A stretch of 64,000 bases of DNA from positions 62,001-126,000 of the forward strand of contig JAAILG010000050.1 in the NCBI GenBank assembly GCA_012026655.1, in the 5' to 3' direction. This document shows, piece by piece, positions 1 to 64,000 of the stretch. How positions within the stretch are numbered: position 1 is the first letter of the stretch; each line of letters opens with the position of its first letter. The translations under genes were made by a program, and so were the position numbers. A model generated the notes under the pieces. The model worked only from the letters and a program-made list of their open reading frames with translations. It had not been told where the DNA came from and made no database searches. The DNA is from Hydrolagus affinis. Taxonomy: Eukaryota.

Positions 1-170
1 TTCGACGGTCCCATCGATCACCTCAAATCCCCCCCCCCCTTTCCCTCCACCCTCCACACTCCCCGTCCCTGACCACAGCTCGGGTCTGAAACAGTGGCTG
101 TCCAGCGACCTGGGACGTTCCTCCTGACGTGAAAGGAGAGCTCTAGACAAGTGTCATTTCGTTGTTGTGG
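1..170 (+). mobile_element. L2-like LINE 3' end
   Basis: Tail GGGACGTTCCTCCTGACGTGAAAGG...(GTT)n, shared with other copies in the window. Confidence 0.7.
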
Positions 171-598
171 TTGCAGTTGTTCTCAGTCTTTTTTTATTCC
201 CTCAGCAGTGTCGCATTTGCTGGTGATGGAATGTTCCTTGAATCTACTTGCACACGACCACCCCCCCACAAAAAAAATCAATAAATATATCACAGATCGC
301 ATTCTCTCTCGTCTGTATCAGATACAAAACGTCTATTAACCACAATGTATGTGAGTGTGTTTTGTGTGTGTGTGAGTGTGTGTGTAACTGTGTCGATTAA
401 AGTAGAACAATAGTGATTGAACAGTTTGGAAACCCTGGGGTCAATTAATTACATTTCTGGGAAACAAACATGAATATTTTGATGCTGAGACATTCTTTGT
501 CACCTGATAATTTTATTGATATGTCTCACTAGCGAAACAATAGTATTGCATTCTTACTGTGTATTATCATTATTACCTCTTAATTTATTCTTGCGTAG

Positions 599-661
599 GG
601 GTATCAAGGCGATAAAGGCTTCACTGGGATACAGGGGCCAAAAGGGCCTCCAGGATTGATG
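599..661 (+). CDS. COL27A1: Collagen XXVII alpha-1, triple-helix exon (GYQGDKGFTGIQGPKGPPGLM)
   Basis: 63-nt Gly-X-Y exon, tag|...|gtaaat, phase 0; resembles human COL27A1 [21 protein letters not shown] (recalled). Confidence 0.93.
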
Positions 662-1207
662 GTAAATGCTTATTTCAGCAAAATAAGAGAATATTTATTT
701 TTTCTTGTTTTTAACATATATATTTTTTAATAGTACTAATGGACTGAATTATTAGGGTCGGTTTTTGTGGCTTTGTTTTTTTCAACGGCTGATGTGTTTT
801 ATGGTCTTATACCAAATAGAGCAGAAATCATCCATTAATATAACATTCACCTCTCGCTGTGTCTTAACAACGTGACAAGGCAACATTCCTCGAGAGGCGA
901 AATATTCATCAATATAAAATAGCAATCCATTTTCCTTGGGAACCACAAATTTCAGTCAGGCGTCATCGTAAAGTCTCAATCGTTTCTTTTTGACTCGATT
1001 GTCCAACACACCTGAGATGCAGCCTTAGTGCAGTGGAATTTCTTGCGACGACAATATTTGTTAGTTGTGCGAAGAAGCGCTTTGAGATGTCCGCTTGACG
1101 TGTAAGGCACTCTATTGGAAATCACACTCGCACACAGCGCCCGTCCGATAATTTGGGAGCCGTGATTTTTCTTTCTCCGGGGACTTAACGGGTGTTATCT
1201 GTTCTAG

Positions 1208-1261
1208 GGCAAAGAAGGCATTAAGGGTCCAATTGGTATGATGGGTCCCACAGGACATCCT
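1208..1261 (+). CDS. COL27A1: COL27A1 triple-helix exon (GKEGIKGPIGMMGPTGHP)
   Basis: 54-nt Gly-X-Y exon with AG/GTAAGT boundaries. Confidence 0.93.
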
Positions 1262-1415
1262 GTAAGTATTTCTTCTTTCTGAGGCTTCAAGTTCATTTCC
1301 AAAGTTTAATCACTCGTTCCGATAATTGTAGTGACTGCACCTTCTTCTAACACTCAACCAACTCAACTCAATCGATTCTGGAAATGCAATCAATCTTTTG
1401 GCTTTGTGTTTGTAG

Positions 1416-1451
1416 GGTCTGAAAGGTTACAAAGGAAATCGAGGTGAAACG
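1416..1451 (+). CDS. COL27A1: COL27A1 triple-helix exon (GLKGYKGNRGET)
   Basis: 36-nt Gly-X-Y exon, tgtag|...|gtaagg. Confidence 0.92.
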
Positions 1452-1470
1452 GTAAGGATGACGCACTTGA

Positions 1471-1760
1471 CGGAATTCCTTTCACATCGGGAGGACGTCC
1501 CAAGGCGCTGGACAGTCAGTGTTTCGGACCTAAGACCGGGGTCGGAATCGGGGAGGGTAGAGGGACGGGGAGGGTGGAAGCACGAGAGGGGGCCGATGAC
1601 ACGGCTGGATGGAGAGGAGGGTTTTGAAGCGGGAGTTGAAGGAGGTCAAGGTAGGGGTGAGGTGGAGGGATTGCAGGATGGAATTCCAAAGGTTGGGGCC
1701 GGAGTGGCTAAGGCTCGTCTGCCAATGGTGGGGCGGGTGGGGCAGAAGGACGTGGAGTAA
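1471..1760 (-). mobile_element. L2-like LINE 3' fragment
   Basis: Reverse complement of the same tail plus ORF2 3' end; homologous to 53420-53700. Confidence 0.7.
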
Positions 1761-2086
1761 ATTTCCTTAGATTTCTCATGAGTAGCCAGTAATTTAAGTG
1801 ATGGTCTATGATGGTTCTGTGCAGTTGTTTCCTTCAACTACACAAAATACACACAGTCACTTTATATTAGATCCTCTCCTTTGAGCTCTGAGATGTCTCA
1901 ATGATATGATTAGGTAGTATAAAATGCATGTCATAAATCTGAACGGGAGATAATGAGCAGGAGGTAAGGAAGGAGTATCTATAGGATGCGGTGTGGATGG
2001 ACATTTCTGACAACTGTGTGGAACTCTCATTTAATCATTCTCTTATTTTCTCCCCCCCACCTTCTTTGTCCACATGATGATTGCAG

Positions 2087-2104
2087 GGACTTCCAGGGCC
2101 AAGG
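2087..2104 (+). CDS. COL27A1: COL27A1 18-nt microexon (GLPGPR)
   Basis: Polypyrimidine tract, ttgcag|GGACTTCCAGGGCCAAGG|gtaagt; corresponds to human GLQGPR (recalled). Confidence 0.88.
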
Positions 2105-2825
2105 GTAAGTTGATCCCTTTAACTTAGATTTCTCAAGTAAGTCTCTTCCATCCAAGAACAAATGTGAAACGGAGCTAATTTGGGCTTCTGTTACTGTACC
2201 ATCCTGATGTGATATGGGACCCAAACTCTTGTCATATTGTTAAATAACTATTTTCAAATGGCTGTGTGTCATTTTGCTTTTGCTTCACTCAAGTCATCAG
2301 ATGTTGTTAAACTATTTCCATATTGTTTTGAATAGATGTCGCAGTTGCATTTGCCTGCCTGAGTGGCTTTCCTTTCGCGTTCTAGAAGAAGTTTTAACGG
2401 GCTTTGAAATGCTTAGTTTCTGTGAAAGTCACTAGGTTAAATGTAAATGCGTTGTATCCACTCTTGAGGTCAGATTTGAGTTTTTTCAAATTAAAAATCT
2501 ATAAATTACCATCGATTTTATCTCTTATTTTAATCCATATTCTAACTGCCCAAGTATCTCTTGGAATAATCTCCTTGGTATCTGTGCTCAGTACTAAATC
2601 ATCTGCATACTTGAGGTTTTATTAATTTGTGGCATTGATCTCGAACCCAACTATAAATTCATCCAGACTCTCTCTTGAAATGAATTCAAAATGTGTGTTT
2701 TCGAGTTGCGTAGCATCTTCTCGTATCCCTCTTCTGATCTCCATCCATTTTCTCTTTTCCCCTCGGCATTGTGTTCTTAGTATGGACTTTATATTGAAAG
2801 CTAACGAGATTGTTTAACACTTTAG

Positions 2826-2861
2826 GGGCCAATGGGTCCTCAAGGACTCCCAGGACCACCC
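2826..2861 (+). CDS. COL27A1: COL27A1 triple-helix exon (GPMGPQGLPGPP)
   Basis: 36-nt Gly-X-Y exon, tttag|...|gtaagt. Confidence 0.92.
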
Positions 2862-3567
2862 GTAAGTTTGTCATTTTTTTTTTGTGTGTGTGTGTGTGTG
2901 GGTGGGGGGGGGTTGGGTTGGGCAGGTGTTTAATTAACATTGTCCTAAACAAGAAAGCTTTGTTATCTGTCAGAAAAAAATTGGTTCCTGAACTCTTCTT
3001 TGAGGAATGCCTTTAGGTGGTGTCCTCTGTGACTTGAGCACTGTCGATGATTTGCTCACCTCAGGAAATACATAATCATAATGATATCACGTCTTCGAGA
3101 CGTCTCAAGGCCCTTCACAGAACATATTGTAAAGTGTATATTTATGGGCCAAATGCAGCAGCTACTTGCATGTCCCTTGTGGATTGAGTGACCAAAGGAT
3201 GATTTGGGAGGGATTATCAGTCCCCAAATAGCGGTATTCAGACCCAACTGTGTAAATGTTAAGTCCTACATCAGGGTCTGTATGGTAATTGTTTACTCGC
3301 TGAATATCATTTCATTAACTTTTAACATTGAGATTAAACCACTCATCAGCAAAAGTTATTTTTTTGCCTTAGAGGTTAAGGATTTCCTGCTTCCCAGGCA
3401 AGTAAGCCTTGGGAGACTAACTAAAGAAATTCAGGAATCGTTGATGTATTTTTTTTTAAATCCGACCAATTTGCCCCCAAACGTAACTGAGAAAAATGCA
3501 ACGCCCAAGACCATTGAATAAGAGAACACTATGATTGATAGTTAACTCATTTTCATCTTTTGAACAG

Positions 3568-3594
3568 GGCCTCCCTGGAATTCCTGTTCCACCG
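3568..3594 (+). CDS. COL27A1: COL27A1 end of helix (GLPGIPVPP)
   Basis: 27-nt exon, aacag|...|gtaagt. Confidence 0.88.
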
Positions 3595-3659
3595 GTAAGT
3601 GATTTTGTTTTCAGTTCGAAGTCCTGCTTTTGTTAAGTTAAATCGCTGTTTTTCCTAAT

Positions 3660-3946
3660 CCACCCTGACTGACCACACTCTGGAACTCCATCCCACACAG
3701 TCCCTTCCCCCCTGCTCCCTCCCTCGCCTCCTTCAAGGCCAGTGGTCTCAAGACCCTCGTCTTCGACCGTGCCTTCTGCTGCCCTCCCAACTCTCTCCCT
3801 CCCCTCCTAACTCTCTTCCGCCGCTCCCCCCTGCCTTGCCCCTCTCCCTCGCTCGGGTCCCGACTGTTCAGCGGCTTGGGACGTCCTCCCGACGTGAAAG
3901 GTGCTCTTGAAATGTCCAGGTAATTTGGTTCTTGTTGTTGTTGTTG
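3660..3946 (+). mobile_element. L2-like LINE 3' fragment
   Basis: CTCTGGAACTCCATCCC...CTTCAAG...GCTTGGGACGTCCTCCCGACGTGAAAGG...(TTG)n. Confidence 0.72.
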
Positions 3947-4191
3947 ACCTGGTTGAGTTGTATTTTATTTTTAAATCACTTTAATTCGAGGCCATTAAAT
4001 ATCTGCGAGGCCTGTGGTCACAGTTGGAAAGGAGGACCTCCTGTTTCTGCTGGAATGGTTCGTTTCCACACCCCAACCACTGAGCCATCAGACCGCTAGT
4101 TTGAAAGCAACAACAACAGCAACAAAAGAAAAATCTTTTGGACTCTTGTGGTGCGCTTCAATGGATTTTAATGTCCCGTTTTTATTGGCAG

Positions 4192-4245
4192 AAACAGGAT
4201 CGAAGTGCTGCTTTCATCGACACAAACACTGCACTCAGGACAGAG
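4192..4245 (+). CDS. COL27A1: COL27A1 telopeptide/linker exon (KQDRSAAFIDTNTALRTE)
   Basis: 54-nt phase-0 exon, ggcag|...|gtaatg; similar to human [22 protein letters not shown] (recalled). Confidence 0.82.
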
Positions 4246-5119
4246 GTAATGTCACAGGATTGGAACCTGCCGCTGTCGCGTTCGTTGCAGTAGGCGGGAA
4301 ACTGGAGGTGTGAATGTCGGAGCTGAAGCCATGAATGGGCAGCTGTAGAAGAGCTACAAAATCAATCCCATTTCAAATTGTACTCACCTCTGAGGCCCCC
4401 AAACCCCCCCCCACCCCCGTGAGACCTCTTGGCTCAAGTCTAAACGGCTCTTACCGTCTCATCGTGGCCCCTTTCCCTTAACAACTGTGGGTTCCTCCTC
4501 ATAGCTCTCGTCTGCTCTGCCAGTGGAGCCTTTAGGGTGCAGCAAACAAGAGCTGTACGCAATATCTCTGGGGTCCTACCTGACCAGAGCAGTTTGAGTA
4601 TAACATCAAGAGATCGGAACTCGTGTGATGTGGCAATATAGCCCGGCCTCTGATTTGCCTTGTTTTTGCTGTTTGATGAGTGATTAACAACAACAACAAC
4701 AACAACAACAACGACGAAATTCGTCCCCAGGCCCTGGGTCTCAATTTTGTGACCCTAAGAACTTAGTAACTGGCAGTGAGGGTTTGCGGACTGCGCTGAT
4801 ATTGCTCTCCCATCGACTTCCAGCCCTTCCTGCATCCCATTAAACATCATTTTGAGCCCCGTAGTGTATACAAAACCCTCACATGGCTTCACCTCCGACT
4901 GTCTTCATCCCGTTGGAAAATACTGGACAATGATAGCATTAGATCTCTTTCCCAAAAACCTAAAGGATTGGGCCACGAGAAACCAAAAAAATTAGTACCA
5001 GGATTTCATTGCCAATGGAAATATTTTATTTAAAAAGGAAAATTGTTGTTTTTTCTCTCCGCCCCACCTCCCCCCACCCACCCCCCCCCCCCACCAACCC
5101 CCACCCCCTCCACCTGCAG

Positions 5120-5288
5120 AATTATCAGAATTCAGACCTACCTTTGATTGACCAGGGAGCAGAGATCTTTAAGACTCTACACTACCTCAGTAATCTTATC
5201 CAGAGCATTAAGAACCCCCTGGGCACAAGAGATAACCCTGCCCGAATCTGTCGTGACCTCATGAACTGTGAGCAACGAATGAATGACG
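5120..5288 (+). CDS. COL27A1: COL27A1 C-propeptide (COLFI) exon ([56 protein letters not shown])
   Basis: 169-nt exon, ctgcag|...|gtgagt; [17 protein letters not shown] is characteristic of COL27A1. Confidence 0.96.
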
Positions 5289-5490
5289 GTGAGTTCGAAC
5301 GATCGCAAATGTTTCCAGCTTGTAGCACGTAAACCAGGTGCCTTGCGTTCCCAACCAGCGAATGAGTTCTCAGTTACCTATCCGCTCGCTTTAAATATTC
5401 CTTTGCAGTAACCTGTGACAGTCATTGTAGTTTAGATTGCTTTTGTAACATTCCTAACTGTTGGAATCTGTCACCGAAACTCAGCTAACT

Positions 5491-5843
5491 ATAATAATAA
5501 TAATAATAATAATCCTCGCGTTTTGATATCGCGCTTTTCACGTCTTCTAGACGTCTCAAAGCGCTTCACAGAATGTACTGCAAAGTGAATTGACTGTATA
5601 TTTGTGGGCGAAACGCGGCAGCCAATTGCGCACAGCGGCGTCCCCCACAAACAGTCGCGGATTGAAACGACCAATTTTACTATAGTGTTTTTCTTGTGGA
5701 GGGATTATTATTAAATGTGTGTGTGTGTGTGTGTGAGTGGAGCAAGGAAACTTGCCCAGTGTTTCGCCCTGACCTGCCTGGATTCGAACACAGCTCTCAC
5801 GTTTGTAAGGCGAGCGCTCTAACCACTGAGCTACAGGACTCCA
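5491..5843 (-). mobile_element. Full-length tRNA-derived DeuSINE
   Basis: Head TGGAGTCCTGTAGCTCAGTGGTTAGAGCG (A box) and GTTCGAATCC (B box), Deu-like core CTGTTTGTGGG...GCGCAATTGGCTGCC, L2-like tail, (ATT)n. Confidence 0.85.
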
Positions 5844-6084
5844 TAGAAGCTACATATGCTCTCTGTATGCTTTGAATGACCCCCTCCCCTCCCACCCCCC
5901 ACAGCCCTCCCATTCTCAAACTGTGTTGAATACAATAGCAAAACACAGAGATAAAAGTAGAGGATTCTCTTCCGACCGATTGTGTGTGTGTGGGACTGGA
6001 ATGCACAGTTCGCCCCCTCGTTCTTTCTTGTTTGCGTACAGTTCTCAGTGGCTTCTCTTGATTCCGTTTTATTTTTTTTTAAAG

Positions 6085-6194
6085 GCACTTACTGGATTGA
6101 CCCTAACCTTGGCTGTTCCTCTGACACCATCGAGGTGACCTGTAATTTCACAAAAGGCGGACAAACCTGTTTGAAACCTATCACTGTGTCAAAG
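6085..6194 (+). CDS. COL27A1: COL27A1 COLFI exon ([37 protein letters not shown])
   Basis: 110-nt exon, phase 1 to 0; YWIDPNxGC fibrillar collagen motif. Confidence 0.96.
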
Positions 6195-6259
6195 GTAATG
6201 CCTCAGTTTCCTGTGCACCTCATTCATTTCAAGATCGCCGATCGATTTCAAGATCGTAA

Positions 6260-6725
6260 ATCATGTCTTCAAATCCCCTCCACTCCCTCCGCACCTCCCC
6301 CTCCCCCCCCCACCTCTCTTGACACACCTCTGGGATCCTCATTATAGGACGGATCAACTTCAAGATCCTCGTTGTTGAGATCCTCCAAGTGGGAGTTCTG
6401 ACGAAAGGGGTCGTGGGCCCGAAACGTTGACTCGCTCTCCTCTCTCCGTGGATGCTGCCTGACCTGCTGAGTTTTCCCAGCAACGTCCGTTCTTGTTCAA
6501 GATCCTCATACTCGTTTGCGAATGGCTTTACGCCACACGCCTCCCTGTCTCTCCGACCTACTCACTTCCCTCGCCACCTCCTGCCAACTCTGCTCAACTA
6601 GCTCCAGCCTCTTGCTCCTCCACCCCCACCCCGCTCCCGTCCACTTGCTATCAAGCTCCCGCACAGATCAGCGCTCTCAGACGCTACCCTGTGTGAAGGA
6701 CGCGATATAAACGCAAGTTGTTGTT
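6260..6725 (+). mobile_element. L2-like LINE 3' fragment interrupted by a Penelope-like insert
   Basis: RINFKIL ORF2 remnant resumes as FKILIL after the insert; tail CAGCGCTCTCAGACGCTACCC...GCAAGTTGTTGTT. Confidence 0.65.
6371..6495 (+). mobile_element. Penelope-like terminal-repeat fragment with a minimal hammerhead motif, flanked by a 12-bp duplication
   Basis: TTCAAGATCCTC at 6359-6370 and 6496-6507; CTGACGA...GAAACGTT core. Confidence 0.65.
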
Positions 6726-7298
6726 AGCGTCAACGTGCTTATCGCAATGCCACCTGGTGTATTTTAGTGGCATTGCACCCCAATTGGAAATTACTGCAAG
6801 ATGATTCATTTTATTTTGCTGGTCTATAGTTAGGCCGTAGGAAAGCTTTACCTTTCCAATAAAAACTAGGAGGTTTTGCTGCTAACCATGAAGTCATCGT
6901 AAGCAGAACCACGTACTAACTAACGTTGCATTTACAGCACATTTCGCGTCAATAAATGTCTCAAAGCACTTTATAAAAACTGATGAACTAATTCATTACT
7001 CTATTTTTGTTTCAAAGCGCTTCACAGGATATACTGTGAAGTGAATTGACTGTGTATTTGTGGGCGAGCGGCAGCCAATTGCGCACAGCAGCGTCCCCAC
7101 AAACAGTCATGGATTGAAATGACCAATTTTATCAGTGTGTTTTTTTTTTTAACGATTATTTAGGTGTGTTGTATTAAATAAAAACACATTAATATATATT
7201 ATATGTTAATTGTATATATGTGTGTGTATATATTCTGCATGTAATGTCCCTGGATACAACTACAGTATTAACAATCTGATTCTCTGCTTTCTTTTTAG

Positions 7299-7517
7299 TT
7301 GGAGTTTTCAGTGGGACGGGTCCAAATGAACTTCTTACATTTACTGAGCTCTGAGGCAGTCCAGCATATCACCATTCACTGTCTAAATGTGCCAGTGTGG
7401 ACAGACGGACAATCAGGCAAACCCTTCAAACAGGCTGTCATGTTCAAATCGTGGAATGGCCAGATGCTGAAACCAGGAGGACAGTTTCTACCTGAAGTTT
7501 TGCTAGACAACTGCTGG
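7299..7517 (+). CDS. COL27A1: COL27A1 COLFI exon ([30 protein letters not shown]...LDNCW)
   Basis: 219-nt phase-0 exon, ttttag|...|gtaacc; [11 protein letters not shown] motif. Confidence 0.96.
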
Positions 7518-8078
7518 GTAACCTTCACCTATCTTAGCAACTCTGTGTGTTCAGTATTTGATTCATACGAATAATAATGAGAATAATCCTTGCATTTGAT
7601 ATAGGGAGTTTTTCACGTCTTCTAGACGTCTCAAAGCGCCTCACGGAATATACTGTGAAGTGAATTGGCTGTATATTTGCGTCAAAAAGTCGTGGATTGA
7701 AACGACCCAATTTATTTTAGTTTTTTTTGAGGGATTATTATCGGGCGCGTGGAATAAGAAAACTTGCTATATCAAATGCAAATAAATAAATAATTACTAT
7801 TATAATTAAAGCATTTCACAGAATATAACGTAAAGTGAATTGAACCACCCCCCCACCCCTCCCACTCCACAATACAAGGCCTTTTTGTTCATTTACTTAA
7901 CATTCAAACAGAACAGAATCACACCACCTTCACAAAGTAACAATTCAAACAGCGAGATCCTGTAACAATGTAAGAGAACGATTGCCAGAGACGTCAGTGC
8001 CCCAAATGTACGTCCATGGCATGGAATTTATCCAACCCCCTGATCCTATCCACGCCACATTCGGGAAAAATGTTAGTT

Positions 8079-8380
8079 AATAATAGTAATAATAATCCTT
8101 GCATTTCTTGTAGTGCTTTTCACGTCTTCTAAACGTCTAAGCGCTTCACAGGAAATGCTGCAACGTGAATTGACTGTATATTTGTGGGTGAAACGCGGCA
8201 GCCAATTGCGCACGGCGGAATCCCCCACAAACAGCCGTGGACTGAAATTACTTTTTTTTTTCAAGGGATTATTGCTAGGCTTGTGTGTGGAGTAAGGAAA
8301 CCTGCCCGAGGTCTCGCCCTGACCTGGTATTGAACCCGGGTCTCTCGCTTGCAAGGTCGAGTGCTCTAACCAGGACTCCA
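8079..8380 (-). mobile_element. DeuSINE, near full length
   Basis: Same family as 5491-5843. Confidence 0.85.
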
Positions 8381-8456
8381 CCAGTTAGAAGGGGGAAGGT
8401 TTAATTTGCCGTGCGGTGGCAAACTCATCTGATTTTATCTTTCCTCCACTTTTCAG

Positions 8457-8603
8457 GAACAGGATGGCCGATGGCATCAGACACACTTCTTTTTCCACAC
8501 CCAGGAACCCAAACAACTGCCGATCATTGGCGTGTATAATTTACCGCAACGAAAGCCTGGAATCCACTACCACCTGGAGGTTGGACCTGTCTGCTTTCTC
8601 TGA
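8457..8603 (+). CDS. COL27A1: COL27A1 terminal coding exon ([25 protein letters not shown]...LEVGPVCFL*)
   Basis: 147 nt from tttcag to TGA; EVGPVCFL* fibrillar collagen C-terminus. Confidence 0.96.
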
Positions 8604-10760
8604 GCGATTGACTGAATCATCGAGTCAAGAGCAAAGTTATTCTTTACTGTGTATTTAATAAAACTCAAGGAATCGCTGACATGCTCGGAAAATGTCACAT
8701 TGCTGATGAAAAAAAAAGGTTATTGATAGTTTTTTTTTAAAAAGAAACAAAAAAAAACTGAGAACTTGTTTTGTTGGGAGCTTTTTTTTTTAAAAAAACA
8801 ACTGAAAGCATTCCCGAGTTGCAGCCCTCCACCTAAGAAACCAAAGAGTGTTGAGCAAAACAAGAAGTCTGATAATTGAGTTGCAGAGAAATTCATTGAA
8901 CCGACCGCCTGAAATGTTAATTCATTGAAAGGTTTCACAAAACCCACAGCTACTACTGAGCAGAGTGGCGTACGATGGGTAGGTAACAGAGGAGCTGGTG
9001 GTGTGCTTGTCTGCTACAAGCATTTCCAATGTGCAATAGAGGGAGAGATAAAAAGGGGAAACTTTACAAAGAGATGTTCAAAATTGTCTTAGACCCAAAA
9101 ACCTTTAAAGAGTAACGAACGAAATGGTTCCGGCATTGTTTCGGCCGCCGCACTCTCAGAATGAATGGAGATCTTGCGCAGGCCTAGAAACATACACATA
9201 GACACACACAAAAAGGTGCGTTAGGGAACCCAGCAATAATACCTTGGTGCTAATCACAGGAACTTCCTGGGGTGATTTTCTACCTCTTGTTGTCTGGTGT
9301 TGGTGCTCACGTTTCTCATGTTTGTTTTTAGTTCACATGTAATTTTCAAGCCCATGGTGCTATATAATTAATCGCCGAACAGAAACGACAGTGGTAAAAA
9401 AAAAAATCTTTTTTTTATCTTTTTATATTAAAAAAAACACAGCAGGCAGAGTACCCCTCTCTTCAGGCAGTCTGAAAAACAACTTTATTTGTTAACTTAA
9501 TTTTTTTTTAAGTGCCTTTAAAATATTGTAAGGGATTTTCTTCTTAATTGTATTTCAAAGAAAGAGTGAAAAGCAGCAGGTTTTTAAATCCTATTGTTAA
9601 ATCACTGATGGATCATTTTTTTGGGGGGAAGAAATATTGTGGGAAAATGATACGTTAAGTATTTTGTGGAATGACAGTGGATCATCTTGTCTTCTCTCAT
9701 TATGAACACTGCTTTCTGTTTGTACAAAGTTGACCCTGAAAGCTGTAATTAATATTTAGGGAAGCTTTTATTATACAAAAGTATAATTTGTGGGGTGGGA
9801 AAAAAAGTTTTAAATCCTTTTTTTTTCGAAAAAAAAAACCTGATATAATAGAGTAGGCTTTCCAACTGCTCCGTAATTTGTGTAAAGTGTTTCTGCAAGC
9901 TATGATGTATACAGTGGATCAATATTTTACAATCTGCTATTTAATGTTATTTAAATGTTTCAAAACCATGGTTTAAAAAAAATGGCCTCACCCTATCACA
10001 CAGATGTCTATGTTTTGAAGTAGATCGGTCTTTTGTAGTTGTAAACTTGTCACTTCAGCACCCAACTGGTCTTGGAGAGCTATGTAGAGTTCTTGTTTGG
10101 CTTGGTTAATGTGTAAATTTGGTGCTTGGAAGAAGAGAATATTTCAGTGTTTCAAATCTATAAGATATTATGCAGAGTTTTAAACGTGTACTGTATAGGA
10201 AAATGCTTTAAGCGCTACTTTTTTTTTAAAAAAACCTGGAGATTTTTTTGTTTTTTTTTAAATTGAAGAAAATATGTGAAGAATCCAGATTCTAAATACA
10301 TTATTAAATTTATTTCACTTTTGGAATACCTATTATGGTTAAAGTCAGCCATCCGAATACCTCAGATTACATTTTGGTACCATTCCGAACTCACTTCCAC
10401 TTCTGTTTTGATTTGTTTTAGGTTTTATTTGTTGTTTGGGTATTTTTTTTTGTCTCTCTATTCCATTCGCTTCGTGTCTTTGTTCGTCTGTTGCTATAGA
10501 AACAGAGTTACCATAAAATGGTCATCTGCAGACATCATTATCATTATTGCCTTAGTCGCAGAAAGGTTGAACGTTCCGTACAACAGTTCAGTATTTAGCT
10601 GTAAAGTACCTTTATTCCGCTCTGAGACGCCGTCCGGCATGGAGGGCGCTATATAAATCGAAGTTGTTGTTGTTGTTGTATTCCGCATTTGCTAGTCTCT
10701 TTGGGACTTAGACTTCCATTGTTTGAAATTAAAGTTTTTTTTGGAACTTATTGAAATAAA
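8604..10760 (+). other. Probable COL27A1 3' UTR with candidate polyA signals (AATAAA 8657-8662, 10755-10760)
   Basis: Largely repeat-free A/T-rich sequence after the stop; hexamers seen directly, true end not determinable. Confidence 0.5.
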
Positions 10761-11084
10761 CATTTCAAACTGAACCAATGCTATCTAGTTTGGCAGTTTT
10801 CTACATTATTCCAGTTTAAGCTTTTCCAGTGTCCAGTTTTTTTTTAAAAAAAGAGAAATGCAATACAACTTTGAGAAAGTCGATGAGGATAAATTTCTGC
10901 TGGGCACAAAACGAAAAGCTACATTTTCTCCATCACTCTCTTCAGGCAACACGACTTGCTGTAAAAAAAACTCATCAGGAAACAGATTGAAACTGTCCTG
11001 TATCGCACACTGTTTCACAAACAAGTTCCCTTTATCTTGATACCCCTGACTTCTCTGTAACTAATAATAAAATCAGTCCTTACA

Positions 11085-11730
11085 TTTGGTATAAAGCACC
11101 TTTCACATCCGAAGGACGTCTCAAAATGCTGCATAGGATTATACTGAAGTGGAATGATCTTGTGGGTCAATGCAGCATCTAATTTGCGCACAGTACATGT
11201 ACCCACAAACAGTCATGAAGTAAATGGCTAATTTTAATTGGGGGAAAAACACCAGGAGAAACTCCCTTTTCAAATAAAGCCGTGGGTTCTTTAATAATAA
11301 TAATCCTTGCATTTGATATAGCGCTTTTCACGTCTTCTAGACGCCTCAAAGCGCTTCACAGAATACACTGTAAAGTGAATTAACTATATTTATGGAAGAA
11401 AAACACGATAGCCAATTGCCAATCCCTACAAACAGTCGTGGATTGAAATTACCAATTTTTATTACTGTGGGGGGCTTTTTGGACAGATTATAATTAGGCA
11501 CGTGTGTGTATGGAGTAAGGAAACTTACCCAAGGGTTCACCCTGACCTGCCTGGATTCGAACACAGGTCTCATGCTTGTAACGCGAGTGCTCTAACCACT
11601 GAGCTACAGGACTCCACAACACACATCTGAACAGCAACAGGACCTGCGTTTTAATGTCTCATCTAAAAGTTCTGAACACACAAGTCCCTCTGACTCGGAG
11701 GAGAGATTGCCACAAGGCTGAACTGAAACA
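11085..11730 (-). mobile_element. Old long-core DeuSINE with a younger full-length DeuSINE (11293-11616) nested in it
   Basis: The old core breaks at ...CCGTGGGTTCTTT and resumes at CACATCTGAACAG...TTTAATGTCTCATC after the young copy. Confidence 0.75.
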
Positions 11731-12512
11731 TTGAAATGTATTCCATTCAAAGAACCCACTGTTTATGTTCATCTTTTACCCTCGTACACACACACCCCTC
11801 CCCCCCACCCCCCATCCCCCCCACCTCCCCACCCCCCGCCCGCCCAAACTGGATCTCAGTGTTCTGCTTTGGAATATCACAGAAAGTACCGATAAATTGC
11901 TCGCTCAGCCGTCAACACAATGAAAAGACGGCATTACAATGTAGCGTCCATAACCTGTTATTCCCTTTCAATGAACAATGGCCACCCACCCCGCACATTC
12001 TGTCTGTTCCCAACAGAAAATTCGCGATCCGCTCGATTGTAAGTACAACCACAGCCACAAACCACAACTTCGGTTTACAGAGAGTCCTCCACGCCGCGCG
12101 GCGTCTCGGAGCGCTGGATAAGCACAAATAAGTAAAGGGCCACTTGTCAAATCCGGGAAAAGTAACGAGAATTCAAGCAAAAAGTACGAGAAACACAATA
12201 CCAGGCAGCTCACTCCGGAGTACAGAGATTAACTTGAAAGATGTGAAAAAGAAATAAGTACAATCGGCAAGTCTCCCTAATCCTTTCATAATCAGCCTGG
12301 CTCAGCGTGGCTCTGAGTCGGCAGGTTCTGCGTTCAAAAACGCTATATCAAATACTGAGGATTATTATTTATTCTTATTATTTCGGGTGGTAAAACTCCA
12401 CTGCACATTTATTTGCCCCCCCCCCCACCCCCACCGTTTCTGTCCCTCCTCCTGCAAGAGCAATTTATTTCAGTCCCACTTTTCCGCACTTTCCATATAT
12501 TCCTGTATCTAA

Positions 12513-12824
12513 GAATAATGATAATCCTTGCAATTTGATCTAGCGCTTTTCACATCTTATCGACGTCTCAAAGCGCTTCACAGAATATGCTGTAAAGTGA
12601 ATTGATTGTATATTTGTGGGTGAAACGCGACAACCAATTGCGCACAGCAGCGTCCCCCACAGACAGTCGTGGGTTGAAATGACCAATTTTTATTCTTGTG
12701 TTTTTTGGGGGGAGCGGATTATTATTAGGCGTGTGGAGTAAGGAAACTTGCCCAAGGTTTCACCCTGATCTGCCTGGATTCAAACACACGCTTGCAAGGC
12801 GAGTGCTCTAACCACTGAGCTACA
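12513..12824 (-). mobile_element. DeuSINE, near full length
   Basis: Same family as 5491-5843. Confidence 0.85.
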
Positions 12825-13441
12825 TGATATAGCGCAATAAAGGCCAAAATAATGTAAAACACAAAGAAAAAATTGGCATTGAGTTACAGATCGTAAGAAC
12901 ATAAGAATTTGCTGGCGACAGAAGACCAATGTCCGTCTAGTTCTCCTTCCTGGCAGTCGCCTTGACATGTCATGTCCCAAACTATACATTGCATCCTGAG
13001 ATATTATTTTCTAGCCCGGCTAAGCTCTAAGGTACGAGTTAGGTTCCAATGTACTTAATTGACTTATTTTCCAAATAGTTCATTCCCTCTGGCATGGGCT
13101 GCTCTCAAAAGACACGTACCAAATGAGCGAGGCTTAGGGAATCGCGGAAAAGGCTTCATGGCTCACCCGAAAATGCAGAAACGATTTGCCCGATAATAAT
13201 CGGCCAACGCAGCCAGCTAGCTGGGTTTTGTCACAAAGTGATTGAGTTCAGCAGAACATGATGTAACTGCCTCAGCAGATTCCTTTAGTTCCTGTTCTTT
13301 CTTGTGTGCGTAGAACTCCTAGCAACATAATCAAGAGTTCCAATAACCCCCCACAAGAAGAAAAACAAGATACTTTCTTTTTTTTAACTGGAACTGATAG
13401 ATAACCAGTACTTGACAGGCAGAGAGAGAGTTCCAGTCGGT

Positions 13442-13447
13442 TATAAA
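13442..13447 (+). promoter_or_regulatory. TATA box of the lipocalin/ORM gene
   Basis: TATAAA 66 nt upstream of the ATG at 13508. Confidence 0.7.
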
Positions 13448-13507
13448 TACTCGCGCTGCTTCGCGTTGCCATTCGGTTACAACCGCGGCAACAGACGAAG
13501 AACAATA

Positions 13508-13618
13508 ATGGCTGCTCCTCTCCTCGCGTTCCTCTCTGTGGCTCTGGCCGGGTTCCTCGGTGCCACTTCACAGGCCTGTAAGTTGGAACCAGCAAACATT
13601 GACCTCGCCAACCCGAAG
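13508..13618 (+). CDS. ORM1: Orosomucoid (alpha-1-acid glycoprotein)-like lipocalin exon 1, signal peptide (MAAPLLAFLSVALAGFLGATSQACKLEPANIDLANPK)
   Basis: Kozak ataATGG, hydrophobic signal peptide, donor AAG|gtaaga, 111 nt phase 0. Confidence 0.85.
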
Positions 13619-13679
13619 GTAAGAGGAATTCTAAACATCGCTTAAACCTTCTTCCGCCTTGCATTGACTGCAATAAATA

Positions 13680-14170
13680 GTAATAACCCTTGCATTTTTG
13701 ATACAGTGCTCCTCACGTCTTCTAGGCCAGTGGTTGTCAACCTTTCTCAGTAGTGTACCCCTCGCTCATTTTCAACATTATCGTGTACCCACCACCCAAC
13801 CACATAGACACACACACCACCACCTCCATTCCATTTGCATTTTATGACCAAGCTTTCCGTATATAATAAAACAACTAGCAACGTACAAAACGAGGGGAAT
13901 AACAAATATATCATTTGTAAGGCTATAAAACGCTAAATAAGAGCTAAATAAATCAATGTACCGCCATCTGTACCCCCTGGAAGAAATTTGGTAGCCCCCC
14001 TAGGGTACATGTACCCCTGGTTGAGAACCGTTGTTCTAGACTGTCTCAAAGCGGTTCACAGAGACTGTAAAATGAATTGACTGTATATTTGTGGGCGAAA
14101 CGCGGCAGCCAATTGCGCACAGCAGCGTCCCCCACAAACAGTCGTGATTTGAAATGATCAAGTTATTATA
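13680..14170 (-). mobile_element. DeuSINE 3' half, split by a hAT MITE
   Basis: Tail consensus CACGTCTTCTAG|ACGTCTCAAAGCG is interrupted at the TCTAGA site. Confidence 0.8.
13728..14033. mobile_element. hAT-Charlie-type MITE
   Basis: TIRs CAGTGGTTGTCAACC / GGTTGAGAACCGTTG; 8-bp TSD TTCTAGGC / TTCTAGAC; subterminal GTACCCC repeats. Confidence 0.85.
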
Positions 14171-15280
14171 GTTTTGCTTTTTGTAGCTTCTGTCTCTCCA
14201 ACCACGTCGGGGCAATAATCAGGGTTATTGCCTGATTAATAATGAATGAATGGGAGACCGACTGTCCCAAAGGTGACGGGGAGAATGGACAAACATTGTG
14301 AACTCGTCACAGAGAGATGTTCGTAGAACGTGTTCACAGTGAGATTCAATGTCGGACAACAGTAAAGCAAATGTCAGTGGAACAAAAGGGAATGCGTGTA
14401 CCCCTCTGAATTCGCTGGAGAAATTCCTAATACAGCAAAATCTAGCAGTGGAACATGTTTAAAATAAATAAGAGATAGGGCACAGCTGCAATACATTCAT
14501 ATTGGGAGAAAAGCAGCGTCCCTCAGGTTCCACGGTTATACAGGGGGATTGGAACCAAAAGTAGTTTTAAAATGTAATCAAGATGATGCAGAATTAGGAG
14601 ATATGTTATACACATATACAATATATACTTTTAAATCATAATTGCTCTCAGCCGCTCTCTTTCCATGCTGTTAACTAATCGAGGTCAGAATCTGTCAGTG
14701 ACAATTACTCCAGGTCAGTACACTGCATGGGAGGAACTACATAAATGCGTTATTATAATACTCGAGGCGTGAAATCACTCGTGACACAGTTATCATACAT
14801 TACCTTGTTTTTTTTATATGCCCCTGAGCCACTTGGGAGAGAAGTGAGCTGTATGTTTTTTTTTCTAATCATTATTGATAATTAAAACGAGCATAAAACG
14901 AATTTCAGTTATAACTTCTGCCTCGGCCACTTTTGGACTCGGTTTGTAAGAATGCACCATTTAAAATAGCTGAAGATATTGAAGCCAGAGCAAGTTTTTT
15001 TAAAAAAAAACTGATCTTGTCAAACTGCTTACAAAGTCAACAAGGAATACTGTACTGGCTTCGATATTTCACTTGCACTTTTCCAGAACACAGGCAAGAC
15101 AGGCAATGCAGTAATACCGTGCTGGTTCTACTGCATTATTTCTTTTTATGATTATAGTCTGACAGTAAAAGATTTTTAATTTCCAAAAAAATGTATGCAA
15201 AAATAGTTTTTTTTTTTTTAAAAATCCCTAAAGGATCTTTAATAATTGCGATAATACATCTTCTCTTTTTCTTATTGCAG

Positions 15281-15423
15281 ATAGCTGGAAAATGGTATTT
15301 AATACAAGTAGCTACAGAGGTGGAGTTGTATCAGAAACGGTTTGCAAGCATGGACAATATATACCTCATAAGCACTCCGGACGTCCAACTGAACAAAACA
15401 AACATAAAAGAATTCAGCCGCAT
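15281..15423 (+). CDS. ORM1: ORM-like lipocalin exon 2 (IAGKWYLIQVATE...LNKTNIKEFSR)
   Basis: Lipocalin SCR1 motif G-K-W-Y; 143 nt, phase 0 to 2; ttgcag/gtaggt. Confidence 0.9.
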
Positions 15424-15499
15424 GTAGGTCACATTTATTGCCGAATGCGTAAGAGTGCAAGTCTGGATTCAAAAAGTTCCCAATTTAATAATTGTAATA

Positions 15500-15819
15500 A
15501 TAAATCATAATAATCCTTGCATTTGATATAGCACTTTCCACATCTTCTAGATGTCTTAAAGCGCTTCACAGAATATACTGTAAAGTGAATTGACTGTATA
15601 TTTGTGGGTGAAATGCGGCAGCCAATTACACACAGCGGCGTCCCCACAAACGGCCGTGGATTGAGTGACCAAATTATTATTGTTTTTTTTTTTGAGAGAT
15701 CATTATCAGGTGTGTGGAGTAAGGAAACTTGCCCAAGGTTTCACCTGAGCTGCTTGGAATCGAACCCAGGTCTCTCACTTGTAAAGCGAGTGTTCTAACC
15801 ACTGAGCTACAGGACTCCA
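15500..15819 (-). mobile_element. Full-length DeuSINE
   Basis: Same family as 5491-5843. Confidence 0.85.
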
Positions 15820-16027
15820 TCTAGGCTAAGAATGGCTACGTAGAAAACAAGGCTAACACCCATAAAACTGTTCAGCAAGTGCATAGGAATATGGGAATAG
15901 GAAGAGGCCATTCAGACCATCAAACCTGTTCCATTTAAGTGAGTGCCAAGGGAGAAAAGGAAGGTTGAAAAGTGGTGGGGAGCGGGGGAAAGAAGTGGAG
16001 CGAATAAACTATTTTTTCTTTGCCTAG

Positions 16028-16098
16028 AGGAGACTCGTGTTTCTCTACAAATACAGATTATATTGTGTCAGCGAATGGGCTGGAATTTACGGATGAAG
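16028..16098 (+). CDS. ORM1: ORM-like lipocalin exon 3 (GDSCFSTNTDYIVSANGLEFTDE)
   Basis: 71 nt, phase 2 to 1, cctag/gtaagg; conserved lipocalin Cys. Confidence 0.85.
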
Positions 16099-16254
16099 GT
16101 AAGGAGCTTTCAAACTGCATTTTTTGTTCCAATAAGCAGAAGAAATAGCAACTTAAAGTAAGCCAAACTCCCAGTGGGCTGATCACTGGCAGATCGGATC
16201 ACAGACAAATAAATACAAGTTACTAAAAAAAAATAGGAAACATGACTGAACAAG

Positions 16255-16497
16255 CCGGAAGTTGAATTAACTGTACATTTGTTGAAATAACTGTACACGG
16301 CAGCCAATTGCGCACAACAGTGTCCCACACATAATCATGGATTGAAATGACCAATTTTATTATTGTTTTTTTTTTTGGGAGGTGTGCGTGTGGAGTAAGG
16401 AAACTCGCCCAAGGTTTCGCCCTGACCCACCTGAATTCGAACAAGGGTCTCACGCTTGTAAGGCGAGCGCTCTAACCACTGAGCCACAGGAGCTCCA
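16255..16497 (-). mobile_element. DeuSINE lacking its tail
   Basis: tRNA-like head and core present. Confidence 0.8.
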
Positions 16498-16607
16498 CAA
16501 ATAAATAAGATTAATAACCTCTCCTGCACAGAATTGACTTGCTTGCTGTTCTAGAATGTTTTGAAGGGTACCGTATATTAATATAATAACTGCCTTGCTC
16601 CCACAAG

Positions 16608-16715
16608 CCATGAACACCAACTTTCAGATCATCAAAATGAAGATGGACAACACCATGATCATTGATTATCGATATCAAATCGAGAAGAAGGACTATCACA
16701 TGCTGGCTCTTTTCA
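16608..16715 (+). CDS. ORM1: ORM-like lipocalin exon 4 (AMNTNFQIIKMKMDNTMIIDYRYQIEKKDYHMLALF)
   Basis: 108 nt, phase 1 to 1; AAG acceptor keeps the frame, donor gtgagt. Confidence 0.8.
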
Positions 16716-17212
16716 GTGAGTGATCAACGCAGCAATTCTCTACACGCAAATTTCTCGATCGAGCTCTACCATTTCGCAGACACCATCACAACGTGTGAGA
16801 AAATAGCTGACCGGTAGCTTAATTAGCGGACAAAGGCAATCACATAATAAACCCTGTCTAAAGCTAACTAAATTTTCTCCTAAAACGGATTCTCCAAAAC
16901 ATTAGACAACTTACTTCACTGTAGGGTGAGAATCTGCTCCCAAGTTCAAAGCGACTGGAGTTATCCAGAGATAAGCTGTTGACGGGGCTCTGCTTTTCTC
17001 TTGTGAAACTGAACAGAAAGTGTTTGGGCCAATTCAGTTGTGAATATGAGAATCATCACAGCTGGGCCCTATCTAGTGCCCTCAACAAGGGTGGGGAGGT
17101 CATTAGGTAATGAACCAATGAAGGAATCCTGAGTGATTTATTGTTGCTTTTCTGTGCAGAGAGGTACAAAAGCTGGAATGTCCCACCCAATATAACTGAA
17201 CAGTCACTACAC

Positions 17213-17253
17213 TAATCTTTGCATCTGATGTGCTACATCAGATGCAAAGATTA
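17213..17253. repeat. Perfect 19-bp inverted repeat with 3-nt loop
   Basis: TAATCTTTGCATCTGATGT-gct-ACATCAGATGCAAAGATTA. Confidence 0.95.
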
Positions 17254-18060
17254 CTGCTGTTGTTACACTAATTAATTTTGGCCTTCCTGGATTAACCTAA
17301 TTCTAGGATATTTCCATATTGGCTCATGGAGGCACCTATCCCAACGTCCCCTTTAATGATGTCCACCGTTCTTTGGAGAAAATCGACCGCTAACACATTT
17401 GCAAAGTACAGTTCGCCAGAACACAAACAGCATTAAATGTTGGAACAAACTGTACGAACGTCCACCTGAACAAGCAGATGGGACCTGGTTTATAATGTCT
17501 TTCCCAAAGGACGGCACTTCTAAACATTGCAGCGCTGCATTGGAGTGCCAGCCCAGATTGAGCTCAAAGTCTTGGACGCACAACCTTCTAGAGATGAGCG
17601 AGCCATGTGTATTCTAGATGGTCTAGTACCTATCCTACACGAAAGGGCTATATAAATCCCTCCTCCTTCCCCCTTCTCTACCCTTTTTCAAGTCCCCTCC
17701 CACACTGCTCGGAGTGAGCCTACACCGTGTTAAGCACTCTGAGACGCTACCCTGTGTGGAGGGTGCTATATAAGTGCAGGTTGTGGTTGTACAAATGTTA
17801 GTTTATTGTTGCTGTTGTTAGAATTGGAATCAGAGGGATAGGCAATGAGAGAGAGATATTCAGAGCCAGAATCTTTTTTTAAAAAGTACTGTACATAGAA
17901 ACTCAGAAGGAAAAAGTCAAGAGAGATCAGAAGGTAAAGAGAGATACGCAGAGAGTCAGAAAGATGTAGACGGGAGGGCAGAGAGAGAAGAACCGGCACA
18001 GTGTAGCACTTTTGTGATAGTTCGTTAATTGTTGATGAGAAAGTGTAAATATATTTACAG

Positions 18061-18164
18061 AACGGAATCCAACCGCATCCAAAGAAGAGATGGACGTCTT
18101 TGAAAGCTACACAAAATGCCTCGGATTAGAGAAGGATAAAATCAAAGCATTTCCTCAAACCAAG
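18061..18164 (+). CDS. ORM1: ORM-like lipocalin exon 5 (KRNPTASKEEMDVFESYTKCLGLEKDKIKAFPQTK)
   Basis: 104 nt, phase 1 to 0; ttacag/gtttgt; SCR3 (L-F-K-R), helix and CLGL. Confidence 0.85.
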
Positions 18165-18656
18165 GTTTGTTGCTAAACATGAATCCTCCACATTTGAGAT
18201 GTGCGGCTGTCCAAATATCTACTTGTAACGCTCCACAGCCAAGCGCTTTGGGACGCTACCCTACGCGAGGGGCGCTATATAAATGGAAGTTGTCGTTTGT
18301 TGTAGCCGGAACCCTCCTCTTCTCAAGGCTTCACCATCTGGGAAGTTTGTTTGCGAGATGAGGATTGTGTGTGGTTTTGGCCTCTGTTTTTTATCTCTTC
18401 CTTCAGGAAATATTGAGTATTTGCTACCCACATCCTTGGCTATCATCTGCTATGCTGCTATGTTGGGAAACTGCACAATACATTACAGCATACAATAGCA
18501 ATGCGTTAATGCTCTAAACATTATTATCTTGCGTATGTTCAAGTCATTTTATTCTTGATTCAAGGTTGATAATCAGAGGAGGTTGCACTGATAGCTTACA
18601 TAGTGATAGCAAGATTGCATTTGCGTTTCTAACCTGTTTTTTCCTTGTTCTCTCAG

Positions 18657-18680
18657 AGCGAGTGTAAAGAAGAAAAATAA
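18657..18680 (+). CDS. ORM1: ORM-like lipocalin exon 6 (SECKEEK*)
   Basis: Long polypyrimidine tract, ctcag acceptor, terminal Cys, TAA; total CDS 561 nt = 186 aa. Confidence 0.82.
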   Translation, partial: SECKEEK

Positions 18681-19204
18681 AGAAACTCATTTAATGTTAC
18701 AACACAAAGCACCAAGATGTCAAAGAAGAAAAAAGCTTTGCTTCATAGAAACACCTGGACCTGATCAAGGCAGAACTGACTGAAGCACAAAACAATTGCA
18801 ATTAGCTCACAGATCCAGAATTTTTAAACTGTCCGGGATTTACTTACTTACTTACCTTCATCAATTCTGGCTCGTTTTCAATATCTAATTTGCTTTCATG
18901 TGGCAAATAAGTTTTAAACGGAATTAAATTTCATCAGCTAGTTTTCTGCTTTTTAAAATTCATTCTATGGTTTTGTGCAACAAAAAAATAATTTGCATTG
19001 TTTCAATGAATCTGCAAAACTCATTTGGGGATTAGATTAGCGTTTCAGTTTTCGGCAATGAGTGTAACAATGGCATAATCATACAAAACAATAAATAATG
19101 ATGTGAATGAACAAGAATTCCATTCATTGCCTACAAAATGGCAATATGATGAGAGATAAGCTGTATATCCTGATAAACAGGATATAGTGAGAAATATAGG
19201 CTAA

Positions 19205-19320
19205 TGGTGTTTCACCCACAAATATGCAGACAATTCACTTTACAGTATATTCTGTTAAGTGCTTTGAGGCGTCTCAAAAATGTGATAAAGCGCTGTATCA
19301 AATGCAGGAATTATTATTAC
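19205..19320 (+). mobile_element. DeuSINE 3' fragment
   Basis: CACAAATATGCAGACAATTCACTTTACAG...AAGCGCTGTATCAAATGCAGGAATTATT. Confidence 0.75.
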
Positions 19321-20528
19321 TGTATTATTAATTTGCATTTTGGAAATCAAATACAATAATCAGCTCTCTGTATTCTTTCGAACATTATTCATTGTATCCA
19401 TTCAAAGAAAGGTTTGCCAACACATCCTACACTACAGTTTACTAGTCCCTAAAAAAAAATCAGTAGTTTGTGGGAAGACAAGCTGATGTGAGGAGTATGG
19501 AAGGAAATTCTGGAATGTTAATTCGGAACATCCAACCAGTCTGATTTGGTTTCAGGAATCGGTCCAAATCCTTTAGTTTATAGGCTCTGAAAAATATTAC
19601 TGCTCTGTAAACTTGTGCAAATATTCAGCAACCACTTTTTTTTTTTTAAAAGTGAAGTGAGGCCACCTAGTGAAAGCAGAACAAACTGCTAGATTAACAT
19701 TGAGAAGCACAGTTTTAAAGAGAACCCCCCCCCCCCCCCCCCACCTAAATCCAGAGACTATTAAACACAGGTCGGTGCTTAATTGAGCACAAGACAATGC
19801 TGCAACGTTACTACAATTCCCGAGGCTGGCAGAACTGGAGAAACTTGTTGGGAATAATGGCTGTATTTCACCGATGAATGCATCTGTTTTGGAATCTTAA
19901 GTGTCCTTGCTCAGTTTGCTGCTGAACTCAAGGCTGGGACACCAATGTGGGAGATGTTCCCAGAAATCAAGAGACTTGTGGTCACTTTTAGAGCCCAGAA
20001 TATTCATCCTCTCAACCAGAACAAGCTTCAGACACAGAGATAGCCTCCACTTGTTCCTATCCAAGATACAAATAAAATAAGTTGGATTCTGCTCCAACAG
20101 TAACTTAGGTTTTAAGTTGACGTTGCAAAGCGTATGAGCGATATCAATAAGTAACTTCTTCTTTTGTTAAGCTTTTGAGTGCTTTGAGACGTCCTTCCAA
20201 CCTGAAAAGCACTATATAAAATGAATAGTGGAGTCCCGTAGCTTAGCAGTTAAGAGCACTTGCCTCGCAAGCAAGAGACTTGGGTTTCCCCCAGGGCTCT
20301 TGGACCTGTCGACTGAGTCAGTCCCACCCTCCCCACCTGTTGTCCATGGGACTTTTGAGCTGGGTGGCCCGAGTCAGTCCCACCCCACCCCCCCGTCGTC
20401 GTCGTCCATGCACCGACAAATAAATTTGTGATAGGCTTTGCTGGTTGTGTGGCCACTCTACAAATATATACTGTACATATTTTTAAAAAACACACACAAG
20501 ACATGTAGGTTTTGTTCGAAGAGAGAAA

Positions 20529-23500
20529 TTTATTAGAAGACTGTTCCCTATTTGAACATAAATATGTTACGGGGCTGAGGCTCAGTCTTTCACTACAATA
20601 ACACTAAACGTACAACATTGCTTGCATTGATTCTGCACAACTTGCATTCATAATTTTAGAAATGGACAGGAAATTTTAGAGGCTCTGCTCTAAAATCCTC
20701 AACATAAATTACCTTAATTTAGTTGTGAAATTAAGGCTCCAGATGAAGAGCAGCATTACAAGACATTCAGATCCATTCTACTGGAGAAACTGCACCACTG
20801 GCCATTCTCAAAACCAACAGAAAGAGAGATACAGGTTCGACTCCAATCGGAAATCACACATCAGGATCTGCAGAGGCACTTTCATATTGTAAGGATTTCT
20901 TTTTAAAAAAAAAGTCAAACTTTACAGGCCCCCAAGGCAAGGTCTTTACGTATTCGTAGTTCACATTCATCGACTAACTTTTTCAAAATATAAATCAAAC
21001 ACTTTTTTTTCACACCTTCAGAAATGAAGCACTGATTAAATTGATTGACATTTTATAACGAGAAAATAAAACTTACAATGAGAAACATCGCTGGTCCCAC
21101 CAAGATAAAAATTGAAAATTAATTCTGCCTACCCATTCATAAAGAAAGCTACCTATGTAAACACAAAACTAATGAATCTTCCCCAAGTGGAATTGCTCCA
21201 AAGGCAAGCTTGCAGCAAATCACAAACATCAATACTGACCACCAAGTACAGTATTGCTATTCCTGCAAACACTGTTTTCTGGATTTAGGATGCACTATAT
21301 GTTTTGTCTTCAGCCTGAAGCTGAATAAATGTCTTAGCCCAGGGACAAAACTGGGGCACCAGCGTCTGTGCAGTAAAATAGAACAAACAATCCAGTGACC
21401 ATGACTGACTCCAAGGTTCATCTTGTTAAGTCCAGAATTGTTTAGTGATTACAAACATGTTATTCAAAACTTCAGTTCACACACCATTTACATTTAATAA
21501 ATTCCCCAAAATAAATATATAAATTAGGAAAACAGAACAAAGTTAAGGTTGGAAAACAAATGATAGTGTACACAATAGTAATATTATGTACTGCGCGTTA
21601 TTCTAAAACAAGAAATCATGAAAAGGCAGCAAGTTGTGTTTAGTTCAAGGCAGGAAATTTGGAAATGTTCTCTTTAAAACAAATCACAGCAAGATTTAAC
21701 TTGCTGGAATGTAGAAGCAGCTGATATTTTAAAAACACACTAACAGTTATTACAAAAGGACTTTTGCTCAATTGTACCATCAATCTCACAACCTAGAATT
21801 CTAACATACAAATGTACAAGGAACTGTCTCTCTAATAGAACACAAAATGACTATTGAAAATTGCAGTTCTTCACACTTTTATATTCATGGCATCTGGTCC
21901 CAAACACTACCATCAGAACCCGCCCCGCAGATCACACATTTTCAACTCCTAATTTCTTTTACAAAAAAGAAACTCCATAAAGTTTCAGTAAACCAGAAGT
22001 TACAATCTCTGTACCTGCACCCTGGGGCTTCTCAGCATCTAACAACACTATTTCATCTCATCTTCCATTACCCCTCCCAACATAAATCGATTACAAACGT
22101 CTCCAATTAAAACAGACTGTAGCCGATCAGGTTTATTCACAGGCAGTCTGAATTTTTCATGCTTTGTTATAGATCAAAACAAGTACATAAGCCAGGCAAG
22201 AGCATATTTGCAGCACTAGTTAATGTAATCTCCCAGGCTGGAATGCCATAGAACTGTCAGTCCCGAATATATCCCGAACAAAAGTGAAAGGAAATCTTTT
22301 GACTGCTCTAAAACTTGTAATGCTTTTTAGAATCAGAAATGAGTTACTGCTATTGTTATGAAAGCTCTGAATCTGTGAATATTTCAGATGTTGAAATTAA
22401 TTATTTGTAATTTATATCACCATTTTTTTCCTCTCCAGCAAAAACATTCCCGCAGAGAATTTCTAAATTATATTAGATTACTATTATTATTGTTCTTGTG
22501 CATTGCAGGAAAAAGTTAGTATGTACAGTACATCTGGTTTTATTCCTTCCACTAACCATTCTACATATACAGAGAAACAATTTGGGAATTTAAAACAATA
22601 TCTACATGTCAAAATTGCATTTACTCATTTTAAGCAGTTTTAGAGACAGTAGATGTTTTGCAGGACTTTGAAACCCACACAAATGAATACTATTGTTTAA
22701 CTTTCAGGGTGGGCAAATGACCAGAACAATAATAATAATAATAATCCTTGCATTTGATATAGCGCTTTTCACGTCTTGCAGATGTCTCCAAACGCTTTAA
22801 AATCGGTCCTCATTCAGATCACACAGTTACTAATAAATAGCTGTTAGCATTTGCAAGGTGTATAAAAATAAATAATTTAACCCCTTTTGAAATGTAAGAT
22901 CATCTTTTAGGTTTCTACAATAAACAGTTGACCACCTGTCCAGCAAAATGTGAGAATGATTTCTAAAAGCTTCATCACCCAATAGTGGGTTTAATTTCAC
23001 CCCTTTATGGTAATTAACAGAATCTTATATAGATCTAAGATTTGGTTCTTTCACCAGAGACTGAGCTTCCACTATTTGAAATTCTAAGCCTTTCCAAAAA
23101 CCTGTAAACAATAAATAAAATAAATATTCAGTTTACACTGAAACTGCATGATAAAATCAGAACTGATAATAAAATTAACCAATAATGATAATGATATTTC
23201 TGGAAATATGCAAATGTTATAAGAATGAGAGGTTCTCTTTGTTACTAAAATGTATAAATAAACAGTAATGTTTGCTGAAGCTTTTTGCTGTGGATCTTGT
23301 GTTTGAAGCCAGAAAACTCAAAAGCTGTATCTCTGTTCCATTTCTTTTTTTGGGGGGTTGGGGATTGGGAGATCCTTAAACCTTTCTAAAAGTTACATTT
23401 GGATTTCTTAGGATTCCTCCCAAGTTGTTAATGACACGTGCAACTGTGTTCTTTTACAAATAAAGATGCTATTCTAGCGGCCATTCTGGGCAGTTAATAG

Positions 23501-23747
23501 CTAATGATAAAATAAAGTGGTGATAAATAACACTACGCAAAATTAGTCCTTCAAGAGAAAGGCCAGCACTGAGATACTGAAAAATGAAAGGCTACCTCGA
23601 GAGAAAGAGTATTGACTTGTTTGCTTGGGGAGTGGTCCCTTTAACCCTCTATCCCCTTAAATAGTGTTTTATGACATTCACAGAATGAGATGGTTAAACC
23701 CCAGGATTATTGCCCAAGATTAGCTTCAGTCAGTATTCTTTGCCTCA
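20529..23747 (-). other. Probable ~3.2-kb SLC25A25 3' UTR; candidate AATAAA (minus) at 20529-20534 and 22132-22137; AU-rich tracts near 23110
   Basis: Repeat-poor A/T-rich sequence downstream of the stop; hexamers seen directly. Confidence 0.5.
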
Positions 23748-23932
23748 TCATCGAGACTTGACTCCCAAACTGGTTTTCAGGTTCTCATACACCACGTAAC
23801 TGATGCTGACAGCGGGAACCACTTTCATGAAGTTTGGTGCTAGGCCTCTGTACAGTCCAATTGCTCCTTCTGTGCTCAGAATCTGCCTGAATAGTCCAGT
23901 CATCGTGTACTGAGGTGCTCCCTCTTTGGTGG
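23748..23932 (-). CDS. SLC25A25: SLC25A25 last coding exon (ATKEGAPQYTMTGLFRQILSTEGAIGLYRGLAPNFMKVVPAVSISYVVYENLKTSLGVKSR*)
   Basis: 185 nt, tttcag acceptor, TGA; Solcar repeat 3 end. Confidence 0.96.
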
Positions 23933-24115
23933 CTGAAACAGAGCAAACAAAATCTATAAATAATTGAGGAAAACACTGAACTATTAATTCATTTGATTCG
24001 GAAAGGAGCCTAAACTGAGAAAAAGTCACATGATTGACATTAAGCTAAAAGTAGCATGTGGCCACTTTAAACAGGACACGATCGTAGTCCCACAACCAAA
24101 GAATATGTCATTTCA

Positions 24116-24283
<168 letters not shown>

Positions 24284-24369
24284 CTAAAGATAAACCAAAC
24301 AATTTTATGAGTCAAACAAATTTACGTTTTACTAACAAAACTAGAAACATGGCATCTTAAATTGTGTAT

Positions 24370-24558
24370 CTCAAGACTCTCTTCTTCAACCGTGCCTTCT
24401 GCTGCCCTCCCAACTCTATCCCTCCCCTTCCTACCTCTCTCCCGCCCCTCCCCCCTACTTTGCCCCTCTCCCTTGCTCGGGCCCCGACCTGACCGTTGAG
24501 TGCCTTGGGACGTCCTCACGACGTAAAAGGCGCTCTATAAGTGTAATTTTGTTGTTGT
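24370..24558 (+). mobile_element. L2-like LINE 3' end
   Basis: Homologous to 3747-3946; ends AGGCGCTCTATAAGTGTAATTTTGTTGTTG. Confidence 0.72.
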
Positions 24559-24596
24559 ATTAACAAAGGTTGTTTTTCATACTTTTAAAAGTACTA

Positions 24597-24803
<207 letters not shown>

Positions 24804-24915
24804 TCAGAAAGAAGCAACACCACAGAATTAGAGACACAAATAATATCTGAAATATAACATTCTTACAGAGAACAAATTGTAATGTGCTGGCAGTTTCCAA
24901 CTCAAGTCACTTTAC

Positions 24916-25023
24916 CTCCATTGGGTAGATTGTGCTCTGGGCAATTGCTCCAGCCAGTGATCCTGCAATCAATCTTTCCTGAATGCCCAGGGTCTCCTGA
25001 TTACTGCCAATTAATCGCTTTAT
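24916..25023 (-). CDS. SLC25A25: SLC25A25 exon ([36 protein letters not shown])
   Basis: 108 nt, phase 0, GT/AG. Confidence 0.96.
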
Positions 25024-25219
25024 CTGCAAAAGAAGATTTGTAAATTGGATTACTACCCATAATGAACAATGGATACTGATCATTTAGTATCAGATTTTAA
25101 CAAAATCGGTTATACGTTTTGATCAAAAAACAAACATCAGAAAAATATAGGAATTGTGTTCACAACTTAATGATTAAAGTAAATGAATATCAATCTCTTC
25201 CCATCTATTCAGCTCTCAC

Positions 25220-25372
25220 CTGCTCATAAGCCATGAATTTGAGGGCAGATTCAGGTGCAATTTTGATGACGTTGATTCCATTTCCTCGCCACAGAGACCG
25301 CAGTCCCCCTTCTTTAATCATTTGGCCAAATCCTCCTGCGATACACATACTGTTAGCTTTAGAAGCGTGAAC
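25220..25372 (-). CDS. SLC25A25: SLC25A25 exon ([51 protein letters not shown])
   Basis: 153 nt, phase 0, GT/AG. Confidence 0.96.
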
Positions 25373-26613
25373 CTGTCAAATGAAGAATATCTATCAGTAT
25401 ACTTTGTTTCTACCAAAGAATGATTGTGTAAGACATGAACAACATGAATGATAAGATTGTAGCTCAAAAGAAACCTTTCTCCACTGCAACTGAGGTTCAA
25501 AAACCATGCAAGAGTTCAATGCTTAACAGTTACTGAACCAGGCTTGCATACAGATCCAGTTCTACTTCACAATAGCACTGGATATTTTGAATACCTAGCA
25601 GTTCAAAGATTGCTAAAAAACACTCTGTGCCATGAAGGTTGTACCATGAAGGTTGAACCATGAAGGCTGTTAGAACCTTCATGCCTCTTCTCATGAAATT
25701 GGGGCTTTTAATGCAAACGTTAGTCAATATTGCAATACTGCTAGAGACAGCAGCAACATTGCAAAACTGCTAGTGATGTTCACTCAGTAAACACTCCTAT
25801 AAAATCTTTTCAAAGAAAACATACCAATAAGGGGGTCGGAGGGGGAGAAAGAGTTCACTCCATTGTATGTTGAACCCACTTCTCATCAGTCAAAACCTCA
25901 GAAGATAGATGATTTGGGGAGATTTACTAGCCAGAAAACTAGTTACTGATTGAAAAGTTAATCTTTTTTGTGTTCCGAAACCAAAATGTCATCAGATAAA
26001 ACAATTAGATCAACATCAATCTACGTCAAAGATTATGGAAGCAATCCAATTCTATCATTGGGCGTTTTATTTCAATGTCCCAAGCTTCACCACTATAGTT
26101 TTTAAAGTTTATGCCAAAAAAAGGTACAACCTTGTTCACAATAAGGAGAATTGTAGAAATTATTACTCGAAGGCCACTGAGCTACTTTCCTCACTGAAGC
26201 TATGTACGATAATCATAATGTAATGCTCTGTCCTCCATATTTTCACTCTTCAAATATTTACCCATAACTTTTAAACAGCACTGTTCAATAGCACAAGGAC
26301 AACACATTTCCCTTTTTAACAATTCTTAGCATGATTTTTGTTGAACCAATCACAGAATCTTTCTAGGAAAAATTGTTAACAATTCACCAGCCCAAAGTAT
26401 TCATCCACTCAAAATATATTTTACCAACACTGGGAAATGCAAGGTGCATGAAGAATTTAGCAATTGAAAATCTGCATTTTATAAAATATTACAATTCACT
26501 AACAATGCAACTTCATATAGTCACACAATATATTGGGGGAGAGAAAGATGTCTGGTTACCAGATTAAGAAACTGACATTTCAAAAATCAAATCACAGTGC
26601 GGCACAAACTTAC

Positions 26614-26772
26614 TTGCATGAGCACTTTGAGACGGTCGAGCGGAGCAGTGCATGTCCTGGACACAGCACCTGCACCCCCTCCTGCTACGAGCTGTCGCCA
26701 CCACATCCCAGTCTGCTTTTCCTCTGCTGTGAACTCATCTGGAATTGTTAAACTCTCGCCTACATCAAAAAT
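26614..26772 (-). CDS. SLC25A25: SLC25A25 exon ([14 protein letters not shown]...[12 protein letters not shown])
   Basis: 159 nt; PLDRLK mitochondrial carrier signature Px[D/E]xx[K/R]. Confidence 0.96.
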
Positions 26773-27749
26773 CTGGAACACAAATTTTGGATTTTAATTT
26801 CAAATAACTAACATTTGAATTAGATTAATATTTTTGCTACCTTATCAAATTATTTATTTGTAATGAACCAAGAACATTGAGTTTTCTGATAAGCCCCCTC
26901 TGATAATAATAATTGCATCTGATATAGCGCTTTAAACAATTCATAGATTAATGGTAAAGTGAATGAACTGTATAGTTAACAGAATATACAGTAAAGTGAA
27001 TTAATTGTATATTTTGTCGGCGAAACTCGAGGGTTAAACCCTTCTAGTTCAAACATTCAGTTTAAATTAGTAGGGTCTTATCAAGAAACCCTAAAGCTAG
27101 AGTTGAAACTAGAAATTCCTGTTTCTAAAAAGGTGGATGCATTACAACCAAGGCACATTCTATGTGCCAATAGTTATCTTATGACTTCTATCTTTAAGTA
27201 ATGAAATCATTTCTGCATTTGTACACAGATCAGATTGCAAGGCCACATGCATTTCAAATTTTGACATCCAACACCAACTCAAAAGTCTCCAAGTGCTAAC
27301 CCAGTGATCTAAAGATCAGGTTACTTAATCAAGATGATTAAGTAACCATCTAAAATGCAACATCATTCTATAGCATTCTAGTGATTTGGCCTCAAAAAAC
27401 AAGTTCAGTCAACTAATGTTGTGGCTATACTAAAGTATGAAATCATCAGGTAAAAGCAAACCCAAACTTTTGTCCCAAATTTTGTGGAAAAAAAATCTTA
27501 AAGACCTTTCTAAAAGTCTGAATACAAAATTCAAATGTAGGATTGCATGAATAATATTCATTGTCTGATTAGATCTAAGAGAAGAATGCACCAGTGATTA
27601 GTATTCTGTGATCCACAAAAACAAAACTTGTATTAGATACGAAACAATCTTTTTTCCATCCAAGTTCACTGTCTTCCTGCTCCCCGTCTACACCCTGCCT
27701 CTCCTAGCTGATTTTAAGGACAATTCTTAAATAGTCATCCTGAACTTAC

Positions 27750-27861
27750 CGTGGAGTGTTTCCAATATAGGATTATTTCAGGAATGTTGTCCGCTGGGTG
27801 CAGAAGGTGATAGTCTCGCCACTCATTCCAGTCGATTGTCATTGTTCCATTTTTATCCATG
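27750..27861 (-). CDS. SLC25A25: SLC25A25 exon with EF-hand 4 ([37 protein letters not shown])
   Basis: 112 nt, phase 2 to 0. Confidence 0.96.
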
Positions 27862-28250
27862 CTGTTTTAATAAAGAAAAAATTACAATGAAAAAGAAGCC
27901 CTATATCAAGGTTTGCTTTGCTAAAGTAAGGCATTCTGCTAACTTCTAAGTACTTTGGCAAATTTCAGTAGGAAAGGGAGTTATTGATAATCATTACACT
28001 ATTTTTTCTTCCACTTTAAAAGAAACATTTAAGTATTTCAGCAATAGTACAGGATGATTTATTAACAAGAAACTGATGAGTTATTTTTTACTCTATAATG
28101 AACTTTATTCGAAGAGAATTTATGTAGAAGACCAATTTACAAGCACTGGGTAAGAAAAACTATGCTGGATGGAAATAAAACATATATCTACTAATTCTAT
28201 AGAAATATGTGAAGATGGGGAAGTAGGCAGTACAATACACTGGTACTTAC

Positions 28251-28286
28251 TATGCAATAGGGCCCCGCAGGTGCCCTCTCCAAATT
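28251..28286 (-). CDS. SLC25A25: SLC25A25 36-nt cassette exon (R/IWRGHLRGPIA/Y)
   Basis: tctatccag|...|gtaagt, symmetric phase 2-2, no stop; resembles the human isoform insert IRTGHFWGPVTY (recalled). Confidence 0.8.
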
Positions 28287-29301
28287 CTGGATAGAAAGCA
28301 GAAAATGTAGAAAAAGATGTAGATAACAGCACAGATAAAGAATTTCAGACATTCATCAAAGTACAGTATATGGAAAACCCACTGATGAATACTGACTTTG
28401 GCCACTCTAAGAACCCTTGGATGAAAAACTTCTTGTTTAAATAACTGATTTTATCTGGTCCCATTATTCTGCATTTTAAATCTCATTTGCATAATCTTTT
28501 ATCGTGCACCTTTATTATTCTCCATGATATTCTTGGTTCAGTTTCCAGGCTTCCCAAGTTGCTCAGGACAATTAAACATACCTAAAGATGCCTTGCAAAG
28601 ATTATTGCACTGAGTGACATAAGTATGCTAGAAACTGAGCTTTGAGCATTCACTCATATCAGATCCAAGTCGGTTCCTTTACAAAATATTGACAAACTCT
28701 TTCTAAAAGTGTATGAATAGAAACAAATAGAGCTGCCGAGTGACATTGTGCACTGGAGCACTAATAATAATAATCCTTTGATTTGATATACAGCGTCTTA
28801 TCATGTCTTTTAGATGTCTCAAAGCGCTTCACAGAATGTACTGTAAAGTGAATTGACTGTATGTTTTATGGGCTAATAAATATATGAATACCTAAACTGG
28901 AGTAAAGGGAGACTGAGTTGGTTCCCTAACATACTGAGCTCCACACTATGTGCCTAGCTGAGACCATATCTCTCTCTGGAGGGAATTATAAGTAAGCTTT
29001 CAACGCAACTGATCATCAGCATCTAACAGTATTGATGGAGAAGAGTAATAATAAAATGTATTCTTTGCATTTGACATAGTGCTTTTCAGATCTTCTAGAC
29101 TAGGTTTATAAATAGATGAAAGGAGAAAATTACAAACACACACACATACATACAGACCAGTGAAGACATATGAAAATAATGAAATATTTAATAAGTAGAA
29201 GAAGCAGTCTGCAATTTGAAGAAACAGGTTCACAAATCTAGATTCACAATGCTGCAGGCTGCCGTTACTGAGGCATGCTGAATAGATGCAACAAAACTCA
29301 C

Positions 29302-29389
29302 CGTTTAAGGATCTTTTCTGCCTGTTGTTCTGAAATATGCACCCCAAGGTCACACAATGACTGCATGATTTCCTGCGCATCAATTTTTC
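29302..29389 (-). CDS. SLC25A25: SLC25A25 exon (GKIDAQEIMQSLCDLGVHISEQQAEKILKR)
   Basis: 88 nt, phase 1 to 2, ttttcag/gtgagt. Confidence 0.95.
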
Positions 29390-29744
29390 CTGAAAATGAA
29401 TTCCCCCAAATTGTTGAGACACAATCCACTTAAAGCTACAGTAGAATAAACATTCCGCAGGATGCACTGCTCGATTATAATGGGAAAACCTATTAGAGAC
29501 TAATATTTAAATAAGACTTGGATTTGGTATAGCGCCTTTCACGTTGTGTTAAAGCGCTTCACGGGATTTACTGTGAAGGGGAGTAGCTGTGTATTTGTAG
29601 GCAAAAGTGGCAGCTAATTTGTACACAGCAGTGTCCACAAACATCCATTAAGTGAATAACTGATTTTATTTGAAAGATTGTTGGTAAGGATACTGGGAGA
29701 AACTATTAAATTGCATATGTTCATAATGATAAATTAGTGCTTAC

Positions 29745-29871
29745 CATCATTTTTCTTGTCCAGGCTTTTGAAAACTAATTGGAGTTTCTTTTCATGGTCT
29801 TTTAAATAATGAACAAATTCTTCAAAGTCCAACTGTCCATCACAGTCTTTGTCACCAGCTTTCACAATTTT
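29745..29871 (-). CDS. SLC25A25: SLC25A25 first common exon with EF-hand 2 and start of EF-hand 3 ([42 protein letters not shown])
   Basis: 127 nt, phase 0 to 1; canonical EF loop [12 protein letters not shown]. Confidence 0.96.
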
Positions 29872-31873
29872 CTGTTTTGAAAAGATCAGGGGAAAAAAAC
29901 TCTTTAACTTACATTTCATAGGCTAGGACGAGTGAGTAATATCACTTCAGAAACAAAGAGCAACAATACATCCCATTTATTTTATCCCCTAAAGACAGTG
30001 CCTCATGTACAGTTTCACATTTGCCGACAGCTTTTCAGTACCTGACCACATAGATGTACAACTGAGGACAGCTAAAGTACCTTGGAGAGAAATTGTAGGG
30101 TTCTGAGATGATCCAATAAGAGTATTTTACTATCCATTAATGTTTCAACAAGCTACTACTCAATTTTAACCCATTGTTCGTATATTAACATAAAATTTAA
30201 TTGTTTACAGGTTGTTTAGTCTGTACCTGATACCAAAGGTCAGAAACAAACAAACTCATGATGAAGGATCAAGTTCCTCAATGAATTTATAGCATTGAAA
30301 ACTATGTGCAGAGCTGTTTCAGTGCTCAGTAAACTTGATACCCAAAGCTGGATAATACCAGGAGTTATGCATATTTGCTTCAGTTATATATCTCAACAGA
30401 TATAACATTTACCAATTTTTAAAATGCACAAGTAATAAAAAAAATTGTGGACACATGGTATAGCAACAATAAATGTACATGCACTCAAGATGGTCTGGTG
30501 ACCAAAGATTGTGCAATTGTTCAATAGAGAGGGAGCAATAAAGATTACTCTTCTGAGCCCCACAGACACACATACTGTATTGAGTTCTCAAGTCTCAATC
30601 ACATAATCTGACAAGGTCCTAGCTAACCTGAGTCAAAGTATTTCCTTTGCAAAAGGGAGGCAGAAGCCAGAAACAGGTGCATGATTTCTTTCTTGATCAC
30701 AGAACATTGTGGGAGAGGGAAGAGAAGCATTCCTGTTTTAAAAAAATCAGTTTCTAGTAAAAAAAAATCAGTTTTACCTCAATACATCAATTGATTGATG
30801 TAATAAAAGTTATAATCAGCCATAACCAATGGAACAGTAGAAATAGAAATTAAACTTTTTAAACTTCGCTTGCTCTGACATTTTGCTGTCTCACATTACC
30901 AGAGATCTGCATAATGCAATGGCTCAATTCCTGATTCCAATGTCCTGTGATCTTTACTTGAAAGCCACAAAAGGTTCCCTGATAGTTCAACTGAGAGTTA
31001 TTTCATTACAAGGCTCCTGAAGGCATTTAGCATGTGACTGGTTATTAAAAGCTTGGGTCACAGCATTCAGTACATTGCTTTTGAATACCTTGAAACCAAA
31101 ATAAAAATTTAAAAGACAAGGGATTATTCTGTTACATGCACCCTAGAAAGCAAATGTTTGCTTCACAATCATATAATGCTCTCATAATCTAAATAAGAAT
31201 CCAGTTTCCCCCAGTGTTATGGCCAACTTTTCCTTCAGATTAATTCATCATTCACTTATGGCGGTTTGTAATACCTTGCCAGTGCAAGACTTGCTGTCTC
31301 TTGGGTTTGCCTACAAAAAGTAATTATCCTAATAGAAATTAACTTTTGTGTTTTTGAAGTGATAAAGTATATATAAAATGCATTCTTTACTATACAATAA
31401 TAATCCTAGTATTTGATATAATACTTTATCTCGTCTTTGAGACATCTCAAAGCGCTTCACAAAATATACTGTAAAGTGAGTTGACTGTATATTTTGTGGG
31501 CGAAACAATCCATTCATGCAATCCTGGTTATATGGAATACAGTCTGCAATGAAAGGCATAGTTTCACCCTTTGACTGAGGTTAGTCAAAGTATTACATAC
31601 AGAACTACTTTTGCTGAAAGCAGTTGGGTACTATGAAAATAAATGGCATATTTAAGTGAAGGAACAATTAGATGCTATATCCTGTTACAATTTTCCAATA
31701 ATCCAGGACAAAAATAGCTTTCTGGGACAGTCCACAATTTGTATCTTCAGAGTTGATCTTGAAATCTTTGAACCAAACAGTGCAGACTTCCATGGGTTTA
31801 AAATCCTCATAGATACTTTACATTTTAAAATACAACAATCATGAGTCGGATTAGATAACACATCATAGTTTAC

Positions 31874-32032
31874 CTGTCTCCATTGGCGATAGGTTGAGAT
31901 TTCTTGTGAAGGGATGAATAGGCTGAGCCTGAATATAGATTTTAGTTCGGCAGGTAGCCTTTGTGATTCGAAGTATTGAAATTCCCTTTCCGAAGTAATG
32001 GGCACTGGCACATACAAACATAGGCACAGCAT
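31874..32032 (-). CDS. SLC25A25: SLC25A25 alternative first exon, isoform a-like (MLCLCLYVPVPITSEREFQYFESQRLPAELKSIFRLSLFIPSQEISTYRQWRQ)
   Basis: 159 nt from ATG to CAG|gtaaac; gives a 469-aa protein; MLCLCLYVP start as in human SCaMC-2a (recalled). Confidence 0.92.
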
Positions 32033-32574
32033 TCTAACAGCGTTCTTATTTTCAAATAATAATTTAAAAATAAATAAATATAAAAACACAACTCTTCAGA
32101 ACCACAGGTGAAAATAAATAGTTTTAGAGTGGCCTAAATTAAATGACCACACTTGCTCAACGCAACCGCTTTAAAGTAAAATGTCTGATCACCATATCAC
32201 ATTTTATTGCCAAGAGCAGTTCCTTCTCCTCCTATTTCAGTCTGCGTAACACATGAATGAAACACCCCCCTCTGTTTTAACCAATCACAACTCTAGTTTT
32301 GCATTCCACACAGGTGGGGCTTGCTCCTTGTCATCGAATTCAAGACACCTCACTCAGCCATCTAAATTTTTAAAAACTTCAATATTCACAATACGCAAAA
32401 TGTTATACGCAAAATGTTGTTAACATTTTATATAAGTTTGCACCATGTTGTCTATTTATTATGTGCTGAGCCTTCTGGTATTATACTTCAGATTGTTGCA
32501 AAAGAACTCAATGCAAACAGTAGACATCAGTCATGGTCAGACAAATCGTTTATGGTGCGGAAGAATTTTTTTTA

Positions 32575-32970
32575 ATTCTTGCATTTGATATAACAGCTTT
32601 CACTTCAGGAGCATGCCTCAAATACTGTCATGCATAGTGACTGTATATTTTTGTTGATATACACGGCGACCAATTTGTATAGCAATTTCCCACAAACAGC
32701 CATAAAGTGAATGATCAATTTTCACTGAGGGATTTTTGGCTAGGACATCAGGTGAGACTCCCTTCTCTTTTTAATTACTGCCATGCAATCATTAATGTCC
32801 ACCCAAGAAAACAGATGGGATCTCAGTTTAACTCCTCATCGAAAGGATGGCATCTCCAACAATCCACCCAAAATTCACTGGAGTGTCAGCCTAGACAAGG
32901 ACTTCAAAGTCCTGAATTGAGGTTTTATTGTACCAAATATTCTGTCTAAGTATGCTACCACCTGTGCCAA
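32575..32970 (-). mobile_element. Old long-core DeuSINE
   Basis: Contains CAGATGGGATCTCAGTTTAACTCCTCATCGAAAGGATGGCATCTCC...CACTGGAGTGTCAGCCTAGA; related copies at ~17440-17600, 44010-44380, 50230-50530. Confidence 0.7.
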
Positions 32971-35310
32971 TTACCCATCAAAATGTATACTTTGCCAGAT
33001 ATGTACATTATAGTGGCACATAAATGCTGCATGCGAGCCAACGGTTTACCTGGTAGTTTTCCAGGGTTTTGCAAGAGGTACAATAATGACGTCCAAATGA
33101 CGTTCAACATACGCAGAAAGCCCTCAAGTATGTTTGCTTAGATTTTGGAAGGAACATTCAAATAGATAGAGATAGCCTGTTAATCGATTATGAACTTTTT
33201 GTATAACCCCACTTTGAACAGTACCTACATAAAAAGCTTTCATGTAAAACAGCCTCTGCACACATGCAGAATCTACACATCATACTAACTGAACCACTGT
33301 CCTAACTGTCATCTCATCTCCAGCGGTAGCTTGCTTGGGTACTGTGTGCATACTGCTTTCAAAAAAATCTATTTTACCTCCACCGAAATTAATCCAAATA
33401 TTGTTGCAGAAACGGTATACATCGGAGCATCAATAAGCATAGCAACATCAAGTTTGCAGGGGGAAAAGGTCAGCCACCAACTACGTTGGCCAGACCTGGG
33501 GACAGATCCACAAAAGTGTCAGCTACACAATTTAAATGTGAGTTTGTTCACATTCTATATTTTCTAGGTTTCAGTTGTATTTTGAGAGTACAAATATGTT
33601 GAAGATCCACTTCATAAAAGTACAGTTGCAAGGATAAATTGCATAGCATTCACTGTCCAGTTTCATTTTATGCTCAATAAAATTTCAGCCTTTTAAAATA
33701 AAATGAAATAGTGCTCCAGTGGATAAATCTTCAATGTGCGAAACGGGGTAAAAAAAAAAAGAGTAGTTTATTGGGAAGTATCCATCCTTGGGAGATACCA
33801 AATCACAAGAGCGTTGAGATACAATGATGAGATACAGTGTGCACAAATGAAATTTTCAAGCTTTCAAGGGCTAATAAATTAAATCCATTAATTCAAGAAT
33901 TTAAAGAAAAAGCTGTGAGGAAAGAATATTTAGTCCAAAAAATAGAAATTTTTCAGAACAAATTAACAGTGCAGGAAATGAAACAAGCAATTAACGTGGG
34001 TTTCAAATTGGAAGTAGATCAGTTCCTGGAAATAAAAAGATTCATGGTTGCTAAGACTGAAGGGTCAAATGATTCTTTGATGAGTTGGATGGGTCTCAAA
34101 ATTGTTGCTAAGCTATCTTATGTCACTTAGGATGCAGTACCTAGTACAGTATATTGCTTGCCTGCCCTGTATTCAGTTGAATTTCAATTGAGAAAAAAAA
34201 GGAAAAGGGAGCAAAAACTCCCAGATTCTGACTTATTGCATCTTGCCCAGAACACCATTCTGCATACATCTGTCCCTTAGTTAGTCTTTTTCGTTATCAG
34301 GAGTGGGAAGAAAGTCACACCCGAGGCCTGGCTGAATACCCTCAACAAATAGCTAGTTCCATTATTAGACCACAACCAGATATGTACACACTACACTTGC
34401 AATCCTGAGCAGGACGTTTTTCTCTCCTTCTTGTCCGTGGCTGAGATCAGTTTACAAAGTTCAAAATGTGTGCTGGAGATCAGTCAACTAAAATTCTAAG
34501 ATTACCAATGAAGGCACCATTTACCAGGCTTTCCAGCTTAGCATCATGGTTAGCACTTCAACTTGCAGAGTTTACTGGAGCCGAGTGAGAAGAATTCCTA
34601 TCCATCTGCTCCTCCAAATCCTGCTGATCAGCAGCATTGTGGACCTACATAATTCCTCATAGTTCATCTGACACCGGGGATCATTCTCATTCTGCTCTCT
34701 GTACCGCGTCTTGGATCTCCTGTCAGGGTAGCCAGAACTATATGCAGTAATTCAGCTACAGCCTGTCTAGAACTCTGTCCAGTTTAAATACAACATCTGA
34801 GGAGCTAACATTAATTGATTTAGCAATATGACATGGTGGACTCGTGGGTCAGTTTCACATGAGGAAGTGGGTTTACCATCTGAGCCATTAGGAGCTTCTA
34901 AACATTCAGATTACTGAATCAAAAAATAATTTGTATAAGATAAAATAATAAGATATATTTATTATAACTAGTAAGCTTAGGAACATGAGACCATTCAACC
35001 CATTGAGCCTGTTTCATCAATTTAAAAAATCAGAGTAATTCAAACTCTTTGCTTCAAACTGCTCTCTTCTCTACTCTTGCAGTTTATTTTGGTTCCACTA
35101 GGTGACCTCCCTTGACTTTTTAATAAATGAAGTGGCTGATGATACTGGCCGAATATTTGTTCTCATTACAGGTAATAATCTTCAGAGTTTATAAATGGAA
35201 AAAGTTACACTAATTTACGAAATCGAATTAAGACTGGTTGGATGGATATTCAGAATTAACAATTTCCATCTATACTTATTCCATCTATACTTACTTACAA
35301 TTTCCATCCA

Positions 35311-35420
35311 TACTTTTGAGACCTCCTCCAACCATACTGCCCAGGCACTTTCACTCTGGCATTCTATCTGCAGAGAGTGAAAGTGCCTGGGCAATATGGT
35401 TGAAGGAGGTCTCAAAAGTA
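35311..35420. repeat. 47-bp near-perfect inverted repeat with 16-nt loop
   Basis: Arms 35311-35357 and 35374-35420, 2 mismatches, TA at both outer ends. Confidence 0.95.
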
Positions 35421-36785
35421 GGGTGATGCGATATCATAGAATATTTTCAAAAGAAGTACAAGGATCTTGAATGTGATCCTCCAGGAAATGGGGCCCAGTG
35501 GAACCAAGTGAGGATGTGGGTGATAATGTAAATACTGTACTGTATTGAGTAACTTACTTTCCTGGGTGGCTCTTTTACTTCTCCCGCATCCCCACCACTA
35601 TATTCCCACTCCCTGCACAGAGGGTGAATAAACTATTCTGTTTTTTATAAATGGCAGTATTAAATGGCATTGGCAAAATAAACAGTTACCTAAAGATTAT
35701 GTTCTGGTTATAGCTCTATTTACAATATTTTGCATGTTTGTACATGACTTCCATACCACTTCATTTAATTCTGAAATACCTTTGAACCATTAGTACGGCT
35801 AATGACTTATTTTACTATTTAAAAAAAAAAAAAATTTGCAATATCTTCAGTTATTTATGTTCCTTGAAGTTGGATTTTTTTAAGATGTGGAGAAGATGCT
35901 TTGTTAGAATTTAAGTAAACTTGAATTTTCCAATTACTTTGAAAAATTCCAGCTTATCTGACAATTATGCTGGCTAGTTTTCTTAGTTAATTTGTTATTA
36001 GAAAGAATATCCATTGTTGTACAGTATATGTATTCTACAGTAATGTTCTAGAAAATAGTCTAGTTTCCAGACACTACTAATATTTTTAAATTCTAAATTC
36101 TGTTCCATTGTTTTTCTATTTTCTTAAACAAATTTATAAAATAAGAAAGATCTTGCTGCAATTCCTCCTCCTCCTCCTCCAACCTTTGAAGATAACGCCA
36201 GCCGACATCATTCTGCTTGCTGATTAGGTCATTCTCCAGCAGCACAATTCTTTTTCACTCAGAGATAAACTGCAGACGTTCTATTTCTGTACAAGACAGA
36301 AGTTTCAAAGTAACAAATAGAAATGGTAGCAAAACAATAGTGCAGCTTAAAAAGACTTGTTCTGACTTGGATAGCGTTCTGTAGAACTTCGAATTAAAAT
36401 TCATGGCTGCAATGAACAACAAGAACAAACTTACATAGCGCCATTCACATCATGAGGATGCCAAGGCACAGAAGATAATTAGACTAGCAGCTCAAGAAAC
36501 TCCTTTATCATACTGCTTGAATATTAACTAACATTTCTTACAAGTAAAGAAACAGTACCAATTTATGATTTATGTTAAAAAAATTAAATGATAGTGGATA
36601 ATTAATGTGAGGGGATGGGAGGGAGGGGTTTGTAGGATCCCCTGGGAGCTGATCTGGCTCCAAGATGGCCTGGTTATAACAGAATGTCAAATTCAAATGA
36701 ACTCTCTAGAGTCTTGATAGTCTGGTTCGTGAGCCAGGTGGATCCCAGTAGTTCAGGGCACTGCTGATGACAGATCAGCATCCCT

Positions 36786-36935
36786 GACTCATCAGCAGGA
36801 TGTGGAACTTCTGACCAGTCACTGGGAAAGCATATTCTTGCTATTCAGTTCCGGTTAACCCAGCAAGCCAAAGCGCTAACAGATAGGGTGATTTTAGCTG
36901 AATACGCAGCAGGAAGCTCGCCAGACAGCGTTTTC
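36786..36935 (+). repeat. Old dispersed repeat, unclassified; other copies at ~54833-54985 (+) and ~34550-34640 (-)
   Basis: Shared blocks ATC(A/G)GCAGGAT(G/T)TGGA, AGTCACTGGG, GCAAGCCAAAGC, TTAGCTG, GCCAGACAG. Confidence 0.6.
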
Positions 36936-37787
36936 CTGATTGTAAGCAAACCAGTTTCAGCCAAGCAGTACCAAATGCACACCTGGGCATCATCAAGCTT
37001 TTGCTCTTGACAACTTGCATCTAATATCCTAGGAAATCGGGGGATATCCCCCAGTGATATAAATTGCATTCCACTCCAGACACGGGGAAATTTCCACGTG
37101 TATTTAGCATACATATGTGGAACTCTCAGTCTGCTGTGGATACTCTTGAGGATGGTGATGTGCTTCTGCTAAATAAAAGCTATGGAGATCATCAATTTTA
37201 AACATGACAAGCACTTAAGGTAGACTAATTAAAACGATGCCCCAAGCCTTGGTAAAATCTGAAAAAAATAAGTAATTCCAATTCATAATAAATGTACACA
37301 TTGCAAACTAGGCTCAGGTGCACTCACTCAATGTCACAGTACATTGCTAACTTGTTACTAGTGATTTAAAAGAAACAGCATTATTACTGCAGTTGATACG
37401 TACACTAATTATGATATACAGCGCTGCGCTTCTTACCAAGAAAAGTTAACATTCTTCGCAATTAGCTATCCTTGGCTTTGTTAAGCAAGAATACATTACA
37501 AACTGTGCTATGTAAATGAACTCTTAATAGAAAAGTTTTTTTTGTCAAAGTTGCTATATACAGAAAATAGAAATTTTGCAAAATCATTGATTTTGAAAAC
37601 AGCATCTCAATACAGCATCATTTAATTTAAAAGTTAATGGATTACATTGATTAGTACAGACCTTTTGAAAGGATTTTACAATTAATAAGATTCACTATTC
37701 TTAATGCAGAGCACCTACCAAATTAAGTTATTTTCTAAAACACAACCCTCTATTGCTACTCTGATCACAATAATTTTAATACAATAC

Positions 37788-37988
37788 CTCTTCTCGTTTC
37801 TCCACAGATTTCTGCTTCTGCCCCAAACACTTTGCATTGGCTTCAATCTCATCCTTTGGATTGCTGAGTTTATCCCGCATTTCAGTTGCATTCTCCAATT
37901 CTTTTGTTTGTCTCCTCCCCTCCTCTGAATCCCGACAGACTACTTTTAAAAATATTTCATTTAGATATTCATACATAGCCTTTAGCAT
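37788..37988 (-). CDS. SLC25A25: SLC25A25 putative alternative first exon, isoform c-like (MLKAMYEYLNEIFLKVVCRDSEEGRRQ...QKSVEKREE)
   Basis: 201 nt from aaaATG to GAG|gtattg, phase 0 compatible with the common exon; weak similarity to human MLQMLWHFLASFFPRAGCHGSREG...EKR (recalled); lies between the b and a first exons. Confidence 0.65.
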
Positions 37989-38731
37989 TTTGTGTACTTG
38001 ACAACTCTTTGTTTAGTGTTGCTAATAGAGAGATGCTGCAGAAATCGGGACTGCAAAATGAAGACCAAGCACAGGTCAAATGAATATGTGCGAAAGAAAC
38101 GCAGAGTACAGTCTCATTCTCTCTGCAGTGTCAAAAAGCCTGCAGACTCATTGCAGTATTTTCCTAGCCAATGACTGAAAGAGATACTAACACATGTATT
38201 ATTTGAGCGACATTCCTTAGCCAATAAAACCTCAGTAGAGCTTTCTGCTGTTTAATCTTCATGGGATTACTAAACAAAAAAATTGTCAAGTATTCATTCA
38301 TCTCCATCACTTTATCATTTGCTTTACGAGAACTTCATGCTTTAGATGCAGATAAATTTACTGGGATACTGGAAAAATTAAACTATGTACAATTTGTTTT
38401 TAGGGATGCATGAGGAAACAAAGATTGAGCTAATCTCATTAGGATTCATCTCAGTACACAGCACAAAAACAGTGATTATTCCCACAACACAATTTGATTC
38501 TACATCACTATTGTGCCACAGATTTATAAGTGAGTTTTCATCTATTATACCCTTAATTCTTTGGAATTCCATTCCTGCCTCACATTCTCCAATCTGGTCA
38601 TCAAAACCTCCCTCCTTTGACTGAACCTTTGATTAACTTTTCTCTACGACCACCTTCTCAAGTATCTTACATTATCCATGTAAATGTTTCAATCTGTTTT
38701 CCTCTGAAAGGAGCAATACAGGTACAAACTA

Positions 38732-38942
38732 CAGTAAAAGCTTGTTTAACCAGTACGCAATCAACCGTAACTTCCGTATAACCTGTATCGCAAAAAAAAA
38801 TCCACTTTCGAATAACCGGATTTAACCAGAAAAATGCATTTAAATTTTTTAAAATTTGTTTGCGTTTTAGGCCGAATATCTGGCACGCACTTTAACCGCC
38901 ATTGGCCAGGTCCCGAGGTGACTGATAAACGGGCTTTCACTG
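38732..38942. mobile_element. TcMar-Tigger-type MITE
   Basis: TIRs CAGTAAAAGCTTGTTTAACC and (reverse complement) CAGTGAAAGCCCGTTTATC; TA on the left flank; subterminal GGTCCC. Confidence 0.7.
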
Positions 38943-41086
38943 AACTGACAATTAAATTGCTGTCTCCTTGACTCTATAGACATATAATTACAATACTTAT
39001 CCTTGCATTTGATATAGCGCCACATCATATCTTCGAGGCGTCTAAAGCGCTTCTCAAGACTATTCAGTAAAGTGAACTGACTGTATATTTTGTGGATGAA
39101 ATTTGACTGTATGTAAAGAACAAAAGAATAAACAATTGTCCAGTTAATACTGTTGGGTAGATGAAGAGAAAATAGCATCAAAGTAGATTTGTTGCTATTG
39201 GCTGGTAGCGATGAATCTACAAAGTAATAAATTCTAAATAAAATATGGTAAATTAATATAGCTATTATATAGGACAACCAATTTTGTAAAGATGTGATAT
39301 AAAGGCTTTGCAAAAAAAAAAATTGTGTTTGAGAAACCATTACATAAACTAGTTTACAGAAGTAAGTTATGGGGGTATGGGGAGATGATTGATAAAAGGT
39401 CTCATAAAAGGAGCATTTTTTAAAAATAGTTCATATAGGTGATAAAGCCTCCTGTGGGACTGTCAGCCAGCTAGAGATAGCGTACTATACTGCTTTGCAA
39501 TAGTGGTAATGTCTAGAGAGAAGAATTAATTATCCAAAGTCCAATATTGTTTACCATTGTGATTCTATCCAGCGCCTCGGGATGTCCCCCTGACCTAAAA
39601 GGCGCTATACAAGTGTAATTTTGTTGTTGATGTTGTCTATCTTTGCGGAACAGACTTTCACATGGAACCACTATTTTGGATGTTGTAACCTCTCAAAGTA
39701 ATAGAAGGGAACATACTCAAGGCAAAATCTAATGTTCTGTTAACTACCATGGTTCTGATGTTTAGAATGATTCCTTTGCTGCAGCGTGTTTTGTTTATGT
39801 GATGTCTTCTCAAAGGCACCAATTTAACTTAAGTTAGTTAGCTAAAGACAATGCTTCATAGGTAACAGATATAATAATACTTGCATTTGATACAGCGCCT
39901 TATCTTCTAGATGTCTCAAAGCGCTTCACAGACTATACTGTCAAGGGAATGAACAGTATATTTGTGGGTGAAACAACAACAACAACAACAAAATTACACT
40001 TGTATCGCGCCTTTCACATCAGGAGGACATCCTAAGGCACTGAAAGTAAAAGTGAAGAGGCCAAGAGAATACAAGACCAAATAGAAAGCAAGTTTCTGCA
40101 TTACCCATCTTTAGCTGTGAGAAACTGACGCTCACCCAGATTCTTGTGAGATATATCATTGCATAATTATACAGTTCCTTCTTTTGGGTGCCATAAATTG
40201 TCCATGGCTGTGGAATAATCCTTATAGGCCAAAACATACAAAATCACATTGCCAAGCTGGCAACTAGAAAAGAAACGAATATTATCTCAGTTAACAACAC
40301 AAATATTGGCACAATTGTATCTGTTCAAACATCTCTTCAGACAATACTTCAGAGCTATCAACATAAATAAATCTACCAGTATTACCACTGAAAACTGAGG
40401 ATACAAGGTGAGTCAAAAAGACAATAAATCATACTAATGTAGTTAACTAGCAAGATCAGAATTCATATGCAGTACTGTACTGTAGTAATAATCCTTGCAG
40501 TTGATATGGCACCTTATCACATAAAAACATCTCAATCTACTTCTCATGGTTTGCTGTAAATTATAGTGACTATTTTGTAGGCAAATATAGTTGCAAATTT
40601 GCACACAGCAATCAAAAAGATCCCAAAACTCCCAAGTACTGTAAATGACTAATGTCAATATACAAAAATAAACTAATTATGACAACCATTAAAGTGATCT
40701 AGTGTCAATTACCATGAAATATGCTCAACAGTTTATGCATATAGCTAACACCTTTCATATTGGGAGAAAGTTTCAAAGCACTCAGTATCCCTTCGAACAT
40801 ACTTACAGTCACCTCCTCCCTCCCACCCCTGCGGAAGGCTCAAACACTGTAATGTGCTCCAAGACTCCACCCTCATCGCGTGAATGCCGCAATCTGAATG
40901 CAATGTTATTTTGGAAAAGGAGAAAAATAGACCTGTGTAGTCACAACAAAATGATAGGCATTTATCAGCACACCAAACAGTGTCTCTTCTATCTGGCTCA
41001 GCTACTGGGAGGGAGAGTCCTTTGGGCATTGCTTTTTGGCAGTGGCACTCATGACTTCTTACCCGCCTTTTTATATCAACAACAAC

Positions 41087-41464
41087 TAGGGTCCGTCGAT
41101 ATGGAAATTTTCCGATATTAATATATCGGTGGGCTCATATCGATATATACCAATATATCGATATCACCGTTTTTTTTTTATCCTGTGTATGTGCGCGCAT
41201 TCCAATGTGCGCGCGCATTCCTATATGCGTGCTCTAGGCCCAGGAGGTTTGCAATGCTGGCGACAAAGTAAGTTGAAAAAGTTTTATATTATACCGATAT
41301 AACCAATATATCGATATATCGCCGGATACTATATACTGATGTTTTTCGATATACCGATTTTTTTAATACCAAATTTTTCGATATACCCATGTATTCACAT
41401 TTCCAATATCGGCATATTGATATGAAAAATTATACCGATGTAACCGATATATCACCAGACACTA
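41087..41464. mobile_element. hAT-like MITE with many CGATAT/ATATCG subterminal repeats
   Basis: Imperfect TIRs TAGGGTCCGTCGATAT and (reverse complement) TAGTGTCTGGTGATAT; 8-bp flank ACAACAAC on both sides, in the (CAA)n tail of an L2. Confidence 0.78.
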
Positions 41465-41690
41465 ACAACAACAAAATTACATTTATAGAACGCCTTTCAC
41501 GTCAGGAGGAAATGAAAATCTTAAGCCCTTTGCTGCCACTGGATTTCTATGTAACAAGACAATAATCCTTGTTTTCGACATTAACATCTCATCGCATCAT
41601 CTAGATGTCTCAAAGTGCTTCACAGTAGAATTCTGTGATTATGTCACTGATTATGTCACAAAACTCAAAATACTACAGATGCTGGAAATC

Positions 41691-41911
41691 TGAAACAAAA
41701 ACAGAAGTCGCTAGGAAATCTCAGCAAGTCGGGCAGCATCCATGGAGAAAGGAAAGTGGGTCAATGTTTCGGGTCCAGGACCCTCCGTCAGAACTGAAGG
41801 CCAGGCATTCTGCCGAAGGGTCATGGACCCGAAACGTTGATTCATTTTCCTTTCTCCAATGGATGCTGCCTGACCTGATGAGTTTTCCCAGAGACTTCTG
41901 TTTTTGTTTCA
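41691..41911. mobile_element. Inverted pair of Penelope-like terminal repeats, each with a degenerate hammerhead motif
   Basis: Arms ~41691-41793 and ~41808-41911 are reverse complements and homologous to 6391-6495; inserted in a degenerate SINE. Confidence 0.72.
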
Positions 41912-42489
41912 TACTGATTAAGTATTTGGAGGTAAATGTGGCAGTCAACCTGTGAACAGCAATGGTCCACACATAGCCATAAACTAAACTAGGCGAGATA
42001 TTCTAATCCCTCCTTAAATGACTTGAGCCTTTTAATGGTTGTAAACAGCAGAACTAGCTCCAGGGCGAAATGCTTTGGAATTTTTCCCCCTGTGCTGGTC
42101 TCGGGAAGGATAGCTTGCCAGACAGTGCCATCGATACCAACCTGTGCAGATTTAGCTGTTAAGACTCCGGTAGCTACCCCCAAGGCACACTTTGTGGTCC
42201 CCAAGCCTCGGCTCTTGACAACTTGACCCGAATACTGCCTGGAATTAGGTAAGCGGGATGCTTCTCTCCAGGGAGAGAGTGCATGTTCCATTCCAACAAC
42301 CTATCTCTGGGATTCTCAAGTGTAGGCGGGATATGGTGATCGGTCAGGTTTCCCCCATATGTCAGACACCCAAGCGACTGAATCAAAAATAGTAATGGTG
42401 AATCATTAGAGTTTTACAATTAATACTGATCAGAGTAAAGCAGATAATCAATCCCCCCCCCCCCCCACACACACCCTATTTACAGGTAA

Positions 42490-43390
42490 ATAATGAGGTG
42501 GCGGCCATCACTTCACCCACATTTCACTGCGGCCTACAGCTCTCGCCGGCGTTTCCAAGCGCCTGTCCCGTGAGGCGGACAGATCTGCCGCCGCCAAAAA
42601 CGCTCTCTCTTCCCCGGCTGATGAAATAGGGGAAAGACTCACCTTCAGCTCGGACTCGGTGCGGTAGACCCCCAGGCGCTCCAAGCCGGTCGCCAAGTCG
42701 TTCACACACAAGCCCCCGTCCTTGTTGACGTCGAGCTGCTGGAAGAGGGCTTGATGGCGCCGCTCCTGCTCCACCCGGGCCGCCTGTCCTTGACCGTCTG
42801 CCGGGGACTCCGACTCACACTCGCAGAGCAGGCCGCTGAACAACGGAGACTCGCCAACAAATTGTTTCATCCCCCAAACTAAATCTCGGAGGTGAAATGA
42901 ACGGTTGGGATTGTGAAACCCTTGTCTCTGTCCCTGTCTCTGTCCGCCTGTCAAACCGACCAGAACCCGCCCGCACGCGATCCTTCCGGCGAGAACAAGC
43001 CTCACGAGCTGAACCGCGGTTCCGCGCGCTGTGCGTCACCGGCCCGCAGCGTTTGTAGCCCAAAAAGTAGCCCAATAGTAGGTTGCGGAGTCCTCCTACA
43101 TGTGTACCGGAGTGGCAGTTGAAACTGTGTTAAGAGATGAGGAAGCAACGTTTTACAGGTTTAACTTTTTTTTCAAAAAAAATTACCTGAGACACCCGCC
43201 CAATGCTACAGTACAACTGGCCTCATTGGTCAGCCAAGCATCCCCTGGGCTGTCAATCTAATGATTGACAGCGCTCTCCGCCACTAGCCACTGTCGCTCT
43301 GCCCCTCTCGCCGGCGGTCAACCAATCAACGTTCGCAACCCAGGCGAGGAGTAACTGATTGAGTGGTTTATGTGCGAAGCGAAGGCGGGC
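42490..43390 (-). promoter_or_regulatory. CpG island / distal SLC25A25 promoter with several CCAAT boxes
   Basis: Abrupt rise in GC/CpG content; CCAAT/ATTGG motifs near 43200, 43226, 43322. Confidence 0.7.
42643..42870 (-). CDS. SLC25A25: SLC25A25 alternative first exon, isoform b-like with EF-hand 1 (MKQFVGES...LFQQLDVNKDGGLCVNDLATGLERLGVYRTESELK)
   Basis: 228 nt to AAG|gtgagt in a CpG-rich island; gives 492 aa (504 with the cassette). Confidence 0.93.
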
Positions 43391-43461
43391 AGATGCGTGA
43401 ATACATAATAATACTTGCATTTGATACAGCGCCCTTATCACGCCTTCCAGACGTCTTAAAG

Positions 43462-43723
43462 CAGTGGTTTCCAAACTGTGGGGCGCACCTCCCTTGGGGG
43501 GCGCGGTGCCCTTGGCTGGGGGGGTTAGTGCGGAGCTTTAGGGTCTCGAGCCCGTGAGTGCATGTGAGGCTGAGGCGGAGCGGCCCCGGCTCCTGACCCA
43601 GCGGGCACCGTGTGCGGAGCTGAGGACCCGCGTGCGTGGAGCCCAGTGTGAAGGGAGGGCAACAAAACGTTGCTGAGTTGGGGGGGTGGGGGTGCGCCGC
43701 TATTCAAAGTTTGGAAGCCACTG
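43462..43723. mobile_element. hAT-Charlie-type MITE, GC-rich
   Basis: TIRs CAGTGGTTTCCAAACT / AGTTTGGAAGCCACTG; degenerate TSD TCTTAAAG / TTTTAAGG; inserted in a SINE tail. Confidence 0.78.
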
Positions 43724-44829
43724 TTTTAAGGTACAGTATGTGAAAATTAATCGATTTCACCTCCCGACGTGAAAGGCGCTCTATAAATGTAATTTTGTTG
43801 TATTGCATTCGACAATACCTCCTGTCAATACTACTGCAAACATCAAGTATTTGTTAAATTGAATGGTCAGTTTAATAATACAACAGCTTTCATTTATATC
43901 CCATCTCGGATCGCTGGGTTCTCAAACTCTTGTACTCAAACTCTATATTGTTCTTAACCTATAACTTTTGATTCCAAGGTCTACTAAATGAGCCAGACTG
44001 ACACATAAATAATAATCTTTGCATTTGATATAGTGCCTTTCAAGTCTCAAAAAAATTCACAGTATTTACTATAAAGTGTAGTGAAAGTGTATTTTGTAAG
44101 TGAAAACAGTAGTCAATTTGTGCCACAAAGTATATGACAAATAATATCTGGAGAATGTTGGCCAGGACACTGAGAAACTTCCTTCAGTTTGTAAATAATG
44201 CAATGGAATGTTGAACATCCACCTGAATAATCAGACAGATGCTTGGATTAACATGTCATCTGAAAGACAAGAACTCTAAAGCTCTCGCATTCCTGCATTG
44301 GTGAGTCAGCTGAGACTGAGCTCAAAGTCCTGTCAGTTTGCCAAATTCACAACTTCTGAATCATAGGTAAAAGTTCCTTCAACGCCCCAATAAAAAATAA
44401 ATTCCTGGTAATGTATTTGAAAGTTAGGACAATAATTTGGCTTGGTTTAAGCAATTTGTTTATCTTGGATAAAGGTTATAATCTTGTGACTTTTAATTTC
44501 TTCATGGTTTGGTTTATTTGCAGACAGACCTACTGTCACTGTGGATGCCCTAAACTGTGAAATATACAGTACATGAGGTGCAAAAAAAGTTGAATATGAT
44601 GGCTAACAATCCATCCTTCAAAAGTGAGGGCTCATCTGCCTGTTCAGGTGGAAATTAATGATCCTATGGCACAATCCTATGGCACATGTCGACTTGTCAA
44701 CAGTTCTGTTGACAATTTGGGAAGAGAAGGGATTTTCTTCAGATAAAATTGGTTATTTATTTCTTGGTTGCCTAAAAGGGATCTTTGGATGTTAGTTGAC
44801 TCACCGCTCATTATTATCAAAACCGTGTG

Positions 44830-44972
44830 AGGCAGCAATAAACAAGGCAAATCGGATAATGGGATATATAGTATTGTATTGCTAAATCAGTTGAATTTAG
44901 ATTCCCAAATTTCATACTCGGACTGTACACTCACCTGGTCAATCTGAACCTAGACTACCCTATACAGTTCAT
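44830..44972 (+). mobile_element. CR1 LINE ORF2 fragment
   Basis: Translates as AINKANRIMGYI...KSVEFR...LYTHLV...LDY, a decayed CR1 RT C-terminal motif. Confidence 0.6.
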
Positions 44973-47198
44973 AGAGGATCTTATACTGTATAACATTTTA
45001 AATGGGATCCAGAACAATACTTTAGGATAATAATCCTTACATTTCATATACAGTAGTACTTTTTTCTTCAAGAGGACTTCGCAAAGCACTTCAGAGAATG
45101 TGCTGTAAAGTACTGTAGTTTCACTCCATTTTATGGGCAGCTAATGTATGCACAACAATGAACCGCAAACAGTTTTGACGTGAATTAATAATTTTATTTG
45201 GGAGATTGTTGGCCAAGACACAAGAGAGAATAAAAATAGATAGATTCATTGTTGCAAAGGGAAATTGTAGCATGGATACCAGGAAGTTTTGGTACATCAT
45301 ATGCAAGAATTATTTTTATTTACTATATTCAGTCAGTGGCAGGGAAGCACTGTTGAGATTGTACATGGCACTCATCAGTTCTTCCATTAAATATAAATGC
45401 TTTGATCAAATCACCCAAACACTTCAGTTCCAGAGAATACTGAGTCACAACCTACCCAACTTTTCAATTGCTCCCACCCACCATGCTTGGTATCATTCTC
45501 ATTATCCTGGACTACACTCAATCCATAGCAAAAAAAATCCTTCCCGTATACAAGGAACCCAAATTATAATAATAACCTTAAATTTGATATGGGAAGATGT
45601 CTCAAATGTGCATCAGAGGATTTACTCTAAAGAGAAAGTGATTGTATTTACACACAGCATACAAGAAAACTGAATTCAGCACTGAACAAATACAATTTAA
45701 TGGTAGACATGTGTGTGTAGAAATATCGGTTTCATTAATAGAAAATGGTCGAGACTTGTGCAAAATTTTGCACAGCAAGAACATTACAGGCCTTTTGAAA
45801 CCTGCATCCACTTCAAGCATTCTGAAGTGGTGAAGTAATCAAAGCACTTACTCACCCATGTAGTTGTTTGATAATGATAATTGGACTTTAGAATAGATAT
45901 TCCAGTACCTGCCTCTCCATCGCAAATTAGTTGAAGTTTATAGGATTATTGTCGGCAAGATTAATTATTGATCTCTGGCTGGCAATAGCGGAAAGATTAA
46001 TTCTTCACTCAAGCCAGTCCCACTATAAAGTCAATTTACCTTCTGTATGAGTTTATTAAGAGGCAAAACAATATAACTGATTCACCACTGAATTAACCAT
46101 CCTTTTGCATCCGAATGCATGACGTTCACCAATAAAATAGTTGCCACATGTTGCTGTAAATCCTGGGAAGTGCTTTGTGACACGTTTCCAATATGAAAGA
46201 TGTTAAATCAATTTCAAAGATGGATTATTAACATTCTGAATGCTTTATGTGAACATGTGAAATATTTCTCCTCTTCTGAAGATGGTAATAATTCGATAAA
46301 GAACCTTATCACGCCGTTAAAACGTCTTAAAGTACGTCACAGGCTAATGTATAACGGATGTTATTTTGTGAGCAAATGTGGTAGCCAATTTGCACATAGC
46401 AATATTCCACAAATAACCATGGACTGAGTGACAAATGTTATTTGCGGTATTGTGCCCAACACACTTTTCTTCGTGGGAGAGAATGCTTTCAACTTTTGTG
46501 CTTGTTTGTGCAAGGTTTTTCCTACCTTCTGGAGTACATGAAATTTTGAACATGACCAAAGCCTCGAAACAAATAATTCTGTATTAATAAATTAACATCA
46601 AACTATTCTATTTCCACCGCGTTAAAGTATCAGCTAGCAGTACAGTGTGACAGAAACCTCATACACGTGATAATATGTATAGAAAATTCAAGGTAAACTT
46701 GCTTGCTAGCACCATGCTTCAATGATTAAATATGTACCAAGGTTTCAAGATTTCTTATCTACTTTTCTGAACAACAGAAATGTTAGCTCGTACATGGGAC
46801 TTTTATTTACCACAGTTCAGACACAATATTGAAGACTGTTGTTGCTGTATTTCTCTTTTACGCTAGAAGAAAAGGCTGCTTAATTGTTCTCTTTGGGGTA
46901 TTTTGGGGCTGACAGTGAACAATGCAAAACATGGTTTGTACAAACATTTGGTTCAGTTAAGTACAACAAATCAACTCTAGTGTATAAGAGAAACTGTTCA
47001 TTTCTGAAGAGGAAATGACATTCTAAAATATTTTTGCTTCTAATTTCCCATAAAGGATATTTACTTCTTGAATGTTAATAATATACTAATTTGCTGTTCT
47101 TGCACCTGAAATGTATTAACGCACACTTTCAATGTAAAATCATCTGCCATAATTCATATCACTCACTTAATTTGACTGTGTTATGCACCATCGTTCAG

Positions 47199-47492
47199 TG
47201 GAGTCCTATAGTTCAGTGGTTAGATCACTTGCATTGCAAGTGAGAGACCTGTGTTCGATTGCCAGCAGGGTGGAACCTTGGGCAAGTTTCCTTACTCCTG
47301 ATAATAATCCCTCAAGAAAAAAAAAAAAAATTGGTCACTTCAAACCATAACAGGTTGTGGGATGCTACTGTGTGCAATTGGCTGTTGCATTTCGCCCACA
47401 AACATATAGTCAATTTACTTTACAGTATATTCTGTGAAATACTTTGAGACGTCTAGAAGACGTGAAAATCGCTATATTAAATGTAAGGATGA
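47199..47492 (+). mobile_element. Full-length DeuSINE
   Basis: TGGAGTCCTATAGTTCAGTGGTTAGA head through to tail. Confidence 0.83.
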
Positions 47493-50400
47493 TCCTCCCA
47501 GGTAAAACTATGATGGTATTGTAGTAGAATACCAATTCCAAGGAATACAAACAATTGCAAAGATTAAGTTCCATCTGCAATGTTGCAATATGCAAGGACT
47601 GATGAAGTGAGTAAACATTTGTCTCACAGCGGTCTTCGTGATTCAAAAAAAGTAGTTATTTCTTCTTCATTCAATTACTATACAGCAAGTTGCGAGTCAG
47701 AAGCCTACTTGTCAGTATTTGACCTTTACTGCTGCTCTAGTTGAGATCCGGTAATTCAGCACAGACCAGGATTCAAACCTGTGACCTACTGTTGTGCTTG
47801 GCTCAGTGTTCTCCTGAGCAGTATACCTACAGGGCTTCCAGCGGAGCTGTGCATGGGGGAACATTAACTGGGAAGCCAATCTAAAACAGAGAACTGAAAT
47901 AAAATAGTGGGGTTTTATGAATTGTTGCGGAAATTAGGTAGATTTCATTCAAATTCAGGAAGAAACGCAAACTCGTAGAAAAATGCTTAAACATGCTGCT
48001 GATATCACTTCAAGTGATATAGAAAAGTTGGCTTTGATTTAAGCACTGGAAGCCGGGAAACACAGGTCCATAGGACACTAGCGCTATAAGCAAAGATGCC
48101 ATTGTTATGATGGGATTCCCTGCAGATGGATATGTATGTTCTTTAAACAGTTAAAGTTCAAAGTACTTATGCGTTGTATGTGTTTAAACTGAGTACCATT
48201 TTGACCAACAGGATAATACATAGGTGACGTTCTGAAAAATGTGCCAAGTATTTGTAGAAGTTTCAGATTATTTACACTGAAATTGGGACGTGTAAAGATA
48301 CATGGCCACTTTGTGAAAAACAGAATCTGTACAAAAGGTCAGGTTTTTTTTAAAGTTCTAAAATCATTTGCGGAAGCACTTTAAAAATATGGTTAGACTC
48401 TGAATTTAGGAACTGAATCCTGACACTATGGGTGAATAAAGTATTGATTATGTATGGCTGAGACTTAAATTTTAGCTGCACAATAAATACCAGCTTGGAA
48501 CATATACCAAAATACTGTGAGGCTGGCACATCCCAAGATATGAGTGATTGAATTTAAAAGAGGATAAAATCTGGCACATTATTTAATTCTGCACCCTCCC
48601 CCCACCCACCTCCCCACTCTCTCAACCAAGCTGGACAGTGACAAATTTACAAAGTGCGCAGATAACATACAAGAGCCTTGAACCTTGCTTCTGTGGACTA
48701 AGACAACATCAGGAAGGCCAAAGGTATTATTGCCAAGTAACTCAACAACACAATGTACTAAATGTATACCACAATTAGTCAATTTGGAGGTATTTATTAC
48801 CTGTCACCGACTAAACTTTGGACATGTGTTGTGGAACTGGTACTAATGTTTTGTTCCTTTGGAAATGCGAGTTAGTTTATATGTGACAGAAAGGGCTTAA
48901 GGATGTATGCTGAATTTACACACCATTATGATTCCTTGTGTGTGTAAGTGGAGATTATTTTATTGTTCAATGGAAATGTATTGTAAGAATTGTAAGTTTC
49001 CTTACTCCACAACCTAATAATAGTTCCTCTAAATAACTTGAGACGTTAAAACAGACATCTAGAAAAACACTATATCAAATACAAGGATTATTATTATTAA
49101 CGGAAATAAAATGGGGATTGCTTAAATGAACGCTGTATTTCAGAGAGAACAGGGATGCATACAATTAACATGGAGCTGGCACCACAAGGTGGCCTATAAT
49201 AATAAATAAATAATATTCCTTGCATTTGATATAGTGCCTTTATCATGTGCGAGATGTTGCAAAGCGTTCCACAGATTATGCTGTTAAGTAAATTGACTAT
49301 ATTTGCTTATAGAGACCTCCTTCCCTCCTCTGCATCCAACTCTGTCTCTGTGAAATTATGTAAGACATTATCCTATAGGAAGGGCATTCTATACGTACAA
49401 ATTATTGTTGCTGTATGCTAGTATGGCAGGAATACCTAATTTAGGTAAGCTATACCCCCATAGTTAGTCAGCACCTTCAGTAAAGGAGCAGAGAGTAAAG
49501 TGAAGAAAGTGAAAACACCACGTGGATATTATTTCAACATGACCTTTGGTTGAGTCTTAAGTAATAGCAGTGATCCAGTTTGCTGAAAACAAGTATTCAA
49601 GGGAATAGCACAGTAAACAAAACCCACTGATCCCAAATAAAATGCTGACAGGAGAGGAGCTGATTCCACTGTTCAGCCCCCTTCACAGTTTTGCAGACCC
49701 GAGGCTGTTCTGGTTATATGCCTATTATCTGCTGGTCGAGCGGACCTATTTAAAATGTCTGCTGTGCATGGTCTGCACTCCATTGGATGGAAAGGGAGGG
49801 GAGAAAAGAAACACAAGAGCTAGGCATAGTCACCAATACCTAAATACATTGGTTTTTGTTCACCTAACATTGCACCATCTTTGAACAATCAGGACGAAGG
49901 ATTCCAAATTATGTTGTTTGATATAAATTGCTGCTAAATTAAAGTATTTTCCATATACAGTACTGTATCGTAAATCCTTATTCCATTTAAGGACTTAGTA
50001 AGTGGGGGAGAGACGTGTAGTTTCCAAGGTTAATGGGAATCAATAGAAGAAAAATAAAATTTAGACATTGGTCTTAAATGTTTATTGAACAGACAAGGCC
50101 CTGGGCTGAAACTGGCTCTACCTGTTCTTTATTTTTTGGTTAGCTGGTTCTCTGACGCAGAAATCCATCACCATACTTAAAATGCTCAGACCAAATTAAT
50201 GAGAGTTGCAATAATATGTATGTAATAATTTATTGCCACAAACAGCTATAAAGTGAATGGCCCCTTTATCTGGATTGTTGGCTAGGACACCGAGGTAACT
50301 CCCTTCTCCCTTCAAGCTCTGGGACACTAGCTTGCGTGAGAAGCACTATATAAATACATATTGTGTTTCTTTTGAAGGAAGAGTGCCATGGGATTTTAGT

Positions 50401-51604
50401 ACCATGGGATCTATAACAACAACGTCACTTAAACAGGCAGACAGGACCTCAATTTAAATGTCTCAACAGAAAGATGGCATCTCCAATAATGCATCACTCC
50501 TTCATAACACATTTGAAGTGTCTCAACAGTGCCCTGAAGTACTCATTTGAATGAGGTTCCCTGGGGTAGTTTCAGTACTCCAATTCCTGAGCATGGAACC
50601 AAAGAGACCCTGTTTCATACCCCTTTTCCAATAGTCATCAGTCTGTTCACCGGAATTTTCTTGTCCTTTCCGCCACCCCTCTTCCCAATTGCATGTCATT
50701 AAAGTCATTGTAGGAAACCATGACTTTCAACCATCCCAGCAATCAATCAACCATAGAAAATTTACCTTAGAACAGAACAACATCTAGCTCATTATGTCAA
50801 TCCCAACTCCATCAGTTTGTTTTGCTCAGTGTGACCATCGGCATGCCTTATTCATCTGAGAGCAAAGAAAATAGTCATGCATGTTCATAAGTGATGTATA
50901 CTTTGGCAAATGAAACAGCAGTCTCTCTTTCTGTATATTGTGTACATATAATAAATATTTCAAAAATGAAGCAACTGTTTATTATCATCCTCTGTCTTAA
51001 CATAAGGGCTAGAGGCTAGTGAGAGGAAAAAAGTAATGACATTTTCCATGCGTAAGAAGCTACTCTGTACAAGCGAAAGGATCAAACTCTTACCTTTTTC
51101 ATCTGTATGGTTCAGTCATGCGTTCACCCACTGAGCACTTTCTTAATTTCCTGCTTCACTGCCGCTAAAATAGCAGCAAGTTTATTTATATCTAAAACAG
51201 GGTGTGGAAATATAAATTCCACCTCTATAGTACTGTATTCAACTCTTCAAACCCTAACTCAGTGACAGGAATTATTTTGTCCTTTGGGGAAGGCACCCAT
51301 AAAAATGATTCAAAATAAACTATGTTGTAGTCTTGTTAATAATAAACGCTAATAATAATAGCTATATCAAATGCAAAGATTATTATTATTATTACTTGTC
51401 CAGCTAGGACTATTCTACTCAATATAATAAAAGATTACATTGTAAAGTGCCTTTCACGCAGGGAGGACATCCTAGACTTTAGATTTGTCTATGAAATACT
51501 GTACTGCATTCTTCCCCAAGGAGGACATTTTATTGATCTAGAACGTGAACGGCTGAGTGAACCATCCCAAGTCCGATCTGCTGCCTAGGATACCAGACCA
51601 GATT

Positions 51605-51925
51605 GTGGTAGCTCAGTGGTTAGAGCACTCGCCTTACAAGTGGGAGACCTGGGTTCAATTCCAGGCAGTTTGGGCAAGTTTCCTTATTCCAATACCTATT
51701 TAATAATCCCTCCAAAAAAAAGCAATAATAAATTGGTCATTTCAATCCGCAACTGTTTGTGGAACACTGCTATGCGCAATTGGCTGCCTCGTTTTGCCTA
51801 CATATATACAGCCAATATACTTTGCAGTATATTCAGTGAAGTGCTTTGAGACGTCTAGAAGACATGAAAAACGCAATATCAAATGCATGGATTATTATGT
51901 TATTATATTATATATTATTATTATA
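51605..51925 (+). mobile_element. Full-length DeuSINE
   Basis: GTAGCTCAGTGGTTAGAGCACTCGCCTTACAAG head, core, tail, (ATT)n. Confidence 0.83.
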
Positions 51926-52867
51926 AGTCTCTCACCCTAGCGATCCTGCTCTGCAGACAGGGAATTTAATACTGTTGTTTAGATGTACTGTTCATCTTTT
52001 CATATGAACACAATGATGGCAACAATGTGTTCCCCAAAGAGATCTTGCTTACTGTTTTCTTTTTCATGATTTTAAAAATATTTTTGTTGTACAGTATCTA
52101 CTTGCAAACTGAAATGTAAGCTTTATATTTTAAACAAAGATAAAAACAGGGCAACAAACCATTTGTTTATACCTTTGTTTGAAATCCACAGATTATATTT
52201 CATAGGTACTGTACCTAGTTTTGTTGCTCCTGAGAGCTGGTCCAATGTGGTCGAAGGCCTATTATTGGGGATCTAATTTACTGCCTTGAAATGTTGCATA
52301 ATGCAGCTTTTCAGCACTGCAAGCACAATGCAATTTGATCCACAAGTCACCATCCTTTGAATTTGAAAGTTCAGGCTCAGCACATCTCAATAGCATTGAC
52401 TGTATTAGAACTGCATTCAGTGGTACTGCATTCAGTACACTCGCTCCTGTTTCCATTCTCATATGGCTATTGTAGAAAAAAAATAGTATTGCTGCCACCA
52501 ATTTGTCTGCCTCCTGTTTTTCTACTTCTATTCCACCTGTGGTTAGTTATTCCTATACCTAAAGCCTGACTTATGCTAGGGTATAGTTCCACTGATGTGA
52601 GCAGCCATTTGGAATCACATTCCATGTTTAAGCAAGGTGAGCATCAGAACAGAATCCAGTTATGTTCTTGCCCTATTCCCATAAATAATCCTGATTATCT
52701 AATTGATATTGAAAGAAGAAAAGCATTTTGATTATGTGTATGCTTGTGCGTACATATGTCTATCTGTGACTCTCACCTTGGAACACAGATAATTGCAACA
52801 ACCCATGACTGCTCTGGTGTGATGGAAATTTGTCACACAGGCATTTCCATGTATAGGTGGAGTGCAT

Positions 52868-52980
52868 GGAACTCTGAAATAAAAACAGAAGTCGCTGGGA
52901 ACACTCAGTGGGTCAGGCAGCATCTATTCAGAAAGGAAAGTGAATCAATGTTTTGGGTCCGAGACCCTTCGTCAGAACTG
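52868..52980 (-). mobile_element. Penelope-like terminal-repeat fragment with a degenerate hammerhead motif
   Basis: Reverse complement CAGTTCTGACGAAGGGTCTCGGACCCAAAACATTGA...GATGCTGCCTGACCCACTGAGTGTTCCCAGCGACTTCTG. Confidence 0.68.
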
Positions 52981-53419
52981 GGGCATATTGGGAGGGAGCG
53001 ACTTCAATGATGGGCCGGATGCAAGCACCAATTTGGACTGGTTGAACCAAATGTATGCAAGTGCCAATTTACATATATTTTGTGGCAGGCAGGGTGTATC
53101 GCCATCTGGTGGACCAATTGGGCAGATAACAAAGCAACAGCAACTCTAACCTGCGCTCAGTCATCAAACTTCATAAAGCAGAAGGACGCCTTTTAGATAA
53201 TTGAGTCTGCACCAGTATTCAGTGCCTTTGATGGAGAGAAACATCTTAGGAAACATCAACGAGGTGTTTCATAGAGATATTAGGTGGCTATTTTCTGTTT
53301 CTCCCCAAGTTTGGGAAAATTATTGAACTTGCAATGATATAATCCCAGTGGGGAAGGAGTATGATTAGGCTTATAGGGTGTGTGTGTTTGGAGAGGAGGG
53401 GAGAATGTGAGGAGGGAAA

Positions 53420-54140
53420 CAATAACAACAAAATTACATTTGTATAGCGCTTTTCATGTCAGGAGGACGTCCCAAGGCGCTGGACAGATACCGCTCCAGA
53501 CCCAAAAGATGGGTGGGGGGGGGGGGGAGGAGTTACCGATGGGTCCATCGAAGAGCAGAGTCTTGAGGCAAGACTTGAAGGAGGCCAGGGAGGGGGCAAG
53601 GTGGAGGGACTTTGGGATGGAGTTCCAGAGGTGAGGGCAGAGTGACTGAAGACTCACCCGCCAATGGTTGAGCGGGTAGGTCGGGGGAACGTGGAACAGG
53701 CCAGAGCCTGCTGAATGGAGGGGGTGGGCAAATTGGTAATGGGATAGGATATAGGGTGAGGCGAGGTTGTGGAGGGCTTTAATTGTCAGGACTAGGATCT
53801 TGAATTGGATCCTCTGGATGATGGGGAGCCAATGGAGTTAGGCAAGGATGGGGGAGATGGGGTCACGGAGTTTGGAATGGTAGAGGACACTGGCCGCAGA
53901 GTTCTGGATTATCTGCAGCCTGTGGAAAGGGGAATTGGGAAGGCCAACCAACAAGGCATTTGCATAGTTGAGCCGGGATGTAATGAAGGTGTGGATGAGG
54001 GTTTCAGCAGCTTTAGGGTTGAAGTAATGGCGGAGTCGGGAAATGTTGTGGAGGTGGGGAAAGGCAGACCAAGTGACATGGCTTGAATGTGAGGGAGGAA
54101 AGGCAGTTGAGGGTCGTACAAGACACCTTGTGAAATATTG
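53420..54140 (-). mobile_element. L2 LINE 3' ~700 bp with ORF2 remnant
   Basis: Minus strand reads AETLIHTFITSRLNYANALLVGLP...RLQIIQNSAA...LHWLPIIQRIQFKILVLTIKALH with stops; L2 tail and (TTG)n. Confidence 0.85.
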
Positions 54141-57100
54141 CCTTTTGAAAATTCTGAAGCCTTCAGTCTCAATAGCACTCTGCTGGGATGAAATTTTTAC
54201 TTGGCCATTTTTTAGATGTGAGCCTGGGCACTGTTGGCAAGAAGGTTAACTCCATCCGAGATTTCTGTGTAAAGCTGACACTCCCACGTCATGTTACACT
54301 ACTATTTTAGCACAAAATGTTGCAGGAACAAACTCAATTATCCCACCGCGTGAATCTTGCTGCATCACTCCTCACCTAAGACTTTTGTAGTCAAATCCTC
54401 CTGTAACAGTAGTGATCTGGAGCAGAAAACCTAGCTGTATTGTACATCCCCAATATTGCTGACAGATACCAATCATTGAGTTATTTGATTCTGTCACCAG
54501 GTGGCACTGTCTGTTTGCTTTTAGAACATGTTGCTATTGTATTAATGGCAGTTGCTTTTCTTACTTTCCTGTTTTTGATAAATTTTTCAAGTCTGTTTTT
54601 CTGTTTCTGTTGTTGTCATCACTCACCCCGTTGTACTCAATCACTTTCCTTGTCTCCTCTTGTAAAGTTGCTAAATAAGTTTAGAAGGCAATTCCATGAG
54701 AGCCAAGCAGCCCTCTGATGATACCTTGCCTTGCAAACCATTCTTTATGTCTGAGCCTAGTGAATGGAGGCTGTTTGGGAAGGGGTGGTGATGAATTGAG
54801 GTGGTGGAGAGATGTTAACAGCACAGTCAGGCTGGCTGATCGGCAGGATTTGGAAGGGTAGACAAGTCACTGGGAGCAGGGAATCATTCCACTCAGTTCC
54901 TCTTAACCCTGCAAGCCAAAGCTCTACCGGGTAGGATGGTCTTAGCTGTAGGAAAGCAGCAGAAAAGCTGGCCAGACAGTGTTGCCAAGCTATGTATTTT
55001 CAGTTGATTACAGTACATTACAGCAGTAACCCCAATGCACACTCTGGAGTCCCTGAGCCATGGCTCTCGCCAAGCTGCGCATAATAGTTTCCAGAATTAG
55101 GTAAGCATGTTGATGGGTTTCTGCATGTGTCAGATACGGCTGAACAAAAAAACAAGAGAAATTAACACAGCCAAGTCTAGTCTGATATTCATATACTGTA
55201 TATACCTTTGTAATAAGGATTTCTTGCAAGTGTTATTTAACTGTTATTTTCAATTCTTCCCTCCGTCCCAAAGCCAGGGGCCACAAAGTGGTTCAACAGT
55301 TGTGGATGGAGTAATTGATTCCAACTAAACTTGGATATGTGTTACATATGCAACAACAACAACGTGTGCCCCACACGCAGAGAAGCATTCCAAAGTGCTT
55401 GCAGTTTAACATCGAATGAGATGAGAAAATTCAGCTAAAACTTTATTTCCAACCTCTCCAATCAGTGGAAAATGGGCAAAAACATTACTAATTGCCAAAG
55501 ATTCTTAACCCCCACTCCCACCCCACCCATGACACATTGCCGGCCTTGTAGGGTTGAAACTGGTTCCTCTCTCACCTGTGTTTCACTTATGGATACCAAA
55601 CATTGGAACTGGAGCAAATCCTGCACTGAGAGAAAGCCAGAGCAAATGTAGGGCTGGGTATGTGGAGTAGGATTATCAAAGACAACCTTGCATTTATACT
55701 GTAACCTTCACATAGGGAAACTTCTAGGCATTTTACAGTGATGGGCTCAGATTCTAAGCAGAGGTGACCATCTCCAATTGAATGATGTAGCATCTTTGGA
55801 GTCCTCCCAACATGAATTTGGTAATATTTATGCGAGATTTAAAGAAAGGTGAATCGGGTGGGGCTACTATAGAGACGGAGTTCCATAGGTTAGGGCCACT
55901 GAATGTGAAAGCTTAGCCACGGATGGGCCGGAAGGACATGCAGTAAACCCAAGTTAGCTAAACAGAGGGGAATTAGCAGAGGAATGAGTAGGAGGAAATC
56001 AAAGGAGGTGGAGATAGAAGGTGCTATCTTAGAGGTGTGGATTTGAAGCTTCAAATTGATTCTCTGGCAGATAGGAAATATTGGAGCCTGGTGAGAATGG
56101 AGTTTACAATAAATTCAATAAGACCATCAGTATTTGGCATTACAGCTGAGAGGATAAAATTGGGGATGAAAGGGTAATAAAACCATCACATTATGTACAA
56201 ACTGAGATTAGCGCATAGAATAAGAAACAGAGTGAAATATCTCTTCCTAACATAGTTACATATTCTTCTGTGTGGGGGATTATCAGTAAGCTTCTAATGA
56301 TAAACATTACTAAGTAAAATTAAAGATATGTACAGGCCTTTAAAACATCCTATAATTAATGATGTGGCAAGTCCTTTTCTATATTTAATTCTAAATACAG
56401 TATATTCCTAAAATAAACATGATTGCAGATCAAATGAGCCTTCCATTGTATTTAATTGCTGAGCTCCAGTCATGTGAAGGTTATACTTGTTTATCTACAG
56501 ATGAATCAGAAACCAAAGCAGAAACCCATCTGCGTGTGAGAGAGGCTCAAAGTGCAGGCTGCTGCATGTGTGCAACAAAATGTGGCCACTCAGTTCATAG
56601 ATGGATTAAAATATAATCAAATACATCATCTTTACCTTCCCCTCCCCCGTTATGGCTCAGTTTATAAAGCGGCATTAAGACGCATTGGTCCATCATTTGT
56701 CAATTTGTTTAAAATATATAGAAATCACTGTTGGATTATGAAAATGGAATGTAAATATTGACAGATTCCATTGAGGCAAGACAGATCATAAATTGAATCC
56801 CTGGTCTTTGCTAAGTTTGTTGATGTCCGTATGTTGCAATATAAGGGATGGGGAGCAGTAAATTGAGTGAGGAGCTCTCCGCAGATGAGGAGTGAAATTG
56901 TTGGTCACAGCAAATACAAAATGCCAAGTGATTTGCAAAGCAAACTACCAACCACCCAGTTGAGAGGAAAGGATTCAACACTACATGATTGTTGAAACTG
57001 CATTTTAGCACAGAGCTCAGCCACATAAACCATAATCTAACAAAGAAAAGCTACAACATTTCACAACATTTACAACATTTCTTCAGAATGTAGAATGTAG

Positions 57101-58129
57101 AGCTAGGACGTTCTCTGTCTAAAAAATACGTTATCTTATCAAACCCATGATCTACTTTGCTCTTTTTTTAAAGCCAACCTAGTATCTGACCCATGGAAAC
57201 TCAAACTATTCTTTTAAACTAACCTACAGTGAGTCCTACATGTGTATCCTTTGTTTATCTGAACCAGAGTGTGTAGTCTCTCCATCAATATTACAACCTC
57301 AGTTCTTATAATTGACCATTATTACATCATGTGGACTGCAATAATATTAAAGTTTTTGTGCAAATATGTATAGTATTCATATTTCAACAGGCAGGTTTCT
57401 TCTTTTCCAAATTTGATGCAAAGAACTATAATCCCTCAGATTGTGCAGAATCCAACACAAGTTAAAAATAGCTGATCACTTTATCTGCAAAAGGTTATAT
57501 ATAGCTACCTTCAGTGGAGTAGATGGGCTAAATGGTCTCTTCGTACTGTTTAATTTCTATGATGCGTGACTCAAACCCAGCTTCTTGTTTAATTTGTTTA
57601 ATGCTCACACTGTTTGAATATGATGAACAATGAGTCATCTCTCTTATCTCTTTCAACGTCCTCTATTTTTTGGAGGCCTTTTAGGTTATTCCCAATTGAT
57701 GACTCGGTTAAACAGGTTGAAGAGTATGAGTACTGTACTATATTCTTATTCTCACTCATTCTAATTGAGGAGCACTAAACAATCGTTCTGGTCCAAAATT
57801 ACATTTATTTGCGAATGCAAATAAAATCCCAAAAGCCACAGGTAGGTGTAAGAAGAGCGGAGAGAGTTTCTCCCAGTATCCTGGCCATCAACTTCCCCCC
57901 GTCAAACCCAGTCGCTCAATTCATGGCTGTTTGTAGGACATCACAAGGGGCAAAACCGGTTGCTTTGTCTGCCTACAAATACACAGTCACTACACTTTAC
58001 ACCCAAATCCTGCGACAAGCTTTGAGGCATATTGACAACATGATAAGGTGCTAAAAAAAATAATGTGAGGGTTATCATTATAATAACATAATAGCCAACT
58101 GCATAATCCTTGTCCTCCTTACCCTACCT

Positions 58130-59240
58130 AGCCCAACCAATAGCAATGAATCCGGTTTAAAAAGAAAACAGCCAATCAGAGCGGGAACTGAGAGTAACCA
58201 ATCATTAGGCTTGGCCAGTCATGGTCACGATCTCCGCCAATCAACGGCGCGGGTTCATTACCTTCCCTGGCTCGGCCAATCAACAGCAGGGGCGTTCAGT
58301 CCCGCCCCCGCTTCGGTGCGGGCTAATAGGGTACCCGCGCTGGGTGTGATTGACAGCTGGAGCGGAGGCGGACAAACCAGCTCCGCATCAGGCTTTGCAG
58401 CTGGAGAAGCGCTCGCCGTTACCCGTACGACCCCCCGCCCCCCCCCTCGCCCTATTGCTGTCAGCGGCCGCTTCCCCTCACCCTCAGGAATCGCGCTGGG
58501 GGTGGGCGACAAACACACACTCACTCAAGAAGAGGGACCAACACGACACCTTTCCCGACATCTGAAGACAGTGCGCGGCCTGGGAGGGAGGGGAGGAAGA
58601 AGTAAAAAAAGGAGAAGAAGTGGGGTGTGAGGGGGGGAGGACAGAGCACCGCCGAGCTATTACGGGACTTACCGGGCTCCGATGAGGACGATACGATGCT
58701 CGGCTCTGGCTCCGTCACCGATTCCACCGGGATCCTCAAGGTGGCCCGAGGAAGACTAATGTGGGCAAGGCGCCGGCCAGTGTATCCCCGAACCTGACTT
58801 GATTTCCTTCCTCGGCCCCGAAGTAGGGGGGAGTGGGGGGGCGGGGGGGAGGGTGTCGGAAAGCATCTTCGCCTTTCCTCGCCCTTATCCTCCTCCACCA
58901 CCTCATCCTTCTCTTCTTCGTCCTTCTCGCCGTCGGTTGACGGTGTGGGAGATCGTTACCGTTTGAAAAGCGTCGCGCGGCGCCCGGGACTCACTGACTG
59001 ACTGACTGTCGCGCGCGCTTTGCTCGCTCGCTCGAGCTGGACTGACTGACTGACTGACTACCTACCTCGAACCGCCGCTTCTCGCTGCTACTGCTGAAGA
59101 AGAAGAAGAAGAAAAGGGACAGAGAGAGAGAGAGAAAGAAAAGAAAGCTCGTCATTTTTTTTTGTTGGGGAAGGGTTGAGGTGGGGCTTCAACTCCCCTT
59201 CTCTCTCTTTCTCGCGCTCTCTCTCTCTGCACCGACCCCG
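58130..59240 (+). promoter_or_regulatory. CpG island promoter and 5' UTR of EEIG1 with five CCAAT boxes and a GC box
   Basis: CCAAT at 58137, 58172, 58198, 58237, 58276; CCCGCCCCC at ~58301; CpG-dense. Confidence 0.75.
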
Positions 59241-59295
59241 ATGGCGTTCATCATGAAGAAGAAGAAATTTAAATTCCAGATTATCTTCAGCCTAG
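59241..59295 (+). CDS. EEIG1: EEIG1/FAM102A first coding exon, partial (MAFIMKKKKFKFQIIFSL...), NT-C2 domain start
   Basis: ccgATGG Kozak; MAFxMKKKKFKFQ matches the FAM102A N-terminus (recalled); head-to-head with SLC25A25 as in human; truncated by the gap. Confidence 0.88.
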
Positions 59296-59395
59296 NNNNN
59301 NNNNNNNNNNNNNNNNNNNNNNNNNNNNNNNNNNNNNNNNNNNNNNNNNNNNNNNNNNNNNNNNNNNNNNNNNNNNNNNNNNNNNNNNNNNNNNN
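59296..59395. other. Assembly gap (100 N)
   Basis: Run of N within a GC-rich exon. Confidence 1.
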
Positions 59396-59618
59396 GGGGG
59401 GGTGGGGGGGGATAGTTACAGTTGTAATACTCGCTTGTTTACACTCCTTGCTATATTCCCCCCAAATCACAACTTTGGAAGGGGCGTTTGGAAAGGTACC
59501 TTTGAAAAGGACAAAAAATTGCCATGGATATGAGGGAAAAGGGTGGTGGTTGTGATGGGGGGTGGGGGGGGCGGGAATGCTACCTTGCTTGAGGAGAGAC
59601 ACTATATAAATGCAAGTT

Positions 59619-59810
59619 AATAATAAATAATCCTTGCATTTGATATCGCGCCCTTTCACGTCTTCTAGACGTCTCAAAGCGCTTCACGGAATATACTATA
59701 CTATAAGGTGAATTGACTGTATATTTGTGGGCGAAAAGTGGCAGCCAATTGCGCACAGCAGTGTCCCTCAAACAGCCATGGATTTAAATGACCCAATTTT
59801 TATTGTTTTT
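59619..59810 (-). mobile_element. DeuSINE 3' half
   Basis: Core and tail consensus. Confidence 0.8.
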
Positions 59811-60839
59811 TTAAGGGAAGTTGTTGTTTGGGCAGCTCTTCCAAAGAGCAGGCATAAGCACAGTGGACCGAATAGCCTCCTTCTGTGCTTGTAATATTGT
59901 CACATCATTCAGCTCTTCACAGAATATACTGTAAAATGAGTTGACTTTTCAAGGGCTATTGGGGACAGTGGGTCCTATCAAATAAATGTTCACTTCTATT
60001 TTAACTTGATACGCAGTCACCAAAGGGAGCAATTCATTGTTTAAATTTTAATTAAAAGTTTTTTTTCAAAAAAGATTTGAGATGGAGGGATAGGTGAGCA
60101 GCAAGGGCCAAGCATTTTTTCAGATTTGCTTGGCCTTAGCCAGGATAATAGTGGAGCCACTAAAATTAGATTAGAGGGAAATTCCAGCCAAGGTTCTCTC
60201 TCCTGCTTTGTTATCTATCTTTTGTTAAAACAGGATGCAATGTTCCCTGGTATACTTACTTACATTATTTTAATCTTAATGTTTAAAATGTAATCTAAAT
60301 GTTATCTGATTATTGATATTTTAAGGATTTGAATCTTAAAATTTAGGATTATTTAAAATCTTGAGGATGTTTTAGGATCCTTTTGAAACTTTTAATCAAG
60401 ATTGTTACTTGTAATGCTCCAGGTGCTCATCACTCTCTTCCTCATATTCATGTACATACAGGTAGAAGTAGAACATTTTGATGTAGAATTGTTATACTAA
60501 CACAGGTTTATTACCTGATCAATAACTGCAAGTGGAAAAAAAACTAGGTGTTAGTCAGCAGAATATCAATGTTCATGAGAAAGCTTAAAAGTAACAGTAA
60601 AGAATGTTGAATAAACATACGCTCAAATACAAAATAAACCCCTGCAAACCAAAGGTGTCACTGACGTTTTGAAGTAACCGCAGGTCACGGAATGTGGTAA
60701 ATTATAGCAGCAGCTCTTCATCTGCAGCATGTCCTCTTCTTCCTGTGGTTAGAAACTGTCATCCATCATTGTTCTATACATTTCTGTTCAGAAACAGAAG
60801 TACATAAATTTCATAGTAAATTTGTTATTCACCTCGTAG

Positions 60840-61013
60840 TTTTGGATTATTTCAATGCACGACTGTTTGTGGGACACTGCTGTGCGCAATTGGCTACCAT
60901 GTTGCGCCCACAAATACACAGTCAATTCACTTTACACTGTATTCTGTGAAGCACTTTGAGACATCTAGAAGACATGAAAAGTGTTAAATCAAATGCAAGG
61001 ATTCTTATTATTA
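60840..61013 (+). mobile_element. DeuSINE 3' half
   Basis: Core and tail consensus. Confidence 0.8.
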
Positions 61014-64000
61014 CATAATCTTTTCATATTGTGCGTACATACTTGTTAAGTGTATTGAAGGTCCTTGTTTTGCATCGGATCAAGAGTAGGCTGTTTGGCC
61101 TATTGAGCTGCTTCTGTAGTTTGGGAGCAGGGAATGTAAATCTCACAAGAACATTATTGTTAACAGGATTTGACAGCTCTTGCAATACAAAAATGAGCTG
61201 TATTAGAGAGGTGAAGTGACTTCACCCCACTTATCTCTTCTGCTAATCTTGGATTGGAGCTCGGACCTCTGCACACAGCAAAGTTTGGATTGTAACCTCA
61301 AGGCGTGCAGAAGCATTGCCAGGATCTGGGGATGTTATCTTGCTGCAGCGACCTCATTTATTTCTTGTTGATGCTCAACAGACCACAAAGATAGATTGGG
61401 GCAACACTGATAACCAAATGTTTAGGATCTGTTTCGTTTTCTTCCTTTACGTTGGAGTTAAGATATTGTATTTTCTCATTTGTAGTTCATTCTCCCTCTT
61501 TGTTTGAGAAAATAGATTGTTGCTCACCTCAATTCATGCCACTCATGTCTTCTGGGTGGAAGTGCCTGATAGCATCTGAAGTGAATAATTGCTTTGTCGT
61601 TTAGTTCTGTCATTGCAGGCTTTTTAGCTTCCCAACAGTTTTGATGGATTTGCTGTTTTAAGAAATGAGGAGTGCAAATTTGTTTCCTTCCTCTATGTAA
61701 CCCAGTATACGACCCAATACATAGAACAAACTGCTCCACTATGGCAACTTTTTTTTATTTTTTAGGATTTGTTTTCCTGGGCCTATGGCTTGCTTTGATT
61801 CTGATTGGTTTGTATTTGTTAATTGAAAAATAAATGGTGGTGAGTAATAAAGGAATAAGCCACAGAACTTCAGAAAGTTGCAAGTGAGCACAGGCCAATC
61901 TATATTTTTCTATGCTAGTCATTACATCATTCTTTCAGTTGTCACTTTTCTTTATTTCAACACATCAGTCACTGCAGTAGTTCTTCAAAAGAAAAGCATT
62001 GTTGTGACATGTAATAAATTTTAATCATACAATTTACAAACCAAATTAAATCCCGGACCTTCAGGCAGGTTAAATTTTAGCTAGGATTATCATTCATCCC
62101 TTTAAAAAGTACACATTAGAAACTTGAAATTCACAGTTAGTGAACCATATGGGTCCATAGATGTGTTTTCTCAGGAAGTCTGCTTTTGAGTACAAGCAGT
62201 TTAAAAAATAGTTTATTCACCAAGAACAAGTGTGCACTGCATCAGGCTGAGTGATCCTTGTCTTGTAGAGTAAAGGTTATTTCTATAGCTTCTGGTATCC
62301 CACACTCGCAAGTGTGAAGAAGAGATAGCAGCAGATTTCTAATTTCCCTGGGCTGTTAATTTTGGGTTATATTTGGTATTTTTGGTTAATAACTTAATGT
62401 TGGTCAAATAATGTAATGTACATTCAGTTCATTTCAGTAGTGAAGGTATCAGTAGTATTAGACTTATCAGGTTTTAATTTTATTCCAGTTAAATCACAAA
62501 TTTATTCTCAATTGTTACCTGACTGCGGAGAATATTGTTCCTGGTAACATATTGAGCATAGGTCTTGCCTGATGGTTTGAAATTTCTCATTTGTGCCTTG
62601 AAGGGAGGAAATCTAATTATCCTTCAGGATTGTGTAATCTTGCTGAACTTATTACATTAATTGGTTTATAAGTGATAATTTAAACCTCTCAGAATTTAGT
62701 GTTGAAAATTTTAGAATATTTTCTGTGGATTTTCTACAATGACATTATGTTTTAGAAGCTACAAAGGATTATTGATATGATTAATACAACGGAATGGACA
62801 ATCCTGTGCAGACATGTTCTGTCTGGGTGAAAGATTAAAGAATTATCAAATAAAAGCAGGATTACTAAATGGTGTAAAATGTTAACCATTTAAACCCAAT
62901 TCACCAATCTCTTGTTTTCATTCCAACAGTCTGTGAAATGGTTTGAATTTCTACTGTGTTTGCTTTATAACATTTTTGGCCTTGTGTTTGAATTGTATTT
63001 TACTATGAGAATATGAATGGTACAAAATAAGAAAATCGGCATATCTGAATATAGATTAATGCTAGACTGAATTTGTAGATCTATATAGGCATATACACTT
63101 TAATTTAATTTGTAATTTGCTTTCATCTAAATTGAGTTTTCTGCCAATGGGCAACATTCAACGTTCATTTTAAGGGTTTGACATGTTGAAATGTGCAGTT
63201 TGGCACAATTACCTGATGGCTGCAGCAAGTAGAACATCTGATTTATATTCACAGTCATGAGTTTCAGCTGTTGTTTGTATGAATGCACTTTGCATATATT
63301 TACTGGAATGGTGCATGAAGTACTTCATCTTGCAGAGGAAGGAAATTTGGCTACATTACTCTTACACAAAAGTGGAGACATAAGTTAGGGCCCGATTATC
63401 TAGTGTAAAATCAAGTCTGATCTTTTTAATACTTATTAGTCCACAAACAGGTTAGTAATGAGGAACAATGGTGCCTTTCATTAAGCAACTGTTACTGATG
63501 TATGTGAGTCTGCCCTCCTACTGTACTGTTGTTAGTGCTGCTCTGTTAAACAATCAGCCTGTTTTTCTTCAACTTGTTTACAATTGAAAATGGAAACTCT
63601 TTGTAATTATTTCTCTGGGGTAGATCTGAGCAGTTGGAGTATTGGCTGGCTGCTTCCTTCAAGTTGAATATTTGAATAATGATGCACTTTAATTGACATT
63701 GATGATTAAATATGAAACATTGAAATTTTGTCATGTGACTATAATTAATTTTAAATTAATTGATCATCAAATGGAAAATTAGTCTGCTCTCGCACTGGAT
63801 GTGCCATTTTGAATGACTGCATTCTGTTTTAGCCCTTTGGGACGTCCCCGACGTGAAAGGCGCTCTATAAATGTAATTTGTTGTTGTTGTTGTTTTGCTG
63901 CCTGACCCAGATTCCCAACAATTCCAAATAATGGGTTTACGTGATGTCAGGTCTTTCGTTTCTGTTGATAGAGAGAGGTTAATAGTGCATTATTGATTAT

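What the first reader, a model, noticed from the sequence alone, without database searches (positions are those of the whole stretch)
13508..18680. Intact orosomucoid (alpha-1-acid glycoprotein) orthologue with only one N-glycosylation site
Seen: six exons (111/143/71/108/104/24 nt; intron phases 0,2,1,1,0) splice into a 186-aa secreted lipocalin with a GKWY motif and four Cys (ACKLE, GDSCF, TKCLG, SECK), directly downstream of COL27A1 on the same strand. Knowledge (recalled): human ORM1 lies just downstream of COL27A1, has internal exons of 143/71/108/104 nt, two disulfides at equivalent positions and five N-glycans. Here only one usable sequon exists (LNKT, aligning with human PNKT; NPT is blocked by Pro). 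Inference: this is an early-branching, poorly glycosylated AGP that is too divergent for routine naming. It bears on the origin of this acute-phase/drug-binding protein and of teleost AGP-like toxin binders (TBT-bp, PSTBP).
Basis: partly seen in the sequence, partly recalled or inferred. Interest (0 to 1): 0.7.

Follow-up and report, generated by a model that had tools for sequence, protein, structure and literature searches.

The report
Chimaera orosomucoid with one sugar site
This is an intact six-exon gene, spliced in a close relative's RNA, for a small lipid-carrier protein in a chimaera-like cartilaginous fish; it is likely the fish version of the human drug-binding blood protein orosomucoid with one sugar-attachment site instead of five, which would make that protein older than current papers say.

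Summary
The gene is real. Six GT-AG exons (111/143/71/108/104/24 nt) give 186 aa with four Cys and one usable sequon. RNA from a close relative confirms the last two junctions.

Orosomucoid (AGP) orthology is likely (~0.85). Human AGP1 is the best PDB match for the 76%-identical Callorhinchus protein and for two family profiles, and all four Cys align with AGP's disulfides. Against it: one shark orthologue prefers LCN15, fold scores tie, and no tree with tetrapod ORM could be built.

Three corrections. (1) NCBI already names the Callorhinchus orthologue 'alpha-1-acid glycoprotein'. (2) N75-K-T lies four residues from human N54. (3) One site here is partly a recent loss: a TAA cuts off a tail whose sequon is still readable in the 3'UTR, and Callorhinchus has three sites.

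Across the clade, low glycosylation does look ancestral: N75 is present in 11 of 13 proteins and is the only site in 7. Nine of 11 shark and ray proteins are basic. A 2021 phylogeny dates ORM to land vertebrates and omits this gene. The gene itself is ordinary; the evolutionary point is useful.

The parts
13442..13447 (+). TATA box (TATAAA), 61 nt before the ATG
   Evidence: sequence; function inferred
13508..13618 (+). Exon 1 coding part (111 nt): hydrophobic signal peptide (cleavage near residue 21-23 inferred) and Cys24
   Evidence: most hydrophobic 11-residue window starts at residue 5; tblastn
15281..15423 (+). Exon 2 (143 nt): GKWY motif, sequon N75-K-T (15392-15400), Glu81 (= human AGP Glu64)
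16028..16098 (+). Exon 3 (71 nt): Cys89; Asn93 and Asn101 align with human N75 and N85 but lack the +2 Ser/Thr
16608..16715 (+). Exon 4 (108 nt)
   Evidence: donor confirmed by RNA joint
18061..18164 (+). Exon 5 (104 nt, followed by a phase-0 intron): blocked N147-P-T, C-terminal helix, Cys164
   Evidence: both ends confirmed by RNA joints; Pfam Lipocalin E 0.007
18657..18680 (+). Exon 6 coding part (24 nt): Cys182 and stop TAA (18678-18680)
   Evidence: acceptor confirmed, and no other letter listed at the stop in the relative's reads
18681..18764 (+). Former coding tail, now 3'UTR: 27 open codons homologous to the Callorhinchus C-terminal tail, with a silent N-V-T sequon at 18693-18701
   Evidence: alignment, tblastn E 8e-4; the open frame alone is not significant (P about 0.12)
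18681..19120 (+). 3'UTR; AATAAA at 19090 is the likely poly(A) signal
   Evidence: RNA depth continues to the end of the laid stretch at 19120; signals listed
4964..8603 (+). Neighbour: last exons of a fibrillar collagen (COLFI domain), COL27A1 by recalled residues
   Evidence: Pfam COLFI; last exon
23748..43035 (-). Neighbour: EF-hand mitochondrial carrier, SLC25A25-like by recall, tail to tail with the lipocalin
   Evidence: Pfam Mito_carr and EF-hand; exons

Best explanation
This is a single-copy, intact six-exon lipocalin gene of a chimaera-like cartilaginous fish, likely the orthologue of tetrapod orosomucoid (alpha-1-acid glycoprotein), whose product is predicted to be a secreted carrier of small lipophilic ligands bearing one N-glycan. 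Shown: exon structure, ORF, the last two splice junctions and low-level transcription in a relative, a family of orthologues in 12 cartilaginous fish species, and a lipocalin fold for the Callorhinchus orthologue. Inferred mechanism: the signal peptide is cleaved (mature chain about 19 kDa, pI 5.6). The chain folds into an eight-stranded barrel closed by disulfides C24-C164 and C89-C182 (equal to AGP C5-C147 and C72-C165). It binds ligand in a pocket that keeps the acidic Glu64 equivalent (E81), so neutral or cationic lipophiles are the likely cargo. The one glycan sits on the B-C hairpin, at the closed end of the barrel by general lipocalin topology, and would not gate the pocket. At about 21-22 kDa it would be filtered by the kidney unless bound to a partner, so it is likely a short-lived or local carrier rather than the sialic-acid-rich plasma reservoir of mammals. 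History, inferred by parsimony: N75 was the single ancestral chondrichthyan site; chimaeras added a tail site; this lineage lost that tail through a C-to-T nonsense change.
For: Splicing and ORF; one locus in the genome. P0001 against PDB sequences: AGP1 37.0 bits, AGP2 27.4, best non-AGP (LCN15) 21.9. Three-sequence profile: AGP1 54.4, OBP3 41.8, ApoM 27.7, LCN2 22. Twelve-sequence profile: AGP1 55.7, OBP3 48.4, LCN15 36.0, ApoM 31.9. All four Cys are in register with human C5, C72, C147 and C165 (bonds from PMC6895661). Foldseek ranks 1-8 are all AGP chains. Five introns as in human ORM (PMC8217824). The phase-0 fifth intron and 104-nt exon differ from the same genome's PTGDS-like paralogue (102 nt, phase 1). 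Orm1 and Col27a1 lie in one mouse BAC and one cattle interval. Sequons: N75 in 11 of 13 proteins, sole site in 7, none in 2, three sites in 4. Tail homology past the stop; 10 of 11 shark and ray proteins have 9-12 residues after the last Cys, against 4 here.
Against: No tree with tetrapod ORM, ApoM, LCN15 or LCN9 could be built. The Heterodontus orthologue's best PDB hit is LCN15 (36.3 bits) ahead of AGP1 (29.9), and its Atlas look-alikes are LCN9 and Can f 2 clusters. VIA Z-scores tie: alpha-1-microglobulin 20.3 (rmsd 2.3, 160 aligned), AGP 20.2 (3.0, 165), ApoM 19.9 (2.4, 159). The Foldseek margin is under two-fold in E (2.5e-10 against 4.0e-10). Identity to AGP is about 20%. P0001 passes the Pfam ApoM cut-off (27.5 against 22). 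The 3' neighbour is a mitochondrial carrier, not AKNA. PMC8420045 and PMC13151045 find no fish ORM. Structure and database tests used the Callorhinchus orthologue as a stand-in. Tissue, ligand and acute-phase behaviour are untested, and read counts were low.
Confidence: 0.8

Rival explanations
1. It is the cartilaginous-fish ApoM, or an unduplicated ancestor of both ApoM and ORM, working as a lipoprotein-bound lipid carrier.
For: ApoM and ORM are sister clades, and no ApoM was recovered from Callorhinchus (PMC8420045). P0001-P0003 pass the Pfam ApoM cut-off. VIA Z 19.9 ties with AGP. Several sharks have extra Cys at positions 107 and 124.
Against: ApoM has three disulfides (PMC8420045), while this protein has four Cys. 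ApoM scores 16-27 bits below AGP1. Human APOM is at 6p21 and ORM1 at 9q32 (PMC6381713); the neighbours here are chromosome-9 genes by recall.
Confidence: 0.07
2. It is a chondrichthyan-specific lipocalin, or an orthologue of LCN15, LCN9/MUP or LCN2, from the same chromosome-9 cluster, resembling AGP only through fast drift.
For: P0004's best hit is LCN15. OBP3 comes within 7 bits of AGP1 for the 12-sequence profile. NCBI names 5 of 12 orthologues lipocalin-15-like or MUP3-like. Human LCN2 lies 3' of SLC25A25 (recalled), as this gene does.
Against: The OBP3, MUP, LCN15 and LCN2 matches begin after the N-terminal Cys for P0001 or cover it without AGP's four-Cys register; only the AGP alignments shown keep all four. 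LCN2 and PTGDS score about 22 bits against 55. PTGDS-like and AMBP-like genes lie elsewhere in this genome, and the PTGDS-like one has a phase-1 fifth intron.
Confidence: 0.1
3. The orthology is right but low glycosylation is a secondary loss in cartilaginous fishes from a multiply glycosylated ancestor.
For: Asn93 and Asn101 align with human N75 and N85 and miss a sequon only at +2. N101 is kept in 11 of 13 proteins. This lineage demonstrably lost a tail site.
Against: None of the 13 chondrichthyan proteins has a sequon at positions 71, 93 or 101, the equivalents of human N54, N75 and N85. Extra sites are scattered: N147 only in Cetorhinus, Mustelus and Scyliorhinus; N179 and N193 only in Callorhinchus.
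Confidence: 0.2

Closest known systems
Callorhinchus milii XP_007898473.1 (LOC103183043), NCBI 'alpha-1-acid glycoprotein'
   Same: 76% identical over 186 aa; same four Cys, N75-K-T, N147-P-T and Glu81; acidic chain
   Different: 212 aa with a 29-residue tail after the last Cys and three sequons (N75, N179, N193); the window gene stops 4 residues after the last Cys and has Thr at the N179 position
Human ORM1/ORM2 (AGP1/AGP2; PDB 3kq0, 3apu)
   Same: Best sequence match for P0001 and both profiles; four Cys in register; five introns; Trp25 and Glu64 equivalents kept; collagen neighbour
   Different: About 20% identity; one sequon against five, and none at a homologous Asn; Tyr27 and Phe51 equivalents changed; shorter tail; 3' neighbour differs
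Shark and ray orthologues P0002-P0012 (11 species)
   Same: One family with the window protein: N75 invariant, Cys24 and Cys89 invariant; 35-37% identical for the two compared directly
   Different: 9 of 11 are basic (calculated pI 8.2-9.5), none keeps the Glu64 equivalent, and many have extra Cys
Teleost TBT-bp1/2 and PSTBP
   Same: Described as presumed AGP-like lipocalins (bioRxiv 10.1101/2020.04.19.048728, passages); a TBT-bp1b cluster is an Atlas look-alike of P0001 (0.93, rank 23)
   Different: No alignment or tree was obtained, so the relationship is untested here
Apolipoprotein M
   Same: Pfam ApoM hit; similar fold score; sister to ORM in PMC8420045
   Different: Three disulfides, 6p21 location, lower sequence scores

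Membership tests
Lipocalins (PF00061) | Pfam Lipocalin match above cut-off | tested here: met
   Orthologue P0001 51.3 bits against cut-off 23; window exon 5 alone 16.9 bits, E 0.007
Lipocalins (PF00061) | Beta-barrel plus C-terminal helix, GxW motif | tested here: met
   AlphaFold model of P0001, pLDDT 79; Foldseek and VIA hits all lipocalins; G40-K-W42 invariant
ORM/AGP orthologue group | Four Cys at C5, C72, C147, C165 | tested here: met
   All four in register (positions from PMC6895661); the bonds themselves are inferred
ORM/AGP orthologue group | AGP is the best-scoring reference lipocalin | tested here: inconclusive
   Yes for P0001, both profiles and Foldseek; no for P0004; VIA tie
ORM/AGP orthologue group | Five coding introns | tested here: met
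   human ORM has 5 introns (PMC8217824). Not unique: the PTGDS-like paralogue also has them
ORM/AGP orthologue group | Human internal exons 143/71/108/104 nt with a phase-0 fifth intron | not testable with these tools
   Human sizes are recalled only (with 114 and 66 they sum to 606 nt, fitting the 201 aa in PMC6381713); Sanchez 2003 not held; search empty. The window's 104 nt and phase 0 are RNA-confirmed and differ from the PTGDS-like paralogue
ORM/AGP orthologue group | Adjacent to COL27A1 | tested here: inconclusive
   COLFI gene 4.9 kb upstream; mammalian linkage in PMC11225360 and PMC12075139; COL27A1 against COL24A1 decided by recall only
ORM/AGP orthologue group | Monophyly with tetrapod ORM | not testable with these tools
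   Homologue searches returned only chondrichthyan proteins; the tree has no tetrapod rows
Mammalian-type 'acid glycoprotein' (biochemical class) | Five N-glycans, about 45% sugar, pI 2.7-3.2 | tested here: not met
   One sequon, polypeptide pI 5.6; human values. Not filed under this class
Mammalian-type 'acid glycoprotein' (biochemical class) | Liver-made plasma acute-phase protein that binds basic drugs | not testable with these tools
   RNA tissue unknown and counts low; Glu64 equivalent kept
Apolipoprotein M | Three disulfides | tested here: not met
   Four Cys only; feature from PMC8420045
Apolipoprotein M | Pfam ApoM above cut-off | tested here: met
   P0001 27.5 bits against 22
PTGDS-type lipocalins | 102-nt exon 5 with a phase-1 fifth intron, as in this genome's PTGDS-like gene | tested here: not met
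   104 nt and phase 0 here; 102 nt and phase 1 on G000:C5657
AMBP | Lipocalin fused to Kunitz (bikunin) exons | tested here: not met
   Stop in exon 6 and UTR reads after it; a separate lipocalin-plus-Kunitz locus lies on G000:C5657

The most novel reading that the evidence does not exclude
Orosomucoid is as old as jawed vertebrates. It began as a lightly glycosylated lipocalin with one closed-end glycan (N75), and in most sharks and rays it is a basic protein without the Glu64 pocket charge. The five sialylated glycans and extreme acidity that name the protein are a later bony-vertebrate or tetrapod addition. ORM (9q32) and ApoM (6p21) would then be ancient genome-duplication sisters on MHC-paralogous chromosomes (paralogy recalled), not a tetrapod offshoot of ApoM. 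Sharks and chimaeras supply a natural series with 0, 1 and 3 sites for separating the pocket function from the glycan function.
Probability: 0.55. Interest if true: 0.62.

Novelty: new member of a known kind. Interest (0 to 1): 0.42.

Why it matters
The lipocalin phylogeny read here (PMC8420045) lists six Callorhinchus lipocalins, none ORM, and proposes that ApoM generated ORM in terrestrial vertebrates. A 2026 orthology survey that included Callorhinchus (PMC13151045) found ORM 'not in any fish species', which bears on models of drug binding in fish plasma. A chondrichthyan ORM family moves the origin back to the jawed-vertebrate ancestor. AGP's physiological role is still described as unresolved (PMC8217824), and natural versions with 0, 1 or 3 sequons and basic or acidic chains let one test whether the conserved job lies in the pocket or in the glycans. 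The gene itself is not a discovery: NCBI already names its nearest orthologue AGP.

Tried and rejected
Searches that found nothing useful: exon 2 in the word-index protein search; exons 2 and 5 against PDB; Pfam on exons 1-4. The Atlas could not read exon 2. Profile searches did not reach bony vertebrates, so there is no ORM/ApoM/LCN15/TBT-bp tree. The tree (15 rows, Stegostoma isoform P0013 left out, two long-branch paralogues) is mostly unresolved and only shows the 13 proteins together at 81/86. The ApoM family search of the own genome rang nowhere, controls included, so it says nothing about absence. No RNA holder was listed by the run index. The first read lay was swamped by intronic repeats. 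Stop-codon read-through was rejected: 27 open codons occur in about 12% of shuffles. An assembly error at the stop was rejected: the relative's reads list no other letter there. The 143- and 71-nt exons were rejected as ORM markers; the AMBP-like exon 5 was not found. The promoter scan gave only TATAAA, one CTGGAA and one HNF1-like half site, with no chance control, and was not used. Flanking stretches L023 and L024 showed nothing recognisable; L022 and L025 were fetched but not examined. Earlier scan findings: none. Two papers were not held. My interim view that one sequon is simply a derived state was revised.


Full report
OBSERVATION. The six exons lie at 13508-13618, 15281-15423, 16028-16098, 16608-16715, 18061-18164 and 18657-18680. 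They have GT..AG introns of phase 0,2,1,1,0 and splice to a stop-free 186-aa protein with a hydrophobic N-terminus, GKWY, Cys 24/89/164/182 and sequons N75-K-T and N147-P-T (blocked); the mature chain is about 19 kDa, pI 5.6. A TATAAA lies at 13442. Reads from a related organism (runs X3 and X4, one sample, tissue unknown) give joints 16715->18061 (7+3 reads) and 18164->18657 (6+6 reads), with mates in the direction expected for a + strand RNA and coverage on to 19120. Junctions 1-3 were not seen directly but fit the orthologue alignment. The gene occurs once in the genome by DNA and by protein search.

RELATIVES. HMMER with exon 2 found 3 proteins among 1.84 billion. The best, P0001, is Callorhinchus milii XP_007898473.1, which NCBI names 'alpha-1-acid glycoprotein'; it is 141/186 identical, so the window is from a chimaera-like fish (inference). 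A profile search gave 13 proteins from 12 cartilaginous fish species and nothing else. Four of the 12 are named AGP or AGP-like, three lipocalin-15-like, two MUP3-like, one lipocalin-like and two uncharacterized.

IS IT OROSOMUCOID? For. Human AGP1 is the top PDB sequence for P0001 (37.0 bits; best non-AGP 21.9) and for profiles of 3 and 12 sequences (54.4 against 41.8; 55.7 against 48.4). The four Cys align with C5, C72, C147 and C165, which form AGP's two disulfides (PMC6895661, passages). An AlphaFold model of P0001 (pLDDT 79) has AGP chains at Foldseek ranks 1-8. Human ORM has five introns (PMC8217824, section 4). Orm1 and Col27a1 share a mouse BAC and a cattle interval (passages), and a fibrillar collagen ends 4.9 kb upstream here; naming it COL27A1 is from recalled residues. 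As a control within the genome, a PTGDS-like gene on G000:C5657 has exons of 140/77/114/102 nt and a phase-1 fifth intron, and an AMBP-like gene beside it has exons of 143/71/111 nt (labels are mine, from Pfam and Kunitz exons). So 143 and 71 are uninformative, and the 104-nt exon with phase 0 is the discriminating mark. That human ORM1 shares it is recalled, not tested.

Against. The Heterodontus orthologue prefers LCN15 (36.3) to AGP1 (29.9). VIA Z-scores tie among alpha-1-microglobulin, AGP and ApoM. P0001 passes the Pfam ApoM cut-off. The 3' neighbour is an EF-hand mitochondrial carrier, SLC25A25 by recall, which in humans flanks LCN2. No tree with tetrapod sequences could be made. Net estimate for orthology: about 0.85.

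GLYCOSYLATION. N75 is not human N54: the ungapped alignment pairs N54 with D71, four residues earlier in the same hairpin. Asn93 and Asn101 pair with human N75 and N85 but lack the +2 Ser/Thr. Callorhinchus has three sequons and a 29-residue tail after the last Cys. In the window a TAA replaces the Gln codon after EEK, and the 3'UTR still reads as that tail, its sequon included. The relative's reads list no other letter at the stop, while a nearby variant at 18696 is seen in 12 of 12 and 5 of 5 reads, so the stop is shared and not an assembly error. Ten of 11 shark and ray proteins have 9-12 residues after the last Cys (the Pristis record ends early), so the short tail is the derived state (inference). 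Across 13 proteins (window plus 12 species; isoform P0013 left out) the N75 sequon is present in 11; the mature part has one site in 7, none in 2 and three in 4. The N147 site appears only where Pro148 is replaced and +2 is Thr (Cetorhinus, Mustelus, Scyliorhinus). Parsimony therefore favours one ancestral site. Nine of 11 shark and ray proteins have a calculated pI of 8.2-9.5, and none keeps the Glu64 equivalent, whereas both chimaera proteins are acidic and keep it.

HOW IT LIKELY WORKS. Inferred throughout. It is a secreted barrel with two disulfides, a pocket with an acidic Glu81 (human Glu64 gives lobe II its negative charge) and one glycan at the closed end. In humans the glycans raise the mass enough to escape kidney filtration. 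A 21-22 kDa protein would be cleared unless bound to a partner, so a short-lived or local carrier of small lipophiles is more likely than a sialylated plasma reservoir. Liver origin, acute-phase induction and ligand are untested.

LITERATURE. PMC8420045 (main text parts 1-3 of 4 and supplement searches) lists six Callorhinchus lipocalins (AMBP, two APOD, C8G, PTGDS, RBP4), pairs ORM with ApoM and proposes an origin in terrestrial vertebrates. PMC13151045 (passages and section 3.2; figure and supplements not seen) found ORM in no fish species, though its introduction cites trout as an exception from earlier work. TBT-bps are 'presumed' AGP-related (bioRxiv 10.1101/2020.04.19.048728, passages; supplements closed). 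PMC6381713 and PMC13701976 were seen as passages. Searches (listings only; one search listed 30 of 98) showed no paper describing a chondrichthyan orosomucoid; subscription journals are not covered.

VERDICT. A real, intact gene and probably a true ORM orthologue, already named in NCBI for the nearest relative: a new member of a known kind. Its value lies in the family-level result, that ORM likely predates land vertebrates and began with about one glycan. Interest 0.42.

Noticed in passing
window 23748-43035 (-): SLC25A25-like carrier (name recalled) with two alternative first coding exons, near 32032 and near 42760, tail to tail with the lipocalin.
   Followed up: partly
window 58100-59396: GC-rich island with a FAM102A-like start at 59241 (+, name recalled), head to head with the carrier gene and cut by the 100-N gap at about 59297-59396.
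   Followed up: no
window 18676-18681: The base that makes the TAA stop also completes an AATAAA, yet RNA runs on to at least 19120, so it is not the only signal used.
   Followed up: partly
window 16911-17003 (intron 4): In run X3 only, a pile of about 70 opposite-direction reads with foreign loose ends and a sharp end at 17003; probably from another locus.
   Followed up: no
window 13700-14300, 15430-15900, 16200-16520, 17720-17800: High-copy, abundantly transcribed short repeats in the introns.
   Followed up: no
G000:C5657:12200-32000 (-), loci L019-L021: PTGDS-like gene followed by an AMBP-like gene with several Kunitz-like exons (near 18760, 13085 and 12291); the AMBP-like exon 5 was not found.
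   Followed up: partly
P0002-P0012: Shark and ray orthologues are mostly basic and often carry extra Cys at window positions 107 and 124, which co-occur in 5 of 11; a possible third disulfide or free thiols.
   Followed up: partly
L008, L009, L011 (G000:C162056, C152664, C190488): Three near-identical ApoD-like last exons on tiny contigs: recent duplicates or uncollapsed haplotypes.
   Followed up: no
window exons 1-5 against runs X1, X3, X4: Of 12 distinct coding differences read (table truncated) and 16, 7 are silent and 5 change a residue; none touches a Cys or the N75 sequon.
   Followed up: partly
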